This document shows, one piece after another, positions 1 through 64,000 of a DNA stretch of 64,000 bases. Source of the DNA: Sedimenticolaceae bacterium (GTDB lineage: Bacteria > Pseudomonadota > Gammaproteobacteria > Chromatiales > Chromatiaceae). Where the stretch lies: contig OY829891.1 of the NCBI GenBank assembly GCA_963691905.1, positions 293,795 through 357,794 of the forward strand, read 5' to 3'. The first letter of the stretch is position 1. Every line of letters starts with the position of its first letter. The position numbers and the translations under genes are program-made. Under the pieces are notes generated by a model. The model made no database searches. It worked only from the letters and a program-made list of their open reading frames with translations, and was not told the origin of the DNA.

Positions 1-67
1 CGATATTTACAGGCAGAGCTTGTAACGACGCATTGGCAGCCATGCCACCAAACAACCTGGAATAAAA

Positions 68-1144
68 ATGGAATCCATCGAGTCTGAAATCCAGCCGCTG
101 CTGGATCTTTTTGCGGGCCAACCCTATATCCAGTCAGCCCTGGTGGTGATGCTTACCCTCATGCTGGCCAAGCTTATCACCTGGTTCGTACTCGGCATCT
201 TCCAAAGATTGACCAAGCTCACCACTGCGCGGCTGGATGACGTCATCGTCCAGGCACTCTATACCCCCATCTTCTACAGCATCATCATGGTGGGCTTCTC
301 CATTGCAGACCACTTGCTACCGGTCAGCCAGGAAGTGCAGGATACGGTCATCGCCATCCTACGATCGATCGGCATCTTCGTCTGGATGCGATTCTTCATC
401 ACGATATCCAAAGCCAGCCTGAAAAGTCTGGCCACAGACAGCAACCGCTTACAATTCGTCCAGACCCAGACCCTGCCCCTGTTCCAGAATCTTGCACTGC
501 TTGTCATCATCGCCATTGCGATCTACCTGATCTTCGACGCCTGGCATATCGACATGAGCGCCTGGCTCGCCTCCGCCGGTATCGTCGGTATCGCCGTGGG
601 TTTCGCCGCCAAGGACACTCTGTCGAACCTCTTTTCCGGCGTCTTCATCCTCGCCGACACGCCTTATAAGATCGGCGATTTCATCGTGCTCGACTCTGGA
701 GAGCGCGGCGAGGTGACTCATATCGGCATCCGCAGCACCCGCATGTTGACCCGGGACGATGTGGAACTGACGATTCCCAACGCGGTAATGGGCAACTCCA
801 AGGTGATGAACGAAACCGGTGGTCCTCATGAAAAATACCGCATCCGGATACCTGTGGGGGTCGCCTATGGCTCGGACATCGACCAGGTAAGGGCGCTGCT
901 GATGGGGATTGCCATCGATTCCCAAGGCGTCTGCGCAGACCCGGAGCCACGAGTCCGGTTCCGGGCCCTTGGGGCATCGAGCCTCGACTTTCAGCTGCTC
1001 TGTTGGGTTGATGAACCGAGTCTGCGGGGCCGCGTGATCGACCAACTGCTGACCGAGATCTACAAGTGCTTCAATCGTGAAGGGGTTGAAATCCCCTATG
1101 CCAAACAGGACGTCTACATCAAAGAGATGCCCTCGATAGATTGA
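68..1144 (+). CDS. Mechanosensitive ion channel family protein (MscS-like)
   Basis: 358-aa ORF with N-terminal TM helices followed by an MscS-core-like stretch, GIVGIAVGFAAKDTLSNLFSGVFILADTPYKIGDFIVL. Confidence 0.85.
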   Translation: MESIESEIQPLLDLFAGQPYIQSALVVMLTLMLAKLITWFVLGIFQRLTKLTTARLDDVIVQALYTPIFYSIIMVGFSIADHLLPVSQEVQDTVIAILRSIGIFVWMRFFITISKASLKSLATDSNRLQFVQTQTLPLFQNLALLVIIAIAIYLIFDAWHIDMSAWLASAGIVGIAVGFAAKDTLSNLFSGVFILADTPYKIGDFIVLDSGERGEVTHIGIRSTRMLTRDDVELTIPNAVMGNSKVMNETGGPHEKYRIRIPVGVAYGSDIDQVRALLMGIAIDSQGVCADPEPRVRFRALGASSLDFQLLCWVDEPSLRGRVIDQLLTEIYKCFNREGVEIPYAKQDVYIKEMPSID

Positions 1145-1157
1145 CGCAGGGGCACCA

Positions 1158-1694
1158 GTGAAGCATCGGGAGAAACGTCACGGCATCACCCTGGTGAATA
1201 CCGGCGAGAGCAAAGGCAAATCATCCAGCGCCCTCGGTGTGGTCTTCCGTGCCGCCGGCTGGGGCATGAAGGTCTGTGTCATCCAATACATCAAGGGAAA
1301 TTGGAAGACCGGCGAACAGCAGGCCGCGTCGCGTTTCGACAATATCGAATGGCACGCCCTCGGTGACGGATTTACCTGGGATACAGAGAACCCGGAGCAA
1401 GATCGCAAGACCAGCCGGGAGATCTGGGCCTTCAGCCAGGAGAAGATACGCAGTGGAAAGTACGATCTGGTGGTACTTGATGAGATCAACTACTGCTGCG
1501 GTTACGGCTGGATCAGCGGAGCCGAGATCGCCGACTTCATCCGCGAGCATAAACCGGCCTGGATGCACCTGATACTCACCGGCAGAAACGCGCCGCCGGA
1601 ACTGATCGATGTGGCGGATACCGCCACCAGCATGACCCCGTTAAAGCATGCCTTCGATAGCGGCATCGAGGCGGAAAAGGGCATGGAATTTTGA
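1158..1694 (+). CDS. cobO: Cob(I)yrinic acid a,c-diamide adenosyltransferase (CobO/BtuR type)
   Basis: 178-aa ORF with a GTG start. It has the P-loop-like GESKGKSS and the IQYIKG / LDEINY motifs typical of CobO. Confidence 0.85.
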   Translation: MKHREKRHGITLVNTGESKGKSSSALGVVFRAAGWGMKVCVIQYIKGNWKTGEQQAASRFDNIEWHALGDGFTWDTENPEQDRKTSREIWAFSQEKIRSGKYDLVVLDEINYCCGYGWISGAEIADFIREHKPAWMHLILTGRNAPPELIDVADTATSMTPLKHAFDSGIEAEKGMEF

Positions 1695-1706
1695 CCCATT
1701 TAACAA

Positions 1707-1781
1707 TGTAGGACGGTTCAAGCACAGCGGAACCGGCAACCCCCATAAAATGCCCGATCTGCTACGCTTGATCGTGCCTAC
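1707..1781. repeat. REP-like palindromic units (GTAGG...CCTAC class)
   Basis: The reverse complement of the 3' unit (about 1749-1781; GTAGGCACGATCAAGCGTAGCAGATCGGGCATTT) recurs at 7887-7918 with 2 mismatches. A related unit lies at 51636-51669. Confidence 0.6.
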
Positions 1782-2015
1782 GCCTTAAACAATCAGGACA
1801 CCCCTAAACATCCCAAATGAAAACACTGATTCCCGGCGCACTGATGGAGATCAGCGAAACGGCCTTACTTGTTGCAGCGGCAGCAATAGGGTAGTTGGCA
1901 GGCCTGATCAAGCAAGCATATATGGACTGGACTGACACACTCAGATAACCTTATATTTCCTGTGGCGTTTCAGTGAGCCACCGGGCACAGAATCAGTCTT
2001 CGGGAGTGCATTAAC

Positions 2016-3716
2016 ATGAGCAAACTAACCAGAAGCTTTCGCATAGGCGAAAAAATTGGTTTCGGTTTTGGGCTTGTCGGTCTGATTTTTCTCCTTGTGA
2101 TCTGGCAGTATCACAATATCCTGCGACAGTCGCTGGGCGACTATCAACAGCTCCAGAGTGTCTTTGTTGCCAAGAAAGTCGATATGCTGTCAATCGAAAG
2201 CAGCATGAGGGGGGCGCGCCAGGCAGAAAAGGAATTCCTGCTCTACCGGGACGAGACATTTTCCGGAGAAGTGGATCGCCAGTTGCAGCAAGCCCTGCTC
2301 GCCGCCGCCGATCTGGGCAGGATCGACCCGGAGTCGATTCATATTGCGGACCGAATTACCGAACTGCTCAAAATCTATCAGCAGAAATTTCAGGCGGCGG
2401 TGCTGGATTGGCGCAAGATGGGGCTGGATCACAATTCTGGCCTTCAGGGTACGTTTCGAAATGCGGCCCATGAGTTGGAGACGATGGCCGGGCACTTCAA
2501 GGTGGACCGCCTCTATCTGCAATTGCTCCAGATCCGCCGCAGCGAGAAAGACTTGGGGCTAAGGCGGGAACAGCAATACTTGGCGCGGGTGCTCGATCTC
2601 ATCCAGGGATTCGAGACAAAAACAGCGGAGGCGCAACTCGAGGAGGGGGTAAAAACCCGGCTGTTTCACGAGATAGAGACCTATCGAGAGACCTTCGAAG
2701 CCTATGCCCGTGCGGTGCTCTCCGACGAGGACATCCACGGCGGCAAGGGGCCTTTCCGTCAGGCGGCCCATAGAATAGAGGCGATACTGAACAGCCACCA
2801 CGTTCCCGAGCTGGCAAATAACATTCTTCAATTGAGACGGCGCGAAAAAGATTACCTGCTAAGACATGACAAGAAGTACGTCGACATGGCCCTGCAGGAG
2901 CTGAATCGAATCCACGCGCGGGTTGAACCGTCGACCATAACCGCCGAACAGAAGACCCTCTTCCTCACGCTTTTGAAAAACTACCGCCGGGACTTCACTG
3001 CGTTGGTCGAACAGAACGACCATATCGACCGCATGACCGGGGAGATGCAGAGAGCCGTCTCTGAAATCACGTTACTGGTCAAGGAGAGTGTTGCGTCAGC
3101 CAATCAGGTCATGGCGCAGATGGAAAGTGAGATCAACATCTCATCGGATCAAAAGGAGCGCTTCATGCTCTGGTCGGTTGCCGTGGCAACACTGTTGGGT
3201 ATTGTCTTTGCGATATCCATCACCCTGCGGATCGTTCGCCCGCTACGATCGATGGCCGGCATACTGGATCAGCTTGCCTACGAAGAGACCACCGAGCGTC
3301 TGCCCTTCTACCCAGGCGCAAGAGATGAAGTCAACGCAATGGCCGGCTCGGTCAATACCATGGCCGACAACAAATCACGTTTCATTGCCTGGTGGAAAAG
3401 TTCAATGCGCGAAGCTGACGCCTGCGAGAATCTTGAAACCGTTCTGAAGCAAACATCAGACCTACCGGAAAGAGATGAGGCTGAACAGGAGTTCAGAGAT
3501 GCATTGGCGGCGCGTCACGAACTGCTGTTCCAGCAATATCACAAACTGCACGTCCTGAACGGGGCAGTTATCGAACAGGCGGAGGCGCTGCAGAAGGAGG
3601 GACACTCAGGAGAGACCCAGATCTGCATCAACACCATCCGATACTCGTCCCACTCAATGCAGAATATTCTTGAAATGGTTGCCTTCCAGGAGAATCAAAA
3701 ACGGATCCTGGTGTGA
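2016..3716 (+). CDS. Membrane sensor protein: helical periplasmic domain plus HAMP, no recognisable output domain
   Basis: 566 aa. There is an N-terminal TM helix and three R-x-x-EK-[DE]-[FLY]-L-L-like helices (AEKEFLLYRD, SEKDLGLRRE, REKDYLLRHD). A second TM helix (FMLWSVAVATLLGIVFAISITL) is followed by a HAMP-like segment. I could not recognise a kinase, MCP-signalling or GGDEF motif. Confidence 0.55.
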   Translation: MSKLTRSFRIGEKIGFGFGLVGLIFLLVIWQYHNILRQSLGDYQQLQSVFVAKKVDMLSIESSMRGARQAEKEFLLYRDETFSGEVDRQLQQALLAAADLGRIDPESIHIADRITELLKIYQQKFQAAVLDWRKMGLDHNSGLQGTFRNAAHELETMAGHFKVDRLYLQLLQIRRSEKDLGLRREQQYLARVLDLIQGFETKTAEAQLEEGVKTRLFHEIETYRETFEAYARAVLSDEDIHGGKGPFRQAAHRIEAILNSHHVPELANNILQLRRREKDYLLRHDKKYVDMALQELNRIHARVEPSTITAEQKTLFLTLLKNYRRDFTALVEQNDHIDRMTGEMQRAVSEITLLVKESVASANQVMAQMESEINISSDQKERFMLWSVAVATLLGIVFAISITLRIVRPLRSMAGILDQLAYEETTERLPFYPGARDEVNAMAGSVNTMADNKSRFIAWWKSSMREADACENLETVLKQTSDLPERDEAEQEFRDALAARHELLFQQYHKLHVLNGAVIEQAEALQKEGHSGETQICINTIRYSSHSMQNILEMVAFQENQKRILV

Positions 3717-3976
3717 TTTCCGCTACAAGACAATGACTTCCCGGATTGTTCGAGGGACTCGTTACCCGAAAATTTAGCTGGAAAACCTTTTTTGTTCTAC
3801 ACTTATCAATAAAGTGGTTATTATAGCCTGCGCCTTGATTCGAAGATGAGTCAAACCTGTGTGGGAAGGGGATAAGAGGATTTACTGGACACCTCTGTGA
3901 ATTCTCGTTTGTGATCTTATTTCCATGCCAGCCTGACTGACAAAATCAGCGTCGGGTCGAAGGGAGGGCAGCGGAA

Positions 3977-6900
3977 ATGAAGTCCGGCAAACTGGTATGG
4001 ATCACTGATTTCAGTCACCTGTTTTCGTTTCGTTACCGATTAGGGCTGCCCTGGAAAAATCTCACTCCCTGTCTGTTATCTACCTTGCTGTTGATATTTA
4101 CCCCAACTGCTCTCTATGCAGCAGTGGGAGATACTACACGGGTCAGCGTGGACTCATCAGGGGCGGAAGCCAATGGTGAGAGTCCTAATCCCAGCATCTC
4201 CTCGGATGGGCGCTTTATTGCCTTTGAATCCGCTGCCAGCAATCTGGTGCCGAACGACAACAACAGCACCAACGATATCTTCGTCCATGATCGGGATAGC
4301 GGACAGACCACCCGAGTCAGTGTTGACTCCTCCGGGGTTGAAAGCAATGGCTGGAGTTTGTCTGCAGCTATCTCTGATGATGGCCGATATGTGACCTTTG
4401 ATTCGGCAGCCACCAATCTGCTCACCACCGATACCAATAACGCAAGAGACATCTTCGTCCATGACCGGACAACCGGCGTGACTACCCGGGTGAGCCTCGA
4501 CTCATCAGGAATTGAGGGGGGTTCTCACAGTATAACGCCAGCCATCTCATCAACAGGCCGGTTTGTCGCCTTTGCATCTTATGCCAGCAATCTTGTGCTG
4601 GATGATACCAACAGCAGAATCGATATCTTCGTCCATGACCGGGATACTGGAGAGACCACGCGCGTGAGCATGGATTCGTTCGGGGAACAGAGCAACAACA
4701 ACAGTAGCCTTCCTTCACTTTCTACAGATGGGCGTTACGTCGTCTTTGAGTCTGATGCCAGCAATCTGGTTCTGAATGATAGCAACAGTACCAGAGATGT
4801 CTTTGTCCATGACCGGGATACCGGAGAAACCACCCGGGTGAGCGTGAATTCGTCCGGGGCGGAGGGGGGTGACCTCAGTTCTTACCCAGCCATCTCCGGG
4901 GATGGTCGCTTTGTAACCTTTCAATCCCATGCCACCAATCTGGTCACAGGGGATACGAACGGCACTACGGATATTTTTGTGCATGACCGCGATACCCACG
5001 AGACCACCCGGGTGAGCGTGGATTCCTCCGGCACTCCGGCCAGCTTTTTGAGCTTTACCCCCGACATCTCCGCAGACGGTCGTTATGTCGCCTTTTCATC
5101 CATAGACCCTAACCTGGTGTCCGGGGATTTCAACGGTATGATGGATATTTTTGTGCATGACCGCGATACAGGCCAGACCTCCCTGGTGAGTGTCAGAGAC
5201 TCCGGTTCGCAAGGAGACGCCAGCAGCATCAACCCGGCCATATCCGCAGACGGGACGCATGTCGCCTTTGAATCCGAAGGCCGGATGGTGTTTGACGACT
5301 TCAATGGTGTGACCGATATCTTCGTCAACGAGTATATCGGTCCGATAGTGGTGCCCCCGCCCCCCACCGATGCCGACATGAGCGTGTCTCTTTCGGATGG
5401 CAGTGATCCTGTCGATGCAGGCTCGAATCTATCATTTTCTGTTACCGCCACCAATTCCGGGCCGGCGGACGCCACCAACGTAATGTTAAGCGTTGACCTG
5501 CCGGACAATGTGACTTTTATCAGCAGCCACGTTGTCTGCAGTGAATCTGCCAGTATCGTGAGTTGCGCCTTGGGTGACATAACATCCGGTGGCGGTAGCC
5601 AGGTCAGCATCCTGGTGACCGTCCCATTCACCGCGGGTCTCCTCACCACCACCGCCGAGGTGACGGCGGACCAGGTCGATTTGACAGCCGCCAATAACAG
5701 CGTCAGTGAAACCACTTCCGTTATCCTGCCGAACATCGAAATCATCGATTCCACTCTACCAATCGATGATCTGACGATCCTGTTCGGCACCCACCGGATC
5801 GGTGAGACTACCGATGAAATCGTCACCATCACCAACAACAGCCTCACCATGCCGGTCACCATCACCGTGATCGCCAACTCCCTGGAGGCGCCCTTTCAGG
5901 TGCTCGATCCGAACGGTTGTGACGGTGCCCCACTGGATGCCGGTTCCAGTTGCATCCTCACGGTGGAGTACGCCCCCACGATGACCGGCGATGCCAGCGA
6001 CACCTTGACCCTGGGGATCGGGGCGGACAGTGTGGATGTGGTCGTCAGAGGGACCGCTGTGGAGAACGCCGCCGATCTGGCGATCGGTAAGACCGCTGAT
6101 ATTCTCGTGGTCAGCCCGGGGGTCATAACCACCTTCACCCTCACGGTCACCAATCACGGACCGGATGCCGCCAGTGTGGTGGTCACCGATCAGCTGCCCG
6201 CCGGTATGGAGATTCCGGCAGGTATGTCGGCGGCAGCCAGTATCGGCAGCTACGATGAAACAACCGGCGAATGGAGTGTTGGCATATTGGATGTCACCCA
6301 GCCACCCGTGACGGAGACCCTGGAGATACCCGTTCAGGTGATCAGCGCTGAACACTGCATCACCAACACCGCGAGTGTCGCAATGGCGCCGGGTGAGACA
6401 TCTGTCGATACCAATAGCAGTAATAATAGTGACTCGGTAACCATCGGTACCTCAGACGGATGTGCGGATCTTTCGATGACAGGCGAAATAATCAATAACT
6501 TTTATTCGTCGAGCAGTGGAGGTGATTGCATCAATATAGTTGTTGAAGTCCGTGTCAGCAATCTGGGTCCCACAGCTGCTTCGGGCGTTATAATCCGGCA
6601 GAATCGTATTGTTTTCACAAGTAGCAGTAGCACTAAATACGAGTGTGAATCAGGTACAAGGCACGAACCAACGGTAGAGGAAGAGATCAATCTGGATAAC
6701 CTGGCTCCCGGTGAGTCCAAGACAGCCGTGCTTTTCTCTTATGAGGAAGCAGCATTCCCCGTGAAAGCAAGCATGAATCTCTCTCTCGATTATTCTGTGA
6801 CATCCGATAGTTTCGATTCCGATTTGAACAATAACCATTACATCGCGAGTAAATCATTTTCGAATACAGATACAACGATACAACTTGACGATCCGGGATG

Positions 6901-7264
6901 TTCTTTCTCACTTGCCACATCCGGAACACCGTTAACTCAGGGGTTGAATCTTCTGCGTCAGTTCCGCGACCAGATACTGATGCCCTATGCAGCGGGGCGC
7001 AGCTTGGTCAACATCTATTACGAGTTGAGTCCACCACTTGCCATGTTAATGACCAAGCACGAAAGCCTGAGGACCGTAATCCGTACACTATTGCGACCCG
7101 TTATCTGGTGGGCCGGTTTGACCCTCTCCTCACCCGTAGTCGGTTGGTTGCTGCTAATATGTCTCGGGATCGGAGTGCTATTTTCAATGGTCATAGTTGC
7201 GCGGCGTCTAAGTCGTATGATGATAGGGAAAAGTTCAATGCCCCTGGCTAAGAGACACATTTAA
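3977..7264 (+). CDS. Large secreted/anchored protein: ~9 PD40 (TolB-like beta-propeller) repeats, DUF11-type repeats, C-terminal anchor module
   Basis: 1095 aa with a signal-like N-terminus. It has ~57-aa tandem repeats of the form TTRVSVDSSG..SISSDGRF[IV]AFES.ASNLV..D.N...DIFVHDR. Segments such as 'NSGPADATNV' and 'NHGPDAASVV' look like DUF11. The C-terminus has LRQFRD..YYELSPPLA followed by a TM helix. Confidence 0.75.
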   Translation: MKSGKLVWITDFSHLFSFRYRLGLPWKNLTPCLLSTLLLIFTPTALYAAVGDTTRVSVDSSGAEANGESPNPSISSDGRFIAFESAASNLVPNDNNSTNDIFVHDRDSGQTTRVSVDSSGVESNGWSLSAAISDDGRYVTFDSAATNLLTTDTNNARDIFVHDRTTGVTTRVSLDSSGIEGGSHSITPAISSTGRFVAFASYASNLVLDDTNSRIDIFVHDRDTGETTRVSMDSFGEQSNNNSSLPSLSTDGRYVVFESDASNLVLNDSNSTRDVFVHDRDTGETTRVSVNSSGAEGGDLSSYPAISGDGRFVTFQSHATNLVTGDTNGTTDIFVHDRDTHETTRVSVDSSGTPASFLSFTPDISADGRYVAFSSIDPNLVSGDFNGMMDIFVHDRDTGQTSLVSVRDSGSQGDASSINPAISADGTHVAFESEGRMVFDDFNGVTDIFVNEYIGPIVVPPPPTDADMSVSLSDGSDPVDAGSNLSFSVTATNSGPADATNVMLSVDLPDNVTFISSHVVCSESASIVSCALGDITSGGGSQVSILVTVPFTAGLLTTTAEVTADQVDLTAANNSVSETTSVILPNIEIIDSTLPIDDLTILFGTHRIGETTDEIVTITNNSLTMPVTITVIANSLEAPFQVLDPNGCDGAPLDAGSSCILTVEYAPTMTGDASDTLTLGIGADSVDVVVRGTAVENAADLAIGKTADILVVSPGVITTFTLTVTNHGPDAASVVVTDQLPAGMEIPAGMSAAASIGSYDETTGEWSVGILDVTQPPVTETLEIPVQVISAEHCITNTASVAMAPGETSVDTNSSNNSDSVTIGTSDGCADLSMTGEIINNFYSSSSGGDCINIVVEVRVSNLGPTAASGVIIRQNRIVFTSSSSTKYECESGTRHEPTVEEEINLDNLAPGESKTAVLFSYEEAAFPVKASMNLSLDYSVTSDSFDSDLNNNHYIASKSFSNTDTTIQLDDPGCSFSLATSGTPLTQGLNLLRQFRDQILMPYAAGRSLVNIYYELSPPLAMLMTKHESLRTVIRTLLRPVIWWAGLTLSSPVVGWLLLICLGIGVLFSMVIVARRLSRMMIGKSSMPLAKRHI

Positions 7265-7392
7265 CATGTCTTCCCAGGCTGGCTGAAGCCATTGTCATTG
7301 CTTGGGCACAAATGGCGACGAGTGAAAATTGGACGACTGAAGGGGTCGGTAACGGCAACGACCCCGGATTGTTGCCGTTAAAGTGAAAAATA

Positions 7393-7809
7393 ATGAGCGC
7401 GAATACCTATAAAGGCAGTTGCCTTTGCGGCAAAGTCCGTTTTGAAATAACCGGCGAAATAGAGAACATCATCTATTGCCATTGCTCGCAGTGTCGAAAA
7501 GCACAAGGCAGCGCGTTTGCAACAAATGGGAATGTAGATGTAGAAGCGTTTGTTTTTATATCGGGCGAGGAAGAGTTAACGTGTTACCAATCGACTCCGG
7601 GACAAACAAAATATTTCTGCAAACACTGTGGTTCCCCAATCATCAGCAAAAAAGAATCCGTTCCGAACAAAGTACGGGTTCGTCTTGGAACCGTCGAATC
7701 AGATATACGCGAAAGGCCAATCGCGCATATTTTCGTCTCATCAAAAGCGAACTGGGAAACGTTGCCCGATGATTTACCTCAATACGAGTCCTATGAGCCA
7801 GACAGATAG
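7393..7809 (+). CDS. GFA family protein (glutathione-dependent formaldehyde-activating-like Zn-binding fold)
   Basis: 138 aa with the pattern CLCGKVRFE...YCHCSQCRKAQGSAF...CKHCGSP. Confidence 0.85.
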   Translation: MSANTYKGSCLCGKVRFEITGEIENIIYCHCSQCRKAQGSAFATNGNVDVEAFVFISGEEELTCYQSTPGQTKYFCKHCGSPIISKKESVPNKVRVRLGTVESDIRERPIAHIFVSSKANWETLPDDLPQYESYEPDR

Positions 7810-7886
7810 ATGCGCACCTAATCCGACCTAGGCTTATTCGGGCCTTCTCCAACACCCATTATTCACAGTTGAATTGCCGAACTGGC

Positions 7887-7918
7887 GTAGGCACGATCAA
7901 GCGCAGCGGATCGGGCAT
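7887..7918. repeat. REP unit GTAGGCACGATCAAGCGCAGCGGATCGGGCAT
   Basis: Near-identical (2 mismatches) to the reverse complement of 1749-1781. Confidence 0.6.
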
Positions 7919-7987
7919 TTTTGAATAAACAGAACATGGTGTAGTTGATGACTCTCCTGCTTCAGGCCTGTACCGTTTACCAAAGTT

Positions 7988-10900
7988 ATGAAATCATGGT
8001 CAAATCATCAGAACGAGATTCGGCTGACGAGTGACGCCAAACCAAGCAAAAGCACCCGCAACGACACCATGGAAAAAGAAGAAAAATCGATCATCCGCAT
8101 CTTCGTCGGCTCACCCGGTGATGTGGAAGAGGAGCGCAAGGCCGCCTTTGAGGTCATCGACCAGCTGAACAACCACCACTGGCGACCCCGCAACATTGCG
8201 GTAAAGGGTTACGGCTGGGACAATACCCACTACCCGAAACTGATCCCCAACTCACCACAGGCCGACATCGAAACCAGCCTGCCGAAGATGGCAGAGTACG
8301 ACATCTGCATCTTCATACTCTGCCATCGTCTGGGTACGCCGTTGGATGAGAGCTTTGCCCCCCTGGATGACGATGGCCGCCAGCCCACCGGTACCGAGTA
8401 CGAATTCTACAGTGCCCGGAATACAGAGACACCACCACAGATACTGCTATATCGGCGTGAAAAAGCGTTCTCTCTGCAACCCGATATGCCTCAAACTGAC
8501 CAAATAGAGGCTTTCGAACAATTCCAACTTGCGAATGCCTTCATCGAAAAAAACACCAAAGAAGGCAAAACCTTCACTGGCGACTACCACAAACACAAAA
8601 CAGACGACGACTTCAAAACACGCCTGGAGAAAGACCTCACTGCCCTGGTCAATCGACTGCTCAAGACACCCGCACAACCGGATAAACCCAAAACTGACCA
8701 ACCGGCGTCCATCCCCAGCAGCTACCTGAATTGGCTCAGACACAAAGCCAGCGATATCACTCTGCTCGGTCTCGACAACAAAGAGGCCCACAACGTCCGC
8801 CTGCCGCAAGTCTACGTCCCGGCAATCACCCCAACGCCCACAGAGGAAGGGGAAGAGAAAAAAGAACGCTGGGAAGTAGATCGAGAAGGCCATGATCTGT
8901 TACTGACGCGACTGAACCAGGACTCCCTCTACCTGCCGGGTGCGCCAGGCAGGGGCAAAACCACCTTCTGCAACTGGGTCTGTTGGGTTGTGGCCAGCAG
9001 TACCATCCCCGCCGACGACCACAAACTGGCCGCTGAATACCAAGAAGAACTACCGCAAGATCTGCTGGGCCGTCTGCCGGTCCTCTGCCGATTACGCGAA
9101 TTCTGGGGACACATGACATGCCGGAAGGACAACGGCGACTGGACCCGCACCCAACTTGAGACAGCCCTCTGCAACTGGCTCGACAAGAAAAAACCGGATG
9201 GTCTGACTTCAGCCCGCTTTCTGGAGCACCTGAAACGGGGTAACTGCCTGCTGATCATCGACGGCTTTGATGAAGTCCCGCCAAGCCGTGAGTACGATGG
9301 CCACATCGAATATCCCCGCGCCGCCCTGCTCTCAGGCCTGAAGAAGGCGCTGCCTCACTGGATCGAAGGCGGCAACCGCATCCTGCTCACCAGCCGCCCC
9401 TACGGTCTGAGTCCGGGTGAGCGTCAGGGACTGGGCCTTGCAGAGAGCGAACTCTCCGCCCTCACTGGCGGCCTGCAACGACTCTTCGTTCAACGCTGGT
9501 TCCATGCAGCAGACAGAGAGAAAGGGACAATAAAGGCCGACGGACTTCTGCAACAACTCGATGCCCGCCCCGACCTAAATGAGTTTCGTACCAACCCAAT
9601 GCTGCTGACCGCCCTCTGCGTGAAGTATGACGAAGGGAGCAGGCTGCCGAAAGATATCCACGATCTCTACAGTGCGGTGATAAACCAGGTACTACACAAC
9701 CGCTATCTTGACCGGGCGCATGAGGTGGCGAAGGTGCGGCGGCGACTGGGGGTCATCGCTTGGGAGATGCACAGCGGCGATCTGGCGGGTAAACAACGCA
9801 GCGTACCCGACGCGGAGATCCACGAAGAGGAGATCGAGGGGGTTTTGATAGACTATGCCCATTCCAAACCCCACGATGAGGGCGGTGAAGATGATGCCTC
9901 AGACAAGCGGGAAGACTTGCTCTCGCGCTCCGGTCTTTTACTGCCGACAGAAAACAATCAGGCGGAGTTCTATCACCTCAGCTTCCAGGATTTCCTCGCT
10001 GCAGAGCGTTTTGTCCGTTCTGGGCAATCGGTGGAGGATCTGGTCGCCTCCCATGCGGGCACATCCCAGTGGCGACAGACCCTGCTGTTTCTTTTCGCCC
10101 GGCTCACCAGCCGGGAGGATCTGGATACCGCCCTGGAGCGTTTCTCAGTACTGGGAGATTTTCTTGACCGGGATTCACTGCGCCAAAATCCACGCCCCGC
10201 CATTCTGTTGGGCGACTGTCTGGAGATCGCCCAGGCACGGGGAGAGATCGGCGAGTGGGGCATGGTCTATCGCCAGGCATGTTATACCGCACTGGAAGTG
10301 GTAAAGAGCCCGGAACATCGTGAAGCACTGTTTCGCGCCCTGGGAGCAGCCGGTCTTGATGATCGTCCAGGTGTGGGGCTGGATGAAAACGACCTGCCCG
10401 ATATCGCCTGGCAGGATATTCCGGCGGGTGAAGTTACCCTGTCCGGCAATGCGGGCAGTTTCCCGGTAGGGACCTTCCGCCTCTCCCGCTACCCCGTCAC
10501 CAACGCCCAGTTCCAGGCCTTTATCGATGATGACAAGGGGTATAAGAACCCTGAGTGGTGGGCAGACCTGGAGGTGGAACCGGGCAAACCTTTGTCCTCA
10601 CAGTGGAAGGAAGACAACCATCCCCGTGAAAGAGTCAGCTGGTATGAGGCAATGGCTTTCTGTGCCTGGCTATCCCACCGGCTGGGTTATCGGATGAGTC
10701 CACCGACAGAGTGGCAGTGGCAGCAGGCCGCCACCAGCGGCAATCCTGGGCAGGACTATCCGTGGGAAAAGGAGTACAAAAGTGGGCGGGCCAATATTGA
10801 TGAGACTTCTGGAGGTGCAGGTTCTCACTATCTGCGCCGAACCACGGCCGTGGGTATCTATCCTCAAGGTAATTCTGCGCAAAAGGTATCGGATCTTGCA

Positions 10901-11221
10901 GGAAACGTCTGGGAGTGGTGTCTGAATGAGCGTGATGAACCAGCAAATACACAGACCAGCGGTACGAAGCGGCGCGTGTTGCGCGGCGGGTCCTGGTTCT
11001 TCAATCTAGACAACGCCCGCGCGTCGATTCGCAACAACAACGAACCGGACAACCGTAACAACAATCTGGGTTTTCGGTTGAGTTGTTCGTCCCACATCGC
11101 CCCTGTTCTTCCTATTGCCGGTACTGCCTGCCGATCACGATTTGCAGGCCGAGGCGAAGAACGGATTGATGGCGCGGGATGGTCCCGTCCGCACTGTAAC
11201 AATACCGTCGGGCATATATAA
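7988..11221 (+). CDS. DUF4062 - NACHT (STAND NTPase) - FGE-sulfatase/C-type-lectin-fold protein; DGR target 1
   Basis: The N-terminus reads IRIFVGSPGDVEEER...TGTEYEFYSA (DUF4062-like). Walker A is GAPGRGKTT and Walker B is LLIIDGFDEVP (NACHT-like). The C-terminus reads RYPVTNAQFQAFI..HPRERVSWYEAMAFCAWL..GNVWEWC..RVLRGGSW...LGFRLSC (FGE/SUMF1-like). The likely true start is the ATG at 8069 (MEKEEKS). The last 48 codons after LSCSS look like read-through of non-coding DNA. Confidence 0.85.
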   Translation: MKSWSNHQNEIRLTSDAKPSKSTRNDTMEKEEKSIIRIFVGSPGDVEEERKAAFEVIDQLNNHHWRPRNIAVKGYGWDNTHYPKLIPNSPQADIETSLPKMAEYDICIFILCHRLGTPLDESFAPLDDDGRQPTGTEYEFYSARNTETPPQILLYRREKAFSLQPDMPQTDQIEAFEQFQLANAFIEKNTKEGKTFTGDYHKHKTDDDFKTRLEKDLTALVNRLLKTPAQPDKPKTDQPASIPSSYLNWLRHKASDITLLGLDNKEAHNVRLPQVYVPAITPTPTEEGEEKKERWEVDREGHDLLLTRLNQDSLYLPGAPGRGKTTFCNWVCWVVASSTIPADDHKLAAEYQEELPQDLLGRLPVLCRLREFWGHMTCRKDNGDWTRTQLETALCNWLDKKKPDGLTSARFLEHLKRGNCLLIIDGFDEVPPSREYDGHIEYPRAALLSGLKKALPHWIEGGNRILLTSRPYGLSPGERQGLGLAESELSALTGGLQRLFVQRWFHAADREKGTIKADGLLQQLDARPDLNEFRTNPMLLTALCVKYDEGSRLPKDIHDLYSAVINQVLHNRYLDRAHEVAKVRRRLGVIAWEMHSGDLAGKQRSVPDAEIHEEEIEGVLIDYAHSKPHDEGGEDDASDKREDLLSRSGLLLPTENNQAEFYHLSFQDFLAAERFVRSGQSVEDLVASHAGTSQWRQTLLFLFARLTSREDLDTALERFSVLGDFLDRDSLRQNPRPAILLGDCLEIAQARGEIGEWGMVYRQACYTALEVVKSPEHREALFRALGAAGLDDRPGVGLDENDLPDIAWQDIPAGEVTLSGNAGSFPVGTFRLSRYPVTNAQFQAFIDDDKGYKNPEWWADLEVEPGKPLSSQWKEDNHPRERVSWYEAMAFCAWLSHRLGYRMSPPTEWQWQQAATSGNPGQDYPWEKEYKSGRANIDETSGGAGSHYLRRTTAVGIYPQGNSAQKVSDLAGNVWEWCLNERDEPANTQTSGTKRRVLRGGSWFFNLDNARASIRNNNEPDNRNNNLGFRLSCSSHIAPVLPIAGTACRSRFAGRGEERIDGAGWSRPHCNNTVGHI
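10973..11093 (+). repeat. DGR repeat copy 1 (AAC-rich; VR of target 1 and/or TR-like)
   Basis: This 121-nt block matches the reverse complement of 12870-12990 at 108/121 positions. It encodes ...SWFFNLDNARASIRNNNEPDNRNNNLGFRLSCSS. Confidence 0.8.
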
Positions 11222-11260
11222 AAAAGGGGCGCTTCCCGGACACTGTTCCCGAAGCGCCCC
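11219..11260 (-). terminator. Rho-independent terminator of avd (U-run only on the minus strand)
   Basis: The stem is GGGGCGCTTC (11226-11235) paired with GAAGCGCCCC (11251-11260). An A6 run at 11220-11225 gives a T-run after the hairpin on the minus strand, just downstream of the avd stop at 11264. Confidence 0.7.
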
Positions 11261-11263
11261 GCC

Positions 11264-11617
11264 CTATCCATGATCCGTTCGGGCCTGCCGCAACCAGCCA
11301 CCTAATAGACGGCCGATCTCCGCCACCATCTCACTCACATGTTGATATTGCCCATGGCTCAGCCATTGCCATCTATGGATGAGTTTCAGATAGTTGCGAA
11401 GTCTTGACAGCGAAGCATCGGCGGATTGCAACGCCACCAATCGCTCACACCCCTGTTGTGCCTGTGCATCTCCCAAAGCCTCGTAAAGATCCAACCCCGA
11501 ATCCATAAGACGTTGTGTTACCGTGTGACGATAGACCCTTGGGAAACGCTCTGACTTTGGCAACAGCCAGTCGAGCAGGTCAAACACACGTACAAATATC
11601 ACCATCTCCTGTGTCAT
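11264..11617 (-). CDS. avd: DGR accessory variability determinant-like four-helix-bundle protein (Avd)
   Basis: 117 aa. The [25 protein letters not shown].. pattern fits the Avd / '23S rRNA IVS' four-helix-bundle family. A strong AGGAGG Shine-Dalgarno sequence lies 8 nt upstream of the ATG. The gene is adjacent to the DGR RT. Confidence 0.8.
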
Positions 11618-11621
11618 TCAG

Positions 11622-12698
11622 ATGTCCTCCTTTAGCACACTATTCAAACAAATCTGTGATTGGGAAAACCTGCTTATGGCCTACCGGAAGGCAGCCAGGG
11701 GCAAGCGCGGTCATCCCAACGTAGCGCAGTTTGATTTCAGACAGGCGGATGAGTTGCTAAGTCTTCGCAGCGAATTGCTTGCTGGAAATTACCGGCCCGG
11801 ACCTTATGTGAACTTCCATATTCACGAGCCCAAGCGGCGCAAAATCAGCGCCGCCCCTTTCCGCGACAGGGTAGTGCATCACGCACTATGTAATCTATTG
11901 GAACCCAGGTTCGAAAGACACTTCATTCCTGATAGTTACGCCAACCGGGTCGATAAGGGAACTCACCGGGCAGTGGATCGCTTGCAGGCATTCTCACAGC
12001 GTTTCCGCTACATACTGCGGGCGGACATCGTCAAACATTTCCCATCCATTGATCACACAGTTCTCAAGGAGATCCTGCATCGCCGAATTGAAGAGGATGA
12101 TGTCATGGTACTGGTTCGTACCATCATCGACAGTGGTGCCGGTGTGTTGGATGACGAATATGAGATGCAGTGGTTTCCGCAAGACGACCTGCTTGCTGCC
12201 TGCCGGCCGCGCGGCCTGCCCATCGGTAATCTGACATCACAGTTCTGGTCCAACTGCTACCTCGACCCTTTTGACCATTTCGTGAAACGTGAACTCGGCT
12301 GCAAAGCCTACCTGCGTTATGTTGATGACTTTGCCCTCTTCAGCAACAGCAAGGCAGAACTCTGGGCCTGGAAACGTGCAATCATCGAACGCCTGCAACG
12401 GTTTCGGCTGGTCATCCATGAATCTGCCGCTCAGGTTTTGCCGGTTGAGTGCGGAATTCCCTGGCTCGGCTTCGTGGTCTATCCGACTCACCGGCGCATC
12501 AAGGCACGTAAAGTACGTACTGCCACACGGCATTTAGCTGAACGGATGCAAGCCTGGAAACAGGGCAGGATCAGCTTCGCAGAACTTGACGCCTGCATTA
12601 ACGGCTGGGTCAACCATGTACGTTACGCTGACACCTGGGGACTACGCCGTTCTGTTTTCAACCGGCTTGCCACAAATGAGCGGGAAACCAAAATGTAG
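11622..12698 (+). CDS. DGR-type reverse transcriptase
   Basis: 358 aa with RT motifs: [34 protein letters not shown] (the DGR hallmark [ILV]GxxxSQ) and [12 protein letters not shown] (YxDD). Confidence 0.9.
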
Positions 12699-12762
12699 GA
12701 GCGGCGCCCTCGCCGCGATTTATCTATCTATGGAGTAATCGCGGCGGGGCGCCGCTCCTACA
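12694..12762. terminator. Long GC-rich palindrome (REP-like) between the convergent RT and target-2 genes
   Basis: TGTAGGAGCGGCGCCCTCGCCGCGATT-loop-AATCGCGGCGGGGCGCCGCTCCTACA forms a ~25-bp stem with one bulge. It overlaps the RT stop codon. It is a plausible bidirectional terminator. Confidence 0.6.
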
Positions 12763-12852
12763 GGTACCTTGCATGAAAATATTCGTCACCGCCGCTATCG
12801 CGGCAGATCAGTGAACAGAAAAGCAGTGATTCAGTGTTCAGAGCCACAGTGG

Positions 12853-15800
12853 TCAGTCTTTCTTGATGGGGGACGAACAACTCAACCGAAAACCCAGATT
12901 GTAGTAACGGGAGTCCGGTACGTTGTAGTAGCGAACCGACGCGCGGGCGTAGTCTTGATCGTAGAGCCAGGACCCGCCGCGCAACACGCGACTTTCCGTG
13001 CCGCTGGTTTGTGTATTGGCTGGATCGCCATACTCGTTCAGACACCATTCCCAGACGTTTCCTGCAAGATCTGACACCCCTTGCCCTGAGTTACCCTGGG
13101 GATAGATACCAACTGCCGTGGTTCGGCGCAGATAGTGAGAACCTGCACCTCTTACAGTCTCATCAATATTGGCCAGCCCTCTTTCGTACTCCGAACCCCA
13201 AGGGTAGTCCTGACCTGGATTGCCGCTCGATGCCGCCTGCTGCCACTGCCACTCAGTCGGCAGACTCACCGTGTATCCCAGCCGGTCGGAGAGCCAGGCG
13301 CAGAAGGCCATCGCCTCGTACCAGGAGACTGTCTCCCGAGGATGATTGGGTTCGCTCCAACTGGGCATTCCAGGTGTATCTGGCTTCTCATCCAGTTTCA
13401 CCCACCATTCGCGGTTTTGATATCCCTTGTCATCATCGATAAAGGTCTGGAACTGGGCGTTGGTAACCGGATAACTGGCCAGGTAAAAGTGTTCGACAGG
13501 GAAAGTACCTGCATCGTCCTCCAGGCTGACTTCATCGGCAGCGGGAATCTCACACCACTCAATATCAGGTAATCCATTTTTATCCAGCCCGACCCCGGGG
13601 CGTGGATCTCCGATGCCACCCAGCATCCTCCCCGCCTCGGTCCGTTCCTCGATTGTCAAAGCGGTGGAATCTTCGATGAGTTCGACAATGAGCCTGCGTA
13701 TCTTTTTACACTGACGGGGAAAGCCGGTGTCGTCCAGGCCAGTCAGCCCCAGTTCCATCAGGCTCAGGCCCGCCAATACCGAGACCTGGTGGCGGATGGT
13801 TTCGACCGCCTCTTCAGCAGTCTCCAGCATATCCTCGATGTAGCCGATGGCGGGGCGGGGTTTCTTGCGCTGCTCCAGAACCGCCAGCAGAAAGGTCTCC
13901 CGCCACCAGACCGGGTCGGTACAGACCTCGCGGCTCAGGGCGTCATCGGTGCGGGAACTGAGCCAGCCCATGGCCAGGTATTCCTGAAACGAGCGATGGG
14001 GAAAGGCATAGTGGTCCCTGCCACGGCTGATAAGGATACCGCTGTGCTGCTCCAGATAGGCCAGCAGGTCGTCCCTGCCCAATGTCGCCAGCAGGGGTTC
14101 AAAGACGTCCAGCAACTGGCTGCGGCTGATATTAGCGACACCGGTACTGTCGCGCTGCTCACGCTGGGTCTTGTGCGCCGACCAGGCAAGTCTCTGCAGG
14201 CATTCACGCAAGACCGGTTCCGGCAGGCTCAGGGGCTGACCATCGCAGTTTCGAAAACAGCGGTTGGCACGCCACTGGTAGAGCAGCAGGTTGACGCTGT
14301 CACGGTAGAGTTCAGCACGATCCTCCGGCAGGCTGCCGCCACTGGCGTGCAGGGTGGCGATGAGAGTCAGCAGCAGGGGACGACGGGCCAGTTCCCGCAG
14401 GTGTTCACGATTTTCGACCCGCTCCACCATATCAGGCACGCGAAGCTTCAAATCCTGTTCGCGCAGGCCGAATCGCTCTCTCGCCGCCCGATACCAGCCG
14501 TGGATGAACTGGCTTCGCTGTCCTTCATCAAATGGGGTGAGGAAGAGCGGGGTGAAACCGGACAGGCGCCAGCCGGGATCAGTGTATGCGTAGGGACGGG
14601 CGGTCAACATGAAACGGGTCGACGCCGGCAGCTCTTCCACCAGCGCACGAATCGCCTGCAACAGGTGAGTACGGCGCTCACCGGCGGCAGGTACCTCGTC
14701 GAGTCCGTCGAGCAGGATCATTCCCCCTGGGTTCTCGTTCAGTCGATGACGCAGGGCGCTCACCACTTGCGGGGCTTTTTTGCCCCTGCCTTGGGCGCTG
14801 CCTTCCAGCAGGTCACGGATATCCGCCTCCAGCGCCTGCCACAGCCACTTGGCACTTCCCACTTTGGCGTTGCCGGGGATCTCAACCTGCCGCAGGACGA
14901 TACGCACAGGAATCCTGCCCTGAAGTAGATCAGGCAGTTCGGCATCCGCCTTATTCGCAGACAACTGCCAGGCGAGCTGGTTGACCAGGGCCGACTTGCC
15001 TGCGCCAGGATCGCCGATCAACACCGCGTGGGATTCACGGGCCAACAGATCGAGAACCGGCACGGGTTCACCACTTTTGCCTTCGGTCATTTTGCGAATG
15101 TGGTCTGGAACCTCTTCGTCCTGCTCCAGCCACTTTTCCGGTGGAGCAACGGCCTTCAGAGGAACAAAGATATCCGGCAGGCGGATGGGGTCGGCTGGCT
15201 GTTCCAGACCCTGACGGGCGTCCAGCACCTCCAGGGGAAGCCGGGCGCAGTCGACGGCCTGGATGCGTAACCACTCTGCCAGGAGTTGGTCGTCCGGCGG
15301 CGGGTCGGGTGGGTCACCGGTGCCGTCGCCCTGCTGGTTCCAGGGCTTTTTCGGATCGTTGAGCCATTGATTGAGATCACGCGCCAGCAGCACGGGGAAG
15401 TCGTCAGTGGTTTCGAAATTTGCGGTGAAGAGTTGGTCTTCGCCTTCCTTGTTCAGGTGCGCTCTGAAAGCATCAACCTCTCGTTTCTGGTTTAGGATTC
15501 CGGCCAGTTCGTCGGTATCCGTGGGTGGTCCACCCTTTTCCCAACCGTTGCGGAAGAACCATTTGATCTCCGGGTAGTCGCCATGCGCCCGACGAATATT
15601 CATGGCGACAGTGAACTCCTCCTCGGTGCCTGAGTTGAAGTCACCAGTCGGTGTGCCAAAACGCTGCCCCAGCAGGCCAATAACCAGTGCAAGGGAAGGT
15701 CTGAATTTGATTAAGGTCTGTTGAGTGATCAGCGCTTGGGGACGACCAACGCCAATATCGGTCTGGTTTTCCCAGTCGATAAGATCGAACTGAAAACCCC

Positions 15801-15930
15801 TGGGATTGGCGGTATCCCGATTGTAGGCCTTGAAAAAATCACGCACCGCCTGGCGCTCTTCGGCCATATCGCCGGGTGAGGCGAGGAACACATGATAGAT
15901 CTTGCGATCAGCGGGTTTCGGCGACGACAT
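12853..15930 (-). CDS. DUF4062 - NACHT (STAND NTPase) - FGE-sulfatase/C-type-lectin-fold protein; DGR target 2
   Basis: 1025 aa. The N-terminus reads KIYHVFLASPGDMAEER...SGTEEEFTVA. Walker A is GDPGAGKS and Walker B is MILLDGLDEVP. The C-terminal FGE-like domain is collinear with target 1 and ends ...SWLYDQDYARASVRYYNVPDSRYYNLGFRLSCSSPIKKD. Confidence 0.85.
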   Translation of the reverse strand: MSSPKPADRKIYHVFLASPGDMAEERQAVRDFFKAYNRDTANPRGFQFDLIDWENQTDIGVGRPQALITQQTLIKFRPSLALVIGLLGQRFGTPTGDFNSGTEEEFTVAMNIRRAHGDYPEIKWFFRNGWEKGGPPTDTDELAGILNQKREVDAFRAHLNKEGEDQLFTANFETTDDFPVLLARDLNQWLNDPKKPWNQQGDGTGDPPDPPPDDQLLAEWLRIQAVDCARLPLEVLDARQGLEQPADPIRLPDIFVPLKAVAPPEKWLEQDEEVPDHIRKMTEGKSGEPVPVLDLLARESHAVLIGDPGAGKSALVNQLAWQLSANKADAELPDLLQGRIPVRIVLRQVEIPGNAKVGSAKWLWQALEADIRDLLEGSAQGRGKKAPQVVSALRHRLNENPGGMILLDGLDEVPAAGERRTHLLQAIRALVEELPASTRFMLTARPYAYTDPGWRLSGFTPLFLTPFDEGQRSQFIHGWYRAARERFGLREQDLKLRVPDMVERVENREHLRELARRPLLLTLIATLHASGGSLPEDRAELYRDSVNLLLYQWRANRCFRNCDGQPLSLPEPVLRECLQRLAWSAHKTQREQRDSTGVANISRSQLLDVFEPLLATLGRDDLLAYLEQHSGILISRGRDHYAFPHRSFQEYLAMGWLSSRTDDALSREVCTDPVWWRETFLLAVLEQRKKPRPAIGYIEDMLETAEEAVETIRHQVSVLAGLSLMELGLTGLDDTGFPRQCKKIRRLIVELIEDSTALTIEERTEAGRMLGGIGDPRPGVGLDKNGLPDIEWCEIPAADEVSLEDDAGTFPVEHFYLASYPVTNAQFQTFIDDDKGYQNREWWVKLDEKPDTPGMPSWSEPNHPRETVSWYEAMAFCAWLSDRLGYTVSLPTEWQWQQAASSGNPGQDYPWGSEYERGLANIDETVRGAGSHYLRRTTAVGIYPQGNSGQGVSDLAGNVWEWCLNEYGDPANTQTSGTESRVLRGGSWLYDQDYARASVRYYNVPDSRYYNLGFRLSCSSPIKKD
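12870..12990 (-). repeat. DGR variable repeat (VR) of target 2
   Basis: This is the 121-nt partner of 10973-11093. TAC/TCC/GAT/GTT/GTA codons occur where copy 1 has AAC/AAT/ATT/GAA. Confidence 0.85.
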
Positions 15931-16012
15931 GTTCTTCCCTGATTACAACAGTGGAATATAACCTACGGATCTTTTGTTGGAAATTCAATTCCGTACATCT
16001 CAGGATCATCAG

Positions 16013-16094
16013 CATCTCGACCACGGGAAGGGGTCTCCTGCTTGCATCCCGTTGGCAGCAATGTAGCACGAGATCTCTCCCCACGGTCGAGATG
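16013..16094 (-). other. Conserved structured intergenic element, copy A (18-bp stem hairpin on the minus-strand transcript)
   Basis: On the minus strand, CATCTCGACCGTGGGGAG...CTTCCCGTGGTCGAGATG pairs over 18 bp with G-U wobbles. It lies between the DUF4157-A stop and the target-2 start. The same element is at 18445-18526 with a compensatory pair change. Confidence 0.5.
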
Positions 16095-16141
16095 ACAAAT
16101 GATCAGGGATATCGCAGGTAATGCGGAATCAGACAACCCCA

Positions 16142-18019
16142 TCAAGGCCCGGCCGCCGCACCGACCAGACCCAGCACACTCTCGCCGGAGAGACCATCGA
16201 GCGCGGTTTGAGTGCCTCTAGCGTAGTTTGGATGCGCATCAATGGCATTTTCAAGATTAGTGGTAATATTCGCCTCGCTCATCGCCAGCGCTGCCGCGAC
16301 ATTCGCTTCTGAAACGGAGGGATCCTGCACGATAATTCGGCTGCATATGTCCCGATAATGCGCAGTATTACCCTTTGCCGCCAAGACCATTGCCCATTGC
16401 AGCAGAGCGCTGGTGGCTGATCTTCTGTAACCGCGAATGGCCGCAGGTTGTTCTGCAGCCGGGAGCGCCAAGATCTCATCCATTATATATCGCATCTGGC
16501 TGGTATAGGCCCGTGCCTCGAGTTCAAGCACACGGCGTTGTGTGATACCTGCACTCGCGGCGTCATCGGCGGCGTGGGTCAATTCATGGATGACCAGTGC
16601 TCGCGAATCAATCGCCGCAACGTCCAGATTGGTCGGCAGATAGAGCGTATCCCCTTTTTCCTGGTCTCTCCTGCCTATCGGTGAGTAGAAGGCACCGGCG
16701 CCATTACCTGATGTCAAACTCCGGAAGGCACGGGGGATCAGGGCATCGATCTTTATCTGACCACTCCTGATCTGTCCTGCGGTAGAGTGACCTGCTGTCC
16801 GGGCGATGACATAGACGATCCCGGCCATTACTTTATCCCCCGAACTACTGTCGGATGCCGCATTCAACATCGCACCCAATACTTCAAGGGAGGGAATGCT
16901 GTGTGTTTCCATATAGGCAATCAATGCAGTCGCCTGTCTCTGGAACTGCGGACCGGCGTGTCGAAGAATCTCTGTGGTTGCCGCCGCATCAGCCTCAGCC
17001 AATAAGACCATTCCACGTTCAAGATCAACACCCAATGTCGTGATGGCTGTCCACAACTGCAGAATGAGAGCATCCGGTATCTGCTCCCGTCCGATATTTC
17101 GCACACGTTCACGGTTGGCCGCAGTGATGGTGTTGATTACGATACTCAGCGTCCCGGTTCCGTGCGCCTGAAGCAATGGGACATTGACCGGATTGAGCAT
17201 CGACGCCATCAAGAGCCGTTCCGCATGGGTAACCGTACCGCGAACCTGCAACGCGTAGATACGCAGTGCATTGAGCTCGTTATCCGTCAGGGCGCCATCA
17301 CCGACAAAACGTTTTATGCGTCTGAAGAAGCCCGCCGTGATACCGCTGCCGACCCGGAACAGATAGTTACCGGTAGGCACGTTTGCCGCATCGAGCTCAA
17401 TCTCCCGCTGGACTATGGAAAACCGTTGTAGGCCTCCAGCGCCACGATTCTGTTGCACCACATGAGTCAACTCATGGGCCAGCAGGTGTTTTCCGGTTTT
17501 CGTCTCGGGATTGTACTTTCCTGAGTTGAAATAGATGTCTTTCCCGTGGGTAAACGCCTGGGCACCGACAGCCCGGTTCAGGCTGGCGGATTCACTGTCT
17601 GTGTGTAGCCGCACATCACTGAAATCGAAACCCAGCGACTGCGACATCTCCCTATGGGTTGGTGTTGGCAGTCTACTGCCGCTTCCCTTGGTGGATTGCA
17701 ATCTGGCAGCCATGCCGACTGGCGCGGAGGGTACAGCTGGCCGGTGACCGGCCCGTCGTTGAATGGCGAAGAAGCCCTGCTGTTGCGGGGATAAAGCGTG
17801 TTCAGAACGCTGGACAACTGCAGTGGCGACGCTGTCGGCTTCCTTCTCATACTGATCGCCGGGCTGTCCGATCGTCAGCTTTGTCTGAAAGAACGCGCCC
17901 TGCTGAGACCTCTGCCCCGATGCCTTGCCGGTATGGGAGAAAAAAGGTTGCTCCTGCCTGTCAATCGCTTGGATTCCACGCCGCCTGCGTGGACGATACG
18001 CTCTAATGTCCCTGTTCAT
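16142..18019 (-). CDS. DUF4157 (zincin-like) domain protein, paralog A
   Basis: 625 aa. The N-terminal layout is typical of DUF4157: FFQTKLTIGQPGDQYEKEAD...FGFDFSDVRLHTD...AFTHGKDIYF...LLAHELTHVVQQ. A second HExxH (VIHELTHAADD) lies in the C-terminal half. Confidence 0.8.
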   Translation of the reverse strand: MNRDIRAYRPRRRRGIQAIDRQEQPFFSHTGKASGQRSQQGAFFQTKLTIGQPGDQYEKEADSVATAVVQRSEHALSPQQQGFFAIQRRAGHRPAVPSAPVGMAARLQSTKGSGSRLPTPTHREMSQSLGFDFSDVRLHTDSESASLNRAVGAQAFTHGKDIYFNSGKYNPETKTGKHLLAHELTHVVQQNRGAGGLQRFSIVQREIELDAANVPTGNYLFRVGSGITAGFFRRIKRFVGDGALTDNELNALRIYALQVRGTVTHAERLLMASMLNPVNVPLLQAHGTGTLSIVINTITAANRERVRNIGREQIPDALILQLWTAITTLGVDLERGMVLLAEADAAATTEILRHAGPQFQRQATALIAYMETHSIPSLEVLGAMLNAASDSSSGDKVMAGIVYVIARTAGHSTAGQIRSGQIKIDALIPRAFRSLTSGNGAGAFYSPIGRRDQEKGDTLYLPTNLDVAAIDSRALVIHELTHAADDAASAGITQRRVLELEARAYTSQMRYIMDEILALPAAEQPAAIRGYRRSATSALLQWAMVLAAKGNTAHYRDICSRIIVQDPSVSEANVAAALAMSEANITTNLENAIDAHPNYARGTQTALDGLSGESVLGLVGAAAGP

Positions 18020-18139
18020 GATATCGGTGTTTTTTCAGATCCATCCTTAAAAGGTAGACCACTATTCACTGATCTGCCCGTAGAAGCGCTGCCCCGGCAC
18101 GATCCGGCGTGGGGGGGGAATACAGGCGCCTTTTCGCCG

Positions 18140-18361
18140 CGAGGGCGAGGAGAGTTTGGGGTCAGTTCCTGGGGGCGGCCGACACCGATGGTGGAGTGGT
18201 TTTCCCAATCGATGAGATCGAACTGAAGCCCCTGGGATTAGCGGCATCCCGATTGCAGGCCTTGAAAAATCATGCACCGCCTGGCGCTCTTCAGCCATGT
18301 CGCCGGGTGAGGCGAGGAACACATGATAGATCTTGCGATCAGCGGATTTCGGCGACAACAT
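18140..18361 (-). pseudogene. 5' fragment of a DUF4062-NACHT gene (frameshifted and truncated)
   Basis: The first 31 codons (MLSPKSADRKIYHVFLASPGDMAEERQAVHDF) parallel the target-2 N-terminus. Nucleotide homology then continues in another frame (..FDLIDWENHSTIGVGRP). It ends at about 18140, where the duplication junction lies. Confidence 0.8.
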
Positions 18362-18444
18362 GGTTCATCCCTGGCTACAACGGTGGAATATAACCTACGG
18401 ATCTTTTGTTGGAAATTCAATTCCGTACATCTCAGGATCATCGG

Positions 18445-18526
18445 CATCTCGACCGCAGGAAGGGGTCTCCTGCTTGTATCCCGTTGGCAGCAATGTAGCA
18501 TGAGATCTCTCCCTACGGTCGAGATG
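18445..18526 (-). other. Conserved structured intergenic element, copy B
   Basis: The hairpin is the same 82 nt as 16013-16094. A G-C pair in copy A is replaced by A-U, and a G-U pair by G-C. Confidence 0.5.
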
Positions 18527-18573
18527 ACAAATGATCAGGGATATCGCAGGTAATGCGGAATCAGACAACCCCA

Positions 18574-20451
18574 TCAAGGCCCAGCCGCATCACCGACCAA
18601 ATCCAGCACACTCTCACCGGAGAGGCCATCGAGCGCCACGAAGGTACCTCTGGTGTAGTTAGGAAGTTCCGCAATGGCGTCTTCGAGTCTTGTGGTGATA
18701 TCCGCAACACTCAACGCCAAAGCAGCCATAACATTCGCTTCCGATACGGTGGGATCCTGTAGCAGGATACGCGTGCAAATCTCCTGATAACGCGCAGTAT
18801 CCCCTTTTGTCGCCGATATGAGTGCCCATTGAACCCATTCGCTGGCGGCCGATAGCCTGTACTCACGGATGACCGCTGGTTGCCCGGCTGCCGGGAGTGC
18901 CAGGATCTCATCCATCGTGTATTGCAACTGGCGGGTACGAGCCCGAGCCTCGAACTCAAGCACCCGCTGGTGAGTGATGCCCCCGGATGCTGCGTCATCG
19001 GCAGCGTGAGTCAGCTCATGGATGACCAGTGACCGCGAGTCGATAGACGCAACGTTCAGACTGGTCGGCAGATAGAGCGTATCTCCCTTTGCCTCATCGG
19101 TCCTGCCTACTGATGAATAGAACGCAGCAGAACCGTCACCTGAGGTGATACGCCGGTAGGCACGGGGTATAAGCGCATCGACCTTTATTTGACCGCTTCT
19201 GATCTGCCCCGCAGTGGCGTGGCCTGCCTTCCTGGCGATGACATAGACGATCCCGGCCATCACCTTATCGCCGGAACTGCTGTCGGAGGCCGCATTCAAC
19301 ATCGCACCCAATACCTCCAGGGCGGGAATAGTGTGCATCTGCATGTAGGCAATCAGTGCAGTCGCCTGTGTTTGGAATTGTGGACCGGCGTGCTGCAGGA
19401 TCTCTCTGGTTGCCGCCGCATCGACCTCTGCCAATAACGCCAGTCCACGTTCAAGATCGACGCCCAATGTGGTAACGGCATCCCATAACTGCAGCATGAG
19501 GGCATCCGGTATCTGTTCGCGTCCTATATCGCGAGCATGCTGACGGTTGGCATCGGTGATCGTGTTGATCGGAATGGAGAGGGCACCCGTCCCATGAGCC
19601 TGAAGCAATGGAACATTGACAGCGTTGAGCATCGCCGCCATCAAGAGCCGCTCAGCGTTGTTGACTGAACCTCTGACCCGTAGTGCATAGATACGCAGTG
19701 CATTGAGTTCATTATCCGTCAGCGCGCCATCACCGACAAAACGTTTTATACGCGTGAAGAAGCCTGCAGTGATACCGCTGCCAACCCGAAACAGATAGTT
19801 ACCGGTAGGCACATTTGCCGCATCGAGCTCAATCTCCCGCTGGATCATTGAAGTCCGTTGCAGGCCTCCAGCGCCACGATTCTGTTGCACCACATGAGTC
19901 AACTCATGGGCCAGCAGGTGTTTTCCGGTTTTCGTCTCGGGATTGTACTTTCCCGAGTTGAAGTAGATGTCTTTCCCGTGGGTAAACGCCTGGGCACCGA
20001 CAGCCCTGTTCAAGTTGACGGATTCACTGTCTGTGTGTAGCCGCACATCACTGAAGTCGAAACCCAGCGACTGCGACATCTCCGTGTGGGTTCGTTTTGG
20101 CAGTCTACTGCCGCTTCCCTTGGAGGATTGCAATCTGGCAGCCATACCGGCGGGAGCAGAAGGTGCGACTGCCCGGTGACTCGCCCGACGTTGAATGGTG
20201 AAGAAACCCTGCTGTTGCTGTGATGAAGCGTGTCCAGAACGCTGAACAACTGCGGTGGCGACGTTGTCGGCTTCCTTCTCATACTGATCGCCGGGCTGTC
20301 CGATCGTCAGCTTTGTCTGAAAGAACGCACCCTGCTGAGACCTCTGCCCCGATGCCTTGCCGGTATGGGAGAAAAACGGTTGCTCCTGCCTGTCAATCGC
20401 TTGGATTCCACGCCGCCTGCGTGGACGATACGCTCTAATGTCCCTGTTCAT
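18574..20451 (-). CDS. DUF4157 (zincin-like) domain protein, paralog B
   Basis: 625 aa and collinear with paralog A. The first 62 residues are identical, and divergence rises toward the C-terminus. Both HELTHVVQQ and HELTHAADD are retained. Confidence 0.8.
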   Translation of the reverse strand: MNRDIRAYRPRRRRGIQAIDRQEQPFFSHTGKASGQRSQQGAFFQTKLTIGQPGDQYEKEADNVATAVVQRSGHASSQQQQGFFTIQRRASHRAVAPSAPAGMAARLQSSKGSGSRLPKRTHTEMSQSLGFDFSDVRLHTDSESVNLNRAVGAQAFTHGKDIYFNSGKYNPETKTGKHLLAHELTHVVQQNRGAGGLQRTSMIQREIELDAANVPTGNYLFRVGSGITAGFFTRIKRFVGDGALTDNELNALRIYALRVRGSVNNAERLLMAAMLNAVNVPLLQAHGTGALSIPINTITDANRQHARDIGREQIPDALMLQLWDAVTTLGVDLERGLALLAEVDAAATREILQHAGPQFQTQATALIAYMQMHTIPALEVLGAMLNAASDSSSGDKVMAGIVYVIARKAGHATAGQIRSGQIKVDALIPRAYRRITSGDGSAAFYSSVGRTDEAKGDTLYLPTSLNVASIDSRSLVIHELTHAADDAASGGITHQRVLEFEARARTRQLQYTMDEILALPAAGQPAVIREYRLSAASEWVQWALISATKGDTARYQEICTRILLQDPTVSEANVMAALALSVADITTRLEDAIAELPNYTRGTFVALDGLSGESVLDLVGDAAGP

Positions 20452-20608
20452 TATATCGGTGTTTTTTCAGATCCTCCCTTAAAAGGTAGACCACTATTCA
20501 CTGATCTGCCCGTAGAAGCGCTGCCCCGGCACGATCCGGCGTGGTGGTGGAATACAGGCGCCTTTTCGCCGCGGGGGGCGGCTCCTACAAAGTGTAGTCG
20601 GACTGTCG

Positions 20609-21592
20609 TCACACATTCTCAAGCAGTTTGGTGACTTGTTCCTCAAGCTCTTCCGGGCTTTTATGCAACCGTTTGGAATAGAGCCAGTTCACATGGGTAC
20701 CGACATTGAGCAGACCGGTTTGAGCCTTGGCACGGTCACGGGCACGCACTGGTAAATTTTGACTCAAGGATTCGCGCCACTGTATAAGCCTTCCGCGTTT
20801 GCGTGTCTTTTCACCATCCAGCACACAAAACAGCTGCCGTTGTGTCACGGCAAGCCAAGTACGTTGTTTAATGGTGCGGAACAGCAGCACTCCATCGACG
20901 ACGGATTCTCCAGTCTCGCAGAATCCGGACTCGTCTATCAGTTTACGTACACCGTTCCAGGTATAGAATTCGTTGCCAGAGGCATTCCTCTCCTTAAACG
21001 GCTCTGTATAGATGGGTTGTGTGGAAATGGAGGCAGCAATGATCTCCTCGACAATTTCTGCCTCTTCCTCCACCAACTCCTGACCACTCCGTTCGCTCTC
21101 CAGTTGTTCATCGATGCGCAGGGAAAATTCAACAAGTTTTTGCTCCCATTCATGCTTTGGCAGTTCCGACATTGCCTGCCCCGCATCAAATATCTGAATC
21201 TCCTGCAACCAAGCGGTTTCGCGCCACAGACAGGGGCGGATGATGAGTGGAAAAATAGCGAGTTCGCCACTGTTGGAACGGTCGATCAATAATGGCAGTT
21301 CCTGTTCGAGGATAAACTCAGAAGCCAAAAAGTCGGTCGAAACCAACAACACAGCCACCCTCGCCTGCCGGATGGCATCCTCTATCTCAGGCTTCCAGTT
21401 GCTGCCGAGATCGATCTGTTTGTCCGACCAGGCGCGATAGTGAAATCTGGCATTCTGATACAGGTTCCCACTCTTCAGATCCAGCGATTTCAAACGGGTA
21501 AACTTGAGAGAGTCCAGAAAGGCGATAAGCCGCTCATGCCAGTCATCATCGAGATGACTATAGGAGACGAATATATTTATTTCCTTACTCAT
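20609..21592 (-). CDS. TIR domain protein with an uncharacterised C-terminal domain
   Basis: 327 aa. The N-terminus reads INIFVSYSHLDDDWHERL...IEDAIRQARVAVLLVSTDFLASEFILEQEL (TIR_2-like). I could not assign the C-terminal ~130 aa. Confidence 0.8.
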   Translation of the reverse strand: MSKEINIFVSYSHLDDDWHERLIAFLDSLKFTRLKSLDLKSGNLYQNARFHYRAWSDKQIDLGSNWKPEIEDAIRQARVAVLLVSTDFLASEFILEQELPLLIDRSNSGELAIFPLIIRPCLWRETAWLQEIQIFDAGQAMSELPKHEWEQKLVEFSLRIDEQLESERSGQELVEEEAEIVEEIIAASISTQPIYTEPFKERNASGNEFYTWNGVRKLIDESGFCETGESVVDGVLLFRTIKQRTWLAVTQRQLFCVLDGEKTRKRGRLIQWRESLSQNLPVRARDRAKAQTGLLNVGTHVNWLYSKRLHKSPEELEEQVTKLLENV

Positions 21593-21671
21593 TGGTCTTT
21601 ACTTTTAACTCAAGTTTCCGAGTTTGTGGTGGTAATTGGCATGGGGCGTGGCTTCTCTAAATGTGACGAAC

Positions 21672-21730
21672 GTAGGGTGCGCCGTGCGCGCCATGATTGC
21701 TGCTTGTTCTGGTGCGCACGGCGCACCCTG
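21672..21730. repeat. REP unit GTAGGGTGCGC...GCGCACCCT
   Basis: This is a palindromic unit. A related copy lies at 30904-30963. Confidence 0.6.
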
Positions 21731-21804
21731 CCAGACCGTGTTCGCGGCGAGGCGCCGCACCTACGGGTGGTTCATGCTGTTCATACCATTATTGTTGTCA
21801 GTCG

Positions 21805-22932
21805 CTACCAAAGCATAACAGCCGTTTCACCTGCCGCATTGGCCCAGTAAAGACGAACGCGGAGAATATAGGTTGTGCCTTTCATCAGTCGATGCTCGAT
21901 TTTGGCGTTGTAGTCAGAACCGCTGTCATCATCGGCTTGAAGATAGATGGGATCATCGGTCCCGTCATCCTCAAAAAGCACCATCAACGTATCGGCTTCT
22001 CCAAAAGACTGCATGGTGTATTTACGGGTTGTTTTTGGCTTGATAACCAGATTCACCTGCCCACCCGCTTCAATCTGAATGACTTCAGACTGAAATGGCG
22101 TCAGATCAACATAATCTTTTTTTCTCAGCGCCGGATAGAAATGCTGTACCCAGGCTTTGTCTTTGGAAGACAGGCCGGCAGCCGGATGAATACCCACAGA
22201 ATCATAGGGAGACGGCCCTTCAATCAGGGCAGCACGGAATTCGTAATGCATGATGGAGTTGCTGTCCCAACCCGAACCTTCCACATCACTTTCAGAAACC
22301 GCGTCCAGAATATTGCGGTCGATTTTTCTGCGACTCCAGTTATTCGGTGGCCCGCTAAAATAGTCGTAGACCCCCTGCCTGTTCCACTGAATACCCGAAA
22401 ACGGGTTCTGATGTTCATGTTTGCCACCGAGGGAATGGCCAATCTCATGCAGCGCCGTATCCTTGCCGTGGGATGTCGTCAACGACCAGCCAAAGTTCAT
22501 CGTCCGCCGGTTTTTTGAAACATTGCCCATCGGGTAGGTGCCGATATATGACCAGGAACCTTCGTCCTGATCAAAGCCGATCCTGATTTCAGCTTCATCG
22601 AGATTTCTTACCTCAACAAATTCAAGACCTATACCCAGATCTTTCCACTCCTTAAAGGCTTTTCTCACCGCACGCTTGTCAGCGGCACTGCCTGTCCATT
22701 TTTCCGGCGAATCATGTTTCGCGTGTTCGAAAAAACAGTAGTGGATAACCGTACCGTTTACCCAGATGTTATCCATGTCCAGGATAAATGCAGCCCGTCC
22801 CGGATCGACATCCTGCGGCACTTGGCGCAGTGCCATTTCCGGCATATCACAAAATTTACGACCCGCTTTTTCCGCTTTGGAAGCACTCACCTTCTTGGTC
22901 CTTCTTACGCGTGTTTTTTTCTTGATTACCAT
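21805..22932 (-). CDS. Astacin-like (metzincin, M12-type) zinc metallopeptidase with PPC-like C-terminal domain
   Basis: 375 aa with HEIGHSLGGKHEH (HExxHxxGxxHE) and an SIMHY Met-turn. The C-terminal ~100 aa resembles a pre-peptidase C-terminal domain. The N-terminus is basic (KKKTRVRRTKK) with no obvious signal peptide. Confidence 0.7.
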   Translation of the reverse strand: MVIKKKTRVRRTKKVSASKAEKAGRKFCDMPEMALRQVPQDVDPGRAAFILDMDNIWVNGTVIHYCFFEHAKHDSPEKWTGSAADKRAVRKAFKEWKDLGIGLEFVEVRNLDEAEIRIGFDQDEGSWSYIGTYPMGNVSKNRRTMNFGWSLTTSHGKDTALHEIGHSLGGKHEHQNPFSGIQWNRQGVYDYFSGPPNNWSRRKIDRNILDAVSESDVEGSGWDSNSIMHYEFRAALIEGPSPYDSVGIHPAAGLSSKDKAWVQHFYPALRKKDYVDLTPFQSEVIQIEAGGQVNLVIKPKTTRKYTMQSFGEADTLMVLFEDDGTDDPIYLQADDDSGSDYNAKIEHRLMKGTTYILRVRLYWANAAGETAVMLW

Positions 22933-23033
22933 CCCATCCTCCTGCCCTTATCCGACATTGGTCTATCAGAAGATATAGCACAAGCAGAATAATGTTCCCA
23001 GAAACACCCGTGTTTAACACCATAAAAATAGTA

Positions 23034-23109
23034 TGTAGGTCGGGTTAGCGATAGCGTAACCCGACAATCCTTTGATTTTGTTGGGTTACGCTGCGCTAAC
23101 CCAACCTAC
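23034..23109. repeat. 76-bp double-hairpin REP (TGTAGGTCGGGTTAGCG...CTAACCCAACCTAC)
   Basis: A near-identical 76-bp copy lies at 40112-40187. Confidence 0.75.
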
Positions 23110-23132
23110 TCATAAATTTTTACAACACGCTC

Positions 23133-25151
23133 TTATATCTGGTTGATGCGGAAGCACCTGACGCGGTGGGTCTCTGAAATCGTGGTTTCAGCAGGATATC
23201 CGTCACTGCAGGCTGCAACGGCCTCGGGACAGCGGGGGTGAAAATGGCAGCCCAGCGGCGGATCGGCGGGGGACGGCATGTCTCCCTCAAGGCGGATCAC
23301 CGAACGCTGGAAATCGGGATCGGGCACTGGCACGGCCGAGAGCAGCGCCCTGGTATAGGGATGCGCCGGCGACCCCAGCACCTTCTCGACACTGCCCTGC
23401 TCCACGATGCGGCCCAGATACATCACTGCCACCTCATCGGCCAGATAGGAGACCACCGAGATGTTGTGGGTGATGAAGAGGTAGGATAACTCCAGCTCAC
23501 GCTGCAGAGATTTCAACAGATTGAGGATCTGTGCCTGCACCGACACATCCAGCGCGCTGGTGGGCTCATCGCAGACGATCAGTTGCGGCTCTACCGCCAG
23601 GGCACGGGCGACACAGATGCGCTGACGCTGACCGCCAGAGAACTCATGGGGGTAACGTTTGGCCGCATCGGCATGCAGACCCACTTGCTCCAACAGCTGG
23701 CTGATCCGCACCTTGCGATCTCTTTTTTTACCGATCTTCTGCGCACGCATCCCCTCGGCGATGATCTCCCCAACCAGCATGCGCGGGTTCATGGAAGACA
23801 TTGGATCCTGAAAGATGATCTGCATATCCGCGCGACGCTGGCGCAACGCCTCTCCCTTCAATTGTGTCAGCTCGTCTTCACCAAACTTCACCCGCCCATC
23901 GGTGGGACGGATCAGTTGCAATATGCCCTTGCCCACAGTGGTCTTGCCGCAGCCAGACTCGCCCACCAGGGCCAGGGTTCGTCCTTTGGCGATCGACAGC
24001 CCGACACCATCCACTGCCAGCACCTGCCCCACCACGCGCCGAAACACGCCTTTATGGATGGGAAAGTGGACCTTGAGATCCGTCACATCCAGCAGGGATT
24101 CGTCACCTGCCCGGGACAGGATATGGGTTTCCGCCTCGACGGCTCTATCACTCAGCGTAGGCGTGATCGGGTCGTCAGCATAGATAAGGCAGCGTACGCC
24201 CTGCCGTTCGGTCAGGTCGACCCAGTCAGGGATCTCACTACTGCAGCGAGGCGCTGCCTGTTCACAGCGATCCGCAAAGCGGCAACCCGAAAACTGCTGG
24301 TTCAGCGGAGGCACCGTCCCTTTGATGACCGCCAGCTTTTCATCCCGTTTGTGACTGTCCGGCAGAGATTCAAAAAGCTTGCGGCTGTAGGGGTGTTTCG
24401 GGCCTTTGAAGAAAGTAGCAACATCTGCAGTCTCAACAATCTGCCCCGCATACATCACCGCCAGGCGATCGGCAGTCTCCGCCACCACTCCCAAATCGTG
24501 GGTGATGAGCAGGATCGCCATGCCGCTCTCCTGCTGCAACTGTTTCAGCAGGTTCAACACCTGGGCCTGGATGGTGACATCCAGCGCAGTGGTGGGTTCA
24601 TCGGCTATCAACAGTTCCGGCCGGCCGGCCAGGGCCATAGCGATCATTACCCGCTGTTTCATACCGCCGGAGAGTTGATGGGGATACTCTCTGGCACGGC
24701 GCCGGGGGTCAGGTATACCAACCGCATCGAGCAGTTCCACCACCCGCTCCGTCACCGCCGCACCATTCAACTTGTCATGCAGGCGCACCGCCTCGGCAAT
24801 CTGATCACCGATGCGCAGCACCGGGTTGAGGGAGGTCATGGGTTCCTGAAAGATCATGCCCATGCGGCCACCCCGCACCTGGCGCATCTCCTGTTCGGAA
24901 AGGGTCAACAGATCCAGACCGTCAAGTTTGACATGCCCCCCGCTGATGCGTCCGGAGGGGGGCAACAGGCGCATCATGGAGAGTGCAGTCATCGACTTGC
25001 CGCAGCCAGATTCCCCCAGCAGCGCCAGCGTCTCGCCCTTGCGGATGGTCAGATTGAGGCCATCCACCACCCGCACCGGATTCTGCTTGTTGCCGAGCCG
25101 GGTATGGAGATTTTCGATTGCTAACAGGTGATTTTTCATGGGCAATATCAC
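23133..25151 (-). CDS. Peptide-type ABC transporter, fused double ATP-binding protein (YejF/DppDF-like)
   Basis: 672 aa with two Walker A motifs (GESGCGKS twice), two LSGG[MQ] signatures and two C-terminal oligopeptide-type extensions. Confidence 0.8.
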
Positions 25152-26548
25152 TACCGGCTAGTGCGCAGTCTGGGATCAAAGGCATCCCGCACCACATCCG
25201 AAAAGAGATTGGCAGAGAGCACCAGGGTAAACATGAAAATCAATGCCGCAGCCAACGACCACCAGACGATCGGTTCACGAGCCATTTCGAGCCGGGCGCT
25301 GTTGATCATGTTGCCCCAACTGTTCATGGTCGGATCGACACCGATGTTGACGTAGGAGAGCACCGCCTCCGCCAGCACCAGACCGCTGAAGTCGAGCACC
25401 AGTGTGATCAGCACGATATGCAGCACGTTGGGCAGGATATGACGGCCGATGATGGTGAAATGGCCGACACCGAATGCCTGGGATGCCTGCACATACTCAA
25501 GCTCCCGCAGCTTGAAGGTCTCACCCCGCAACATACGGCAGAGACCGGTCCAGCTGGTCACCCCCAGGATCATGCAGAGAAAGAGCAACCGCAGGTCGGC
25601 CCGCTGGGTCAGGCTGGCAAACTCCGCCTCGTGATTGCTCATGTAGATCTGCATCATGAGGATTGCGGCGGCGATCAGCAACACCCCTGGAATAGAGTTG
25701 AGGGTGGTGTAGCTGTATTGGATCAGATCGTCCACCCAACCCCGGAAATAGCCTGCCATGATGCCGAGCAGGATCGCAGCAGGCAACATCACCATGGTCG
25801 TCAGGGTGCCGATCAACAGTCCGGTGCGAATACTCTTCAACCCCTGATAGAAGACATCCTCCCCCACTTTGTCGGTGCCGAAGAGGTGGTACTGAACCGC
25901 CAGTTCACCCAGGATAAAACCGAGCACCAACAACACGCCCAATGTAGTGAGCACTGTACGCCAGGGGATTGGCGTCTCATAGCGGATCACCCGTGACTGC
26001 ATCTGCCCGAAGGTCAAACCCTCCCGCCTCGCCATCAGCGCCACAAACAGGACGGAGAGACCCAGCCAGCAGACTATGCCCTCCAGCGTTCCGTGTATGA
26101 CATTAAGATAAATATCGGAAGCCCAGTCGAGTTCAGGGTCTGCCAGATGAGCGCCGCCGAACTTCAGCCGAGGATAGTCACGTTGGCTTTTTCCACCAGC
26201 CAGTTCGATGGTCTCCTTGGCGTAGAGGTGTGTTGCCAGCGGTGCCGAATAGGTCTTCTCGGTGCGGGTGCGCAGGGGGGTGACCATGAGATCGAAGAGA
26301 CTCAGCACCTCAGCGGTCTCCCCCTCTGTGCCATCCATATCGGGATGGTAGTGAATGGAGTCGAGCAGGCCGATCAGGATATAGCAGGAGAGCACTACCA
26401 GCGCCCCCATACCCACCCGGCTGCGCGCCACATGCCGCCAGGGGGCACGCAGATGTTCCCGCCGACTGGCGAACAGGGCAAAGCCGACTGCCAGTAAAAC
26501 CAGCAGGAAGACCAAGGCGTCGGTCCAGAGAATCACCAGATCAGGCAT
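25151..26548 (-). CDS. Peptide-type ABC transporter permease (YejE-like)
   Basis: I set the start at the ATG at 26548 (MPDLVILW). The upstream 13 codons of the ORF-track call run through a REP element. Confidence 0.75.
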   Translation of the reverse strand: MPDLVILWTDALVFLLVLLAVGFALFASRREHLRAPWRHVARSRVGMGALVVLSCYILIGLLDSIHYHPDMDGTEGETAEVLSLFDLMVTPLRTRTEKTYSAPLATHLYAKETIELAGGKSQRDYPRLKFGGAHLADPELDWASDIYLNVIHGTLEGIVCWLGLSVLFVALMARREGLTFGQMQSRVIRYETPIPWRTVLTTLGVLLVLGFILGELAVQYHLFGTDKVGEDVFYQGLKSIRTGLLIGTLTTMVMLPAAILLGIMAGYFRGWVDDLIQYSYTTLNSIPGVLLIAAAILMMQIYMSNHEAEFASLTQRADLRLLFLCMILGVTSWTGLCRMLRGETFKLRELEYVQASQAFGVGHFTIIGRHILPNVLHIVLITLVLDFSGLVLAEAVLSYVNIGVDPTMNSWGNMINSARLEMAREPIVWWSLAAALIFMFTLVLSANLFSDVVRDAFDPRLRTSR

Positions 26549-26558
26549 GGATCCCCCA

Positions 26559-26627
26559 GGGGTCGGAGTCAAACCGCCCAATCGCATTCCATTTGTCCAA
26601 CACCCAGCCCGGTTTGACTCCGACCCC
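26559..26627. repeat. Short-form GGGGTCGGAGTC REP (GGGGTCGGAGTCAAACCG...CGGTTTGACTCCGACCCC)
   Basis: This is a perfect 18-bp terminal inverted repeat, located between the two permease genes. Confidence 0.85.
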
Positions 26628-26665
26628 TATCTTCAGGTGCGCACGGCACACCCTACCAGACTGAT

Positions 26666-27643
26666 TCATGAAAGCCGCACCCTTGGATCGACGATGGTGT
26701 AGGAGATATCGGTCAGTATCAGTCCGATGATGTAGAGCACGGAACCGAGAAAGACCATCGCCCGCACAATGGCGAAATCCTGCCGGTTGATGGCATCGAT
26801 GGTGTAACTGCCAAGGCCCGGCACGCCAAAAAAGGATTCGGTGATCAGACTGCCCATGAACAGCAGCGGCAGCACCGCCACCACCCCGGTCAGGATCGGA
26901 ATCAGCGCATTCTGAAAGACGTGACCGAACAGCACCCACTGCTCACTCAAACCCTTGGCGCGGGCGGTGCGTACATAGTCCTTGTTGATCTCCTCCAGAA
27001 AGAGGGTGCGGTACCAACGGGTGCCGGCACCAATACCGCCGATGACCCCGATGATCACCGGCAGGAGCAGAAACTTGATCGCACTCAACCCCGTGCTGTA
27101 ACCCGAGATCGGCACCAGGTGGAGCAGTTTCCCCACCAGGTACTGCCCGCCGATGATGTAGAAAAGCGCCGAGATCGACATCATCACCACGCAGATCACC
27201 ACTCCCCAGAAATCGATATAGGTGGCGCGAAAGAACGCGATCAGCAGGGCGAAGGTGATATTCAGCGCCAATCCAACCAGTAGCACCGGCACCGCGATGG
27301 CAAGACTGGGCCACATGCGCTGGGAGATGTCGTAACCGATATCACGGCCGCTGTCGGAGACGCCGAAGTCGAACTGAAACAGCTTCACCGACTTCTGAAA
27401 GAAGATGGTCCGGGTGATCTGTCCAGCACCCGCCTCGGATTCGTTGTAGAGCATCGGAAGATCGTAGCCCCGCTCTGCTTTCCATTCCTCGATAGCGGCG
27501 GGAGTGACGCGCTTCATGCCCAGATTCATGCGCGCCATATCATCAGGGGAGTTGACCACGAAGAAGAGCAGGAAGGTGATGATGTTCACCCCGATCAGGA
27601 TCGGGATAGCGTAGAGCATCCGCCGTATAATATAGGCCATCAT
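26666..27643 (-). CDS. Peptide-type ABC transporter permease (YejB/DppB-like)
   Basis: The start at 27643 (MMAYIIRRMLYAIPILIGVN) overlaps the upstream gene's stop in an ATGA arrangement. Confidence 0.8.
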   Translation of the reverse strand: MMAYIIRRMLYAIPILIGVNIITFLLFFVVNSPDDMARMNLGMKRVTPAAIEEWKAERGYDLPMLYNESEAGAGQITRTIFFQKSVKLFQFDFGVSDSGRDIGYDISQRMWPSLAIAVPVLLVGLALNITFALLIAFFRATYIDFWGVVICVVMMSISALFYIIGGQYLVGKLLHLVPISGYSTGLSAIKFLLLPVIIGVIGGIGAGTRWYRTLFLEEINKDYVRTARAKGLSEQWVLFGHVFQNALIPILTGVVAVLPLLFMGSLITESFFGVPGLGSYTIDAINRQDFAIVRAMVFLGSVLYIIGLILTDISYTIVDPRVRLS

Positions 27644-29826
27644 CGTGCAGCACTCCTCTCCCGGCGTCGAAACAGCACAACAGCGGGAATAAGGGAGAGC
27701 AGCAGGATCACTAGAGTGCCGACCACCGGCCAGAGTACGGGTTGATTCCATGCCAACTGAGACTCTTGGCGCAAGGCAGGTTCGACCCGTTTGTACTTCA
27801 ATGTATTGTTCGCCATCAGATTGGGTTTTACGTTGTGATACCAAGCGTGGTTCAGGGAGAACGCCTTGGAGTGATATCCAAACAACCAGGGGGCATCCCG
27901 CCGCAGTATCTCCATCATCTGGTCGATGATTGCCATCCGCTCAGGGCCGTTATCCATGTTCTTCATCCGGCTGAAGCGTTCATCAAACGCAGGATTGGCA
28001 TAGTTGGAGGCGTTCTCCCCTCCCCCATCCGCCTTGGAATTGGGACCGTAGAGGAGAAAGAAGAAGTTCTCAGGATCAGGGTAGTCGGCATTCCAGCCCC
28101 AACTATACATCTGCCCGGTACCCTTGCGGATCTTCTCCTGAAAACGGTTGTAATCGGTAGCCCGGACCACCAGCTGGATGCCCAGCTTGGTGAACTGTTT
28201 GCGCCACCAGTTCATCCTCGCTTTGTCGTCCGGACCGGTCGCCACAGCATCATAGTAGAGCACCAGTGGCTTGCCTGTGTCCGGATCCCGTCCATCGGTA
28301 TAATTCGCCTGTTGCAGCAACGCCTTCGCCTCATCGATGGAACGGCGTTTGGGTTTACCGTCCATCACCTCGTAGACGTAGGGATTGATTCCCTCGGGTC
28401 CCGGCCGGTTGCCGTAGATGCCCGGCGGAATCATTCCCTGTGCCGGGATGCCCCGTCCATTGGCAAAGATGGAGATAAACTCTTCGTAGTCCGCCGCAAT
28501 GGCGATGGCACGGCGCAGTAGCCGCGCCCGTTCAGAATCCCCGCCGACCACCGAATCGCGCATATTGAAGCCAAAATAGCCGATGGAGGTCTGTACCGCG
28601 GTGGTCAGCTGAATCCCTTTCTGCCGCATCGACTCCGTCAGCCCCACATCTCCCTGATCACCGAACTGTACCGCCTGATCAAAACTGTCCGACGAGATAC
28701 CAGAGGTATCGTAGTAGCCCTGCAGAAATTTATTCCAGTAGGGGATGGTCTCCTTCTCCAGGCTATAGACCGCCTTGTCGATAAAGGGCAGTGGCAAACC
28801 GGCGTCCTGTAACAGTCCAGTCGCGATGTCCTCGGGTTCACCCGTTTCGGGATAGGACTCACCATGAAAATTGGGATTGCGCGCCAGCACCATGCGCAGG
28901 TTGGGGTTATTCTCCGTCAACATAAACGCCCCGGTGCCCACCGGATACCAGTCCAGTTTGATGTTGCGCTTGCGCAAGCCCGGCTGGGCGTAGAAACGGT
29001 CCGCTTCCCAAGGCATGGGGGCAAAGAACGGCATCGCCATCCAGTAGACGAACTGGGGATATTTGCCCTTGAGACGGATGCGATAGCGGTAGTTATCCAC
29101 GACCTCCACACCGGGCAGATCATACTCCCGCAGATCGACATAGGGACGCTCTTCGCCGGTCATCTCCTGCAGCCGTTTGTCCTCGGCGCTCAGGCGCTCG
29201 GAAAACGCCTTGAAGCCGACGATATACTCATTCATCACCCCGGCAATAGGGCAGTGAAAACGGGGAAAAGCGAGGCGTTTGATCTGGTAAACGTAGTCCG
29301 CCGCCGTCAGTTCGCGGCTGCCGTCCACCGGCAGATCAGCCAGTGTATGCAGTGTTTCCAACTGATTTTCATTCAACTGATGGTAGAGATATTCATCCGA
29401 CTCATCCCGGGCAAACAGGGGATGGGGTTGAAAGCGGATACCAGGTTGAATAGTGATCAGGTAATCACTGAAGGCGATCTCATCCACCGGGGCACCATCC
29501 GGCAGAGGTTTGCCTTTGGCGTCCAGGTAGGTGACCTGGGGCATACCCTCACTGGTCAGAGGCACCAACTCATAGGGCCGCTTCAGAAAGTGGTACTGCA
29601 GCGGCGGCTCATAGATCTGGGCGATAAACTCATACTCGTTGGAGCTGTAGGAGCGGGCCGGATCAAGATGTTTGGGGCGCTCGGAAAAGGATCGGTAGAG
29701 CACCTGGCTGGACATCTCACCGGCGGGGTGCGGCGAGTTCCAGGGGGAGTCATCGCACCCGGTCAACAGCATGCCGATCAGCAACAGACTGCAGAGTCCT
29801 CTCAGTTTTATCAATCTGACGCACAT
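27640..29826 (-). CDS. Extracellular solute-binding protein family 5 (peptide-binding, YejA-like), lipoprotein-type signal
   Basis: 728 aa with an LLTGCDDS lipobox-like N-terminus. It is the first gene of the 4-gene importer. Confidence 0.75.
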   Translation of the reverse strand: MCVRLIKLRGLCSLLLIGMLLTGCDDSPWNSPHPAGEMSSQVLYRSFSERPKHLDPARSYSSNEYEFIAQIYEPPLQYHFLKRPYELVPLTSEGMPQVTYLDAKGKPLPDGAPVDEIAFSDYLITIQPGIRFQPHPLFARDESDEYLYHQLNENQLETLHTLADLPVDGSRELTAADYVYQIKRLAFPRFHCPIAGVMNEYIVGFKAFSERLSAEDKRLQEMTGEERPYVDLREYDLPGVEVVDNYRYRIRLKGKYPQFVYWMAMPFFAPMPWEADRFYAQPGLRKRNIKLDWYPVGTGAFMLTENNPNLRMVLARNPNFHGESYPETGEPEDIATGLLQDAGLPLPFIDKAVYSLEKETIPYWNKFLQGYYDTSGISSDSFDQAVQFGDQGDVGLTESMRQKGIQLTTAVQTSIGYFGFNMRDSVVGGDSERARLLRRAIAIAADYEEFISIFANGRGIPAQGMIPPGIYGNRPGPEGINPYVYEVMDGKPKRRSIDEAKALLQQANYTDGRDPDTGKPLVLYYDAVATGPDDKARMNWWRKQFTKLGIQLVVRATDYNRFQEKIRKGTGQMYSWGWNADYPDPENFFFLLYGPNSKADGGGENASNYANPAFDERFSRMKNMDNGPERMAIIDQMMEILRRDAPWLFGYHSKAFSLNHAWYHNVKPNLMANNTLKYKRVEPALRQESQLAWNQPVLWPVVGTLVILLLSLIPAVVLFRRRERSAAR

Positions 29827-30121
29827 AAAATGGCAGGGCTCGCCCTTTTCGATTCGGGAAAATTCGGGTAACTTAGTCAGTTCTTAGTTTTAGTGTTCAT
29901 CCGGAAACACTTCTTTTACCACGAAGAGTACGAAGTTAAAAAATTGATTAACAATGAGTTTTCTTTGCTTCCTTCGTGGTGAAAACAATATTACTTGACG
30001 AACACTTGTTTAATTGTCGGAATCCGGCGCTACCACGGATCGCTATCCGAATGCCGGAGCAGTCGGCCACTGGCCGCATTATCCGCAATTCTGTTTGATG
30101 ACACCACCAAGGAATTGTTCC

Positions 30122-30895
30122 ATGGGTTTTTTGCAAGACAAACGTATTCTTATCGTTGGCGTCGCCAGCAACCGTTCAATCGCCTGGGGCGTTGCCGAAG
30201 CCATGCACCGCGAAGGCGCACAGCTCGCCTTCACCTACCAGGGTGACAAACTCAAGAGCCGGGTGCAGAAGATCGCCGACCAGTGCGGCTCAAATATCGT
30301 ACTGCCGCTGGATGTCACCAGTGACGAGCAGATCGATGCGGTATTCGAGGAACTGGGCAAAAAGTGGGACGGCCTGGAGGGTATCGTCCACTCCGTCGGT
30401 TTCGCCCCCCGCGACCACCTGGAAGGCAGATATCTGGACAATTTGACCCGTGAGGGTTTTGCCATGGCCCACGACATCAGCGCCTACAGCTTCGCGGCGC
30501 TGGCCAAAGCAGGCATGCCGATGATGCAGGGCCGCAACGCCTCGCTGATCACCATGACCTATCTCGGTGCCGTGCGCACCGTGCCCTTCTACAACGTAAT
30601 GGGTGTGGCCAAGGCGAGCCTGGAGGCCAGTGTCCGCTACATGGCCGACTCAATGGGTCCCGACGGCATCCGCGTGAACGCCATCTCCGCCGGTCCGATC
30701 CGCACCCTGGCGGCCTCCGGTATCAAGAACTTCAAGAGCATGCTCGACGAAGCGGAGAAGAAAACCCCGCTGCGACGTAACGTCACCACCGCAGAGGTGG
30801 GCAATGCGGCAGCTTTCCTGACTTCTGACCTCGCCTCCGGCATCACCGGTGACGTGTTGTACGTCGACTCCGGATACCACATCCTGGGGGTATGA
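30122..30895 (+). CDS. fabI: Enoyl-[acyl-carrier-protein] reductase (NADH) FabI
   Basis: [23 protein letters not shown]... is a typical FabI N-terminus, and the length is ~257 aa. Confidence 0.9.
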
Positions 30896-30903
30896 TTCGA
30901 AAC

Positions 30904-30963
30904 GTAGGGTGCGCTGTGCGCACCAGAATGTGCAGCAATCAAGGTGCGCATGGCACACCCTAC
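30904..30963. repeat. REP unit GTAGGGTGCGC...CACACCCTAC
   Basis: Same family as 21672-21730. Confidence 0.6.
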
Positions 30964-30977
30964 CCTTGACAGAATCA

Positions 30978-32756
30978 TCAGCTGCTGCGGTACTCCGCAA
31001 TACCTGGATTACCCTTCACACCGACCAGTTTCGGGGTGTTGAGCTTTTTGATCTTCACCGTCTTCTGATCACGCAGGTAGTCGCCCACCACATCCCAGAT
31101 GGGACGGCCGGGAGATTTTGAACCCACCGTGGCCCAACCGGCAACCACATATTTCTTATCCGCATCGACCACAGTGCCGTCGTTCAGCGTCATGTTGGTA
31201 ATGCGTTTTCCGAAACCCTTGCCCGGCTCACAGACATAGTCCAAGCCACCGACCCGCACCATGTCCCCCCCCTGCTGATAGTAGGGATCCTTGTTGAAGA
31301 GGTTGTCACTGACATCCTCCAGGATCGCCTTGATGTCGGCACCGCTCATCTCCCGCCGGTAGGTCTCGGGATAGGTGATGCTGGTCTGATCCATGACATT
31401 GTCCATGGTGATCGTCTGGCCCGGCAACACGGTGGTGCCCCAGCGAAAACCGGGAGAGAGAGATATCTGGGCATCATTGACCTCGGTGAGGGCATCACAG
31501 ATGACCTGATCGAAGGTGCCGTTAAAGTTGCCACGGCGATAGAGGGTCTCCTCCGCCACCGCCAACTGCTCATCCAGCTGAGCCTTGTAGGGGGCACGCA
31601 CACCGTCGATGTATGCCTGCATCTCCTTGTCTGCGGGCAGCAGGTTGGAGAAGACCGGTAGCAGCCGGTAACGAAAATCCCGCACCTTGCCGCCCTTTAC
31701 CTCCAGATCCATCACACCGAGGAACTTGCCGTTGGAACCGGCATTGGTCACCAGGGTCTTGCCGCCGGCATTCTTGATGATCGTCGGGGCCGGCATACCA
31801 TCGTGGGTATGGCCGCCGAAAATGACGTCGATGCCGCTGACCCGGGAGGCCATCTTGATATCCACATCCATACCGTTGTGGGAGAGCACCACTACCACAT
31901 CGGGCTTCTCGTTTTCACGCACCATATCGACCACCGCCTGCATACTTTCGTCCTGTATACCGAAGGTCCAGTCCGGGATGAAGCGCTGGGGATTGGCGAT
32001 GGGTGTATAGGGAAAGGCCTGACCAATCACGGCGACACGGGCGCCGCCCACATTCTTGATCACATAGGGCTTGAAGGCGTTGCCCTCATCTTCGTCAAAA
32101 CCGTCAAAATCGGCAAACTTGTAGTCGAACAGGGCATCATCACTTACCTTGACATTCTGCGCTACGAAGTCGCCTTTGAAATCATGGATATTGGAGATCA
32201 CCTCCTTGTCGAGATAGGTGAATTCCCAGTGACCGGTCATCACGTCCACACCCAGCATGTTGCAGGCACCGACCATATCTTTTCCGCGGGTCCAGTAGGC
32301 TGTGCCGGAACCTTGCCAGGTGTCGCCCCCATCCATTAAAAGGGTGTTACCAGGCCCCCGCTCTGCACGGATACGGTCCACCAGCGTTCGCAGATGGGCA
32401 AATCCGCCGATCTTGCCATACTTGGCCGAGGCAGCATCAAAATTGAGATAGCTGAAGGCGTGGGCTTCGATGCCGTTCGGTGCGATACCGAAGTGGTTCA
32501 GCAGTTTGTCACCCACCAGGTGAGGCGCCTTGTTGAAGGCATAACCCAGTCCCAAATTAACATTGGGTTCCCGAAAGTAGATGGGATTCAGCTGTGCATG
32601 CGTGTCGGTAAAGTGCAGCAGAGAGACATTACCAAACTTCGGCACCTCATAGAGATCGGCGGGCTGCCGGGCTGCTGCAAAGATCGAGCCGGGCATCATG
32701 CCGGCAGCGCCGGCGAGTCCCATCAGGCGAAGAAACTCACGTCTGGAAATAGACAT
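30978..32756 (-). CDS. soxB: Thiosulfohydrolase SoxB
   Basis: 592 aa with a Tat signal (SRREFLRLMGLAGAAG). It has a metallophosphoesterase domain plus a 5'-nucleotidase C-domain layout. LHFTDTHAQLNPIYFREPNVNLG is typical of SoxB. Confidence 0.85.
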   Translation of the reverse strand: MSISRREFLRLMGLAGAAGMMPGSIFAAARQPADLYEVPKFGNVSLLHFTDTHAQLNPIYFREPNVNLGLGYAFNKAPHLVGDKLLNHFGIAPNGIEAHAFSYLNFDAASAKYGKIGGFAHLRTLVDRIRAERGPGNTLLMDGGDTWQGSGTAYWTRGKDMVGACNMLGVDVMTGHWEFTYLDKEVISNIHDFKGDFVAQNVKVSDDALFDYKFADFDGFDEDEGNAFKPYVIKNVGGARVAVIGQAFPYTPIANPQRFIPDWTFGIQDESMQAVVDMVRENEKPDVVVVLSHNGMDVDIKMASRVSGIDVIFGGHTHDGMPAPTIIKNAGGKTLVTNAGSNGKFLGVMDLEVKGGKVRDFRYRLLPVFSNLLPADKEMQAYIDGVRAPYKAQLDEQLAVAEETLYRRGNFNGTFDQVICDALTEVNDAQISLSPGFRWGTTVLPGQTITMDNVMDQTSITYPETYRREMSGADIKAILEDVSDNLFNKDPYYQQGGDMVRVGGLDYVCEPGKGFGKRITNMTLNDGTVVDADKKYVVAGWATVGSKSPGRPIWDVVGDYLRDQKTVKIKKLNTPKLVGVKGNPGIAEYRSS

Positions 32757-33144
32757 TCTCTTTTAATCCTCTCAGGTATCAAGGGCAATTTTTCATTGGG
32801 TGGCAAGAGGGGCGAAGTCGAAACTGAATGATTCCAGGCACAGAAAACCTCCGTTGCCTCAATCAAACTTGACGCCGACCCACTATGAGATTGCAAAATT
32901 TTGTACTGCGCCCTTTACACATTTTCAGTCTTCAAACTGCGACAAATGGTTGAGTTGCCGCAAGACCACTATTGTTATTGCGTAAAATAGTTGGCAGGAA
33001 TAGAGGAGGCGCCTGTCAGAGCTCTCCAATAACCTTTCCTGCCAACATCAGGGCTTCCCCTCACTGGCTCCGGGCTGGTCAGGGGAGTATTTATTATCTA
33101 ACTCCATGTCATATAAAGAAAAGTCCCAATTACGCCAAACCCTA

Positions 33145-33771
33145 TTACGGTTTTCCATAATTTCTGTCCAGGGACAGCATCATGCGCATCAGGTGGGACA
33201 ATGTATCAGCATGCATCTTCTCCATCACTTTGGATCGATGCGCCTCGACAGTCGACAGGGTAATGCCCATTTCATCGGAAATATTTTTGTTGCGTTTGCC
33301 GGCAACCACCAGTGCCAGGACCTCCCGCTCACGAGGCGTCAGCTGCTCAAATCGATCCTGTATATCTGTAAGCCGCAGCACTTCACCGCGCCGATTGGCA
33401 TCCTGCTCGATAGCACGATGTACACTGTCCAGCAACGTCTGGTCGCGGAATGGTTTTTCAATGAAATCCACCGCACCGTTCTTGACCGCTCGTACCGCCA
33501 TCGGCACATCACCATGACCGGTGATAAAAATGATCGGCGGGTAAATCGCTTCTCCCTGGAGCCGTTCCTGAAGTTCCATGCCGCTCATGCCCGGCATGCG
33601 GATATCCACCACCAGACAGCCAGGAAGAGTGTCATCGAAGGCATCGAGATACTCCCCCGCAGCGGCGTAACAGGCAACTGCAAGACCCACGGATTGCATC
33701 AAAAGTTGTAGTGCGTTGCGCACCTCTTGGTCATCATCCACGATGAAGACTGTCGGCGTGTTCTGTTCCAT
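33145..33771 (-). CDS. Response regulator, FixJ/LuxR family
   Basis: REC domain (VFIVDDD...VVDIRMPGMSG) plus a LuxR-type HTH (REREVLALVVAGKRNKNISDEMGITLSTVEAHRSKV). Confidence 0.85.
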   Translation of the reverse strand: MEQNTPTVFIVDDDQEVRNALQLLMQSVGLAVACYAAAGEYLDAFDDTLPGCLVVDIRMPGMSGMELQERLQGEAIYPPIIFITGHGDVPMAVRAVKNGAVDFIEKPFRDQTLLDSVHRAIEQDANRRGEVLRLTDIQDRFEQLTPREREVLALVVAGKRNKNISDEMGITLSTVEAHRSKVMEKMHADTLSHLMRMMLSLDRNYGKP

Positions 33772-33774
33772 ACT

Positions 33775-35955
33775 TCAAGTACCCATATTAAATGGAAGGG
33801 TAAATTGGAATTCCGCTCCGCCATCGGCTGGAGTGACAGTGCTGAGTCTACCACCATGGGCGTCGATGATCCCGTAACTGATGGAGAGTCCAAGTCCCAT
33901 GCCCTCACGTTTGCTGGTCACAAAGGGCGCGAACAGCGTATCAATGATATCGGGATTGAGTCCCGGCCCGGTATCCTTGACCGTCACCTGAACCTGATTG
34001 TCACGCAAACCGGTGCGGATGAGCAGTTCGCGGCCCGATTCCGGAGTATTGCCCATCGCCTCAATGGCATTGCGGGCAAGATTAAGGATCACCTGCTCGA
34101 TCTGTATCCGCTGAACGCCAACCCTGGGCACTTCCGGATCGAGATCCAGTTTCACCACCACATCGGCCCTGCGGATCTCCGGGCGAATCAGCACCTCCAC
34201 GGTCCGCACCAGATCGTTGATGTCGACCTCAGCACTCTCCAGCGGCTCCTTTTGCACCATACGGCGCAGCTGGCGAATGATCTCTCCCGCCCGTTCTGCC
34301 TGTGAAGCGATTCGGTCCATCACATCTGCACAGACCTGTTTGTTCTGCGAACCGGACTCAAGCATACGGATGCTTGCATGGGCATTGGTTGCAATCGCAG
34401 TTAATGGTTGATTGAGTTCGTGGGCGATACCTGATGCCATCTCACCCAGCGTACTGAGCCGCGCCACCCGCGCCAGCTCATTCTGATGCTGACGTGTTTC
34501 ATCTTCCGTCTGCTTGCGCTTGGTGATATCACGAAACACCACTACGCTTCCCAGCGTCTTACCCGATACATCCCGGATCGGCGTACTGGTGTACTCCACG
34601 GAAAAACTGCTGCCGTCCTTGCGCCAGAAGAGATCATCGGCGACGTGTCTTGGCTGGTTGTCCCGAAACGCCAGGTAGACTGGGCAATCCTTCTGCGCAT
34701 GTGGGGTACCATCCGCATGGGTATGGTGCAAAATCTCATGCTGGTTCCGGCCGATGAGATCCTTTTCCTGCCAGCCGGTGATCTCCACCGCAGCACGATT
34801 GACGAAGGTGGAATTGCCCTGAAGATCCACGCCATAGATACCATCAGCCACCGAGTCGAGGATCAGTTCATGCTGCTGCTCCAGTTGTACCTTGGCACTA
34901 TGCAGTTCCCGGTTGAGCCGCATCACCCATAGCGTCATGAAGGCCATGAACATAAGAAAAACCAAGCCGCCCAGCAGCCAGTACCAGTAGCGTTTGATGG
35001 CGTCCAACAGGGTGAAACGCCCCGGCTCCGCATAGGGAGAGAGTGAAAGCTCCTTGAGTAGCTCATGCACCGGCTGATAGTCGAGGGGGATAGTCCACCC
35101 GGCATATTTTCCGGAGATCGCCGCCGGGTGATCGTGCGGCATGTTCAACAGTGCCACAGCCACCTGTTGAGCCAGATCATTCGCAGTATGGCTGACCTTA
35201 CTGAACGGCCACTCCGGATAGAGCCGGGTGCTGTGGGCAAAAGGAAACTCTGGGCTGGTCAGCGGATTGATGATATGGAACTCATCCAGGTCGATGACCC
35301 CGGCATTTGCCATGCGCTCCAGAATATCCGTGCGCACCGTACCGACATCCACCTTGCCATCACGCACCGCCATCACCACCCGATCGTGGATGCCACCGAA
35401 CTCCAGCCTTTCAAAATCGAGGTAGGGATCCAATCCTGCGGATCTCAACTCGCGCCACGCCATCTGAAAACCACCGAGAGAGGTCGCATCCACCGCCATC
35501 AGCGAACGTCCGCGCAGGTCTTCGAGATCCTTTATTTCCGCATGATCCCGACGAGTGAACAGTACGCCGCCGAAGATATTGTAGGGCACATCCCCGCGCC
35601 GGTTATTAAGCGTGGCAATACGTGAGACGCGGAATTTTACTTCCAGATTGACGTAGATACCCGGATTCACCAGGATGAAGTCAACCGCACCCTGCAACAC
35701 CGCCGGATTGACCTCATCGAAGTCGAGGGGAATGATTTCAAACTGCTTTTCCGGGATGGCATTTCCCAGATACTCGGCCGTGGGACGCCAGGCTGCCAGT
35801 GTCGCCTGATCACCGCGGTGGCTCAGCACACCGATACGGACCAGATCCCCTTCGGCACCGGCAGTGCCACAGAAACACCATAGCAGGGACAGCAAAACGA
35901 ACGGCACGATTCTTGAGTGAAATAGCAACACCAGGAAAATCTTCAATCCGCGCAA
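33775..35955 (-). CDS. Sensor histidine kinase with periplasmic PhnD/SBP-like domain, PAS, HisKA, HATPase
   Basis: 726 aa. It has a periplasmic substrate-binding-like domain, then a TM helix and a PAS domain. The H-box is IAHELNQPLTAI. N- and G-boxes are present. Confidence 0.8.
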   Translation of the reverse strand: MRGLKIFLVLLFHSRIVPFVLLSLLWCFCGTAGAEGDLVRIGVLSHRGDQATLAAWRPTAEYLGNAIPEKQFEIIPLDFDEVNPAVLQGAVDFILVNPGIYVNLEVKFRVSRIATLNNRRGDVPYNIFGGVLFTRRDHAEIKDLEDLRGRSLMAVDATSLGGFQMAWRELRSAGLDPYLDFERLEFGGIHDRVVMAVRDGKVDVGTVRTDILERMANAGVIDLDEFHIINPLTSPEFPFAHSTRLYPEWPFSKVSHTANDLAQQVAVALLNMPHDHPAAISGKYAGWTIPLDYQPVHELLKELSLSPYAEPGRFTLLDAIKRYWYWLLGGLVFLMFMAFMTLWVMRLNRELHSAKVQLEQQHELILDSVADGIYGVDLQGNSTFVNRAAVEITGWQEKDLIGRNQHEILHHTHADGTPHAQKDCPVYLAFRDNQPRHVADDLFWRKDGSSFSVEYTSTPIRDVSGKTLGSVVVFRDITKRKQTEDETRQHQNELARVARLSTLGEMASGIAHELNQPLTAIATNAHASIRMLESGSQNKQVCADVMDRIASQAERAGEIIRQLRRMVQKEPLESAEVDINDLVRTVEVLIRPEIRRADVVVKLDLDPEVPRVGVQRIQIEQVILNLARNAIEAMGNTPESGRELLIRTGLRDNQVQVTVKDTGPGLNPDIIDTLFAPFVTSKREGMGLGLSISYGIIDAHGGRLSTVTPADGGAEFQFTLPFNMGT

Positions 35956-35985
35956 GTAGAGAAAACCAACACCACGCCTGCCAGG

Positions 35986-36786
35986 TTATTCCGTCAATTT
36001 ACGTAACTTACTGAACAGGCTCTTGCTGTTTTTCTCCTCAGCAAGCGCGACCTCCTCGCGCAGGAGCATCTCTTGCGTCTCCTTTTCACGCTGCTTTTTT
36101 TCCATCTGTAGCCGTTTACGGATTTTTTCCTTCTCTGAGTCAGAAATATCCAAACTATGCAGCTTTTCATGTTTGCGCAGGATAAAATTACCCAGATCAT
36201 CAAGCCATTTCTCGGTAATTTTTTCAGGCTTGTAGAGATGACGCTTGATGGAAAATCCTTCAAAATTCGAGGTGATCATGCGGATGCCACCCTGTTCAGG
36301 ATCGGCCTGAAAGAGAAAGATCACTTCAACCTTGACCTGCACCTGAAAGGTGAGGCCGACCGGCCGCTGGTCCATGTCCCTGACCGGCCACTCAGCAAAA
36401 CGCATCTGCTGGTTTTCCAGGAAAGACCGTGTCGCATCTGCGTCCGACTTGGGGGTAACCGAAAATTCCAGTTCGTTCTCTGTCGCACAGTTGAAACGCA
36501 AACGGATAGTTTTGGTCTGATCGGTACTATCCGCGTTGACAATATAATCCTGTTGCCGTAATCCCTGAATTTCCCCATAACCGGGCAGTTCATAAGTACA
36601 GCTGACATCCGGGTTGACAAGCTGCAGCTGCTCCGCCAGTTCGCTGAGATAACGCAGGATGGCCCGCATGCGAGGTCGCAGGGCCGACTGGTAGAGGGCT
36701 TCCTGCCTGACCTCAGGCGAGTCCTGTTCGTTATCCGGTTGCTGAAGACGTTCAGCCTCGTGTTTTAATTCATCAAGCAGGGACAT
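35986..36786 (-). CDS. Hypothetical protein with lysine/glutamate-rich coiled-coil C-terminus
   Basis: This is a 266-aa ORF on a clean frame. I recognised no motif. Confidence 0.5.
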   Translation of the reverse strand: MSLLDELKHEAERLQQPDNEQDSPEVRQEALYQSALRPRMRAILRYLSELAEQLQLVNPDVSCTYELPGYGEIQGLRQQDYIVNADSTDQTKTIRLRFNCATENELEFSVTPKSDADATRSFLENQQMRFAEWPVRDMDQRPVGLTFQVQVKVEVIFLFQADPEQGGIRMITSNFEGFSIKRHLYKPEKITEKWLDDLGNFILRKHEKLHSLDISDSEKEKIRKRLQMEKKQREKETQEMLLREEVALAEEKNSKSLFSKLRKLTE

Positions 36787-37025
36787 GGTGAATCTTCGGT
36801 AAAATCGGTGGTTTCAGTCTTTTCCCTATCGATAATCTCAGGCGTCACTGCCATTCATCCCACCTTATTCATAGCGGGTCCCCATCAGGCTAGGCGATAC
36901 ACCCACCTAAATCAAGGATTTCGATTCTCAAGACGTCATACACAGACATCCTACAAAGACAATCTTTTCACGCCCTGCTGCAAAGGGTAGAGTGCCGCTT
37001 TTTCCACGCAGAGATTCCCTTATCA

Positions 37026-39311
37026 ATGAACAGGATCAGCCAGTCGATCGCCGAAATACTCTCCGTCAGGCAGACCCAGGTCGATGCCACTATCCAATTG
37101 CTGGATGAGGGCGCTACTGTCCCTTTCATCGCACGCTACCGCAAAGAGGCCACCGGCGGCCTCGACGATGCCCAGTTACGCACACTGTTTGAGCGTCTCG
37201 GTTATCTGCGCGAACTTGAGGCGCGCCGGAAGACCATTCTCTCAAGCATCGAGGAGCAGGAAAAACTCACGCCGGAACTGAAACACGACATCCTGCAAGC
37301 CGGCACCAAAACCCGGCTGGAAGACCTCTATCTGCCCTATAAACCGAAGCGCCGCACCAAGGCACAGATTGCGCGGGAGGCGGGACTGGAGCCACTGGCA
37401 CTCTCACTGCTGGAAGACCCCAGCCTGTCACCGGAACAAGCGGCAGCTGAATTCATCGATGTGGACAAAGACATCGGGGAGACCAAGGCCGCCCTGGACG
37501 GCGCCCGGCAGATTCTCATGGAACGCTTCGCTGAGGATGCTTCCCTGATCGGCCGGCTGAGAGAGTATATGCGCGATAACGGCCAGCTAAGCGCTACCGT
37601 CGTCTCCGGAAAAGAGCAGAAAGGCGCCAAATTCTCCGACTATTTTGAATACAGTGAGGCGATCAGCAAAATCCCCTCCCACCGTGCCCTGGCGCTATTC
37701 CGGGGACGCAATGAAGGCGTACTGAGTCTAACCCTTTCGGTTGCTGAGAATCCGGGCGGTGGCCACCCCTGCGAAGGCATGATCTCCAAGGCCAGCTCCA
37801 TCAGCCAACAGTCCAGAGCCGCCGATGACTGGCTGCTGGAGACAGTGCGCTGGGCCTGGCGGGTGAAGATCTCCCTCCACCTCGAACTGGAACTGCTCTC
37901 TGCACTGCGGGAACGGGCGGAAGAAGAGGCGATCCGTGTCTTCGCCAGCAACCTTCACGACCTGCTGCTGGCCGCGCCCGCCGGTCCCCGCATCACCATC
38001 GGCCTGGATCCCGGCCTGCGTACCGGCGTCAAGGTGGCAGTGGTGGACAGCACCGGCAAAGCACTGGAGACCGATACCATCTATCCTCATGTCCCACAGA
38101 GAAAATGGGATCACTCCATGGTCCAGCTTGCGGCATTGGCCCAACGGCACGGGGCCGAACTGGTGGCAATAGGCAACGGCACTGCCTCACGGGAGACCGA
38201 CAAACTGGCGGCGGAACTGATGCAGAGGCATCCCGAATTAAAGCTTCAGAGTCTGATGGTCAGCGAAGCAGGCGCCTCTGTCTACTCCGCTTCGGCGCTC
38301 GCCTCACAGGAATTGCCCGGCATGGATGTCTCCCTGCGCGGTGCGGTTTCCATCGCACGTCGCCTGCAGGATCCTTTGGCGGAACTGGTCAAGATCGATC
38401 CCAAATCGATCGGCGTCGGCCAATACCAGCACGACGTAAATCAGGGGCGTCTGGTCCGATCCCTCGAAGCCGTGGTGGAAGACTGTGTAAACGCCGTGGG
38501 CGTCGACGTCAACACCGCTTCCGCTCCCCTGCTGGCACAGGTATCCGGACTCAGCAACACCCTGGCACAGAACATCGTCAGCTTTCGCGACGAGCATGGC
38601 GCCTTCGACAATCGTAAGATGTTGAAGCAGGTACCACGGCTCGGCCCCAAAACCTACGAACAGGCTGCCGGGTTTATGCGCGTGATGAACGGCAGCAACC
38701 CGCTGGATCGCTCATCGGTACATCCGGAGTCCTATCCGATAGTGAAAAAGATCATCGAGGAGACCGGCTGCCGCATCGAAAATCTGCTGGGCAACCGCGA
38801 TGAACTCAAAGCACTGCAACCGGCAAATTTCATCACCGAGAAATTCGGCCTGCCCACGGTGGTGGACATCATCAGTGAACTGGAAAAACCGGGCCGCGAC
38901 CCCCGCCCCGATTTCAAGACCGCCAGCTTCAAAGAGGGAGTGGAGAGTCTGCAGGATCTGAAAGCCGAAATGATCCTGGAAGGCGTCATCACCAACGTCA
39001 CCAACTTCGGCGCTTTTGTGGACATTGGTGTTCACCAGGATGGACTGGTGCATATCTCCAACCTCTCCAACAAATTCGTCAAGGATCCCCGGGAGGTGGT
39101 GAAAACCGGTGATCTTGTGAAAGTGAAGGTGCTGGATGTAGACATCCCCCGCCGCCGCATTGGTCTCACCCTGCGCCTTGACGACAAGGCCGAACGCAAA
39201 CCGGCTGCAAAACAGCGTCAGGAGATGGCGCATAAACCCCATAAAAAATCCGCTCAGGCGCCAATGGGAAACAGTTTGGCCGCTGCTTTCGCCAAGGCAC
39301 GCAAGGTCTGA
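37026..39311 (+). CDS. tex: Tex family transcription accessory protein (S1 RNA-binding domain)
   Basis: 761 aa. It has the Tex N-terminus [25 protein letters not shown], a YqgF/HhH middle region and a C-terminal S1 domain ([16 protein letters not shown]). Confidence 0.9.
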
Positions 39312-39528
39312 GCCCTCTGCATATTTTTAGGCGGGTATCGCTTTCTTGGTTTTTTCAACAAATACGGCTATGGTTGTATGCGTCAACACTATGTCCAATC
39401 CCAGAAAACAATAAGCCTCATGCAGTTTCAACGAACAGCTTAAATAGATCCTGTAGTGCGGAAGAAATGGGTTTAAGGAAACCTTCGATTTTATTTTGCT
39501 GGTCCCATCGAAACGAGAGGAAGTTCCC

Positions 39529-40083
39529 ATGAAAAAACAGTTTATGTTGAGTTGCTGCATCGCGGCAGGGTTAGGTATAGCCAATATCCAGACAGCAGCC
39601 GCCTTCAATTTTGGCGACGCGATGAGTCCGAATAAATGGATGAGTCCCAACAAGTGGATGAACAATAACAACAATAAAAATAACGACTACAGGGACGAAC
39701 GGCGGGATTATGATGATCGTGAGTACGGTTACGACAGAGGCCCCAACCAAGGGTATGGCGCTCCTCGGGGCCAGGGTTCCTATCCGGGTCAACAGGGTAA
39801 TTACGCAGATCCACGACAAGGTGGTTATCAGGGACAGCCACCCCAGGGCATGCCAGGCGGCCAAGGTTATGGAGGGGCACCCCAAGCCGGCGCAGGGGCT
39901 CATCAATTCAGACCGCAGCCTCAAACCCAGGGTGCGGCCCCTGCCGGAGGGGTACAGGCGCCTCAAGCCGCACCAGCCCAAGGTGCGGGCTACCCACCCG
40001 CGGGAGGTTACTACCCACCACCCAGAGGATATGCACCCGGTTATGGCACACAGCCCTATGGCGCGCCTTACCCGAGGTACTAG
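39529..40083 (+). CDS. Secreted low-complexity G/P/Q/Y-rich protein
   Basis: I set the start at 39529 (MKKQFML..., GAGG Shine-Dalgarno sequence upstream). It has a signal peptide, an SPNKWM duplication, an N-rich run and then a GYGAPRGQGSYPGQQG-type low-complexity region. Confidence 0.55.
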   Translation: MKKQFMLSCCIAAGLGIANIQTAAAFNFGDAMSPNKWMSPNKWMNNNNNKNNDYRDERRDYDDREYGYDRGPNQGYGAPRGQGSYPGQQGNYADPRQGGYQGQPPQGMPGGQGYGGAPQAGAGAHQFRPQPQTQGAAPAGGVQAPQAAPAQGAGYPPAGGYYPPPRGYAPGYGTQPYGAPYPRY

Positions 40084-40111
40084 CCTGAACAGCTGATCGT
40101 GAATACCCTGG

Positions 40112-40187
40112 TGTAGGTCGGGTTAGCGATAGCGTAATCCGACAAGCCTTTGATTTTGTTGGGTTACGCTGCGCTAACCCAACCTAC
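40112..40187. repeat. 76-bp double-hairpin REP, second copy
   Basis: Matches 23034-23109 apart from a few substitutions. Confidence 0.75.
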
Positions 40188-40234
40188 ACTTAAGCTTTGC
40201 ACTTCGCAGTGAATTTCGGGTTGCAGAATTCCAG

Positions 40235-41155
40235 TCAGAGGGATTTGGCGGAAAAGGTATCGCAATCCTTCAACTGACCACTCTGCATGCCGATCTTGAA
40301 CCACTTGACCCGCTGCTTGGAACTGCCGTGGGTAAAGGAGTCGGGACTGACATAACCCTGGGACTGCTTCTGCAGGCGATCATCGCCGATGGCGCTGGCG
40401 GCGGTTAGCCCCTCCTCTACATCACCGGCCTCCAGCAACTGCCGGGAGCGATCCGCATGGTGCGCCCAGATACCGGCCAGGCAGTCGGCCTGAAGCTCCT
40501 GTCGTACCGATAACTGGTTGGCTTTTACCTCGGCCAAACCCTTCTTCGCCTTCTGCACCTTTTCTGAGACGCCGAGCAGCGTCTGCACATGATGTCCCAC
40601 CTCGTGGGCGATCACATAAGCCTGGGCAAAATCACCCGGTGCCTTGAAGCGTTTTTTAAGATCGCTGTAGAAACTGAGGTCGATATAGACCTTCTGATCT
40701 GCAGGGCAGTAGAAGGGCCCCATGGCCGCCTGTCCCAAACCACAGGCGGATTTGACCGCACCGCGAAACAACACCAGCTTGGGCTCTTTGTAACGGCTGC
40801 CCTTCTCACGAAACAGCTTATGCCAGGTCTCCTCGGTATCCGCCAGTACGACAGAGACAAACTGCACCAACTCTCTCTCCTCGGCGCTCTGTTCGATTTG
40901 CTGGCTCTGTTGACCCTGCTCGGGGGAGAGACCCTGCATGCCGCCGCCCAGCAGGCTGTCCAGGTTCCCGCTAAAGAGGCTATAGGCGCCGATGGCCAGT
41001 ACCGCCACCAAACCGCCCTTGAAACCGAACAGCTTGAATACCATCGGCAGCAGGTTGAGCATGCCGCCGCCCCCGCCAAACCCTCGGGCTGAAGGAGCGC
41101 GCATACCGCGCCGGTCTTCGATATTGCTGCTCTGTCGATTTCCCCGCCAACGCAT
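40235..41155 (-). CDS. ypfJ: Neutral zinc metallopeptidase, YpfJ family
   Basis: 306 aa with a TM helix, GPFYCPADQKVYIDLSFY and HEVGHHVQ. Confidence 0.85.
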   Translation of the reverse strand: MRWRGNRQSSNIEDRRGMRAPSARGFGGGGGMLNLLPMVFKLFGFKGGLVAVLAIGAYSLFSGNLDSLLGGGMQGLSPEQGQQSQQIEQSAEERELVQFVSVVLADTEETWHKLFREKGSRYKEPKLVLFRGAVKSACGLGQAAMGPFYCPADQKVYIDLSFYSDLKKRFKAPGDFAQAYVIAHEVGHHVQTLLGVSEKVQKAKKGLAEVKANQLSVRQELQADCLAGIWAHHADRSRQLLEAGDVEEGLTAASAIGDDRLQKQSQGYVSPDSFTHGSSKQRVKWFKIGMQSGQLKDCDTFSAKSL

Positions 41156-41167
41156 CGTTTTACTCCA

Positions 41168-41560
41168 TCAGTCGCCCTTCAGAACACCAGCCACCAGTGA
41201 ACTCAATCCATCGCCCCCTTTGGACTGCAGGAAAGAGAGCAGCACGGGGACAAATTTGCCGATCATTCCGGCATCGAGATCCAGTTTGGAGAAACCGCTG
41301 ACCAGGGAAGCCATGTTCCCAAGCTCTGAACCGCCCAATGCAGAGGCCACACCGCCCAGCAATCCACCCAAACCACCGGAATCGCCAGCGGGAGCCCCAT
41401 CGATCATGCTTTCGACACCCGGTACCGCATCCGCCACTTTGGAGAAATCCCCCGAGGAGAGCTGATCCTTTACCAAGCCAAGCAACAAACCAGCACCACC
41501 TTCAGCCTGCTGTTGGTTCACGCCGGCACCTGCAATCAATTGTTGAACCAGTTCCATCAT
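41168..41560 (-). CDS. DUF2780-like small protein
   Basis: 130 aa with the pattern LVQQL...GVNQQQAEGGAGLLLGLVKDQL... Confidence 0.6.
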   Translation of the reverse strand: MMELVQQLIAGAGVNQQQAEGGAGLLLGLVKDQLSSGDFSKVADAVPGVESMIDGAPAGDSGGLGGLLGGVASALGGSELGNMASLVSGFSKLDLDAGMIGKFVPVLLSFLQSKGGDGLSSLVAGVLKGD

Positions 41561-41730
41561 GTTAAAACCTCCGGTATGAGTAACTTACCAGCCGTAGCGA
41601 CCCTAATGACAGGGCCTTGGCCGGTATTCGGATGTCGAGTCTAACCCAGTGATTTGGACCGACCTTGCGAAAAATGTAAACCATTGTTAACTACAATAGC
41701 CCGAAAAGGGCCTGCATCAGGGAACAGACC

Positions 41731-43209
41731 ATGAGTGATAATCAGATCCTGCTCGGTGGAAACGGTGAGGAACAGATCCTTCTCGATGCCGCAATGGCCA
41801 ACAGGCATGGCCTCATTACCGGTGCAACCGGCACCGGTAAGACAGTCACTCTGCAGGTGTTGGCTGAATCCTTCTCCCGTCTCGGGGTGCCTGTTTTTAC
41901 CGCCGACATGAAAGGGGATCTGTCGGGTCTGGCCGGTCGTGGACAAGCCCACCCCAAGGTCACCGAGCGTCTTAAATATATTGCCATCGAAGATCACAAT
42001 TTTGAAGCCAATCCGGTAATCTTTTGGGATGTCTACGGCAAACAGGGACACCCGGTACGCACCACCGTCTCCGAGATGGGTCCCACTCTGCTGGCCAACC
42101 TGCTGGAGCTGAACGAGACCCAGGGAGGGGTGCTGCAGATCGTCTTCAGCGTGGCCGATGACGAGGGCCTGTTACTGCTCGACCTGAAGGATCTGCGCTC
42201 AATGCTCAACTGGGTGGCGGACAATGCAAAGGAGCTGGAACGGGAGTATGGCCGAGTTTCGAGACAGAGCGTCGGCGCCATCATGCGCCGCCTGCTGGTA
42301 TTGGATGAGGCTGGCGGCGAGATCTTTTTTGGAGAGCCGGCCATTCGCATCGAACACCTGATGCAGACCGACTTTTCCGGTCGCGGTGTCATCAGCATTC
42401 TCGATGCCACCACCCTCTACCACTCACCCCGCATCTACGCCACCTTCCTGCTTTGGTTGCTCTCCGAACTGATGGAGGAACTGCCGGAACAGGGGGATGC
42501 CGACCGTCCCAAACTGGTCTTCTTTTTTGACGAAGCCCACTTGCTGTTCAGCAAAGCGCCAAAAGCGCTGCTGGAAAAGATTACCCAGGTGGTACGACTG
42601 ATTCGATCCAAGGGCGTGGGTGTCTTTTTCATCACCCAATATCCCAATGATGTGCCCGACGAGGTCATCGGCCAGCTCGGCAACCGCATTCAGCACGCCC
42701 TGCGCGCCTTCACCCCCAGGGACAGGAAGGCGGTCAAGGCCGCCGCCGAGACCTTCCGCCAGAACCCGGCTTTCGATACCGAGGAGGTGATCGGACAGTT
42801 GGGTGTGGGGGAAGCCCTGATCTCAACCCTCAACCACAAGGGTGTTCCGAGCATGGTGGAGCGCACCCTGATGTCGCCCCCCCGCTCCAAGTTCGGCCCG
42901 GTGGATGAATCAGATAGGGAACGGATCATCAGCCGCTCCCCTCTCAAGAGTAGTTATGACAAACCCCTTGATCGGGAATCAGCCTACGAGATGCTGATCA
43001 AACGTGAGGAAGAGCTGGCCAAACAGCGGGAACAACAGACGCAGGAAGAGAGTGAGGAGAAGGCTCCGAAGAAATCGCGCAGCAGTGGTGGCCGTAAACG
43101 TCAGGGCGTGGGAGAGGCCTTCGTAAAGTCAGTGGCCAGGGCAATCGGCTCCAACCTGGGTCGACAGATCATCCGTGGCATACTTGGCAGTATTATCGGC
43201 AAGCGTTGA
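41731..43209 (+). CDS. HerA-like ATPase, DUF853 (YjgR) family
   Basis: 492 aa with Walker A GATGTGKT, Walker B LVFFFDEAH and a basic C-terminal tail. Confidence 0.85.
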   Translation: MSDNQILLGGNGEEQILLDAAMANRHGLITGATGTGKTVTLQVLAESFSRLGVPVFTADMKGDLSGLAGRGQAHPKVTERLKYIAIEDHNFEANPVIFWDVYGKQGHPVRTTVSEMGPTLLANLLELNETQGGVLQIVFSVADDEGLLLLDLKDLRSMLNWVADNAKELEREYGRVSRQSVGAIMRRLLVLDEAGGEIFFGEPAIRIEHLMQTDFSGRGVISILDATTLYHSPRIYATFLLWLLSELMEELPEQGDADRPKLVFFFDEAHLLFSKAPKALLEKITQVVRLIRSKGVGVFFITQYPNDVPDEVIGQLGNRIQHALRAFTPRDRKAVKAAAETFRQNPAFDTEEVIGQLGVGEALISTLNHKGVPSMVERTLMSPPRSKFGPVDESDRERIISRSPLKSSYDKPLDRESAYEMLIKREEELAKQREQQTQEESEEKAPKKSRSSGGRKRQGVGEAFVKSVARAIGSNLGRQIIRGILGSIIGKR

Positions 43210-43223
43210 TGGCTTTAACTCCA

Positions 43224-43321
43224 GGGGTCGGAGTCGAGTCAACTACGAAGTGACACAACCTGAATCGCAACCAGCTTGCTTCATGCCACTCCCCAACAGC
43301 CTCGCTCTCGACTCCGACCCC
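43224..43321. repeat. Long-form GGGGTCGGAGTC REP (~98 bp)
   Basis: GGGGTCGGAGTCGAGTCAACTAC...CTCGCTCTCGACTCCGACCCC. Confidence 0.85.
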
Positions 43322-43324
43322 TCC

Positions 43325-44041
43325 TCAACCGGACAACAATCCCGCAATCCTGAGCAGAAAATCAGCCTGACCAATACCCACCTCCTTCTCGGTGCCCCGA
43401 CGTATCTCGGTCAAGAGTTTTCTATCCAGGGCTTGAGCAAAAAGTGCCACATAGCGCCCTACGTCGGCCTCCTCCGGGGTCGGAGTCAAACCGCCCACCT
43501 CTGTCGTTTTTCCCACCCCTCTCTCACGGTTTGACTCCGACCCCTCACTGATCAGCTGCAGATAGACTGGATGCGTCGTCACCAGCCCATCCGCCTTACC
43601 CACCCCATTCGCCTGATAACTCGAATAGGGGTAATCCTCCGGCCTTGCCGCAATACCCACACGCACCGGATTCAATTCGATATAGCGATAACAGGCCAGC
43701 AAATAACGATCCGTATCCACCAAAGCCGATTTATACCGCCCCTCCCAGAGGGAACCGCTACGGTGATAGGTGCGATTGAAATACTGGGCATAACGCCGCC
43801 CCACAGACTGCATGGTTCGGGGCAGGGAGAACGCATCAGAAGGCGTCACCAAAAGGTGGATATGATTGTGCATAAAAACCCAGGCATGCACGGCCAGGCC
43901 ATGGGTTTCCGCCGCCTCACGCAGGCAGCGATAGAGAAAACGAAAATCTTCGTGACGAGCCAGAATAGGATCACGATTGTGTCCGCGTACAACCACATGC
44001 TGCGGCTGATCCGGCAGCCAGACCCTGGGTCTTCTTGGCAT
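43325..44041 (-). CDS. REP-associated tyrosine transposase (RAYT, IS200/Y1-like)
   Basis: PRRPRVWLPDQPQHVVVRGHN..., the HUH motif HNHIHLL and YRYIELNPVR with the catalytic-Tyr region. I set the start at the ATG at 44041. The ORF-track extension runs into a REP. A short-form REP lies in frame inside the gene. Confidence 0.8.
   Translation of the reverse strand: MPRRPRVWLPDQPQHVVVRGHNRDPILARHEDFRFLYRCLREAAETHGLAVHAWVFMHNHIHLLVTPSDAFSLPRTMQSVGRRYAQYFNRTYHRSGSLWEGRYKSALVDTDRYLLACYRYIELNPVRVGIAARPEDYPYSSYQANGVGKADGLVTTHPVYLQLISEGSESNRERGVGKTTEVGGLTPTPEEADVGRYVALFAQALDRKLLTEIRRGTEKEVGIGQADFLLRIAGLLSG
43476..43544. repeat. Short-form GGGGTCGGAGTC REP inside the RAYT ORF
   Basis: GGGGTCGGAGTCAAACCG...CGGTTTGACTCCGACCCC, translated in frame as ..SEGSESNRERGVGKTTEVGGLTPTPEE.. 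Confidence 0.8.
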
Positions 44042-44088
44042 GACAACCTCCTTGTTGTCTTTTATTCGGTACGAGGGACGCGGTACGA

Positions 44089-44186
44089 GGGGTCGGAGTC
44101 GAATCAACTACGAAGCAACACCACCTGCATCGCAACCAGCTTGTTTCATACCACTCCCCAACAAACTCGTTCTCGACTCCGACCCC
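44089..44186. repeat. Long-form GGGGTCGGAGTC REP
   Basis: It lies immediately upstream of the RAYT start. A lone right half-site is at about 44266-44281. Confidence 0.85.
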
Positions 44187-44239
44187 GGAGAAGAGAAAAA
44201 CCGGCAGTCATAACGACTCCGGTCCGCTTTGGTATCAAA

Positions 44240-44485
44240 TTATCTAGAATCAACGGGTTGCGTTACTTTGACTCCGACCCCTGAAGTTGACTCACCAATC
44301 AGCTTCGCATCATCAGCATACTCCGGATAATCTTCCAAAAAAGCTTTCGCATTCGAAATATACAAATCCGACGGCCCGGAAATTCCCGAAGCCTTTCCAT
44401 CCGTTCCCGTCCGACCAACACCATCAGCCACGGCTACCGGCAACAACAACCCCAACAACACCAACAACACCAACCCAACAATCAA
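44240..44485 (-). CDS. Possible small secreted protein, 3' end replaced by a REP half-site
   Basis: 81 aa with a signal-like N-terminus (LVLLVLLGLLLPVAVA). The last ~15 codons are REP-encoded (GVGVKV). Confidence 0.3.
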   Translation of the reverse strand: MIVGLVLLVLLGLLLPVAVADGVGRTGTDGKASGISGPSDLYISNAKAFLEDYPEYADDAKLIGESTSGVGVKVTQPVDSR

Positions 44486-44795
44486 CCGTCAATACATATA
44501 ATCCACCCCACCCCTTAAACAACTCCCCAAACCCCCAGAGCCGATATCGTGTGCCCACAACCACTGCGCCTTCCGCCTACCCCTGTTATCTTCGCTATCT
44601 GACGCCTAATGAGCTTAATTAACGGTGTGCACCCCGTTACCAGGCACCGAGTCTCGTCTCCATTCTGCATCAAAGCACAGGGACAGCACTTGCCATCCAG
44701 TCTGTTGCGACGTAAGCGTTCAACCTACGGCGTTCTTCCGCTGATCTGACTTCACCGATACCGTACTCCCGAGTTTTCAACCCGAGGAGTAGAGC

Positions 44796-45089
44796 ATGAC
44801 CAACCCTGTCTTTACACGCCAACGCCGTAGTCGCGATGAGTGGCAACGTCTGATCACAGATCAGGAACGAGTCCCACTAAGTCAACAGGCCTATTGCCAT
44901 GAGAAGGCCCTCGCACTTTCCACTTTCCAGAACTGGAAGCGCCGCTTGGCAGCCATGAAACAAACCGCCACTGATGCCGGTGATGAATGGCTGGAACTGC
45001 CCCTTCGTCCGGAAAAATCCGCCGTCGCCAACTGGGATATCGAACTCGATCTCGGCAACGGGCTTTGCCTGCGATTAAGGCAGCGCTGA
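44796..45089 (+). CDS. tnpA: IS66 family accessory protein TnpA (Orf1)
   Basis: 97 aa. This is the first ORF of the IS66 element, and its stop overlaps the tnpB start (TGATG). Confidence 0.8.
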   Translation: MTNPVFTRQRRSRDEWQRLITDQERVPLSQQAYCHEKALALSTFQNWKRRLAAMKQTATDAGDEWLELPLRPEKSAVANWDIELDLGNGLCLRLRQR

Positions 45090-45436
45090 TGCTGTTTCCG
45101 GAATCACAGGTTCGGATCTGGCTGTATAACCGCCCCTGCGATATGCGTAAATCCTATGATGGTCTCTCAGGCCTGGTCAAAACCCAACTCCGTGAGAATC
45201 CGCTCAGTAGCGAACTCTTCGTCTTCATCAACCGCAAATGCACCCAGATGAAGATCCTCTATTTTGACCGTAGTGGTTACTGCATCTGGAGCAAACGCCT
45301 GGAACAGGGACGATTCCATGCCCATGCCGGCACCGACGAGAAGAAGCGACTGGAGTGGACCGATCTCAAGCTGATCCTCGAAGGTATAGATAGCCGATCC
45401 GTGCGCCACTACAAGCGTTATAAACATCCCATCTAA
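45089..45436 (+). CDS. tnpB: IS66 family accessory protein TnpB (Orf2)
   Basis: MLFPESQVRIWLYNRPCDMRKSYDGLSGLV... is a typical IS66 Orf2. Confidence 0.85.
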   Translation: MLFPESQVRIWLYNRPCDMRKSYDGLSGLVKTQLRENPLSSELFVFINRKCTQMKILYFDRSGYCIWSKRLEQGRFHAHAGTDEKKRLEWTDLKLILEGIDSRSVRHYKRYKHPI

Positions 45437-45463
45437 TGGTTGTTTGCGGTATAATTCATCTCG

Positions 45464-47044
45464 ATGAAAGCCGCTGTTTTCAAAGAGAAAATCCCGTCTG
45501 AGATGCCGCATCGGCTAGCCGCTGAGAATGCCGGGCTGAAACAGCATGTGCAGTTGCTTCAGCAACAAAATCAGTCTCTGCAGACTCAACTCGACTGGCT
45601 CAAACGCCAGTTGTTCGGTCAGAAGTCCGAAAGGCGGTTGGTCGAAGCACCGGGGCAGATCGACATCGCCGAGCTGCTTGGAGACGAGCGGCCCGCTGCA
45701 CCCACAGTATCCAGCGAGATGATCAGCTACACCCGGCGCAAGAAACAGCGCGGTGACGACTGCACCACCGATGCTGGTCTGCGCTTTGATAAAGATGTCC
45801 CAGTCGAAGTGATCGAGATTGCTCATCCAGGACTGCAGGGGGGTGAAGTGGATCAGTACGAGATCATCGATCAGAAGATCACCCGCAAACTGGCCCAGCG
45901 TCTTGGCAGCTACGTGGTGCTGGAGTACCACCGTCCGGTGGTCAAGCACAAACCGACTCAACGGCTGAGTACACCACCGCTGCCGACCCCCGTATTCGAC
46001 AAGAGCCTGGCCGATGTCAGCCTGCTGGCTGGACTTCTGGTGGACAAGTTTGTCTACCATCTGCCGCTCTACCGCCAACACCAACGAATGACACAAAGCG
46101 GCATCACCCTGAGCCGCACCAGTCTCACTTACTGGGTGCAGCGCTCCATTGAACTACTCAAACCCATCTATCAGGCGCAATTGAAGCAGATCCTGCAGAG
46201 CCGGGTATTGGCAATGGATGAGACACCCATCAAGGCGGGACGAAAACAGAAAGGCAAGATGCATCAGGGGTGGCTCTGGCCAATCTACGGCGAGCGCGAC
46301 GAGGTCTGTTTTACCTACTCGGCCAGTCGGGGCAAACAACACATCGAAGATCAGCTCAAGGGTTTCGAAGGTGTGCTGTTGACCGATGGCTACGGTGCCT
46401 ATGATAGCTTTGCCAAGAACAAGCCAGAGATCACCCAGGCGCAGTGCTGGGCTCACGCCAGGAGATACTTCGTCAAGGCTGAGAAGATCGAACCCGAGGC
46501 AGTGACCGAGGCCCTGGAAAGCATCGGTGCACTCTATCGAATCGAGGCAGCCATCCGCGACAAGAAGCTGGATGGTGAAAAGAAACTTGCCTACCGGTGC
46601 AAACAGGGCAAACCGTTGGCGGAGGCATTCTTTGGTTGGTGCCACAACCAAAGACAGCGCATCGACCTGGTCAACAGCAATCCCTTATCGAGGGCGCTGA
46701 CCTATGTCACCAATCACCGGGAACAGATGAGCGTCTTCCTGTCTGACCCGGACGTACCGATCGACACCAATCATGTGGAGCGCAACCTGCGCGCCATCCC
46801 GATGGGCAGGAAGAATTGGATGTTCTGTTGGAGTGAGGTCGGTGCTGAACACGTTGGCATCATCCAGAGCCTGCTGACCACCTGCCGGTTACAAGGGGTG
46901 AATCCCTACACCTATCTAGTAGATGTGTTGCAACGCGTCGCCCTGCACGCGGACCGTGATGTCGATGAACTCACACCCAAATTATGGAAGGAACGGTTCG
47001 CCGAAAATCCTTTTCGATCTGATCTGGAGCTAGTGGGAAAATAG
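45464..47044 (+). CDS. tnpC: IS66 family transposase TnpC
   Basis: 526 aa with a leucine-zipper-like N-terminus and a DDE region (VLAMDETPIK..., LLTDGYGAY...). Confidence 0.9.
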   Translation: MKAAVFKEKIPSEMPHRLAAENAGLKQHVQLLQQQNQSLQTQLDWLKRQLFGQKSERRLVEAPGQIDIAELLGDERPAAPTVSSEMISYTRRKKQRGDDCTTDAGLRFDKDVPVEVIEIAHPGLQGGEVDQYEIIDQKITRKLAQRLGSYVVLEYHRPVVKHKPTQRLSTPPLPTPVFDKSLADVSLLAGLLVDKFVYHLPLYRQHQRMTQSGITLSRTSLTYWVQRSIELLKPIYQAQLKQILQSRVLAMDETPIKAGRKQKGKMHQGWLWPIYGERDEVCFTYSASRGKQHIEDQLKGFEGVLLTDGYGAYDSFAKNKPEITQAQCWAHARRYFVKAEKIEPEAVTEALESIGALYRIEAAIRDKKLDGEKKLAYRCKQGKPLAEAFFGWCHNQRQRIDLVNSNPLSRALTYVTNHREQMSVFLSDPDVPIDTNHVERNLRAIPMGRKNWMFCWSEVGAEHVGIIQSLLTTCRLQGVNPYTYLVDVLQRVALHADRDVDELTPKLWKERFAENPFRSDLELVGK

Positions 47045-47200
47045 CGTCGTAGTTTGAACGTTTACGTTGCGACACCCTTTCCCGGCCTGCCAGTAACAGT
47101 GGATAAGACTGGGGGCAGACCGACAACCGGGTGGATGTTCTCTCGTTATTGCCTGTTGGGCAGGACTCCTAACCGTTATTTGATGGGTCGAGTGTAGTGA

Positions 47201-47550
47201 GGGGTCGGAGTCGGGTCAACTACGCAGTGACGTCACTGCCTTCGCTCCGATTTAACACTGTGCCACTCCCTGACGGACTCGCTCTCGACTCTGACCCCGG
47301 AGGGTTGTCAGGGACGGGGCTGGCGGGACCAGGGGTCGGAGTCGGTTCAACTACACAGTATCATCAGCGCCTTCACTCCGAATTTACACTGTGCCACTCC
47401 CCAACAGACTCGCTCTCGACTCTGACCCCGGAAGAAAGAGCGCAGGAACGTAGGGGTCGGAGTCGATTCGACTACGCAGTAGCGTCAGCGCCTTCGCTCC
47501 GCATTTACTCTGTGCCACACCCAAACAGACTCGCTCTCGACTCTGACCCC
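47201..47550. repeat. Three tandem long-form GGGGTCGGAGTC REPs
   Basis: The units are at 47201-47298, 47332-47429 and 47453-47550. Each is bounded by GGGGTCGGAGTCG..TCAACTAC and CTCGCTCTCGACTCTGACCCC. Confidence 0.85.
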
Positions 47551-47572
47551 GGAGGAAAGAGCGCAGGAGCGT

Positions 47573-48106
47573 TCAGTTAAGAATGAATTCGTGTTTTGAA
47601 CTGCCCTGAGAAATGATAACCTCCCAGCGCTTGTCTGCTATCTCCCTGACCAACAACATCGCATCCTCTTTTGCCCTTCCCCAGACAACTACCGAAGTCA
47701 GGTAATCCAGATCCGCCCCCAGAACACCCGAAAGGATCCTTCTCCAGGTTTTCAGATTCAGTCCATCATGAATGGGTTTTCCCAGGGCCTTGGCGAGTTC
47801 AATACTCTGTTCATTGGCAACCTGGTAGGCCTTACTCCGAGTAGCGTACGTGAGAATGATTTCCTGCTCTGTTAACCGTCCCTGCTCGCAGTGATAAACA
47901 ACCGTCGCCTCTCGCCCTCCCTGTTTACCCCGGTACTTGCTGATGCCATTTGCATCCAAGGCAGCCAACTCAACTGACCCCTGGTTCTTCTCGAACTGTG
48001 CGATCTCATCGCAGGGGAATCCGCTCTGGATATCTGCAAGTCGCTGTCCGGCAAATGCCGTTTCGATCAGCAGGAAAAATAATAAACATGCGATGAATTT
48101 TTTCAT
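47573..48106 (-). CDS. Hypothetical secreted protein
   Basis: I set the start at 48106 (MKKFIACLLFFLLIETAFA, signal peptide). I recognised no motif. Confidence 0.5.
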   Translation of the reverse strand: MKKFIACLLFFLLIETAFAGQRLADIQSGFPCDEIAQFEKNQGSVELAALDANGISKYRGKQGGREATVVYHCEQGRLTEQEIILTYATRSKAYQVANEQSIELAKALGKPIHDGLNLKTWRRILSGVLGADLDYLTSVVVWGRAKEDAMLLVREIADKRWEVIISQGSSKHEFILN

Positions 48107-48265
48107 TTGATTATTGAATGCAGAGTAAAGGGGTGAGGAGAGAGAAATGGTGGGTTGCTGCCTGTCACTGCGCTTCAACGTGGGTGACAGGACGTTGACC
48201 ACAGAATCTCAACCTTACCGCAGCAATTGCGAAATGTCTTTTTTGATGTGGCTGATAGGGTGCCA

Positions 48266-48363
48266 GGGATCGGAGTCGGTTCAACTATGAAGTGGTGTCA
48301 GTGCCATTGCTCCGCAGTTACTCTGTGCCACGCCCAAACAGTCTCGCTCTCGACTCCGACCCC
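48266..48363. repeat. Long-form REP (degenerate left end GGGATCGGAGTC)
   Basis: Same family as 47201-47550. Confidence 0.8.
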
Positions 48364-48392
48364 GGAAGAATGTGCCCCCCGGAAGTGTGTCA

Positions 48393-48851
48393 CTAGAACG
48401 GATCAGTAGCACTGCTCTTTTTCGGCGTGCGCATTTCCGGCATATCGGGTTTGAATAGACCCGCTTCAAGATCACGCAACAGATCCTGGCAGGCCTTGAG
48501 TCGGGTGGGTTTCAGGCGCTTGCCCTGCAGGACTATCAGCTCGACGGGATGATGGGCAGGCAACTTTGCCAGCAGGGTAAAGCTGACTGCATCGTCAGTC
48601 GTATGGAAAGACTCCTTGATCTCCGGCCTTATATTCCATTGCTGCGCCAGCCGCTTACGGATCTCCCGCTTAAGTTGTTCAGGATCACTTTGTTTGCGTT
48701 CAGAGGGGAACAGACTGCTGGAGAAGTGGGCGAAAAGCCTGTCTGTGGCGATTACCAGCAGTTGTTGCTCTTTCTGCACCTTCAGGTCCCACAACAGGCA
48801 GCAGTAGGCCGTATAGTGCTGCATCTCTATCTCTCTGTATGCGACAGCCAC
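48393..48851 (-). CDS. Hypothetical protein (second gene of a two-gene pair)
   Basis: 152 aa from the GTG at 48851. An alternative ATG at 48824 lies 2 nt after the upstream stop. Confidence 0.4.
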   Translation of the reverse strand: MAVAYREIEMQHYTAYCCLLWDLKVQKEQQLLVIATDRLFAHFSSSLFPSERKQSDPEQLKREIRKRLAQQWNIRPEIKESFHTTDDAVSFTLLAKLPAHHPVELIVLQGKRLKPTRLKACQDLLRDLEAGLFKPDMPEMRTPKKSSATDPF

Positions 48852-49156
48852 CCGGCATCTGCCTGGCGCTTTAAGGCGTCATGCAGGCCACTCTGTTGCG
48901 AGACAGCGGTGAGCAGTTCGGGATTCTCCCGCAATTGTCGCCAGAAGAAGAGCTGGGTTTCGGCATCGTCCATGTGCCGGCCTTCGAGGTAGCTGAAGAA
49001 ACGCTCACGCAGAAGGCTTTCTCCGCGCATAAAGGCGATTTGCAGATGTGCCGGTAATTTATTGTCTTTGGCGCCGGGCCAACGAAGGGCGCGTTGAAAG
49101 CGGGTGGTGATATAGGCAGAGAGAGGAGAGATGATCTGCCTGAGTTGTTTTGCCAT
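48827..49156 (-). CDS. Hypothetical protein (first gene of a two-gene pair)
   Basis: I set the start at the ATG at 49156 (MAKQLRQ). The ORF-track N-terminal extension is REP-encoded. Confidence 0.4.
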   Translation of the reverse strand: MAKQLRQIISPLSAYITTRFQRALRWPGAKDNKLPAHLQIAFMRGESLLRERFFSYLEGRHMDDAETQLFFWRQLRENPELLTAVSQQSGLHDALKRQADAGWLSHTER

Positions 49157-49194
49157 GCTGTGTCCTACGAATTCAATAGGGTTCGGTAGAGTAA

Positions 49195-49323
49195 GGGGTC
49201 GGAGTCGATTCAACTACTAGAGTAAGGGGTCGGAGTCGATTCAACTACAAAGTAACACCACCTGCTTCGCAATCAGCTTGCTTCATACGACTCCCCAATA
49301 GACTCGCTCTCGACTCCGACCCC
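49195..49323. repeat. Long-form REP with a 31-bp duplication of its left end
   Basis: GGGGTCGGAGTCGATTCAACTAC occurs at 49195 and again at 49226. The right end is at 49323, 26 bp from the tRNA-Sec 3' end. Confidence 0.85.
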
Positions 49324-49349
49324 GGAGGATAAAAACGCAGGGGGGAATT

Positions 49350-49443
49350 TGGAGCGGACGACGGGATTCGAACCCGCACTACCCGGGGGCAACCGGAATG
49401 TCGGGCTCTGAAGGCCCGCGTGCTACCGTTACACTACGTCCGC
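49350..49443 (-). tRNA. selC: tRNA-Sec (anticodon UCA)
   Basis: 94 nt on the minus strand. The acceptor is GCGGACG/CGTCCGC (8 bp if the flanking A-T pair is counted). The anticodon stem is CGGGC/GCCCG with loop CUUCAGA. There is a long variable arm (~24 nt) and a T-arm GCGGG-TTCGAAT-CCCGT. CCA is encoded. Confidence 0.85.
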
Positions 49444-49616
49444 TTGAGAAAATGTGATTTTATACCACCGAAACCGGTAACTGTCAGATCAGGTTGCGAC
49501 TACTACAAATTATTGCGTGTCTGGGACCGACCTGCGTAAAGCCGGGTTTTCCAGTGCCATTTTTCTCTGACCCGGTTTTCGCATTTTTACTAACCCTACG
49601 AACCAGTGACACTGAC

Positions 49617-50294
49617 ATGACAGACCAGCCTGACACTGAAGCCAACAATGAACCACTGTTCACTCCAGTTGAGGCCCGCATACTCGGCGTGTTGATGGAG
49701 AAACAGCGGGCCACGCCGGACAACTATCCGCTCACCCTCAACGCACTGGTACAGGCCTGCAACCAGAAGACCAGCCGCAACCCGGTGATGCAGCTGACCC
49801 AGGGGGAGGTTGGCCACACCGTCAACCTGCTGCGGGATCGGGAACTGATCCGTTCGAGCTTCTCCGGCCGGGCTGAGCGGTATGAACAGAAACTCGGCAG
49901 GCATCTTGAGCTTGGTCGGGAGGAACAGGCAGTACTCTGCGTCCTGCTGTTGCGCGGACCCCAGACGCTGGGTGAGCTGCGTACCCACGGTTCGCGCCTG
50001 GCGGATTTTGCCGGTCTGGAGGATGTCCGAGATGCCTTGGAACTGCTGATGGCGCAAGATCCTTCATTGGTGGCGACCCTCCCCAAGGGGCCGGGACGAC
50101 GCGAGGACCGATACGCCCAGCTGCTGAGTAATGAACCGAAGGAGGAGCGGTCTATGGCCGCTGCTGCGACGGAAACGACCGGTGAAGCTGATCGCCTGGC
50201 GGCCCTTGAGGAGGAAGTCCGGCAGTTGCGTGCCGAAATCGACACATTGTGGCGGTTGACCGGGCTGCAGAGACCATCATCGGAAGAGAAATAG
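49617..50294 (+). CDS. YceH (DUF480) family protein
   Basis: I set the start at 49617. FTPVEARILGVLMEKQRATPDNYPLTLNAL..ACNQKTSR.P is typical of YceH. Confidence 0.8.
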   Translation: MTDQPDTEANNEPLFTPVEARILGVLMEKQRATPDNYPLTLNALVQACNQKTSRNPVMQLTQGEVGHTVNLLRDRELIRSSFSGRAERYEQKLGRHLELGREEQAVLCVLLLRGPQTLGELRTHGSRLADFAGLEDVRDALELLMAQDPSLVATLPKGPGRREDRYAQLLSNEPKEERSMAAAATETTGEADRLAALEEEVRQLRAEIDTLWRLTGLQRPSSEEK

Positions 50295-50331
50295 TCTTTC
50301 GCTCTCACCTCAAAGCATGACCCGTTGCCCC

Positions 50332-51402
50332 CTACAGAAACGGGTAATCGGTATAACCTTTTTCATCACCGCCGTAAAACGTCCCGGGATCTGGCTCGTT
50401 AAGTCGTGCACCCTGAGCAAATCGCTCAGGCAGGTCCGGATTGGCGAGAAACAGCTGGCCGAAGGCAACCAAATCAGCATCACCCTGTTGCAACGCCTGC
50501 TCGGCCCTGGCTTGTGTATAGCCATTGTTGGCCATGTAGAGACCGCCAAAACGACGCTTGAGCTCGTGATAATCCACCCGACGATCTCCACCCAACATAT
50601 CGCCTTCCAATACATGCAGGTAGACAAGCTGATGCCCACGCAACATATCAACAACTGCATTAAACGTCGCTTGCGGTTGTGAATCCCGAATGTCATTGAA
50701 CTGGTTTTCAGGTGACAGGCGCACGCCTATACGGTTGCCAGGCCAAACTGTACTCACCGCTGTAATCACTTCATCCAACAGGCGCATACGGTTTTCAATA
50801 CTGCCGCCATAGGAATCAGTTCGGGTGTTGGTGCCATCGCGTAAAAACTCATCCAGCAAATAGCCATTCGCTGCATGGATCTCCACCCCGTCAAAGCCTG
50901 CATCCCTGGCTCTTTGTGCGGCTCCCGCATAATCTGCACACAGACCGGGGATCTCTTCGATGGTCAGGGCACGGGGGGTCTCGAAAGGCTGCATGCCCTC
51001 ATAGGTCACGGCATCACCTTCAGGGCGGATGGCCGACGGAGCTACCGGCTGAAGGTTATCGGGCAACATCGAGGAGTGAGATATGCGCCCCACATGCCAG
51101 AGCTGGATAAAGATACGTCCGCCTTCGGCATGCACGGCATCGGTTACCTGCCGCCATCCCGCCACTTGCTCATCGCTGTGGATTCCCGGTGTTGCGGGAT
51201 AGCCAACGGCCTCGGGCGAGATCTGACTGGCCTCGGTAATAATCAACCCGGCAGCGGCCCGCTGAGAGTAGTACTCGGCGTTTAGTGCCGTGGGCACATT
51301 TCCCTCGCCGGCCCGGTTGCGGGTCATGGGTGCCATCACAATACGATTCGGCAGTGTCAGGCCACCCAGCGTGAACGGGGTAAAAAGATCGATATTATTC
51401 AT
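50332..51402 (-). CDS. Alkene reductase / NADH:flavin oxidoreductase, Old Yellow Enzyme family
   Basis: 356 aa with LPNRIVMAPMTRNRA...IQLWHVGRISH...HAANGYLLDEFL. Confidence 0.85.
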   Translation of the reverse strand: MNNIDLFTPFTLGGLTLPNRIVMAPMTRNRAGEGNVPTALNAEYYSQRAAAGLIITEASQISPEAVGYPATPGIHSDEQVAGWRQVTDAVHAEGGRIFIQLWHVGRISHSSMLPDNLQPVAPSAIRPEGDAVTYEGMQPFETPRALTIEEIPGLCADYAGAAQRARDAGFDGVEIHAANGYLLDEFLRDGTNTRTDSYGGSIENRMRLLDEVITAVSTVWPGNRIGVRLSPENQFNDIRDSQPQATFNAVVDMLRGHQLVYLHVLEGDMLGGDRRVDYHELKRRFGGLYMANNGYTQARAEQALQQGDADLVAFGQLFLANPDLPERFAQGARLNEPDPGTFYGGDEKGYTDYPFL

Positions 51403-51665
51403 TATTCACCTCTCTTTCTCAGCTACATGAAGGCATGGTTGCCGTTGAAACTCTGGTTGAAGAAACACCCATTTTCATGACTGCACCCTCCATTTACGAA
51501 TGGTAGGAGATCGAGTTTAACTGCCCCGGTTTCGTTGATAACAGTAATGATAGGGCATTTTCGACCCCATATTTTGCATAAGAGGATGTTTGATATGTTT
51601 CTGGCTTTCTTTTTCCGACGAAAACCCACTCAAACGTAGGCCAAATCCGCTGCGCTTGATCAGGC

Positions 51666-52442
51666 CTACTTCTTGATGCCCACACCCCGGTGCAGCAGGT
51701 TCAGACTATAGGCCGACAGGGCCAAAATAAACGAGAGAATGATCATTATCGCAATACCCAAATCGATATCCGAAACGCCAATAAGACCGAAGCGAAAGGC
51801 GTTCACCATATAGAGCACAGGATTGGCCATGGAGACATCCTGCCAGAATTGGGGCAACAGCTGGATGGAGTAGAAGACTCCGCCCAGATAGGTCAGAGGT
51901 GTCAGCACAAAGGTCGGCACGATAGCGATATCATCAAAGGTGTTGGCATAGACCGCGTTGATAAAACCCGCCAGGGCAAACAGGATCGAAGTCAAAATGA
52001 ACACCAGCAGCGTGACAGCGTAACTGTGTATCTCAAGATCGGTAAAGAACAGTGAGACCAGTGTCACCACGCTGCCGACGGCAACGCCCCTGGCCACTCC
52101 GCCACTGACATATCCTGCCAATACCACCCAACTCGGCACGGGCGCCACCAGCATCTCATCCACATAGTGTTGAAATTTTGCGCTGTAGAAGGAGGAGACC
52201 ACGTTGGCATAGGAGTTCTGTATCACCGACATCAGGATCAAGCCCGGCACGATGAAATCGATGTAGCGGAAACCATCCATCTCCCCGATGCGATCACCGA
52301 TCAGAGTGCCGAAGATAACGAAGTAGAGGCTGGTGGTGATTGCCGGCGGCAGTATGGTCTGGATCCAGATGCGGCTGAAACGCAGCACCTCTTTGATGAC
52401 AATGGTGCGATAGGCGGTAGTGTAGCGGCTCCAGCGGGTCAC
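51666..52442 (-). CDS. ABC-2 type transporter permease (YadH-like)
   Basis: 258 aa with six predicted TM segments. It overlaps the upstream ATPase gene by 4 nt. Confidence 0.8.
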   Translation of the reverse strand: MTRWSRYTTAYRTIVIKEVLRFSRIWIQTILPPAITTSLYFVIFGTLIGDRIGEMDGFRYIDFIVPGLILMSVIQNSYANVVSSFYSAKFQHYVDEMLVAPVPSWVVLAGYVSGGVARGVAVGSVVTLVSLFFTDLEIHSYAVTLLVFILTSILFALAGFINAVYANTFDDIAIVPTFVLTPLTYLGGVFYSIQLLPQFWQDVSMANPVLYMVNAFRFGLIGVSDIDLGIAIMIILSFILALSAYSLNLLHRGVGIKK

Positions 52443-53377
52443 GCTTTCCCCTCCGCTATGCTGCTGCGATCCCGGTCCACCATATTGATGAACATCTGTT
52501 CCAGACGGTTCTGCTTGTTGCGCATGCTGACAACCTCGATGCCGTTGCGGGAGAGCGTTTCAAAGAGGTCGTTGACGGTTTGCCCGCGGGTGAGTTCCAC
52601 CTCCAGCGTGACGTCATCCACCTGCACCAGGATATATTCGTCCAGTTCCGGCAGACGGGTGAGTTCCTCACGCAGGTTGAGCACGAAGGTCTCCGCGTGC
52701 AGACGGCTCAGCAGTCCCGAGAGCGAAGACTGCTCCACGATCCGGCCGTGGTTGATGATGGCGATGTTGCGGCAGAGGCTCTCCGCCTCTTCGAGATAGT
52801 GAGTGGTGAGAATGATAGTGGTGCCCTGTGAGTTAATCTCACGCAGAAACGCCCACATGGAACGGCGGATCTCGATATCCACCCCGGCAGTGGGTTCATC
52901 GAGGATCAACAAACGCGGCCGATGCACCAACGCACGGGCGATCATCAGACGGCGTTTCATTCCGCCGGAGAGCGCACGGGCCTGTGCGCTGCGCCGGTCC
53001 CAGAGATCGAGCCGTTTCAGACTCTTCTCCGCCCGCAGATAGGCCTCGCTTCGGGGTATGCCGTAGTACCCCGCCTGATTGACCAGGATCTCCACCACCG
53101 GCTCCCACTGATTGAAATTGAACTCCTGAGGCACCAGGCCGATGGACTGCTTGGCTGCCTCACGCTCCCTGTCGGTATCATGGCCAAATACCGCCACCTG
53201 CCCGGATGATTTGTTGACCAGGGAGGCGATGATACCGATGGCAGTCGACTTTCCTGCACCGTTGGGGCCCAGCAGTGCAAAAAAATCCCCCTCTTCTACA
53301 TCGAGATTGATACCTTTCAGCGCCTCAAAGCCGTTGTTGAATCTCTTGTGCAGATTTCGAATGGAGAGAGCGTTCAC
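52439..53377 (-). CDS. ABC transporter ATP-binding protein (YadG-like)
   Basis: Walker A GPNGAGKST, signature LSGGMKRR and Walker B LLILDEPT. Confidence 0.85.
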   Translation of the reverse strand: MNALSIRNLHKRFNNGFEALKGINLDVEEGDFFALLGPNGAGKSTAIGIIASLVNKSSGQVAVFGHDTDREREAAKQSIGLVPQEFNFNQWEPVVEILVNQAGYYGIPRSEAYLRAEKSLKRLDLWDRRSAQARALSGGMKRRLMIARALVHRPRLLILDEPTAGVDIEIRRSMWAFLREINSQGTTIILTTHYLEEAESLCRNIAIINHGRIVEQSSLSGLLSRLHAETFVLNLREELTRLPELDEYILVQVDDVTLEVELTRGQTVNDLFETLSRNGIEVVSMRNKQNRLEQMFINMVDRDRSSIAEGKA

Positions 53378-53535
53378 GGCAGGACTACAGCAGATGGATG
53401 ATGGCCGCCTATTCTACAGATAATCGGCCAGCAGGGGTCAGAGTCAAACCGGACAGCGCGGCAGGTAATTGGGATTGAGTTGAGCGGATTGCCCCCACCC
53501 CCTGCCGCTTCGCAGCAAACTGCGGGGGATAGCGG

Positions 53536-54291
53536 TTAATCAGGAATTCCATTGAGTCGCTGTTTCGTCTCCGCCCACAATGCCTCGTAGGCCTGTGCTG
53601 CTACTCCTCGCAGGGCATACTCTGCCACAGGCATGCGGAATATACCCATCCGCTCCACATCACTGGCATAGGGGATACGGGTCTCCAGCACCTCGCTGTG
53701 CGTGGCAGGCAGATTCTTCATGACATCGAGATGCATCCGCTTGCGCCGGTCCACCATGGAAAAGAAGGGCATCAGCTCCAGCCCGTCTATACGATGGCCC
53801 TCAAGAAAATCGAGCAATTGGTCAAAGGTTCGCAGGGAGAGAATAGTCGGTATCAGGGGCAACATCAGGCCATCGGCGGCACGAAAGATGTTTTCCGAGA
53901 CCAGCGATATACTGGGCGGACAGTCGAGAAAAACATAATCATAGGCACGGGAGAGGGGACGCAGCAGTCTCAGCAGCTGTTTGGTGGGCTTGCTGGCGGT
54001 CTCCAATCTCAGATCCATATTCCGATAGGAGAAATCCGCCGGCAGAATGTCAAGGTTGTCAAAGTCGGTGGCCTTGACCAGCGAGTCGAGATCGAGCTTG
54101 CCTTTCACCAGGCGTTTACTGCCGCCTTTTACCTTCGGTTTGACACGAAAATAGAAGGTCGCTGCAGCCTGGGGATCAAGATCCCAGATCAGGGTGCGGT
54201 AGCCCTCTTTCGCCGCCAGGTAGGCAAGATTCACCGCCGTGGCAGTCTTGCCCACCCCACCCTTGATGTTGTAGATGCCGATGATCTTCAT
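53536..54291 (-). CDS. ParA/MinD-family ATPase (orphan, short form)
   Basis: 251 aa with the deviant Walker A NIKGGVGKT. There is no N-terminal HTH. It overlaps the upstream CYTH-CHAD gene by 4 nt. Confidence 0.8.
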   Translation of the reverse strand: MKIIGIYNIKGGVGKTATAVNLAYLAAKEGYRTLIWDLDPQAAATFYFRVKPKVKGGSKRLVKGKLDLDSLVKATDFDNLDILPADFSYRNMDLRLETASKPTKQLLRLLRPLSRAYDYVFLDCPPSISLVSENIFRAADGLMLPLIPTILSLRTFDQLLDFLEGHRIDGLELMPFFSMVDRRKRMHLDVMKNLPATHSEVLETRIPYASDVERMGIFRMPVAEYALRGVAAQAYEALWAETKQRLNGIPD

Positions 54292-56003
54292 GCAGCCCCC
54301 TTGCCACCAAAGAGTGTCTTGAATGTGTCGCGATTGTCCTGCGCGGCAAAGTCGGTAAACAGGGCCGCGAACTCAGCCCGGGCCTGCTGTTGCTTCGCCA
54401 GCAGATCACCCACCAGGATGCCCATCGCAATCACCGGCCGGGCGCCGCTCCCCTCTTTCAGCATCTGCTCACCAAAAACCTCCAGGCTCTCCGCCTGCAC
54501 CTGCAGATCCTGAAAGTCGCCGAGATTATCCAGCAGGATCTTCATCGCCTTGATCACCTTGCGAATATCGCGCTTGGGATAGAGACTCTGAAAGAACTCC
54601 ATGAGATAGCGCAGTTTCTTGCACGATTTGCGCAGATCGTGAAGCGCTTCCGCCGGGGAGTCCGGAGTAATCGCCAATCCCTCTCTCAACACCCGATGGT
54701 AGATCTTGCGAATGCGCAGATCCGCCACCGTCGCGGCCGGCTTCCGGGCATTGACTTCAACCGGCGCCTCCGGCAGTGGCGACTCCAGCCAGCTACGCCA
54801 ATCCTTCATCAATTTCCGGAAATGGGGAGAGTTGATCTTGCGCACCAGAGCACGCTGCGCACCCTGATGATGATTCACCAGGAAGTCGTGAAAGGGATCG
54901 AGATCCGCTTGCACCACCGTCGGCAGACTCGCCCGAAGATCAGCAAATTTCAGCAGATAGACATCCAGGTCGCGGGTCGGCCCGGTGATCTTGCCGATCC
55001 ACCCCAGACCCTGTTTGAAACGTTCGATATCGGTTTCGGCGAAGATGTTCTTGACCTGCCCCAGTAACGAACGGCTGCGGCGCACTGCGACCCGTAGATC
55101 GTGGAGAAATTCTGAATCAAGATTTGCCCGGGTACCGGAAATGTTTGCTTCCATGGTATCCAACAGGCCCAGCAGTATTTTTCGACCAGCAGCGTCAGCG
55201 CGCTGTTCAGGGTCGAGCCGATAGTTGAGCTTGGATGAGTAGTCCACGGGCCGCCGGCCAATTCCGTCGAGCGCGCCGATGAACGGCGTCTGAGTTGCCA
55301 CCTCTAACCCCATACTCTCCAGATCCGCCTGCAGCCGGAGGAATGGTTTTGGGTAGCCTTTAAGCGGCAGCAGGGTGAGGGTCGGTTCCAACGAACCCTG
55401 CTGTTTGCCATCCTGGGAGCTGTAGCGGTTCTCTTCCAGCACAATCCGAACAACCGTCTTCTCCTCCCTGTCGAGCAGTCTCAGGGTTCGCAGATGACTA
55501 TCCACCCTGACCAGAGGTAACAGTGTACGCATTTCGAGTATTGGGGAGAGTCGCTCACGCATCTCACCAACCGGCAGGGAGTCGCTGAATCCAGGGTTCT
55601 GCTGCAGCGCCTCACACGCCACTTGCTCCCCGCTGTGATGTTCAATCCAGCAGAGACGGCCACCCGCCGAAGACTTTTCGAAGGTCAGTTCCGCACCCGC
55701 CTGCCAAACCCGCCAGTCAAAACTGTCGAGAAAGACCAGGCTATCATCACTTTTGGGGGCTTTCAGGAAGCGGTGGGATTGGGCCAGCGCAGACTCGACG
55801 CCGTCCAGTCCCAAGTCGTCAGGCAGAGTGTATTTGATCGGCTGCAGCAACATTGCTTTGATTCCAAGACACAGAGGGTTGGAAGAGTAACCGACACCCT
55901 TGTGGCAGGCAATCTCAATTGACGCATTCATCTCTGCGTTTTTTCGGAATCGTTTCCGGACGGACAGCCGGCAGGGGCAGTGTGGCACCGCCCCTGCATC
56001 CAA
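54288..56003 (-). CDS. CYTH and CHAD domain-containing protein
   Basis: CHAD-type helices are present (LHDLRVAVRRSRSLL, LHDLRKSCKKLRYLMEFF), preceded by a CYTH-like N-terminal half. The true start is uncertain; the alternative ATGs at 55931 or 55853 are probably more realistic than 56003. Confidence 0.7.
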   Translation of the reverse strand: MDAGAVPHCPCRLSVRKRFRKNAEMNASIEIACHKGVGYSSNPLCLGIKAMLLQPIKYTLPDDLGLDGVESALAQSHRFLKAPKSDDSLVFLDSFDWRVWQAGAELTFEKSSAGGRLCWIEHHSGEQVACEALQQNPGFSDSLPVGEMRERLSPILEMRTLLPLVRVDSHLRTLRLLDREEKTVVRIVLEENRYSSQDGKQQGSLEPTLTLLPLKGYPKPFLRLQADLESMGLEVATQTPFIGALDGIGRRPVDYSSKLNYRLDPEQRADAAGRKILLGLLDTMEANISGTRANLDSEFLHDLRVAVRRSRSLLGQVKNIFAETDIERFKQGLGWIGKITGPTRDLDVYLLKFADLRASLPTVVQADLDPFHDFLVNHHQGAQRALVRKINSPHFRKLMKDWRSWLESPLPEAPVEVNARKPAATVADLRIRKIYHRVLREGLAITPDSPAEALHDLRKSCKKLRYLMEFFQSLYPKRDIRKVIKAMKILLDNLGDFQDLQVQAESLEVFGEQMLKEGSGARPVIAMGILVGDLLAKQQQARAEFAALFTDFAAQDNRDTFKTLFGGKGAA

Positions 56004-56031
56004 GGGGGGATAAAATTAGAAAGCGTTTGAA

Positions 56032-56466
56032 TCAGTGGGTAACCGGGATTCGGCGAGGCTGCAGCGCAGCTCTCTTCTTGATCAGCACTTCCAGTACACC
56101 GTGACTGGTTGCCGCGCTGATCTCTGTATCGTCGGCCATTTCCGGCAATTTGAAACTGCGGCGAAATGCCCCTTGAATGCGTTCGCGGCGACTGTAATCT
56201 CGCTTTTCGTTCTCGGCATCCACCACCTTACGTTCACCGGAGATCTCCAGCACGCCATCCTCCATGGAGACCTCGATCTCTTCCGGGGCAACACCGGGGA
56301 TATCCAGCGTCAGGCGATAGTGATCTTCAGCCTCACGAATATCCACCGCCGGTGTCCAGACGGATGCTGCGGCAACCTGTTGCTGTTTGCGCGCCTGCAT
56401 CAGGCGATCCATCTCGCGGCCAAAGTCGTGCAACTGGGTCCAGGGCTCATTGTGAAAAATACTCAT
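56032..56466 (-). CDS. Hsp20/alpha-crystallin family small heat-shock protein
   Basis: 144 aa with an alpha-crystallin core, PAVDIREAEDHYRLTLDIPGV...GVLEI. Confidence 0.9.
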   Translation of the reverse strand: MSIFHNEPWTQLHDFGREMDRLMQARKQQQVAAASVWTPAVDIREAEDHYRLTLDIPGVAPEEIEVSMEDGVLEISGERKVVDAENEKRDYSRRERIQGAFRRSFKLPEMADDTEISAATSHGVLEVLIKKRAALQPRRIPVTH

Positions 56467-56507
56467 TTTTTCGTTCTCCAGAAATTGTGTTTTGCTGTTG
56501 TCTGAAG

Positions 56508-56535
56508 AGATTGGGACACACCCTATTTTTTCAAG
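56508..56535 (-). promoter_or_regulatory. Sigma-32-type heat-shock promoter upstream of hsp20
   Basis: On the minus strand the sequence reads CTTGAAA (56535-56529), then a 13-nt spacer, then CCCAATCT (56515-56508). The consensus is CTTGAAA-N13-15-CCCCATNT. The site is 42 nt upstream of the ATG. Confidence 0.55.
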
Positions 56536-56683
56536 TGCTGATATGAAAAATGCGATAACCCCGAACTAAAAAGCGGTTGTTGTTCCTTGAAGCGGGCTCC
56601 ATACGCAACTTATACTCGCATCCAACATCGACTTAACGAAAACAGGTGCCGGTTTCCACGGCCCCCTACAGGCAGCGACGATT

Positions 56684-57865
56684 ATGAACACACCTATCTT
56701 CAACCCCCCAATCCGTACGCTCATGGGCCCCGGCCCCTCGGATGTGCATCCGCGCATTCTGGAAGCCCTCTCCCGCCCGACCATCGGCCATCTGGATCCA
56801 GCCTTCGTCGGCATGATGGAGCAGACCAAAGCGCTGCTGCAGTACGCCTTCCAAACCGAAAATGCACTGACCATGCCGGTCTCCGCCCCCGGTTCCGCCG
56901 GCATGGAGACCTGCTTCGCCAATCTGGTCGAACCGGGTGACAAGGTCATCGTCTGCCAGAATGGTGTCTTCGGCGGTCGCATGAAAGAGAACGTGGAACG
57001 TTGCGGCGGCACCCCGGTGATGGTCGAGGATGAGTGGGGCACTGCGGTCGATCTGCAGAAGGCCGAGGATGCACTGAAAGCCAACCCCGACGCCAAAATT
57101 CTCGCCTTCGTACATGCGGAGACCTCCACCGGCGCCCAGTCCGATGCCAAAGAGCTGGCGGCGCTGGCCCATGCCCACGACTGCCTGACCATCGTCGATG
57201 CGGTGACTTCCCTCGGCGGCACCCCGGTTAAGGTGGACGAATGGGAGATCGACAGCATCTACTCCGGTACTCAGAAGTGTCTCTCCTGCACCCCCGGCAT
57301 CTCGCCGATCAGCTTCAGCGAACGCGCCCTGAAGAAGGTTCGCAACCGTTCAGGCAAGGTGCAGAGCTGGTTCCTCGACCTCAATCTGGTAATGGGTTAT
57401 TGGGGTAGCGGACAGAAGCGAGCCTACCACCACACCGCCCCGGTGAACGCGCTCTACGGACTGCATGAATCGCTGCGCATCCTTGAGGAAGAGGGGCTGG
57501 AGAACGCCTGGGCAAGACACCGGAAGATACATCTGGCGCTGAAGGCCGGTCTGGAGGCGATGGGGCTCTCCTTCATCGTCGACGAGGCGCACCGTCTGCC
57601 CCAGCTCAACGCCGTATCCATTCCCGAGGGGGTGGACGACGCAGCCGTTCGCGGACGTCTGCTCAACGAATACAATCTGGAGATCGGTGCCGGTCTCGGC
57701 ACACTGGCCGGAAAGGTCTGGCGTGTCGGTCTCATGGGACACAGCGCCCGGGCAGAGAACGTCCTGCTCTGCGTTGGCGCCCTGGAAGCAGTCCTGAGCG
57801 ACATGGGGGCACCGATCAATACCGGCGTAGCCCTGGCTGCGGTACAGAAAGCATTGCAGGCTTAA
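56684..57865 (+). CDS. Class V aminotransferase (serine-pyruvate / alanine-glyoxylate aminotransferase-like)
   Basis: 393 aa with a PLP-lysine context SGTQKCL. Confidence 0.8.
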   Translation: MNTPIFNPPIRTLMGPGPSDVHPRILEALSRPTIGHLDPAFVGMMEQTKALLQYAFQTENALTMPVSAPGSAGMETCFANLVEPGDKVIVCQNGVFGGRMKENVERCGGTPVMVEDEWGTAVDLQKAEDALKANPDAKILAFVHAETSTGAQSDAKELAALAHAHDCLTIVDAVTSLGGTPVKVDEWEIDSIYSGTQKCLSCTPGISPISFSERALKKVRNRSGKVQSWFLDLNLVMGYWGSGQKRAYHHTAPVNALYGLHESLRILEEEGLENAWARHRKIHLALKAGLEAMGLSFIVDEAHRLPQLNAVSIPEGVDDAAVRGRLLNEYNLEIGAGLGTLAGKVWRVGLMGHSARAENVLLCVGALEAVLSDMGAPINTGVALAAVQKALQA

Positions 57866-57895
57866 GGAGCTTCTGATTTTCAAGCAGGAAGAGAC

Positions 57896-58486
57896 ATGAT
57901 CGGCAGACCCGGCCCAAGGCAACGCCGTGCGGTTTTCTTCCTGTTGGCGATTTCCGTCTTCGCCATCAGCTACTATTTGGGCAACCGCAATAAAACCGAT
58001 GATGCCGTCCCAATCTCCGGCGTGGTGATGCGTCCCCCAACCCCGGCCCCGGAATTTCAGCTTTTCGATCAGTCGAACGAGGCTTTTTCGCAAGAGCGGC
58101 TGCAGGGGAGCTGGAACCTGCTGGTGCTGGACCCACAGTCCGGCACCGCATCCCCCGCCTTCTACCGCATGGTTCAGGTGTACAATCGTCTGGCCATCGA
58201 ATCGGAGCTGCAACGTCAGACCCACTTCATCTACGTTCCCAGAGAGAGCAGTGACGACATCAAGGCTGGCGCCGGCAGACTCGGTTCCAACTTTCTCGCG
58301 CTGCACGGCACAGAGCAGAATGTCGATGAAACTTTCTCTCGTTTCGGTGTGTCAGATATCACTGACAGCTTCACCCTCTACCTCATTGACCCTGAGGCGC
58401 GGATTCATGCACTGTTTACCGACGTGCAGGATGCGGCTACCATCGCAGCTGATCTGAAGGCAATTATCAGCAACCAAAATCCATGA
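57896..58486 (+). CDS. Membrane-anchored thioredoxin-fold (SCO/SenC-like) protein lacking an obvious CxxxC
   Basis: 196 aa with an N-terminal TM helix. The overall pattern resembles SCO1/SenC, but I found no cysteine pair. Confidence 0.45.
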   Translation: MIGRPGPRQRRAVFFLLAISVFAISYYLGNRNKTDDAVPISGVVMRPPTPAPEFQLFDQSNEAFSQERLQGSWNLLVLDPQSGTASPAFYRMVQVYNRLAIESELQRQTHFIYVPRESSDDIKAGAGRLGSNFLALHGTEQNVDETFSRFGVSDITDSFTLYLIDPEARIHALFTDVQDAATIAADLKAIISNQNP

Positions 58487-59394
58487 AAAACTCTCCTGCT
58501 GCCCGGCACGGCGCCCCTGAAACCATTGGCAACAAACTTTTTGTGGGTCTCCAATACCTGCTGCCACACCACCTTTTATCGGCAATCATGTACCGCATCA
58601 CCCGCTCGGAGTGGAAACCCTTCAAGGATCTGCTGATCCGCAAGGCCATTGAGTGGTATCGGGTGGATATGGATCTGGCGCTGGAGTCGGATCCAGCGGT
58701 CTATCGCAGCTTCAACGACTTCTTTACCCGCGTCCTGCGACCGGATGCGAGACCCGTCGCTGCGCAACAGGACGCCATCACCTCTCCCGCCGACGGCACA
58801 CTGAGCCAGGCAGGGGATATCGAGAGCGGCTATCTGTTCCAGGCCAAGGGGCACGACTACTCACTGCTGGAACTGCTGGGTGGCGATATCGAGTGGAGCC
58901 GCCGTTTCGAGGAGGGCAGTTTTGCCACCATCTACCTCTCACCGCGTGACTACCATCGCGTACACATGCCGTTTTCCGGCACTCTGAAAAAGATGATCCA
59001 TGTGCCGGGACGCCTGTTCAGTGTCAACAACACCACTGCCCGTATGGTGCCCAATCTCTTTGCCCGCAACGAACGGGTTGTCTCTCTCTTCGAAACCGAG
59101 GCTGGACCCATGGCCGTCATCCTGGTGGGCGCGATCTTTGTCTCCAGCATGGATACCGTCTGGTCGGGCACAGTGACCCCTGTTTCAAAACAGGTACGGG
59201 AATGGCACTACGCAGAACAGCCGGCGCCTACGGAGATCACCCTTGAAAAGGGAGAGGAGATGGGGCGCTTCAATATGGGTTCCACTGTGATCCTGCTGTT
59301 CGGCCAGGATGCCATGGACTGGATGGATGAGCTGACGCCGGAGATGCCGCTGAAGATGGGCGAACAGATTGGTCAGGCGCAGGCAATATTGTAG
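58483..59394 (+). CDS. psd: Phosphatidylserine decarboxylase proenzyme
   Basis: 303 aa with a self-cleavage motif context FNMGSTVILLF and YHRVHMP. Confidence 0.9.
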   Translation: MKNSPAARHGAPETIGNKLFVGLQYLLPHHLLSAIMYRITRSEWKPFKDLLIRKAIEWYRVDMDLALESDPAVYRSFNDFFTRVLRPDARPVAAQQDAITSPADGTLSQAGDIESGYLFQAKGHDYSLLELLGGDIEWSRRFEEGSFATIYLSPRDYHRVHMPFSGTLKKMIHVPGRLFSVNNTTARMVPNLFARNERVVSLFETEAGPMAVILVGAIFVSSMDTVWSGTVTPVSKQVREWHYAEQPAPTEITLEKGEEMGRFNMGSTVILLFGQDAMDWMDELTPEMPLKMGEQIGQAQAIL

Positions 59395-59492
59395 GCTTTA
59401 TCTCTTATTGGGCCACCGCCCCAAAGCAAATTGGTGCGGTGGTGGTACACCGGCACCTCATCGCTGTGGGGCCTACAGACAAACCCTTCGCT

Positions 59493-62400
59493 TTAGAACC
59501 GAACTATTATCTCCTCTGAGTAACCCGATTCAATGCCCGCATTATCGATTGCGGTTACCGCCAGATACCAGACTCCGTCACTGGGTAGCGTAACAACGTG
59601 GGATATCATACTATCCGCCACCTCCCAATGCTCGTAGTTACCGGGTTCCTGGCCGTAATAGACGCGATATGATTGAACATTCCCACCCTCACTGGGTGTC
59701 CAGGAAATCTGCACCCGATTGCTGGCTGCCTCACATGAAGTGATACAGGTGACGTCCACACTAACGGTGGCGGTGGCGCTGTCACCATCGAGATCGGTTA
59801 CCTCGTAGGCAAAGCTGTCCCTGCCTGAATAACCGGCAGCTGCCCGATAGATGACCTCATTATCTGCAGTGATGCTCAACTCCCCTTTGATCGCGGATTC
59901 CAGGATGCGCAAACTGATCGGCCCATCCTGCAGACCGGTATCATTGGCCAGCACAGCGACCAAAACAGATTCACCTGCAACGACTGCGGCCAGATCATCG
60001 ACAGCTACCGGCTGATGGTTGAGTCCTGTGACAAGAATGGAAAAAGGTGTCAGCTGGCTCGTAACCGTTCCATCGCTCACAGAGATGGCAACATCCATAT
60101 ATTCACCGACATCAGACTCAGCAGGTGTGCCGCTCAAGGTGCCGGTGGTGCGGTCGAAGTTCAACCATGTTGGTTTTCCACTGACGGCAAAGGTCATACT
60201 GTCACCGTCAGCATCTGAGGCGCTGGGGATAAAATGATACGCACTGCCTGCGGAGACCCCGGCAGCAGGTTCACCGCCAATCTCAGGCGCTCTGTTGACA
60301 TTACTGACTACCAGGGTGAAGGGGGATAGTGCAGCACTCGCCTTTCCATCCGTTACCGATAGACTGATATCCGAATAGCTGCCTGCATCACCAAAGCCCG
60401 GGGTACCGGAGATGACTCCAGTTGCGGCATCAAAACTTGCCCAAGCAGGCAGATTACGAACACTGAAGATCAGTTTATCGCCATCAGCATCGGCAGCTGC
60501 AGGAGCAAAATGGTAGGGGGTATTTTCCGCCACAACCAACACGGGTTCACCGGTAATTGTCGGCGCATGATTCGGTAGCTGTGGATCTGTAGTGCCGACA
60601 TGCTCAAATGCCCCCATATCCGGTGCAGTACCGTTGTATTTCAGAGCCACGCCCTGACCGGCATTCCAGCTCAATGCACGATCGAGGGTGATGGTGTGGC
60701 TGGCATAGTTGATCCCAACGATAATGGCTGTCTCATTGCTGCCCTGTAGCTGGATCTCATCCCCGGTCTCACCGGCGATCCCGAAACCGTCGTAGAAGTA
60801 ACCGGCATCATCGACCACCAGGGTGGTGCCGCTACCGCTGCCCACAGCGGTGGTGAGGAAGCGTCCGGCATCAATCATTGGACTCGTGGGTTGAAGGGTG
60901 AAGACGTGGTTGACCTCATCCACGAACTGCGGGTCCTGCTCCAGGTTGTTTACGTAGAAAGCCGGTTTAGTGTTCTGCGCATCGACCAGTGAGATGCCGC
61001 TGCTGCCCCAGTGTCCGATTACATTATCCCCCGGATTGCCAGAGAAGAAGTTGTTGGTGTCGAACTGATAACCCGACATGTCGTTGCGGTAGACGTGCTG
61101 GTAGGGAACGTCGGGCTTTTCGCAATCCGTGTTCCTGTTGAGGATGTTGTTGGCGAAGAGGTTGTCCTCAAAGCCCCCCACTGAAGAGTCCATCGTGGTG
61201 ATGCCGCCACAGAGGTTTTTGTGGAAGACGTTGTTGTAGACCCGGTTGTGGGTGTTGAAACGAGCCTCCTGACTGTAGTTCTGCATGCCAAGACCGGAGT
61301 TGTTCGCATAAAAGACATTCTGGCGAATGATGCCGTTTTGACCCGCATATTGGATACCGTTGCCGCCGGAGGTGCTGTAATAAGCGTTGGTCTTGGCGAA
61401 GGTATTGCCCTCCACCAGATTGTACTTGGTGGCGTCGTGAAGGGTGAACTCGTGATCGAAGCCCACATTGTCACAGTCGTAGATCTCGCCGATCTTCTGG
61501 ATCTCGTTATCGAAATGGTTATTGCGGATCACGTTGAAGTTGCCGCACTTGATCACCCAGAGCGTATGGCTGGCGCGTACAAAGGTGTTGCCCTCCACCA
61601 GGTTGTGATCCGATTTGATCAGAGCAAGGTTGTCCTGTGAAGAGTTCTCGATGGTGTTGTTGAGAATCTTGTTATGGGTCGACTCCTGAAAGAACAGGCC
61701 GGTCTTGGCGCTGGTGCTGCCGTGGTTTGCCCGCAGAAAGCTGTTGTACTGCAGGATGTTGTGATGAGCGTTGAGGGCATACATCCAACGGTAGACATCG
61801 TGAACCCGCAATCCCTGCAGAATAAGGTATTCGCGATTGGAGATGTCGATGGCCGGACTGAGGTTGGTGCCGGTGATCGTCGCCTGCTCTGATTCGTAGT
61901 TACGATAGGTGATGTAGTTGCCGGGGGTGCCGGAGTTCTGCGGAATCAGCGGTTCGTTATAGCTGCCTTCACGAATCAAAACGGTTTCACCGGCGGCGGC
62001 CGCTGCGGCTACCCCGCTCAGACTGCGAAAGGCAGCGTCGGAACCTGCACCGCAGGCGCGACTGCCGGCATCATAGTCGTTACAGCTCGATGCGCCGATG
62101 AGTGGGTCGACATAGAGATTGTTACCCCCGCCAGGTGCGGGTGCGGTGACGATGATCTGGAAGGCGTTCAGTGTTGCACTCTCGGCACCGTCTGAGACAG
62201 AGATGCCGATATTGCTATAGCTGCCTGCCGTGCCTGCGCCAGGTGTGCCGGAGAGCTGCCCGCTGGTTGTGTTGAAGCTGGCCCAGGCTGGCTTGTTGGT
62301 GATACTGAAGGTCAAGTTGTCGCCATCCGGATCAGAGGCGCTGGGGGTGAAGCTGTAGGCTGAACCTTCAGCGACACTACTGGCAGGAGACCCACTGATG

Positions 62401-64000
62401 GCCGGTGCCTGGTTTGTGTTACTGACAGTGATGGAAAAGCTGGGCAGTGTGGCGCTGTCAGTGCCGTCGGTCACGCTGATAAGGATATCGCCCCAGATTC
62501 CGGCATCGTTGTAACCGGGGTTGCCGAACAGTTCGCCAGTGGTGGAGTCGAAGCCGGCCCATTTCGGTCTGTTGGTGATGCTGAAGCTCAGTGTGTCACC
62601 ATCCGCATCGGATGCGCTCGGGATGAAGGTATAAGTCGCTTTCTCGGCAATGCTTGTAGCCGGAGAGCCGGAGATGGTCGGTGCCTGATTATTGTTGCTT
62701 GCGGTTACGGTAATAGTGAAGCTGGCCAACGAGGCAGTGCCTGCGCCGTCGGTTACGCTGATGCTGATATTGTCATAGCTGCCAGCCGTACCGGCGCCAG
62801 GCGTACCGGATAGATCTCCAGTGGTAGTGTTGAATCCGGCCCATACCGGCTTGTTGCTGATGCTGAAGACCAGCATATCGCCATCCGCATCGGATGCGTT
62901 GGGGGTAAAGCTGTAGGCCGAACCTTCAGCGACACTACCGGCAGGAGACCCGCTGATCGTCGGCAAGCGGTTTGTATCGCTGACGGTAATGGAAAAACCA
63001 GCAAGCGTAGCGCTCTCTGTGCCGTCAGTGACACTGATACTGATAAGGCCATAGTTGCCAGCAGCATCAAAGCCGGGGGTACCGGAGATAATCCCAGTCA
63101 CAGGATCAAAACTTGCCCAAGCAGGCAGATTGCGGACACTAAAGTTCAGTTTATCGCCATCGGCATCACCGGCTTCAGGCGCAAAATAGTAAGGCGTATT
63201 TTCTGCCACAACAGTAGCAGGAAGACCGGAGATGGTCGGCGCATGATTCGGTAGCTGTGGATCTGTTGGATCTGTAGTGCCGCCACCCTCGCTAGCCTGG
63301 TAGTTGATGACCAATAGAGGGGCTTTATCTGCCTTGCCGTCAAAAGAAGAGGCCACACGGCGTCCGTTACCTTTTATGACCACCGCCAGATGATTTCCGG
63401 CCTGCCAATCCGGTTGGTCGACCGCAGCCTGTATCAGGGCAGAGATATCGGGCGTTCTTTGCCCAGCACCTGCTCTCCCTCTTTTTCTCCAAGCTGATGG
63501 AGACCATGCAACAGACTTAGCAAAAAGCGACCGTGATGAAACGTTATAACTGCTTTTCTGAAACGGCGCTGCATTGGACGTCTGCTCCACACCAATTTGA
63601 AGGCTGCTGTCACCACGGGAAACCTTATCGACAGTAAACTGGAGGTTCGCTTCATCGATGCGGGCACCCTGCGGCAGATCAACAGCGAAGCGAAGTCCGA
63701 CAACCTGATACTCACCATCGTATATCAGTTCAATATCAGAACTATTGGCGTAGATATTTCCATCCTCTTCCTCTTCCACATCATCAAGGGATGAGGAGAT
63801 GCGACTGGTGAACTGTTTTGAAACTACAGGCTCTTCTATCACCGGCTCCTCGGGAACAGGAGCTGTCTCACTATCTGTGTATAAAACAGACAGCAGCGGC
63901 GCCTTATTCATTTCGCCGTCATAAGAGGATGCAGTGCGCCGGCCACTGCCTTTAATAACAACTACAACATGGCTTCCGGATTTCCAGTCAGGTTGATCGA
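59493..64000 (-). CDS. Giant surface protein (partial, N-terminus beyond the window): cadherin-like/He_PIG Ig repeats, right-handed beta-helix, C-terminal FN3-like domain
   Basis: The frame stays open to the window edge. Codons upstream of the ORF-track Met at 63911 repeat the module ..DQPDW.[AS]G.H..VVIKG.GRR.ASS[FY]DG...KAPLL. There are six or more repeats of the type NxAPTISG.P......Y.F.P.A.DADGD.L.FS..N.P.WA.F....G..SGTP, plus PbH1-type beta-helix repeats. Confidence 0.75.
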   Translation of the reverse strand, partial: DQPDWKSGSHVVVVIKGSGRRTASSYDGEMNKAPLLSVLYTDSETAPVPEEPVIEEPVVSKQFTSRISSSLDDVEEEEDGNIYANSSDIELIYDGEYQVVGLRFAVDLPQGARIDEANLQFTVDKVSRGDSSLQIGVEQTSNAAPFQKSSYNVSSRSLFAKSVAWSPSAWRKRGRAGAGQRTPDISALIQAAVDQPDWQAGNHLAVVIKGNGRRVASSFDGKADKAPLLVINYQASEGGGTTDPTDPQLPNHAPTISGLPATVVAENTPYYFAPEAGDADGDKLNFSVRNLPAWASFDPVTGIISGTPGFDAAGNYGLISISVTDGTESATLAGFSITVSDTNRLPTISGSPAGSVAEGSAYSFTPNASDADGDMLVFSISNKPVWAGFNTTTGDLSGTPGAGTAGSYDNISISVTDGAGTASLASFTITVTASNNNQAPTISGSPATSIAEKATYTFIPSASDADGDTLSFSITNRPKWAGFDSTTGELFGNPGYNDAGIWGDILISVTDGTDSATLPSFSITVSNTNQAPAISGSPASSVAEGSAYSFTPSASDPDGDNLTFSITNKPAWASFNTTSGQLSGTPGAGTAGSYSNIGISVSDGAESATLNAFQIIVTAPAPGGGNNLYVDPLIGASSCNDYDAGSRACGAGSDAAFRSLSGVAAAAAAGETVLIREGSYNEPLIPQNSGTPGNYITYRNYESEQATITGTNLSPAIDISNREYLILQGLRVHDVYRWMYALNAHHNILQYNSFLRANHGSTSAKTGLFFQESTHNKILNNTIENSSQDNLALIKSDHNLVEGNTFVRASHTLWVIKCGNFNVIRNNHFDNEIQKIGEIYDCDNVGFDHEFTLHDATKYNLVEGNTFAKTNAYYSTSGGNGIQYAGQNGIIRQNVFYANNSGLGMQNYSQEARFNTHNRVYNNVFHKNLCGGITTMDSSVGGFEDNLFANNILNRNTDCEKPDVPYQHVYRNDMSGYQFDTNNFFSGNPGDNVIGHWGSSGISLVDAQNTKPAFYVNNLEQDPQFVDEVNHVFTLQPTSPMIDAGRFLTTAVGSGSGTTLVVDDAGYFYDGFGIAGETGDEIQLQGSNETAIIVGINYASHTITLDRALSWNAGQGVALKYNGTAPDMGAFEHVGTTDPQLPNHAPTITGEPVLVVAENTPYHFAPAAADADGDKLIFSVRNLPAWASFDAATGVISGTPGFGDAGSYSDISLSVTDGKASAALSPFTLVVSNVNRAPEIGGEPAAGVSAGSAYHFIPSASDADGDSMTFAVSGKPTWLNFDRTTGTLSGTPAESDVGEYMDVAISVSDGTVTSQLTPFSILVTGLNHQPVAVDDLAAVVAGESVLVAVLANDTGLQDGPISLRILESAIKGELSITADNEVIYRAAAGYSGRDSFAYEVTDLDGDSATATVSVDVTCITSCEAASNRVQISWTPSEGGNVQSYRVYYGQEPGNYEHWEVADSMISHVVTLPSDGVWYLAVTAIDNAGIESGYSEEIIVRF

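Follow-up and report, generated by a model that had tools for sequence, protein, structure and literature searches.

Two paralogous genes on either side of a reverse transcriptase (RT) gene carry the same 126-nt repeat towards their 3' ends, and the question is which of them is diversified, and from which template. The preliminary description of this locus located no template repeat (TR) and mistook both repeats for variable repeats (VRs) of two targets. Within the 64-kb stretch of DNA analysed here (the window) the repeat was found in two copies, with no third copy, and the copy in gene1 was identified as the TR, leaving a single target. We conclude that the locus is very probably a chromosomal diversity-generating retroelement (DGR) of the lineage with paired NACHT-C-type-lectin (CLec), NLR-like proteins, in which gene2 is the target and gene1, ending in a VR1::TR chimera, is not.

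The four open reading frames were confirmed at 7988-11221 (+, gene1), 11264-11617 (-, avd), 11622-12698 (+, RT), and 12853-15930 (-, gene2). An RT, an Avd, a TR/VR pair, and a CLec target were all present, and the RT was typed by its motifs and its PDB match. The 358-aa RT contained both motifs previously read from it, IGNLTSQ (of the [I/L/V]GxxxSQ type) and YVDD. Of the RT types named earlier as alternatives, group II intron RTs matched far less well (3e-19) than Bordetella phage BPP-1 bRT, the best PDB match (8ub7_A, E 4e-54), which favours a DGR. The closest relative, a DGR in a Lamellibrachia symbiont, has an RT that shares 92% identity with this protein. The start codon of avd, which lies on the strand opposite to the TR and the RT, is 4 nt from that of the RT. 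As claimed, its 117-aa product was Avd-like: it matched Pfam bAvd (65.4 bits; gathering score 40) and the bAvd structures 4dwl and 8ub7_B (E 2e-4), with NCBIfam DivGenRetAVD slightly below the cut-off (75.9 bits; cut-off 80). The assignment to DGRs, which had been based on the RT and Avd, was thus upheld.

Both large proteins had the NACHT plus FGE-sulfatase/CLec architecture described earlier. Pfam NACHT scored 32.5 bits in gene1 (a 1077-aa ORF that probably starts at Met27, position 8066) and 37.9 bits in gene2 (1025 aa; cut-off 26.7), with the Walker A motifs GAPGRGKT and GDPGAGKS in the two proteins, and FGE-sulfatase matched at E 1e-40 and 2e-42, respectively. They were full-length paralogues, as had been stated, with 35% identity. 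The DUF4062-like N-terminus ascribed to both was not recovered as such; gene2 scored 21.8 bits, under the cut-off of 24.7, and gene1 gave no match. Both N-termini matched the PADLOC candidate PDC-S60, a search for a PDB relative of the N-termini found none, and the NCBIfam EruA NACHT antiphage model matched weakly. The C-terminus of gene2 matched FGE structures and the Treponema denticola DGR protein TvpA (2y3c, E 4.5e-12), and the proposal that a NACHT NTPase is diversified in its C-terminal FGE/CLec fold was right for gene2.

The TR (10973-11098, +) is rich in AAC codons and ends in TCCC-A-CATC, with the A at 11094, and VR2 (12865-12990, -), the sole competent VR in the window, ends in TCCC-C-CATC. 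The initiation-of-mutagenic-homing sequence (IMH) forms the 3' end of a VR, and IMH* is the version in the TR; across close relatives the N of TCCC-N-CATC was a fixed C in VRs versus an A in TRs. Over the 126 nt, TR and VR2 differed at 14 positions. At 11 of these the gene1 copy has an adenine (binomial P = 8e-6), and at the remaining three the TRs of relatives have one. Every one of the 14 mismatches fell at codon position 1 or 2, and the two copies were identical over the first 24 nt of the repeat and over 33 nt close to its 3' end. In the 400 nt upstream, mismatches occurred at all four bases and chiefly at codon position 3. The earlier statement that hypervariation is confined to the gene ends was correct in that the differences are concentrated in the repeat relative to this upstream region. 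TR and VR2 also shared two lineage-specific non-adenine changes (CGC and ATT, where the related locus L001 has CGT and ATC), which indicates that homing happened after the split from L001. Because the gene1 repeat is the TR, adenine-linked polymorphism is expected at 12865-12990 only, and not at 10997-11062.

Two structured elements distinguished the surroundings of the repeats. Directly 3' of the TR lies a spacer RNA (11095-11213, +) whose fold showed covariation across eight loci: 89% of cells were paired and 24 of the 44 pairs had compensatory changes, values reached by none of 500 shuffles and by no slid register. The spacer RNA is presumed, by analogy, to be the recruitment and priming element for RT-Avd. 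A conserved post-VR element (12789-12864, -), including the hairpin CTGCCGC-GATA-GCGGCGG (12789-12806), follows VR2; L001 and L002 keep it behind their VRs, and the stem of the L002 copy has one compensatory change. It is present once in the window, 3' of VR2, and no second copy was found after the gene1 repeat; the analogy with phage suggests that its GATA-loop hairpin helps target homing. Two further hairpins lie between the genes. One, GC-rich and conserved in L001 and L002 (GGGGCGCTTC...GAAGCGCCCC, 11226-11260), is followed by a T-run on the minus strand and by none on the plus strand, and looks like an intrinsic terminator for avd. The other (12695-12761, stem of about 29 bp) is located between the convergent RT and gene2 and is probably a bidirectional terminator; its DNA fold had z = -7.8, and palindrome-type Rfam matches were found on both strands, all under the gathering score.

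Comparison with related loci clarified how the arrangement in the window differs. Two targets, each with its own VR, and one TR and RT were seen in L001, L002, L004, L007, L008, and L010, and L009, L016, and L019 had VR1 and TR but no VR2. The view of a single RT acting on two oppositely oriented targets thus applied to the ancestral architecture in relatives, but not to the window with its single VR. In L001 and L002, 80 of 82 in-repeat TR-VR mismatches were at adenines. Two isolates of the closest relative, a tubeworm endosymbiont, differed at 16 positions in VR1 and 17 in VR2, of which 31 of 33 were at TR adenines, while their TRs were identical and the rest of the genome was 98.8% identical. 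These VR-only differences, nearly all at adenine sites, with unchanged TRs, indicate that this DGR family is active in nature. In the sister lineage L019, avd, RT, and target2 were replaced by an IS200/IS605 transposase. Beside the DGR of the window (16142-22932, -) are two tandemly duplicated eCIS_core (DUF4157) genes of 625 aa, a TIR-domain protein (20609-21592, -), and an astacin-like metallopeptidase (21805-22932, -); the same genes adjoin the DGR in L001 and L019, and they are possible effectors or partners.

We considered whether the two repeats could be read without a TR in gene1. If both were VRs of two targets, with the TR outside the window, the three mismatches that set a T of gene1 against an A or C of gene2 would be as expected for VRs derived from an adenine template. 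However, the gene1 copy retained 27 adenines, including nine AAC/AAT codons, had at 11094 the A that is specific to TRs, preceded the conserved spacer RNA of the TR, was with its 3' flank 95% identical to the TR and spacer of L001, and was devoid of the post-VR element. A TR was also found at exactly the position of the gene1 repeat in every relative, and we regard the two-VR reading as very improbable. An even weaker case can be made for a lack of any retroelement activity, with two paralogues diverging in the ordinary way beside an RT of other origin (a retron, a group II intron, or a defence system). The top NCBIfam match of the RT, a group II intron maturase model, pointed that way, but at 127 bits was far under its cut-off of 300. 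The specificity of the mismatches for adenines and codon positions 1 and 2, unlike the upstream gene body, the presence of Avd, BPP-1 bRT as the best structural relative by far, and the sister-lineage isolates that differ in their VRs alone make this explanation hardly credible.

With the gene1 repeat taken as the TR, the remaining issue is how gene1 came to end in it. VR1 and TR were separated by 276-340 nt (start to start) in eight related loci, and the single repeat in the window aligned with both VR1 (9044-9169) and TR (9350-9475) of L001. The 306 nt between VR1 and TR of relatives are absent, and gene1 is fused in frame to the TR; in the alignment to L001 and L002 the gene1 body passes directly into TR and spacer. 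The last ~83 codons of gene1 therefore come from TR and spacer and not from a VR, with 40 of spacer origin after the chimera. The 5' part of the chimera (10997-11007, +) is derived from VR1, with T in place of the A of the L001 and L002 TRs at 10997, 11000, 11001, and 11007. At three of these four positions the T was absent from VR2, which indicates that full-length homing has not followed the fusion. Either the fusion took place very recently, or it put the element out of action, or it is artefactual. Recombination between direct repeats and repeat collapse during assembly are about equally likely as its origin. In an artefact, the real order would be gene1-VR1, about 180 nt, TR, and spacer, the assembler having jumped from a heterogeneous VR1 to the invariant TR, and both genes would be targets, in line with the preliminary description. 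We give this somewhat less than an even chance. It fits the separate VR1 and TR in the eight relatives, two of them tubeworm-symbiont genomes with about 90% identity to the window, the chimera T residues that VR2 does not carry, and the quick VR turnover in the family, which makes a heterogeneous VR1 likely in the population. Two short contigs of short-read metagenomes (L017 and L018) had the same body-TR-spacer-avd fusion, as expected if hypervariable VR1 paths drop out of assembly graphs. However, nine MAG or metagenome loci (L001, L002, L004, L007-L010, L016, and L019) were correctly assembled across this part of the locus, and the junction, located in the variable part after four VR-type T's, needs a stretch of VR1/TR identity just as a real crossover would. 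The transposase in L019 demonstrates, moreover, that decay of this locus does occur in a sister lineage.

For the DGR with gene2 as its target, we propose a mechanism whose steps follow the analogy with phage BPP-1, as summarised for spacer priming and the role of the hairpin in PMC12875486. A plus-strand RNA with the TR and the structured spacer would recruit the RT-Avd complex, cDNA would be primed in the spacer and extended over the TR, and bases would be misincorporated at random opposite adenines. The cDNA would then replace VR2 at the 3' end of gene2, the VR-type 3' end and the GATA-loop hairpin beyond it directing the homing. The outcome would be randomisation of about a dozen codons for the ligand-binding CLec surface of an intracellular STAND NTPase, which, from the systems of Doré et al. 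(PMC10907252), is a putative antigen sensor.

DGRs acting on the ligand-binding tip of NACHT "immune-receptor-like" proteins were already described in 2024, and the novelty had been overrated. Paired NACHT/STAND-CLec proteins diversified by DGRs were reported by Doré et al. (2024, PNAS, clade 5D; PMC10907252) and DGR-diversified NACHT/nSTAND-CLec pairs were anticipated by Kaur et al. (2020; PMC7159879). Clade 5D comprises DGRs of multicellular bacteria, such as DGR 3 and DGR 6 of Thiohalocapsa PB-PSB1 (PMC10907252). Likened to it by gene architecture, the locus has peptidase and TIR neighbours in common, and degenerate loci occur. The host here, in contrast, seemingly belongs to a unicellular chemosynthetic symbiont lineage, and in the window the TR is joined to one target. 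Its closest relatives, the endosymbionts of the tubeworms Lamellibrachia and Escarpia and Sedimenticola, are absent from the text and tables of PMC10907252.

With the BPP-1 DGR (mtd-avd-TR-brt) the element shares homologous RT and Avd, adenine-specific TR-to-VR transfer, the IMH/IMH* difference that sets apart the 3' ends of VR and TR, a GC-rich hairpin beyond the VR whose loop has 4 nt, and a structured spacer 3' of the TR. It differs from BPP-1 in that it is chromosomal and not phage-borne, its target is an intracellular NTPase and not a tail fibre, its avd is inverted (antisense) between spacer and RT, and two inverted targets belong to its ancestral form. About 60 nt separate the hairpin from the VR end, versus 4 nt in BPP-1. 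Bacterial NACHT/Avs antiviral STAND NTPases likewise have an N-terminal domain, a NACHT P-loop, and a variable C-terminal sensor. Their sensor consists of TPR or other repeats, whereas here it is a DGR-diversified CLec; there is no effector domain of a characterised type, as the N-terminus is DUF4062-like only, and a role in defence is putative. TvpA shares the FGE-type CLec fold with a C-terminal VR, but is a surface lipoprotein without an NTPase.

With this locus, the hosts of DGR-diversified NLR-like sensors come to include the vestimentiferan-symbiont/Sedimenticola lineage, whose population is intracellular, dense, and clonal but not multicellular; this bears on the published link of such systems to multicellularity. 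The isolates of its closest relative offer a clean natural case in which both VRs were rewritten in an otherwise near-identical genome. For DGR annotation the fusion is a caution: a TR may hide in an ORF that resembles a target, and elements with one target can be mimicked or produced when VR and TR collapse. The locus shows a decay route of such DGRs and leaves the known mechanism unchanged. It is unlikely that the missing 306 nt reflect a genuine, fixed deletion in an element that still works, with a full-length, translated NLR-like gene doubling as the DGR template. If this were true, the 3' end of the gene1 mRNA would be the TR and spacer RNA that hypermutates the paralogue on the opposite strand, and the donor protein would show an unmutated, Asn-rich 'germline' binding site. 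The two unrelated contigs with the same fusion would then mark a recurrent natural route from two-target DGRs to donor/acceptor gene pairs.

An ORF check bore out the coordinates that a preliminary description had given for the four genes of the element, in which two large genes, gene1 (7988-11221, + strand) and gene2 (12853-15930, - strand), flank an avd gene (11264-11617, - strand) and a reverse transcriptase (RT) gene (11622-12698, + strand). The RT ORF contained both the motif typical of diversity-generating retroelements (DGRs) and YVDD, as had been described. By sequence, its closest solved relative was the DGR RT of Bordetella phage BPP-1 (8ub7, E 4e-54); group II intron RTs of solved structure matched at E 3e-19, and retron-type RTs more weakly still. 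The matches to RT family models and solved structures ruled out an RT from a retron, a group II intron or a defence system. The 117-aa ORF proved to be Avd (Pfam bAvd, 65.4 bits, cut-off 40). It scored 75.9 bits against the NCBIfam DGR Avd model, whose cut-off is 80, and also matched the BPP-1 bAvd structures 4dwl and 8ub7_B. The avd and RT genes point away from each other, and only 4-5 nt separate their start codons in the window (11617/11622), in a locus of the Lamellibrachia anaximandri tubeworm symbiont (L001, 9995/10001) and in one of a Sedimenticola MAG (L002); the distance was 16 nt in L003 and 45 nt in L004. Since the starts nearly abut, either each of the two genes must contain the promoter of the other, or translation of the RT starts from a read-through transcript of the template repeat (TR), antisense to avd. 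Promoter and terminator scans gave chance level only. Between the convergent RT and gene2 lies a hairpin with a ~29-bp stem (12695-12761; DNA fold z = -7.8), which overlaps the stop codon of the RT and probably terminates transcription in both directions; its Rfam matches on both strands were sub-threshold, to palindromes or microRNA precursors.

Both large proteins exceeded the Pfam thresholds for NACHT and FGE-sulfatase and were paralogues over their full length (35% identity), and the C-terminal FGE/C-type lectin (CLec) fold matched FGE proteins of solved structure as well as TvpA, a DGR protein of Treponema denticola, all in agreement with what had been proposed. The DUF4062 N-terminus was supported only by a sub-threshold match of gene2. 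Both N-termini matched the N-terminus of PADLOC candidate PDC-S60, and a sequence search of the N-terminal domain against the PDB found no relative.

An inverted repeat of 495 nt (83% identity) was common to gene1 and gene2, and its last 126 nt differed in character from the rest. Upstream of these 126 nt, the 91 mismatches (28 A, 19 C, 22 G, 22 T) fell at codon position 3 in 50 cases, and the divergence there is that of ordinary paralogues. A test for cDNA read-through into the gene1 body found no adenine bias in this upstream sequence, and the idea was rejected. Between 10973-11098 and 12865-12990, there were 14 mismatches, all at codon positions 1 or 2, and at 11 of them the gene1 copy has an adenine (P = 8e-6); the first 24 nt of the repeat and 33 successive nt close to its 3' end were identical in both copies. 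No third repeat copy or separate TR was found in the whole 64-kb window by low-stringency blastn, and the intergenic gaps of 42, 4 and 154 nt leave no room for one. Two copies with adenine-linked mismatches therefore represent one donor and one acceptor instead of two variable repeats (VRs), and AAC AAC AAC, GAC AAC and AAC AAC AAT identify the gene1 copy as the donor. The proposal that one RT serves two targets was thus not upheld for the window sequence, where one supposed target, gene1, carries the template.

The closest RT homologues, at 92% identity, came from the L. anaximandri endosymbiont (L001 and L007; best match in a scan of a genome collection), followed by the Sedimenticola MAG (L002, 84%) and various metagenome contigs. 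Exact-sequence look-ups with the RT, Avd and GFA proteins gave no match. The parts lay in the same order at all of these loci: target1(+) with VR1, ~180 nt, TR(+), spacer, avd(-), RT(+), and target2(-) with VR2. VR1 and TR starts were likewise 276-340 nt apart in L004, L008, L009, L010, L016 and L019, and the only contig that a metagenome scan for the TR 3' end picked up was L016, of canonical architecture. Within the repeats of L001 and L002, 80 of the 82 TR-VR mismatches were at TR adenines. The initiation-of-mutagenic-homing sequence (IMH) is found at the VR 3' end, with IMH* as its TR counterpart. At the repeat 3' end of L001, L002 and the window, TRs carried TCCC-A-CATC and VRs TCCC-C-CATC, a fixed difference that amounts to an IMH*/IMH-like asymmetry. 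In addition to L002, the Sedimenticola MAG (JBEVXT01) has another DGR built in the same way (L008), with an RT 67% identical to that of the window; several related DGRs per genome have been reported for Thiohalocapsa.

Alignment and blast placed the single gene1 repeat on both VR1 and TR of L001, and the 306 nt lying between these in L001 were absent from the window. The 5' flank of the gene1 repeat was target1 body, its 3' end had the TR-type A at 11094, and it was followed by a TR spacer 95% identical to that of L001. T was present at 10997, 11000, 11001 and 11007, positions that are A in the TRs of both L001 and L002, which indicates that the first ~35 nt of the repeat derive from VR1. In the window sequence, gene1 therefore ends in a VR1::TR chimera, after which the spacer supplies 40 more codons. 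The same fusion was present in two short, unrelated contigs from metagenomes, L017 (JGI 3300057030, 2080 nt) and L018 (JGI 3300076037, 1156 nt), in the order CLec ORF, purely Asn-rich TR (...SHI... end), spacer and antisense avd.

The fusion could reflect a real deletion, in which 306 nt were lost by recombination between direct repeats, or an assembly collapse, in which VR1 and TR were merged by the assembler, and we regard the two as about equally probable. Direct repeats 306 nt apart invite recombination, and the region was resolved correctly in nine related assemblies, both of which favor deletion. So does the decay of the locus in sister lineages such as the Escarpia spicata endosymbiont (GCA_003349915.1). 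In its syntenic locus (L019, 8432-11589), target1 was split into ORFs of 518 and 142 aa, with VR1 and TR still separate, and a Y1 (IS200/IS605) transposase took the place of avd, RT and target2. On the side of collapse, the fused arrangement was unique among close relatives, and the body-TR-spacer-avd fusion shared by the short-read contigs L017 and L018 is expected if assemblers discard heterogeneous VR1 paths. VR2 also bore no imprint of the chimeric TR, lacking its T residues at three of the four positions; the fusion has been followed by no full-length homing.

A conserved ~75-nt element, ending in a GC-rich hairpin whose loop is GATA, followed each VR of L001 and L002, and in the L002 stem a G:C pair had become A:T, a compensatory change. 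In the window this element was present only after VR2 (hairpin at 12789-12806). Directly 3' of the window TR, a structured RNA at 11095-11213 was conserved in L001, L002, L004, L008, L009, L010 and L016. Over the eight loci, 89% of cells were paired and 24 of 44 pairs showed double changes, values reached by none of 500 shuffles and by no slid register. Its invariant blocks were CCGAGGCG, GTCCG and GGGC, and it matched no Rfam family. In BPP-1, bRT-Avd is recruited by the spacer, which also primes cDNA synthesis, and homing is promoted by an inverted repeat that follows the IMH (PMC12875486); elements of both kinds are present in the window, as a TR-side spacer and a post-VR hairpin. The template side (TR 3' part, spacer, avd and RT) and one target side (VR2) are thus intact, and gene1 has none of the features that define a target.

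Two L. anaximandri symbiont isolates, 98.8% identical over 13 kb and with identical TRs, differed at 16 VR1 and 17 VR2 positions, 31 of these 33 at TR adenines. These differences indicate that the DGR family of the window is active in nature, on both targets. Two lineage-specific non-adenine substitutions were common to the TR and VR2 of the window, which indicates that homing went on after the window and L001 lineages had parted. Outside the VRs, L001 and L007 had further mismatch hot spots at L001 4200-4600, in a PD40/DUF11 surface-type protein, at 8400-8600, in the CLec body of target1, and at 16600-17074, in the region of the TIR gene. A test of the CLec-body hot spot (L001 versus L007) for paralogue gene conversion gave no consistent pattern, and simple conversion does not seem to explain it.

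Next to the window DGR are two eCIS_core genes, a TIR protein and an astacin-like peptidase. A tandem duplication (15729-16511 versus 18162-18943, period 2432 nt) produced the two 625-aa eCIS_core (DUF4157) genes (16142-18019 and 18574-20451) and a truncated copy of the gene2 5' end (18062-18361, - strand); L019 likewise has two eCIS_core genes, and L001 one. Immediately upstream of gene2 (16013-16042/16065-16094) and of its truncated duplicate (18445-18474/18497-18526) are inverted repeats whose 30-nt arms are 22 nt apart. Doré et al. 2024 described paired DGR targets with a central NACHT or nSTAND1 NTPase and a single diversified FGE-type CLec, often flanked by peptidase or TIR genes, proposed them as antigen sensors, and reported degenerate loci (PMC10907252). 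The window neighbours fit the same picture. DGR-diversified FGS domains had already been linked to NTPase conflict systems by Kaur et al. 2020 (PMC7159879). The text and tables of Doré et al. 2024 (PMC10907252) do not mention tubeworm symbionts, and a literature search found one review that names both DGRs and tubeworms, and no dedicated study of DGRs in these symbionts. Together, our results show that the window element is a genuine DGR of the already described NACHT/nSTAND-CLec sort; of the earlier model, the DGR stands and the two targets do not, since gene1 carries the template in the window sequence. From the spacer structure, a covariance model could be built with which to search for TRs of the same DGR lineage. 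If the fusion is an artefact, the biology is that of a canonical two-target element.

Follow-up and report, generated by a model that had tools for sequence, protein, structure and literature searches.

What is the relation between two 121-nt repeats that lie in inverted orientation in a 64,000-nt stretch of a Sedimenticolaceae bacterium genome (hereafter, the window), and which of them, if either, is a template? Copy 1 (10973-11093, plus strand) and copy 2 (12870-12990, minus strand) both belong to the 3' ends of long protein-coding genes, and a preliminary description of this DNA attributed the differences between them to the adenine-specific mutagenesis of a diversity-generating retroelement (DGR). 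We therefore analyzed the genes around the repeats, the distribution of their mismatches, and the organization of the same region in related genomes and metagenome contigs.

The locus is a DGR with two NACHT and lectin-fold targets

Gene content identifies this locus as a chromosomal DGR of the order TR-(avd)-RT, where TR stands for the template, avd for the accessory gene and RT for the reverse transcriptase, with two target genes whose products combine NACHT and C-type-lectin-fold domains. The RT gene (11622-12698, plus strand) encodes a 358-aa protein with the motifs IGNLTSQ and YVDD. An [I/L]GxxxSQ motif is a hallmark of DGR RTs, and the window sequence IGNLTSQ aligned to IGSLTSQ of the RT chain in the best-matching solved structure, the 'Reverse transcriptase' chain 8ub7_A of entries 8ub7-8ube (E = 4e-54), which also contain an Avd chain; matches to group II intron RTs were much weaker (best E = 3e-19). 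Among the genome contigs scanned, the closest RT was 92% identical. The avd gene (11264-11617, minus strand; 117 aa) sits between TR and the RT gene and is transcribed divergently from the latter, the two start codons being separated by 4 nt. Its product scored 65.4 bits against Pfam bAvd (cut-off 40) and 75.9 bits against NCBIfam DivGenRetAVD, slightly below the cut-off of 80, and matched the PDB chains 4dwl (Bbp7) and 8ub7_B (Avd). Within avd, a promoter-like site was located at 11366-11394 on the plus strand.

The first target gene, T1 (7988-11221, plus strand), encodes 1077 aa; its N-terminus resembles DUF4062, and it has NACHT (Pfam, 1e-7) and FGE-sulfatase (8.5e-40) domains. The second, T2 (12853-15930, minus strand), encodes 1025 aa with DUF4062 (2e-4), NACHT (2e-9) and FGE-sulfatase (1.6e-42) domains. 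In both proteins the FGE-sulfatase domain is C-terminal and, from its Pfam assignment, is predicted to adopt a lectin-type fold. The genes adjoining the DGR look defence-like (TIR_2, eCIS_core and an astacin-like peptidase). Rfam searches of 10500-13300 assigned template, leader and spacer to no curated family and returned solely sub-threshold microRNA-like matches, which fall on a long inverted repeat 3' of the RT gene.

Differences between the repeats map to template adenines

Alignment of copy 1 with the reverse complement of copy 2 reproduced the 108 identities over 121 positions that had been reported, with exactly the same 13 mismatches, at offsets 24, 28, 30, 34, 39, 54, 60, 63, 70, 78, 79, 84 and 87. 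The base classes of these mismatches were also as described: A in copy 1 at 10 positions, A in copy 2 versus T in copy 1 at two, and T versus C at one. The first 24 nt are devoid of A and the same in both copies; the last 28 nt, the near-30-nt 3' end, contain a single A and are likewise identical. A 14th difference, A in copy 1 versus C in copy 2, lies immediately beyond the block at offset 121 and is diagnostic. The upstream coding sequence, estimated earlier as roughly three-quarters identical with many synonymous changes, is indeed 77-82% identical over 60-300 nt, and 100 codons of T1 and T2 upstream of the repeats revealed 22 synonymous and 19 non-synonymous codon differences. Both motifs flanking the variable stretch occur twice each in the window, versus 0 occurrences expected from shuffled sequence. 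Neither a third copy nor a separate TR was detected in the 64-kb window by searches with the flank motifs (up to 3 mismatches), blastn (word size 7) or an A-masked template scan.

When compared with the template reconstructed from relatives, copy 2, which is the variable repeat (VR) at the 3' end of T2 and hereafter VR2, carries 12 substitutions, 12/12 of them on template adenines (chance under random placement, 4e-9); when compared with unaltered copy 1, the figure is 10 of 13 differences on A. The template inferred in the preliminary description proved accurate in all codons but the first, which in relatives' TRs is ATC and not AAC. The VRs of relatives each differ from TR at 14-21 template adenines and at 0-2 other bases. 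In the seven VRs of the window's own lineage, 28 of the 29 template adenines vary, as do 8 of the 92 non-A positions, so that the even spread of substitutions over non-adenine sites named beforehand as the sign of ordinary gene conversion was not seen. Together with the DGR RT and Avd encoded between the two copies, these TR/VR differences, almost wholly on template adenines, bear out adenine-specific DGR mutagenesis.

Related loci carry VR1 and TR as separate repeats

Four close relatives, from tubeworm-symbiont or Sedimenticola genomes (L001, L002, L004 and L018), carry a separate variable repeat at the end of T1 (VR1) and a stand-alone TR, 295-308 bp apart. Alignment with these loci revealed that the VR1-TR interval is missing from the window, where 10970-11098 aligns by blastn both to VR1 and to TR of L001. 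Copy 1 occupies the position that TR has in the four close and in more than 40 distant relatives, that is, directly upstream of (avd)-RT. Separate VR1 and TR are the layout of the four closest TR-carrying relatives and of about 30 more distant loci, which indicates that the fused state is derived.

The two types of repeat can be told apart by their 3' ends. All VR 3' ends examined read ...TCGTCCC-C-CATC, followed in relatives by the stop codon of T1 or T2, and all TR 3' ends examined, along with copy 1 of the window, read ...TCGTCCC-A-CATCG. VR2 of the window has the VR-type junction (CCC-C-CATC), with the T2 stop codon 14 nt further on. Every VR1 and VR2 in L001, L002 and L004 is also followed by CCGCCGC-GATA-GCGGCGG. 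Downstream of VR2, the window carries the counterpart of this DGR target-recognition hairpin, a GC-rich inverted repeat with a GATA loop (CTGCCGC-GATA-GCGGCGG; 12789-12806, minus strand) in which one stem position has T opposite G. No such hairpin occurs 3' of TR in the relatives or 3' of copy 1 in the window. Described DGR target hairpins consist of a GC stem of 7-10 bp and a GRNA loop (PMC3240598), and by analogy the VR junctions and hairpins of this lineage probably act as they do in Bordetella.

Upstream of TR, 47 related stand-alone templates share the motif CATAMT, which resembles a -10 box, together with a pair of hairpins, of which one displays CG/UA/AU covariation; alignment and folding of these leaders (MAFFT/RNAalifold) yielded a partial structure only, with variable loop lengths. 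The CATAMT motif and both leader hairpins are all absent from the window.

The state of the element varies among symbionts. L001 and L004 derive from metagenome-assembled genomes of Lamellibrachia anaximandri (L. anaximandri) symbionts that are 98.8% identical overall; between them, VR1 has 16 differences and VR2 17, as against only 4 outside the VRs in the same ~2.7-kb stretch. The DGR is intact in these L. anaximandri symbionts and fused in the window, several other symbiont genomes have a Y1-transposase gene in place of avd, RT and T2, and the L. barhami symbiont has a truncated T1. Screening of 98 related loci for fusions of an ORF to TR, with an 80% adenine-specificity cut-off applied to related loci, returned L076 as the sole candidate. 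We rejected this short-read metagenome contig as a second natural fusion, since its ends are inverted copies of each other: the 47 nt 5' of TR are the reverse complement of the other end of the contig.

Copy 1 is a template fused to the 3' end of T1

Copy 1, which includes the sequence CTGGGTTTTCGGTTGAGTTGTTCGTCCCACATCG, is the DGR template fused to the 3' end of T1, that is, a VR1::TR hybrid. Its 5' part (10973-11007, plus strand) is VR1-derived and comprises the A-free 24-nt block followed by TTC TTC AAT CT; compared with TR of the relatives (ATC AAC AAT CAA), A has become T at four offsets (24, 27, 28 and 34). These four altered adenines are all among the first 6 of the 28 template adenines (P = 0.0007), and four is to be set against the 12-21 of 28 that real VRs of this lineage have altered. 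The sequence 5' of copy 1 is orthologous to T1 of L001 (88% identity over 300 nt). The 3' part of the repeat (11008-11093, plus strand) is TR-derived, with its AAC, AAT and GAA codons intact. All 22 adenines of the variable stretch past offset 34 are unaltered there (22/22), and this part equals the TRs of L001, L004 and L018 but for two lineage-specific non-A changes, C47 and T56.

A TR-type 3' junction (CCC-A-CATCG, IMH*-like) and a conserved DGR RNA spacer follow at 11094-11263 (plus strand). The spacer is 97% identical to the sequence 3' of the stand-alone TR in L001 (over 170 nt) and L018 (over 130 nt), versus 88-91% for the neighbouring genes; RNAalifold predicted conserved stems with compensatory changes in it, and a GC hairpin (about 11226-11260), which reads as an avd terminator on the minus strand, closes it. 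The T1 reading frame crosses the hybrid repeat and stops 128 nt into this non-coding spacer. All T1 orthologues are 1010-1026 aa long, cover 94% of T1 and end without its 42-aa tail, whose reading frame is not kept in L001 owing to one extra base. In the protein collection, the 1077-aa form of T1 comes from one contig only.

A free-standing, non-coding TR is therefore absent from the window, whose sole template-like copy continues the T1 reading frame at its 3' end. This absence reflects a derived rearrangement or an artefact and is no ground to drop the locus from the DGR family.

Origin of the hybrid

In the relatives, a short RNA made from its own promoter would comprise the two-hairpin leader, the 121-nt TR and the ~170-nt structured spacer. 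RT and Avd would copy the template RNA into cDNA with random bases opposite adenines, and the mutagenized cDNA would then replace the variable repeats that end T1 (VR1) and T2 (VR2), both presumably marked as targets by the VR-type 3' junction and the GC hairpin with its GATA loop. For the window, we favor, at a probability of roughly two in three, a DGR whose VR1::TR hybrid was formed by a ~306-bp deletion between VR1 and TR. Loss of the sequence between these direct repeats, ~306 bp apart, would have produced copy 1 with its first ~35 nt from VR1 and the remainder, along with everything downstream, from TR. T1 would have lost its stop codon, VR-type junction and hairpin in the same event, and would be frozen with an Asn-rich 'germline' tip followed by a tail of 42 aa read out of the spacer. 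The template, deprived of the promoter-like site and leader hairpins, would have no way to be transcribed other than within the T1 mRNA, at its 3' end. VR2 is a target that is still well formed. The deletion is probably biological rather than an assembly collapse, and it probably impairs the activity of the element. T1, avd, RT and T2 are all intact, and the sequence holds no proof of function loss. The ends of the two repeats are perfectly identical, yet the crossover lies inside their mismatch-rich interior, which is less expected of a deletion. In an Escherichia coli (E. coli) reconstitution, TR-VR recombination was reported to be rare (PMC12875486).

VR2 preserves a record of earlier activity. 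It has both C47 and T56 and was thus written from the TR of this lineage, which evidences past DGR activity there. At offsets 24, 28 and 34, however, VR2 has C, A and A versus the T's of the hybrid. Such bases could not have been copied from T, so that full-length homing has not taken place after the fusion, and hence the fusion is recent or the element was crippled by it. The same three sites led us to discard the idea that copy 1 is a pristine TR with native T's at its 5' end. Self-homing into TR as the source of the four changes in copy 1 was also rejected, since 3'-initiated homing predicts changes that are spread or 3'-biased, and the fusion to T1 would be left unexplained. That the fusion is real and the element works, so that the 3' end of the T1 mRNA doubles as template RNA and diversifies the paralogue T2, seems to us decidedly doubtful.

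An assembly error could mimic a deletion if the ancestral layout were real, the DGR intact, and the assembler had jumped from VR1 to TR via shared k-mers, dropping ~306 bp. VR1 and TR are indeed direct repeats, ~88% identical and free of mismatches over their terminal 24 and 28 nt, and VR heterogeneity within populations would weaken the corresponding paths of the assembly graph. Such artefacts do occur at these loci, as the graph-chimera signature of L076 (the one further locus, of 53 related ones, with a fusion-like join) attests; the record of the fused T1 from a single contig and the lack of any sign that VR2 was written from the hybrid fit this explanation too. However, the join is internal, with four VR-type bases followed by TR, and a jump at that point needs a long k-mer shared by VR1 and TR past offset 34, which is unlikely because VRs of this lineage alter 12-21 of 28 adenines. 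Moreover, the 405,759-bp contig resolves both paralogous targets as well as two tandem 625-aa paralogues, and, unlike the situation in L076, copy 1 is preceded by a genuine T1 orthologue and not by a copy of T2. We consider an artefact unlikely, if still a serious contender.

The remaining alternatives fare much worse. All 13 mismatches fit a template with A at those positions, and it is common for a DGR to have several targets (about 15% of cases; PMC5758913), so that both copies might be read as VRs of a separate template (AAC AAC AAT CAA ...) outside the 64-kb window. This placing of copy 1 as a second VR, as in the preliminary description, does not hold against its TR-type junction base, its TR-specific downstream spacer, the lack of a VR hairpin or stop codon after it, and its location where four close and more than 40 distant relatives have TR. 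Besides, its 22 unaltered adenines contrast with the 43-75% altered in VRs of the lineage (chance about 0.57^22 = 4e-6), and two VRs of a distant template are very improbable. Gene conversion or divergence of the paralogues T1 and T2, with no retroelement involved, draws on their 77-82% identity directly 5' of the repeat, which makes some recombination plausible, but it conflicts with the adenine specificity of the mismatches (P = 4e-9), with the RT and Avd genes between the copies, and with variation among relatives that is restricted to VRs and to adenines. A gene-embedded template as the ancestral state of the lineage is contradicted by the separate VR1 and TR of the four closest TR-carrying relatives and some 30 distant loci. 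Either of these last two accounts is scarcely credible.

Discussion

Seen as a DGR, this locus is unremarkable: a retroelement of known type that diversifies known sensor proteins with NACHT and lectin-fold domains. With the prototype mtd-avd-TR-brt element of Bordetella phage BPP-1 it shares a clearly homologous RT, the four-helix-bundle partner Avd, A-specific differences between TR and VR, a target with C-type-lectin fold that carries VR at its 3' end, unlike 3' ends of TR and VR (IMH* and IMH, respectively), and, downstream of VR, a GC hairpin capped by a GRNA tetraloop. It differs in being chromosomal rather than phage-borne, in the position of avd, which lies between TR and the RT gene and is encoded on the other strand, in having two NACHT-domain targets instead of one tail-fibre gene, and in a TR that forms the in-frame 3' end of a target gene, whereas that of BPP-1 is free-standing and non-coding. 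Clade 5D DGRs, which diversify putative antigen sensors, commonly have two targets, and each of these combines one CLec domain with a STAND NTPase, either nSTAND1 or NACHT, in its centre (Dore et al. 2024, PMC10907252). T1 and T2 match this description exactly, the likeness being one of target domains. The host of the window element, in contrast, belongs to a lineage of seep-tubeworm endosymbionts and is not a multicellular or aggregate-forming bacterium, and a VR::TR fusion is not described in that paper. [quoted passage not shown] (2018, PMC5758913); the present examples come from Gammaproteobacteria and some 50 related metagenome loci, and TR of the window is merged with a target gene. We found no description of a natural VR::TR hybrid in the literature searched, which is weak evidence of novelty given its thin coverage of subscription journals.

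For DGR-finding software, the locus demonstrates that a TR can hide in an annotated target ORF, where the comparison of TR with VR falls below an 80% adenine-specificity cut-off (10/13 here). If the ~306-bp deletion is real, it represents a natural case of VR-TR recombination that at once freezes one target, alters the template and removes the promoter-like site and leader in front of it; a DGR could in this way be switched off or rewired in one simple step. If the fusion is both real and active, a protein-coding template would function without the conserved promoter and leader hairpins of its clade, rendering the leader dispensable, and DGR templates could arise from target genes, or merge with them, by VR-TR recombination. 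With the element in several states, this lineage of tubeworm symbionts offers a natural series in which to ask when symbionts confined to a host retain a hypermutation system and when they shed it.

The repeat pair belongs to a diversity-generating retroelement (DGR)

Alignment of copy 1 (10973-11093, + strand) with the reverse complement of copy 2 (12870-12990) revealed 108 identical positions out of 121. The 13 mismatches comprise 10 positions with A in copy 1, two with A in copy 2 versus T, and one T versus C, exactly as the preliminary description had stated. Its account of the flanks also held: the copies do not differ in the 24-nt A-free start or the 28-nt end of the repeat, and the coding sequence just 5' of them is 77-82% identical, with synonymous and non-synonymous changes mixed. 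Each flank motif occurs only twice in the window, where shuffles predict zero occurrences, and motif searches with mismatches, short-word blastn and an A-masked scan found no third copy in the 64 kb.

Copy 1 lies in T1 (7988-11221, +; 1077 aa), which encodes NACHT and C-terminal FGE-sulfatase domains, and copy 2 at the 3' end of its paralogue T2 (12853-15930, −; 1025 aa; DUF4062, NACHT and FGE-sulfatase). Between these target genes lie a bAvd gene (11264-11617, −; 117 aa), whose product matches Avd/Bbp7 structures and the NCBIfam DGR-Avd model, and a reverse transcriptase (RT) gene (11622-12698, +; 358 aa). The top solved-structure match of the RT is the reverse transcriptase of PDB 8ub7-8ube, deposited with an Avd chain (E = 4e-54), whose IGSLTSQ motif pairs with IGNLTSQ here; matches to group II intron RTs are ~35 orders of magnitude weaker. 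Because the RT and the small protein match DGR RT and Avd, the locus is a DGR, the mechanism that had been proposed from the mismatches, and copy 2 is a variable repeat (VR2). The core gene order TR-(avd)-RT, with TR the template repeat, corresponds to architecture B3 as defined by Wu et al. (PMC5758913), and the two NACHT and C-type-lectin-fold targets resemble those that Dore et al. report for the putative antigen sensors of DGR clade 5D (PMC10907252). By gene order and targets, the element is a DGR of known type, and by analogy it would work like that of the Bordetella phage.

Layout and adenine-restricted variation in relatives

Gammaproteobacterial endosymbiont MAGs of the tubeworm Lamellibrachia anaximandri and a Sedimenticola MAG supplied the nearest RTs (92% and 84% identical). 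The window shares synteny with the corresponding loci (L. anaximandri, L001 and L004; Sedimenticola, L002) and with the locus of the Escarpia spicata symbiont (L018). In these relatives T1 ends in its variable repeat, VR1 (1013-1015 aa in L001, L004 and L002; fragmented in L018), followed by CCC-C-CATCATGAA..TGA and a CCGCCGC-GATA-GCGGCGG hairpin. A stand-alone TR (ATC AAC AAT CAA GAC AAC ... AAC AAC AAT) lies 295-308 bp downstream of the VR1 start and is followed by CCC-A-CATCGCCCCTGTTCTTCC..., a conserved spacer and avd (−), and then by RT (+) and T2 with VR2 (−) in L001, L004 and L002; L018 is without avd, RT and T2. The layout VR1(+)-TR(+)-avd(−)-RT(+)-VR2(−) recurs in dozens of environmental contigs among the metagenome loci L019-L098 (RTs 62-74% identical), where VR1 lies 234-408 bp upstream of TR; in ~10 loci with enough upstream sequence, TR and VR2 were found and VR1 went undetected.

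The divergent avd and RT genes have start codons 4-5 nt apart (window 11615-11624; L001 9993-10003; L002 4180-4189), a spacing kept in relatives, and therefore the promoter of each must be inside the coding sequence of the other. Given a sigma-70-like, promoter-like site within avd (11366-11394), conserved in L001 (9744-9772), the RT gene may retain its own promoter. The convergent RT and T2 genes flank a long, almost perfect inverted repeat, GGAGCGGCGCC...GGCGCCGCTCC (~12697-12762), which is probably a bidirectional terminator or REP-like element; its Rfam matches to plant and insect microRNA precursors are all sub-threshold and were dismissed as chance hairpin similarity.

Over 13 kb, the MAGs of the two L. 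anaximandri symbionts share 98.8% identity; their TRs are identical, and their differences across L001 8550-11314 number 16 in VR1, 17 in VR2 and four elsewhere. In seven VRs from five genomes, 28 of 29 template adenines were variable versus 8 of 92 non-A positions, several of the latter being mirrored in the cognate TR. Variation thus falls almost entirely on adenines, in line with the preliminary description, and these VRs exhibit no even spread of substitutions across non-A positions. The VR1s of three RT-less loci (L013 10896-11016, L014 10917-11037, L015 9362-9482) carry many non-adenine differences from the clade's TR, for example GCG CAC GCA ACC versus GCC CGT GCG TCG, which reflect either a different template or drift after RT loss.

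Copy 1 is a VR1::TR hybrid

The preliminary description took both copies for VRs of an unseen template; copy 1 is instead the template, fused to a target gene. On the 5' side of copy 1 lies a T1 orthologue (88% identity to L001 T1 over 300 nt), while the 170 nt on the 3' side are 97% identical to the L001 spacer downstream of TR, and the junction base after the repeat is A, of TR type. A four-way alignment showed that the VR1-to-TR interval is absent from the window, and blastn matched 10970-11098 to both VR1 and TR of L001, the pattern that loss of sequence between two direct repeats leaves. T2 stops 14 nt past its repeat; the T1 frame continues for 128 nt, adding a 42-aa tail that is read-through of the spacer. 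This tail is covered by none of the 43 T1 homologues found, and its frame is not conserved because the L001 spacer has one extra base.

Relative to the TRs of relatives, the non-template-like bases of copy 1 are all at its 5' end: A-to-T changes at repeat offsets 24, 27, 28 and 34, within the first 6 of 28 adenines (P = 0.0007). None of the 22 adenines in the variable stretch beyond offset 34 has changed; genuine VRs in the lineage have 12-21 of 28-29 adenines changed. Copy 1 is thus VR1 for approximately the first 35 nt and TR thereafter, and it is the only template-like sequence in the window. Two non-A bases in its TR-derived part, C47 and T56, are specific to the lineage and recur in VR2; VR2 was therefore written from the lineage's own template. 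At offsets 24, 28 and 34, VR2 has C, A and A versus T in the hybrid, and since adenine-specific mutagenesis cannot make these bases from a template T, no full rewriting of VR2 has taken place after the fusion.

We put the probability that the ~306-bp deletion is real at about two-thirds. As VR1 and TR are direct repeats of ~88% identity spaced 306 bp apart, a false join between them during assembly is conceivable in principle, an artefact that we regard as decidedly less probable. Such errors appear to occur in this family: among 53 related loci with TR/VR pairs, a long ORF runs into TR in one other case, the 2.9-kb metagenome contig L076 (1-1367, 2703-2870), where the reading frame of an FGE-domain ORF extends into a TR that has the TR-type 3' end and no mutations at all. 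There, the 47 nt 5' of TR are the reverse complement of the contig's other end, as is typical of a graph chimera, so L076 is probably not a second genuine fusion, and it calls for caution when DGRs are called from short-read contigs. Unlike in L076, the join in the window is internal to the repeat, the sequence 5' of copy 1 is a true T1 orthologue, and the contig spans 405,759 bp. In the papers searched, we found no natural VR::TR deletion hybrid described; the only related statement reports TR-VR recombination as rare in an E. coli reconstitution (PMC12875486). A genuine deletion would have arisen by recombination or replication slippage between VR1 and TR, and the fusion would then be an unusual, possibly inactivating, rearrangement of a known system.

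Consequences for target and template

The fusion removed from T1 the stop codon, the VR-type junction and the GC hairpin with its GATA loop. The latter two are the counterparts of the IMH (the VR-type 3' end) and the hairpin/cruciform by which DGR targets are defined in the Bordetella phage (PMC3240598; PMC5758913). T1 would hence be frozen and no longer targetable; VR2 retains junction and hairpin (12789-12806; one T opposite G in the stem).

On the template side, L001 has a sigma-70-like site, TTGATT-18-CATAAT, 44 nt 5' of TR. Moreover, three conserved elements occupy the ~60 nt upstream of 47 related stand-alone TRs of genomic and metagenomic origin: a −10-like CATAMT motif, a GCYGG...CCRGY hairpin supported by CG/UA/AU covariation, and a GGGGYNNCCYG hairpin. 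In the window, T1 coding sequence occupies the place of the motif and both hairpins. Template function is likely impaired or at least altered, because RNA would start only from the T1 promoter, without the conserved leader and with T at four former adenines.

RNAalifold predicted a long-range duplex of 11014-11031 with 11161-11181 (columns 42-59 with 247-267 of alignment A2), pairing the A-free TR middle CGCCCGCGCGTCGATTCG with the spacer segment GGATTGATGGCGCGGG..., the latter nearly invariant in the closest four of five loci. This putative duplex may be part of a structured DGR RNA; Rfam holds no family for the leader, TR or spacer of the clade.

Repeated loss of the DGR in the symbiont clade

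T2 is followed directly on its downstream side by two 625-aa paralogues in tandem (16142-18019 and 18574-20451, −), assigned to eCIS_core/PF13699 by synteny with L001 and L013, and then by a 327-aa TIR_2 protein (20609-21592, −) and an astacin-like peptidase (21805-22932, −). The region may be a conflict/defence neighbourhood tied to the NACHT sensors.

Identity to the window is ~94-95% for the L. barhami symbiont and 88-94% for the L. anaximandri symbiont, and the locus takes several forms across these bacteria. The DGR is intact in the L. anaximandri symbionts and Sedimenticola, and the window has TR joined to T1. What persists in the E. spicata symbiont is an orphan TR together with a fragmented T1, and a Y1-transposase gene takes the place of avd, RT and T2. 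In three further assemblies (L013, L014/L015 and L016) T1 alone remains, adjoining such a gene, and the L. barhami symbiont (L099) lacks the DGR and has a T1 cut short at 851 aa. The Y1_Tnp gene (241 aa; L013 11249-11974, L014 11073-11798, L015 9518-10243, L016 3384-4109, L018 8313-9038) is of the IS200/IS605 or REP-associated tyrosine transposase type. The DGR is evidently undergoing repeated loss in these host-restricted bacteria, and the fusion in the window is consistent with this trend.

Follow-up and report, generated by a model that had tools for sequence, protein, structure and literature searches.

Can a diversity-generating retroelement (DGR) whose genes are all intact still work when its template repeat (TR) no longer stands on its own? 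This question is raised by a locus in the 64-kb stretch of DNA analysed here (hereafter the window), in which the TR continues the reading frame of the first of two target genes and no free-standing TR with a full scaffold is present. A preliminary description, made from the letters alone, had proposed that a recombination or deletion between VR1, the variable repeat (VR) of that gene, and the TR created this arrangement and that the fused repeat, copy 1, now serves as template for VR2. The first part of this proposal stands on orthologous loci and flanking sequence, whereas the second is unlikely. In our assessment, the locus belongs to a known DGR clade, was crippled only recently, and resides in a tubeworm-symbiont genome.

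The element and its two repeat copies

The genes of the element, with coordinates in the window, are:

7988..11221, + strand: target gene 1, 1077 aa (open reading frame list and Pfam)
11264..11617, - strand: avd (accessory variability determinant), 117 aa, intact (Pfam PF22296, bAvd, 7.7e-18)
11622..12698, + strand: DGR reverse transcriptase (RT), 358 aa, intact (Pfam RVT_1)
12853..15930, - strand: target gene 2, 1025 aa, intact, with DUF4062, NACHT and FGE-sulfatase (1.6e-42) domains

The layout of the element, target 1/VR1 (+), TR (+), avd (-), RT (+) and VR2/target 2 (-), recurs in every relative compared. By Pfam, the target 1 product is a NACHT/STAND NTPase (NACHT, 9.7e-8) with an FGE-sulfatase/C-type-lectin-like domain at its C-terminus (FGE-sulfatase, 8.5e-40), and in both targets the repeat lies at the C-terminal end of the FGE-sulfatase domain. 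The RT is 92% identical to P0001 and keeps all invariant columns of a 23-sequence alignment, YVDD included. Its homologues number in the thousands at E<1e-30, with a bAvd-like neighbour at every homologue locus that reaches far enough upstream and TR/VR pairs at most of them; viral contigs searched with the RT gave no match. The Avd protein has identical or near-identical versions in Lamellibrachia anaximandri symbionts.

As the preliminary description had reported, the repeat occurs just twice in the 64 kb, as copy 1 at 10973-11098 (+) and as VR2 at 12865-12990 (-), and neither the 4-nt gap between avd and the RT nor the region 12699-12852 contains another. They divide as follows:

10973..11008, + strand: VR1-derived 5' part of the hybrid repeat, with target-1 flank upstream and four adenines substituted
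11009..11098, + strand: TR-derived 3' part of the hybrid repeat, with 24 of 24 adenines intact and the TR-type end CCCACATC
12865..12990, - strand: VR2, a genuine VR at the 3' end of target 2, with the VR-type end CCCCCATC

Ungapped alignment of the two copies recovered every mismatch listed earlier: copy 1 and VR2 read T/C at 10997, T/A at 11001, A/G at 11003 and T/A at 11007, and copy 1 has A at 11012, 11027, 11033, 11036, 11043, 11051-52, 11057 and 11060, where VR2 differs. Within 11009-11098, all differences (10 of 10) fall on copy-1 adenines; in the VR1-derived part, three fall where copy 1 has T, which is what independent mutagenesis of two VRs would give. VR2 is substituted at 13 of 31 template adenines, and target 2 indeed stops five codons past LSCSS. 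Position 11094, A in copy 1 and C in VR2 and followed by a CATC common to both, had been likened to an IMH*/IMH distinction, which was not borne out: every TR has A at the equivalent site, VRs show C there in eight occurrences and T in one, and because of that T it is no fixed marker but acts as an ordinary mutagenised adenine. Copy 1 lies on the RT strand and ends 523-529 nt upstream of the RT start (~530 nt had been given), and in a close relative, L001, the TR ends 526 nt upstream of its RT.

Copy 1 against loci with a separate TR

In line with the proposed fusion, all orthologous loci examined have a separate TR past VR1. The close relatives—L. anaximandri symbionts from three MAGs (L001, GCA_016756955.1 contig JAESPB010000020.1; L005; L008/9), the Escarpia spicata symbiont (L006) and Sedimenticola (L002/L007)—carry VR1, a stop codon, a spacer of ~170 nt and then the TR, which lies 306-308 nt downstream of VR1. 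Exactly this interval is missing in the window, which aligns to both of its flanks with an overlap limited to the repeat. Nine more distant elements (L010, L011, L013-L017, L033 and L042, with L033 assembled seven times independently as L033-L040) have a free-standing TR at the same place. The L. anaximandri symbiont DGR shares with the window its flanking genes, the same two NACHT-FGE targets, an avd antisense to the RT with start codons a few nucleotides apart, a 92% identical RT, and the TR 3' flank with its terminal hairpin; its TR equals the 3' part of copy 1 except for two lineage-specific bases. Unlike the window, it has a free-standing TR 306 nt past VR1, together with a promoter-like site, a 5' hairpin and a 5' duplex strand.

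Judged by its sequence against these loci, copy 1 is a chimera, with VR1 in its 5' part and TR sequence that begins at ~11009 and runs on through 160 nt of 3' flank. The flank upstream of it aligns to target 1 of the relatives and not to TR-upstream sequence, and its VR1-derived codons read TTC TTC AAT CTA, against ATC AAC AAT CAA in the TR. At the other side, copy 1 has a TR-type end, and the VR-type 3' end of target 1 is gone. Relative to the TR of close relatives, four of seven adenines are substituted up to 11008 and none of the 24 thereafter (22 of which precede 11094), versus 10-16 of the same 24 in six genuine VRs, where site 11012 is changed in six of six. The crossover thus most likely lies at 11008-11011, just past the fourth variable codon. 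A rough estimate from site frequencies puts the probability of zero substitutions among the 24 at ~6e-11, so that this run is far beyond chance, and the earlier argument that the 3' adenines are too intact for a homed VR holds. Together with the TR-type 3' flank, this value led us to reject copy 1 as an ordinary, merely unmutated VR. Fusion by retrohoming was also rejected: the TR 3' flank is present and contiguous with avd, and, to go by the mechanism of the Bordetella phage BPP-1 DGR, TR-derived cDNA would not carry that flank. Since copy 1 has target 1 on its 5' side and the TR flank on its 3' side, it points to a VR1/TR fusion through loss of the interval between direct repeats.

The fusion also accounts for the end of target 1. 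Its tail past LSCSS comprises 42 codons and a stop, by translation, rather than the 48 counted previously, and runs in frame into the non-coding TR flank; the reading frame of this tail is not conserved, with a 1-nt indel in L001. The orthologues are 1010-1015 aa long and stop 5-6 codons past LSCSS, and in the L. anaximandri symbionts a GATA-loop hairpin follows.

A template elsewhere in the genome had been offered as an alternative, and an intact second TR could in principle serve VR2 in trans, leaving copy 1 as irrelevant debris. Trans-acting TRs and incomplete loci have been described in Thiohalocapsa PB-PSB1 (PMC10907252), and our copy search covered the 64-kb window out of a contig of about 406 kb. 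However, copy 1 has the native TR as its 3' part, at the place where the TR belongs, so a TR elsewhere is not needed; the non-A lineage-specific bases 11020 C and 11029 T occur in both copy 1 and VR2; and in the three species-representative genomes with the repeat, all from relatives, a genome-wide scan with an invariant 27-mer placed all copies at this locus. We therefore consider a trans-acting TR very improbable.

The missing interval could also have been lost in the computer: the genome would then hold a normal VR1-stop-spacer-TR arrangement, with the assembler jumping from VR1 to the TR and dropping ~306 bp. Close direct repeats are a classic substrate for repeat collapse, and VR1 and the TR, separated by ~306 nt, share perfect matches of 24 and 31-36 nt. 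None of the genes is damaged, decay is otherwise unseen, the 1077-aa fused protein occurs in one assembly only, and the chimera was clearly not the source of VR2 (see below). Yet no collapse is seen in 17 other VR1+TR contigs of related elements, seven independent short-read assemblies included, and the switch lies past 11007, in the variable core where VR1 normally differs every few bases, so that an assembler could have switched k-mer paths there only if VR1 were unusually similar to the TR. Moreover, the DGR is wholly or partly lost at this locus in the sister lineages L004/L030, L006, L029 and L031, so real structural decay, with frequent deletion, is common there. We take a collapsed assembly to be a possibility worth keeping in mind, albeit a rather unlikely one.

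RNA and DNA elements kept and lost

The following elements beyond the repeats are retained in the window:

11099..11225, + strand: 3' domain of the DGR RNA ('spacer' equivalent)
11126-11149, + strand: 9-bp stem with CACG loop, in the RNA 3' domain
11175-11186, + strand: 3' strand of the long-range duplex, CGGGATGGTCCC
11187-11213, + strand: stem-loop, in the RNA 3' domain
11214-11225, + strand: A-rich tail, in the RNA 3' domain
11226..11260, no strand assigned: GC-rich hairpin where the TR RNA domain and avd converge
12789..12806, - strand: GATA-loop hairpin, candidate target-recognition element, ~55 nt downstream of VR2

The 3' domain shares 91-95% identity with the sequence flanking the TR in L001 and L006 and is conserved, with compensatory changes, across nine loci; Rfam gave no match to this flank. 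One change in it, G to T at 11195, occurs in the window only and breaks a pair kept in eight other sequences. The hairpin at 11226-11260 has compensatory pairs in relatives and, as the preliminary description observed, a U-run on the minus strand only; it is probably the avd terminator. Elsewhere, miRNA-like Rfam matches to a palindrome at ~12676-12779 were judged spurious.

The retained duplex strand belongs to a predicted structure with a precedent in BPP-1, the experimentally defined mtd-avd-TR-brt prototype. The avd:Sp duplex of the BPP-1 RNA spans 11 bp and leaves one base unpaired. Predictions find duplexes of this type in 207 of 278 DGRs, and BPP-1 no longer carries out reverse transcription once the equivalent upstream strand is deleted (Handa et al., bioRxiv 10.1101/2023.10.23.563531). 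Sequence comparison shows the avd-antisense clade to have a putative clamp of the same kind, with natural compensatory changes: an 11-bp duplex between upstream and downstream strands, with one unpaired base, then a stem-loop and adenosines, as well as a 9-bp tetraloop stem just past the TR. Because duplex energy alone is at background in GC-rich DNA, we used a partner-swap test, in which the long-range 11-bp duplex proved to covary: native partners average -22.8 kcal/mol, versus -18.5 +/- 1.25 kcal/mol for swapped ones, and 9 of 20000 permutations were as good as the native pairing.

With the interval, the window has lost the target 1 stop codon, the GATA-loop hairpin of VR1, a promoter-like site, a tetraloop hairpin and the 5' strand of the duplex; the chimeric template is also short of four template adenines. 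The promoter-like TTGATT-18-CATAAT (L001 7277-7306), a consensus match only, recurs in relatives, and the small 5' tetraloop hairpin is present at 9 of 11 loci. The motif of the upstream duplex strand is absent from the whole 64-kb window, and the search upstream of copy 1 yielded no convincing surrogate, the best being an interrupted pairing of -18.0 kcal/mol against a background of -15.1 +/- 3.8.

The GATA-loop hairpin past VR2 is the sole exact copy in the window, and none lies past copy 1. In relatives it follows both VR1 and VR2, with a compensatory stem change in L002. By analogy with the hairpin downstream of the BPP-1 VR (Guo et al. 2011, PMC3240598), which the clade of the window element shares, it is a candidate for a role in target recognition. 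The window element further resembles BPP-1 in its adenine-specific TR-to-VR differences, its Avd and RT pair, and a VR at the 3' end of a C-type-lectin-fold domain. It differs in having an antisense avd that sits between TR and RT, two convergent targets, a VR hairpin ~55 nt past the VR rather than immediately after it, no evident GC-rich IMH, and a deletion of the upstream half of the RNA scaffold.

Fate of the fused element and its implications

We consider it probable that this DGR lost ~306 bp between VR1 and the TR, leaving a fused element that is most likely disabled. Unequal recombination or replication slippage would have removed the interval between the direct repeats, giving a single chimeric repeat at the end of target 1. 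In the window, target 1 lacks its own stop and runs 42 codons into non-coding RNA sequence, and the TR has its 3' RNA domain but not its 5' scaffold. If the Bordetella phage DGR is a guide, cDNA synthesis from the chimeric RNA would be abolished and both VRs frozen. The need for the upstream strand, shown in the Bordetella phage element only, is one we infer here from conservation and covariation. The deletion would be recent, because avd, the RT and both target open reading frames are still intact; the lack of decay in the RT, avd and both targets fits a recent event, an artefact or a working element equally well.

The possibility that copy 1 works, with the 3' end of the target-1 mRNA doubling as template RNA from which RT-Avd diversifies VR2, has to be weighed against these losses. 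The entire TR 3' RNA domain is kept, 91-95% identical to relatives; RT and avd are intact; copy 1 shares the strand of the RT and has the usual spacing to it; and read-through from target 1 could transcribe it, with no plus-strand U-run past 11226-11260. Against this, the covarying 5' duplex strand is missing along with the 5' hairpin and the promoter-like site, no convincing surrogate for that strand lies upstream of copy 1, BPP-1 makes no cDNA without it, and the change at 11195 breaks a conserved pair. VR2 also conflicts with such a template: its 5' codons, CTC TAC GAT CAA, differ from TTC TTC AAT CTA of the chimera at three positions where the template has T, so VR2 was not rewritten full-length from the chimera. 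These four codons are compatible with the ancestral ATC AAC AAT CAA, a hint that they pre-date the fusion. Overall, we judge a working hybrid improbable, and very recent disabling, a form of the fossil alternative entertained in the preliminary description, fits better. A fusion that is both real and active, with a target mRNA 3' end templating without the upstream clamp, strikes us as very improbable; were it true, one gene would be at once a frozen former target and a diversity donor for its paralogue, and a DGR template would be translated.

The chromosomal DGRs of Thiohalocapsa PB-PSB1 (Dore et al. 2024, PMC10907252) likewise diversify putative STAND/NACHT-type sensors with FGE-type lectin domains, and at some of their loci key parts (RT, TR) are absent or replaced by mobile elements. 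This transposon-driven decay matches the sister lineages of the window element; the losses in Thiohalocapsa involve MITE/transposon insertion, with targets that can be served in trans, whereas the window has a clean VR1-TR deletion. A limited literature search found no report of a VR-TR fusion and none of DGRs in tubeworm symbionts.

Should the locus be an assembly artefact, it would call for caution when DGRs are annotated automatically in draft genomes. A real deletion would represent a clean natural case of DGR death. The design of the element places two nearly identical direct repeats within a few hundred bases of each other, and a single repeat-to-repeat deletion would remove the template RNA scaffold and target recognition signals with all genes left intact—a locus that RT-based DGR surveys would count as complete. 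Such a deletion would add to the picture of repeated, independent DGR decay across the symbionts of siboglinid tubeworms.

The DGR and its surroundings

The ORF list and domain search placed a four-gene diversity-generating retroelement (DGR) in the window:

7988-11221, + strand: target 1 (NACHT and FGE-sulfatase domains)
11264-11617, - strand: avd, the accessory variability determinant (bAvd family)
11622-12698, + strand: RT
12853-15930, - strand: target 2 (DUF4062, NACHT and FGE-sulfatase domains)

The divergent start codons of avd and the RT lie 4 nt apart (11617-11622), an arrangement found clade-wide, and the promoter of each must therefore sit within the coding sequence of the other. A promoter-like plus-strand site (TTGCCA-17-GATAGT, 11366-11394) within antisense avd has a counterpart at the equivalent place in the Lamellibrachia anaximandri symbiont (L001). 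Together, the FGE domains of target 1 and target 2 make up a long inverted repeat of 72-83% identity, whose final 126 nt are copy 1 (10973-11098, +) and VR2 (12990-12865, -), differing exactly as listed in the preliminary description. Its count of two repeat copies also held: neither a search tolerating three mismatches nor a whole-window repeat search recovered a third copy within the 64 kb.

Just upstream of the DGR, 3977-7264 encodes a secreted-looking protein of 1095 aa that is kept in relatives; it includes six tandem repeat units of 174 nt, PD40/CLIPPER-like in the orthologue. Between the RT stop and the VR2-side hairpin lies a long, near-perfect GC-rich palindrome (12695-12761), which may be a bidirectional terminator or REP-like element; Rfam matches to miRNA precursors were spurious. 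Two 625-aa eCIS_core (DUF4157) genes (ORFs 16142-18019 and 18574-20451) lie on a tandem duplication (15729-16511 versus 18162-18943) whose period is 2432 nt. Inside this repeat, 18265-18362 matches, at 95% identity, the opening ~100 nt of target 2 together with the sequence just 5' of its start codon, suggesting that an earlier duplication took in the start of a DUF4062 gene. REP-like palindromic repeats (GTAGGGTGCGCCGTGCGCGC and TGTAGGTCGGGTTAGCG) occur at 21672-21729, 26632-26661 and 30906-30963, and also at 23034-23120 and 40112-40198; one copy is also found in the L. barhami (L029) and Escarpia spicata (L006) symbionts. At 43216-49345, a 31-121-nt repeat (core GGGGTCGGAGTCGnTTCAACTAC) recurs in 7-8 copies, dispersed or in tandem, which are irregularly spaced and therefore not CRISPR-like; this family may be a MITE.

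Identity of the repeat at the end of target 1

The nearest RT homologues are from the L. anaximandri endosymbiont (P0001, 92%) and Sedimenticola sp. (P0002, 84%). Their contigs share the neighborhood of the window, except that target 1 stops 5-6 codons past LSCSS and a separate template repeat (TR) is present, as the preliminary description had proposed checking. The order is target 1 stop, a spacer of ~170 nt, TR on the RT strand, avd terminator hairpin, avd (-), RT (+) and target 2 (-), and gene finders annotate this TR as an ORF of 69 or 149 aa ('weak FGE-sulfatase'). Across seven metagenome loci (RTs 64-72% identical), one element recovered in seven independent assemblies (L033-L040) and a further element (L042/L043), the family order is VR1(+), 150-340 nt, TR(+), ~230 nt, avd(-), RT(+), VR2(-). 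The TR is free-standing in every listed element, including each of the seven assemblies, and the window holds the sole fused VR1/TR among the elements compared.

In a flank listing of every repeat copy, all TRs read ...TGG ATC AAC AAT CAA GAC AAC... and end in CCCACATCGCCCCTGTTCTTCC, whereas all variable repeats (VRs) end in C(C/T)CCATC and run on to a stop codon. Copy 1 passes, 5' to 3', from target-1 coding flank through the first four variable codons, which have VR-type substitutions, to TR sequence and TR flank. Scored against the 31 adenines of the close relatives' TR, it carries substitutions at 4 of the 7 that lie up to 11008 and at none of the 24 beyond, in line with the pattern first noticed from the sequence. 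The counts over all 31 are 13 for VR2 and 15-22 for the relatives' VRs (n=5), and over the 3' 24 they are 10-16 for true VRs (n=6); from the site frequencies, a fully intact 3' part in a genuine VR has a probability of ~6e-11. Copy 1 and VR2 both carry two lineage-specific non-adenine bases (11020 C and 11029 T), which identifies the 3' part of copy 1 as the TR that served as template for VR2. The repeats stay homologous through CATC (11098) and diverge beyond, and the target 1 tail past LSCSS runs for 42 codons rather than 48. Position 11094, earlier read as an IMH*/IMH-like distinction, appears to be a mutagenised adenine and not a fixed difference, because every TR has A there, against C in eight VR occurrences and T in another.

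Deletion or assembly collapse

By BLAST, window 7097-11098 matches target 1/VR1 of the L. anaximandri symbiont and 10970-12719 matches its TR-avd-RT; the two alignments share only the repeat. The window lacks 306-308 nt present there and in the E. spicata symbiont. With a separate TR in the relatives and both flanks aligning, these results bear out the earlier proposal that a VR1-TR deletion or recombination fused the TR onto target 1. Direct repeats ~306 nt apart are a classic substrate for assembly collapse, and the window's DGR shows no other decay; even so, such an artefact is rather unlikely, as none of 17 other related contigs carrying VR1 and TR is collapsed, and the switch point falls within the variable core, where a normal VR1 equals the TR over a few bases only.

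A real deletion is the reading we favor with fair confidence, because sister symbionts show plain decay at this locus. VR1 and TR survive in the E. spicata symbiont, where a Y1-transposase element stands in place of avd, RT and target 2; OY726078.1 and one Logan contig keep target 1 alone, adjoining the same element. In the L. barhami symbiont (GCA_011947365.2), the closest relative found (~95% DNA identity, compared with window 1920-10533), synteny ends at window 10533 with PKD-domain genes beyond, target 1 breaks off at 851 aa and the DGR core is wholly absent. The RT is absent at the DGR locus of the L. satsuma symbiont.

The Y1-transposase (PF01797) element, with GGGGTCAGAGTAAAAACTC repeats on either side, lies where DGR parts are missing (L006 6287-7140, L004 9050-10120, L030 3384-4109 in the related contigs). 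In the E. spicata symbiont it immediately follows the TR 3' domain, and in OY726078.1 and the Logan contig it immediately follows the VR1 flank.

The missing interval and the possible function of the fused repeat

The missing interval spans the target 1 stop codon and, ~55 nt past the VR, a GATA-loop hairpin that follows both VRs in relatives, has a compensatory stem change in Sedimenticola sp. (L002) and remains in the window as a single copy after VR2. It also spans a sigma-70-like TTGATT-18-CATAAT (L001), with TTGnnn-17/18-CATA(A/C)T in L002, L006, L010, L016, L033 and L042, all consensus matches only. It further takes in a hairpin of 4-6 bp whose loop has three or four bases (9 of 11 loci), followed immediately 3' by a GGGG...CC(C/T)G strand, which is predicted to form an 11-bp pairing, interrupted by a single bulged base, with C(G/A)GG...GUCC(C/U) of the TR 3' domain. 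This long-range duplex shows compensatory changes (e.g. CCCG/CGGG, CCTG/CAGG, CATCCG/CGGATG), and native partners average -22.8 kcal/mol versus -18.5 +/- 1.25 when swapped (9 of 20000 permutations as good). The upstream strand motif was found nowhere in the 64-kb window, nor was a good substitute candidate upstream of copy 1. The TR 3' domain (11099-11260), conserved with compensatory pairs, is retained:

11126-11149: 9-bp stem with CACG loop
11175-11186: duplex strand
11187-11213: stem-loop
between stem-loop and terminal hairpin: A-rich tail
11226-11260: terminal hairpin

A window-only change, 11195 G->T, disrupts a G-C pair of the stem-loop 3' of the duplex strand that is kept in 8 of 8 other aligned sequences, and may be a weak sign of inactivation.

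For cDNA synthesis, the Bordetella phage DGR requires RNA on either side of the TR; an upstream segment and the spacer form an 11-bp duplex with one unpaired base, much as predicted for the window's relatives, followed by a short stem-loop and adenosines, and deleting the upstream strand leaves zero reverse transcription (bioRxiv 10.1101/2023.10.23.563531). Of 278 DGRs, 207 are predicted to have comparable duplexes and 9-bp tetraloop stems directly after the TR, and the noncoding segment 3' of the TR binds Avd and gives processivity. For the target, efficient homing requires the VR-proximal IMH as well as a hairpin/cruciform farther downstream, and sequence upstream of the VR is dispensable (PMC3240598). 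By analogy, the fused repeat would lack both the 5' requirements of a template and the 3' requirements of a target.

VR2 begins CTC TAC GAT CAA, which fits the ancestral ATC AAC AAT CAA and misfits the fused TTC TTC AAT CTA at three template T; at least its 5' part is therefore older than the fusion. Given this misfit and the missing upstream RNA parts, the earlier suggestion that copy 1 now serves as template with VR2 as active recipient is probably wrong. The RT keeps every invariant residue, and avd and both targets are intact, so any inactivation is recent. The window thus holds an element of a known kind, a DGR of conserved layout, seen either shortly after a VR1-TR deletion that disabled it or in a mis-assembled form.
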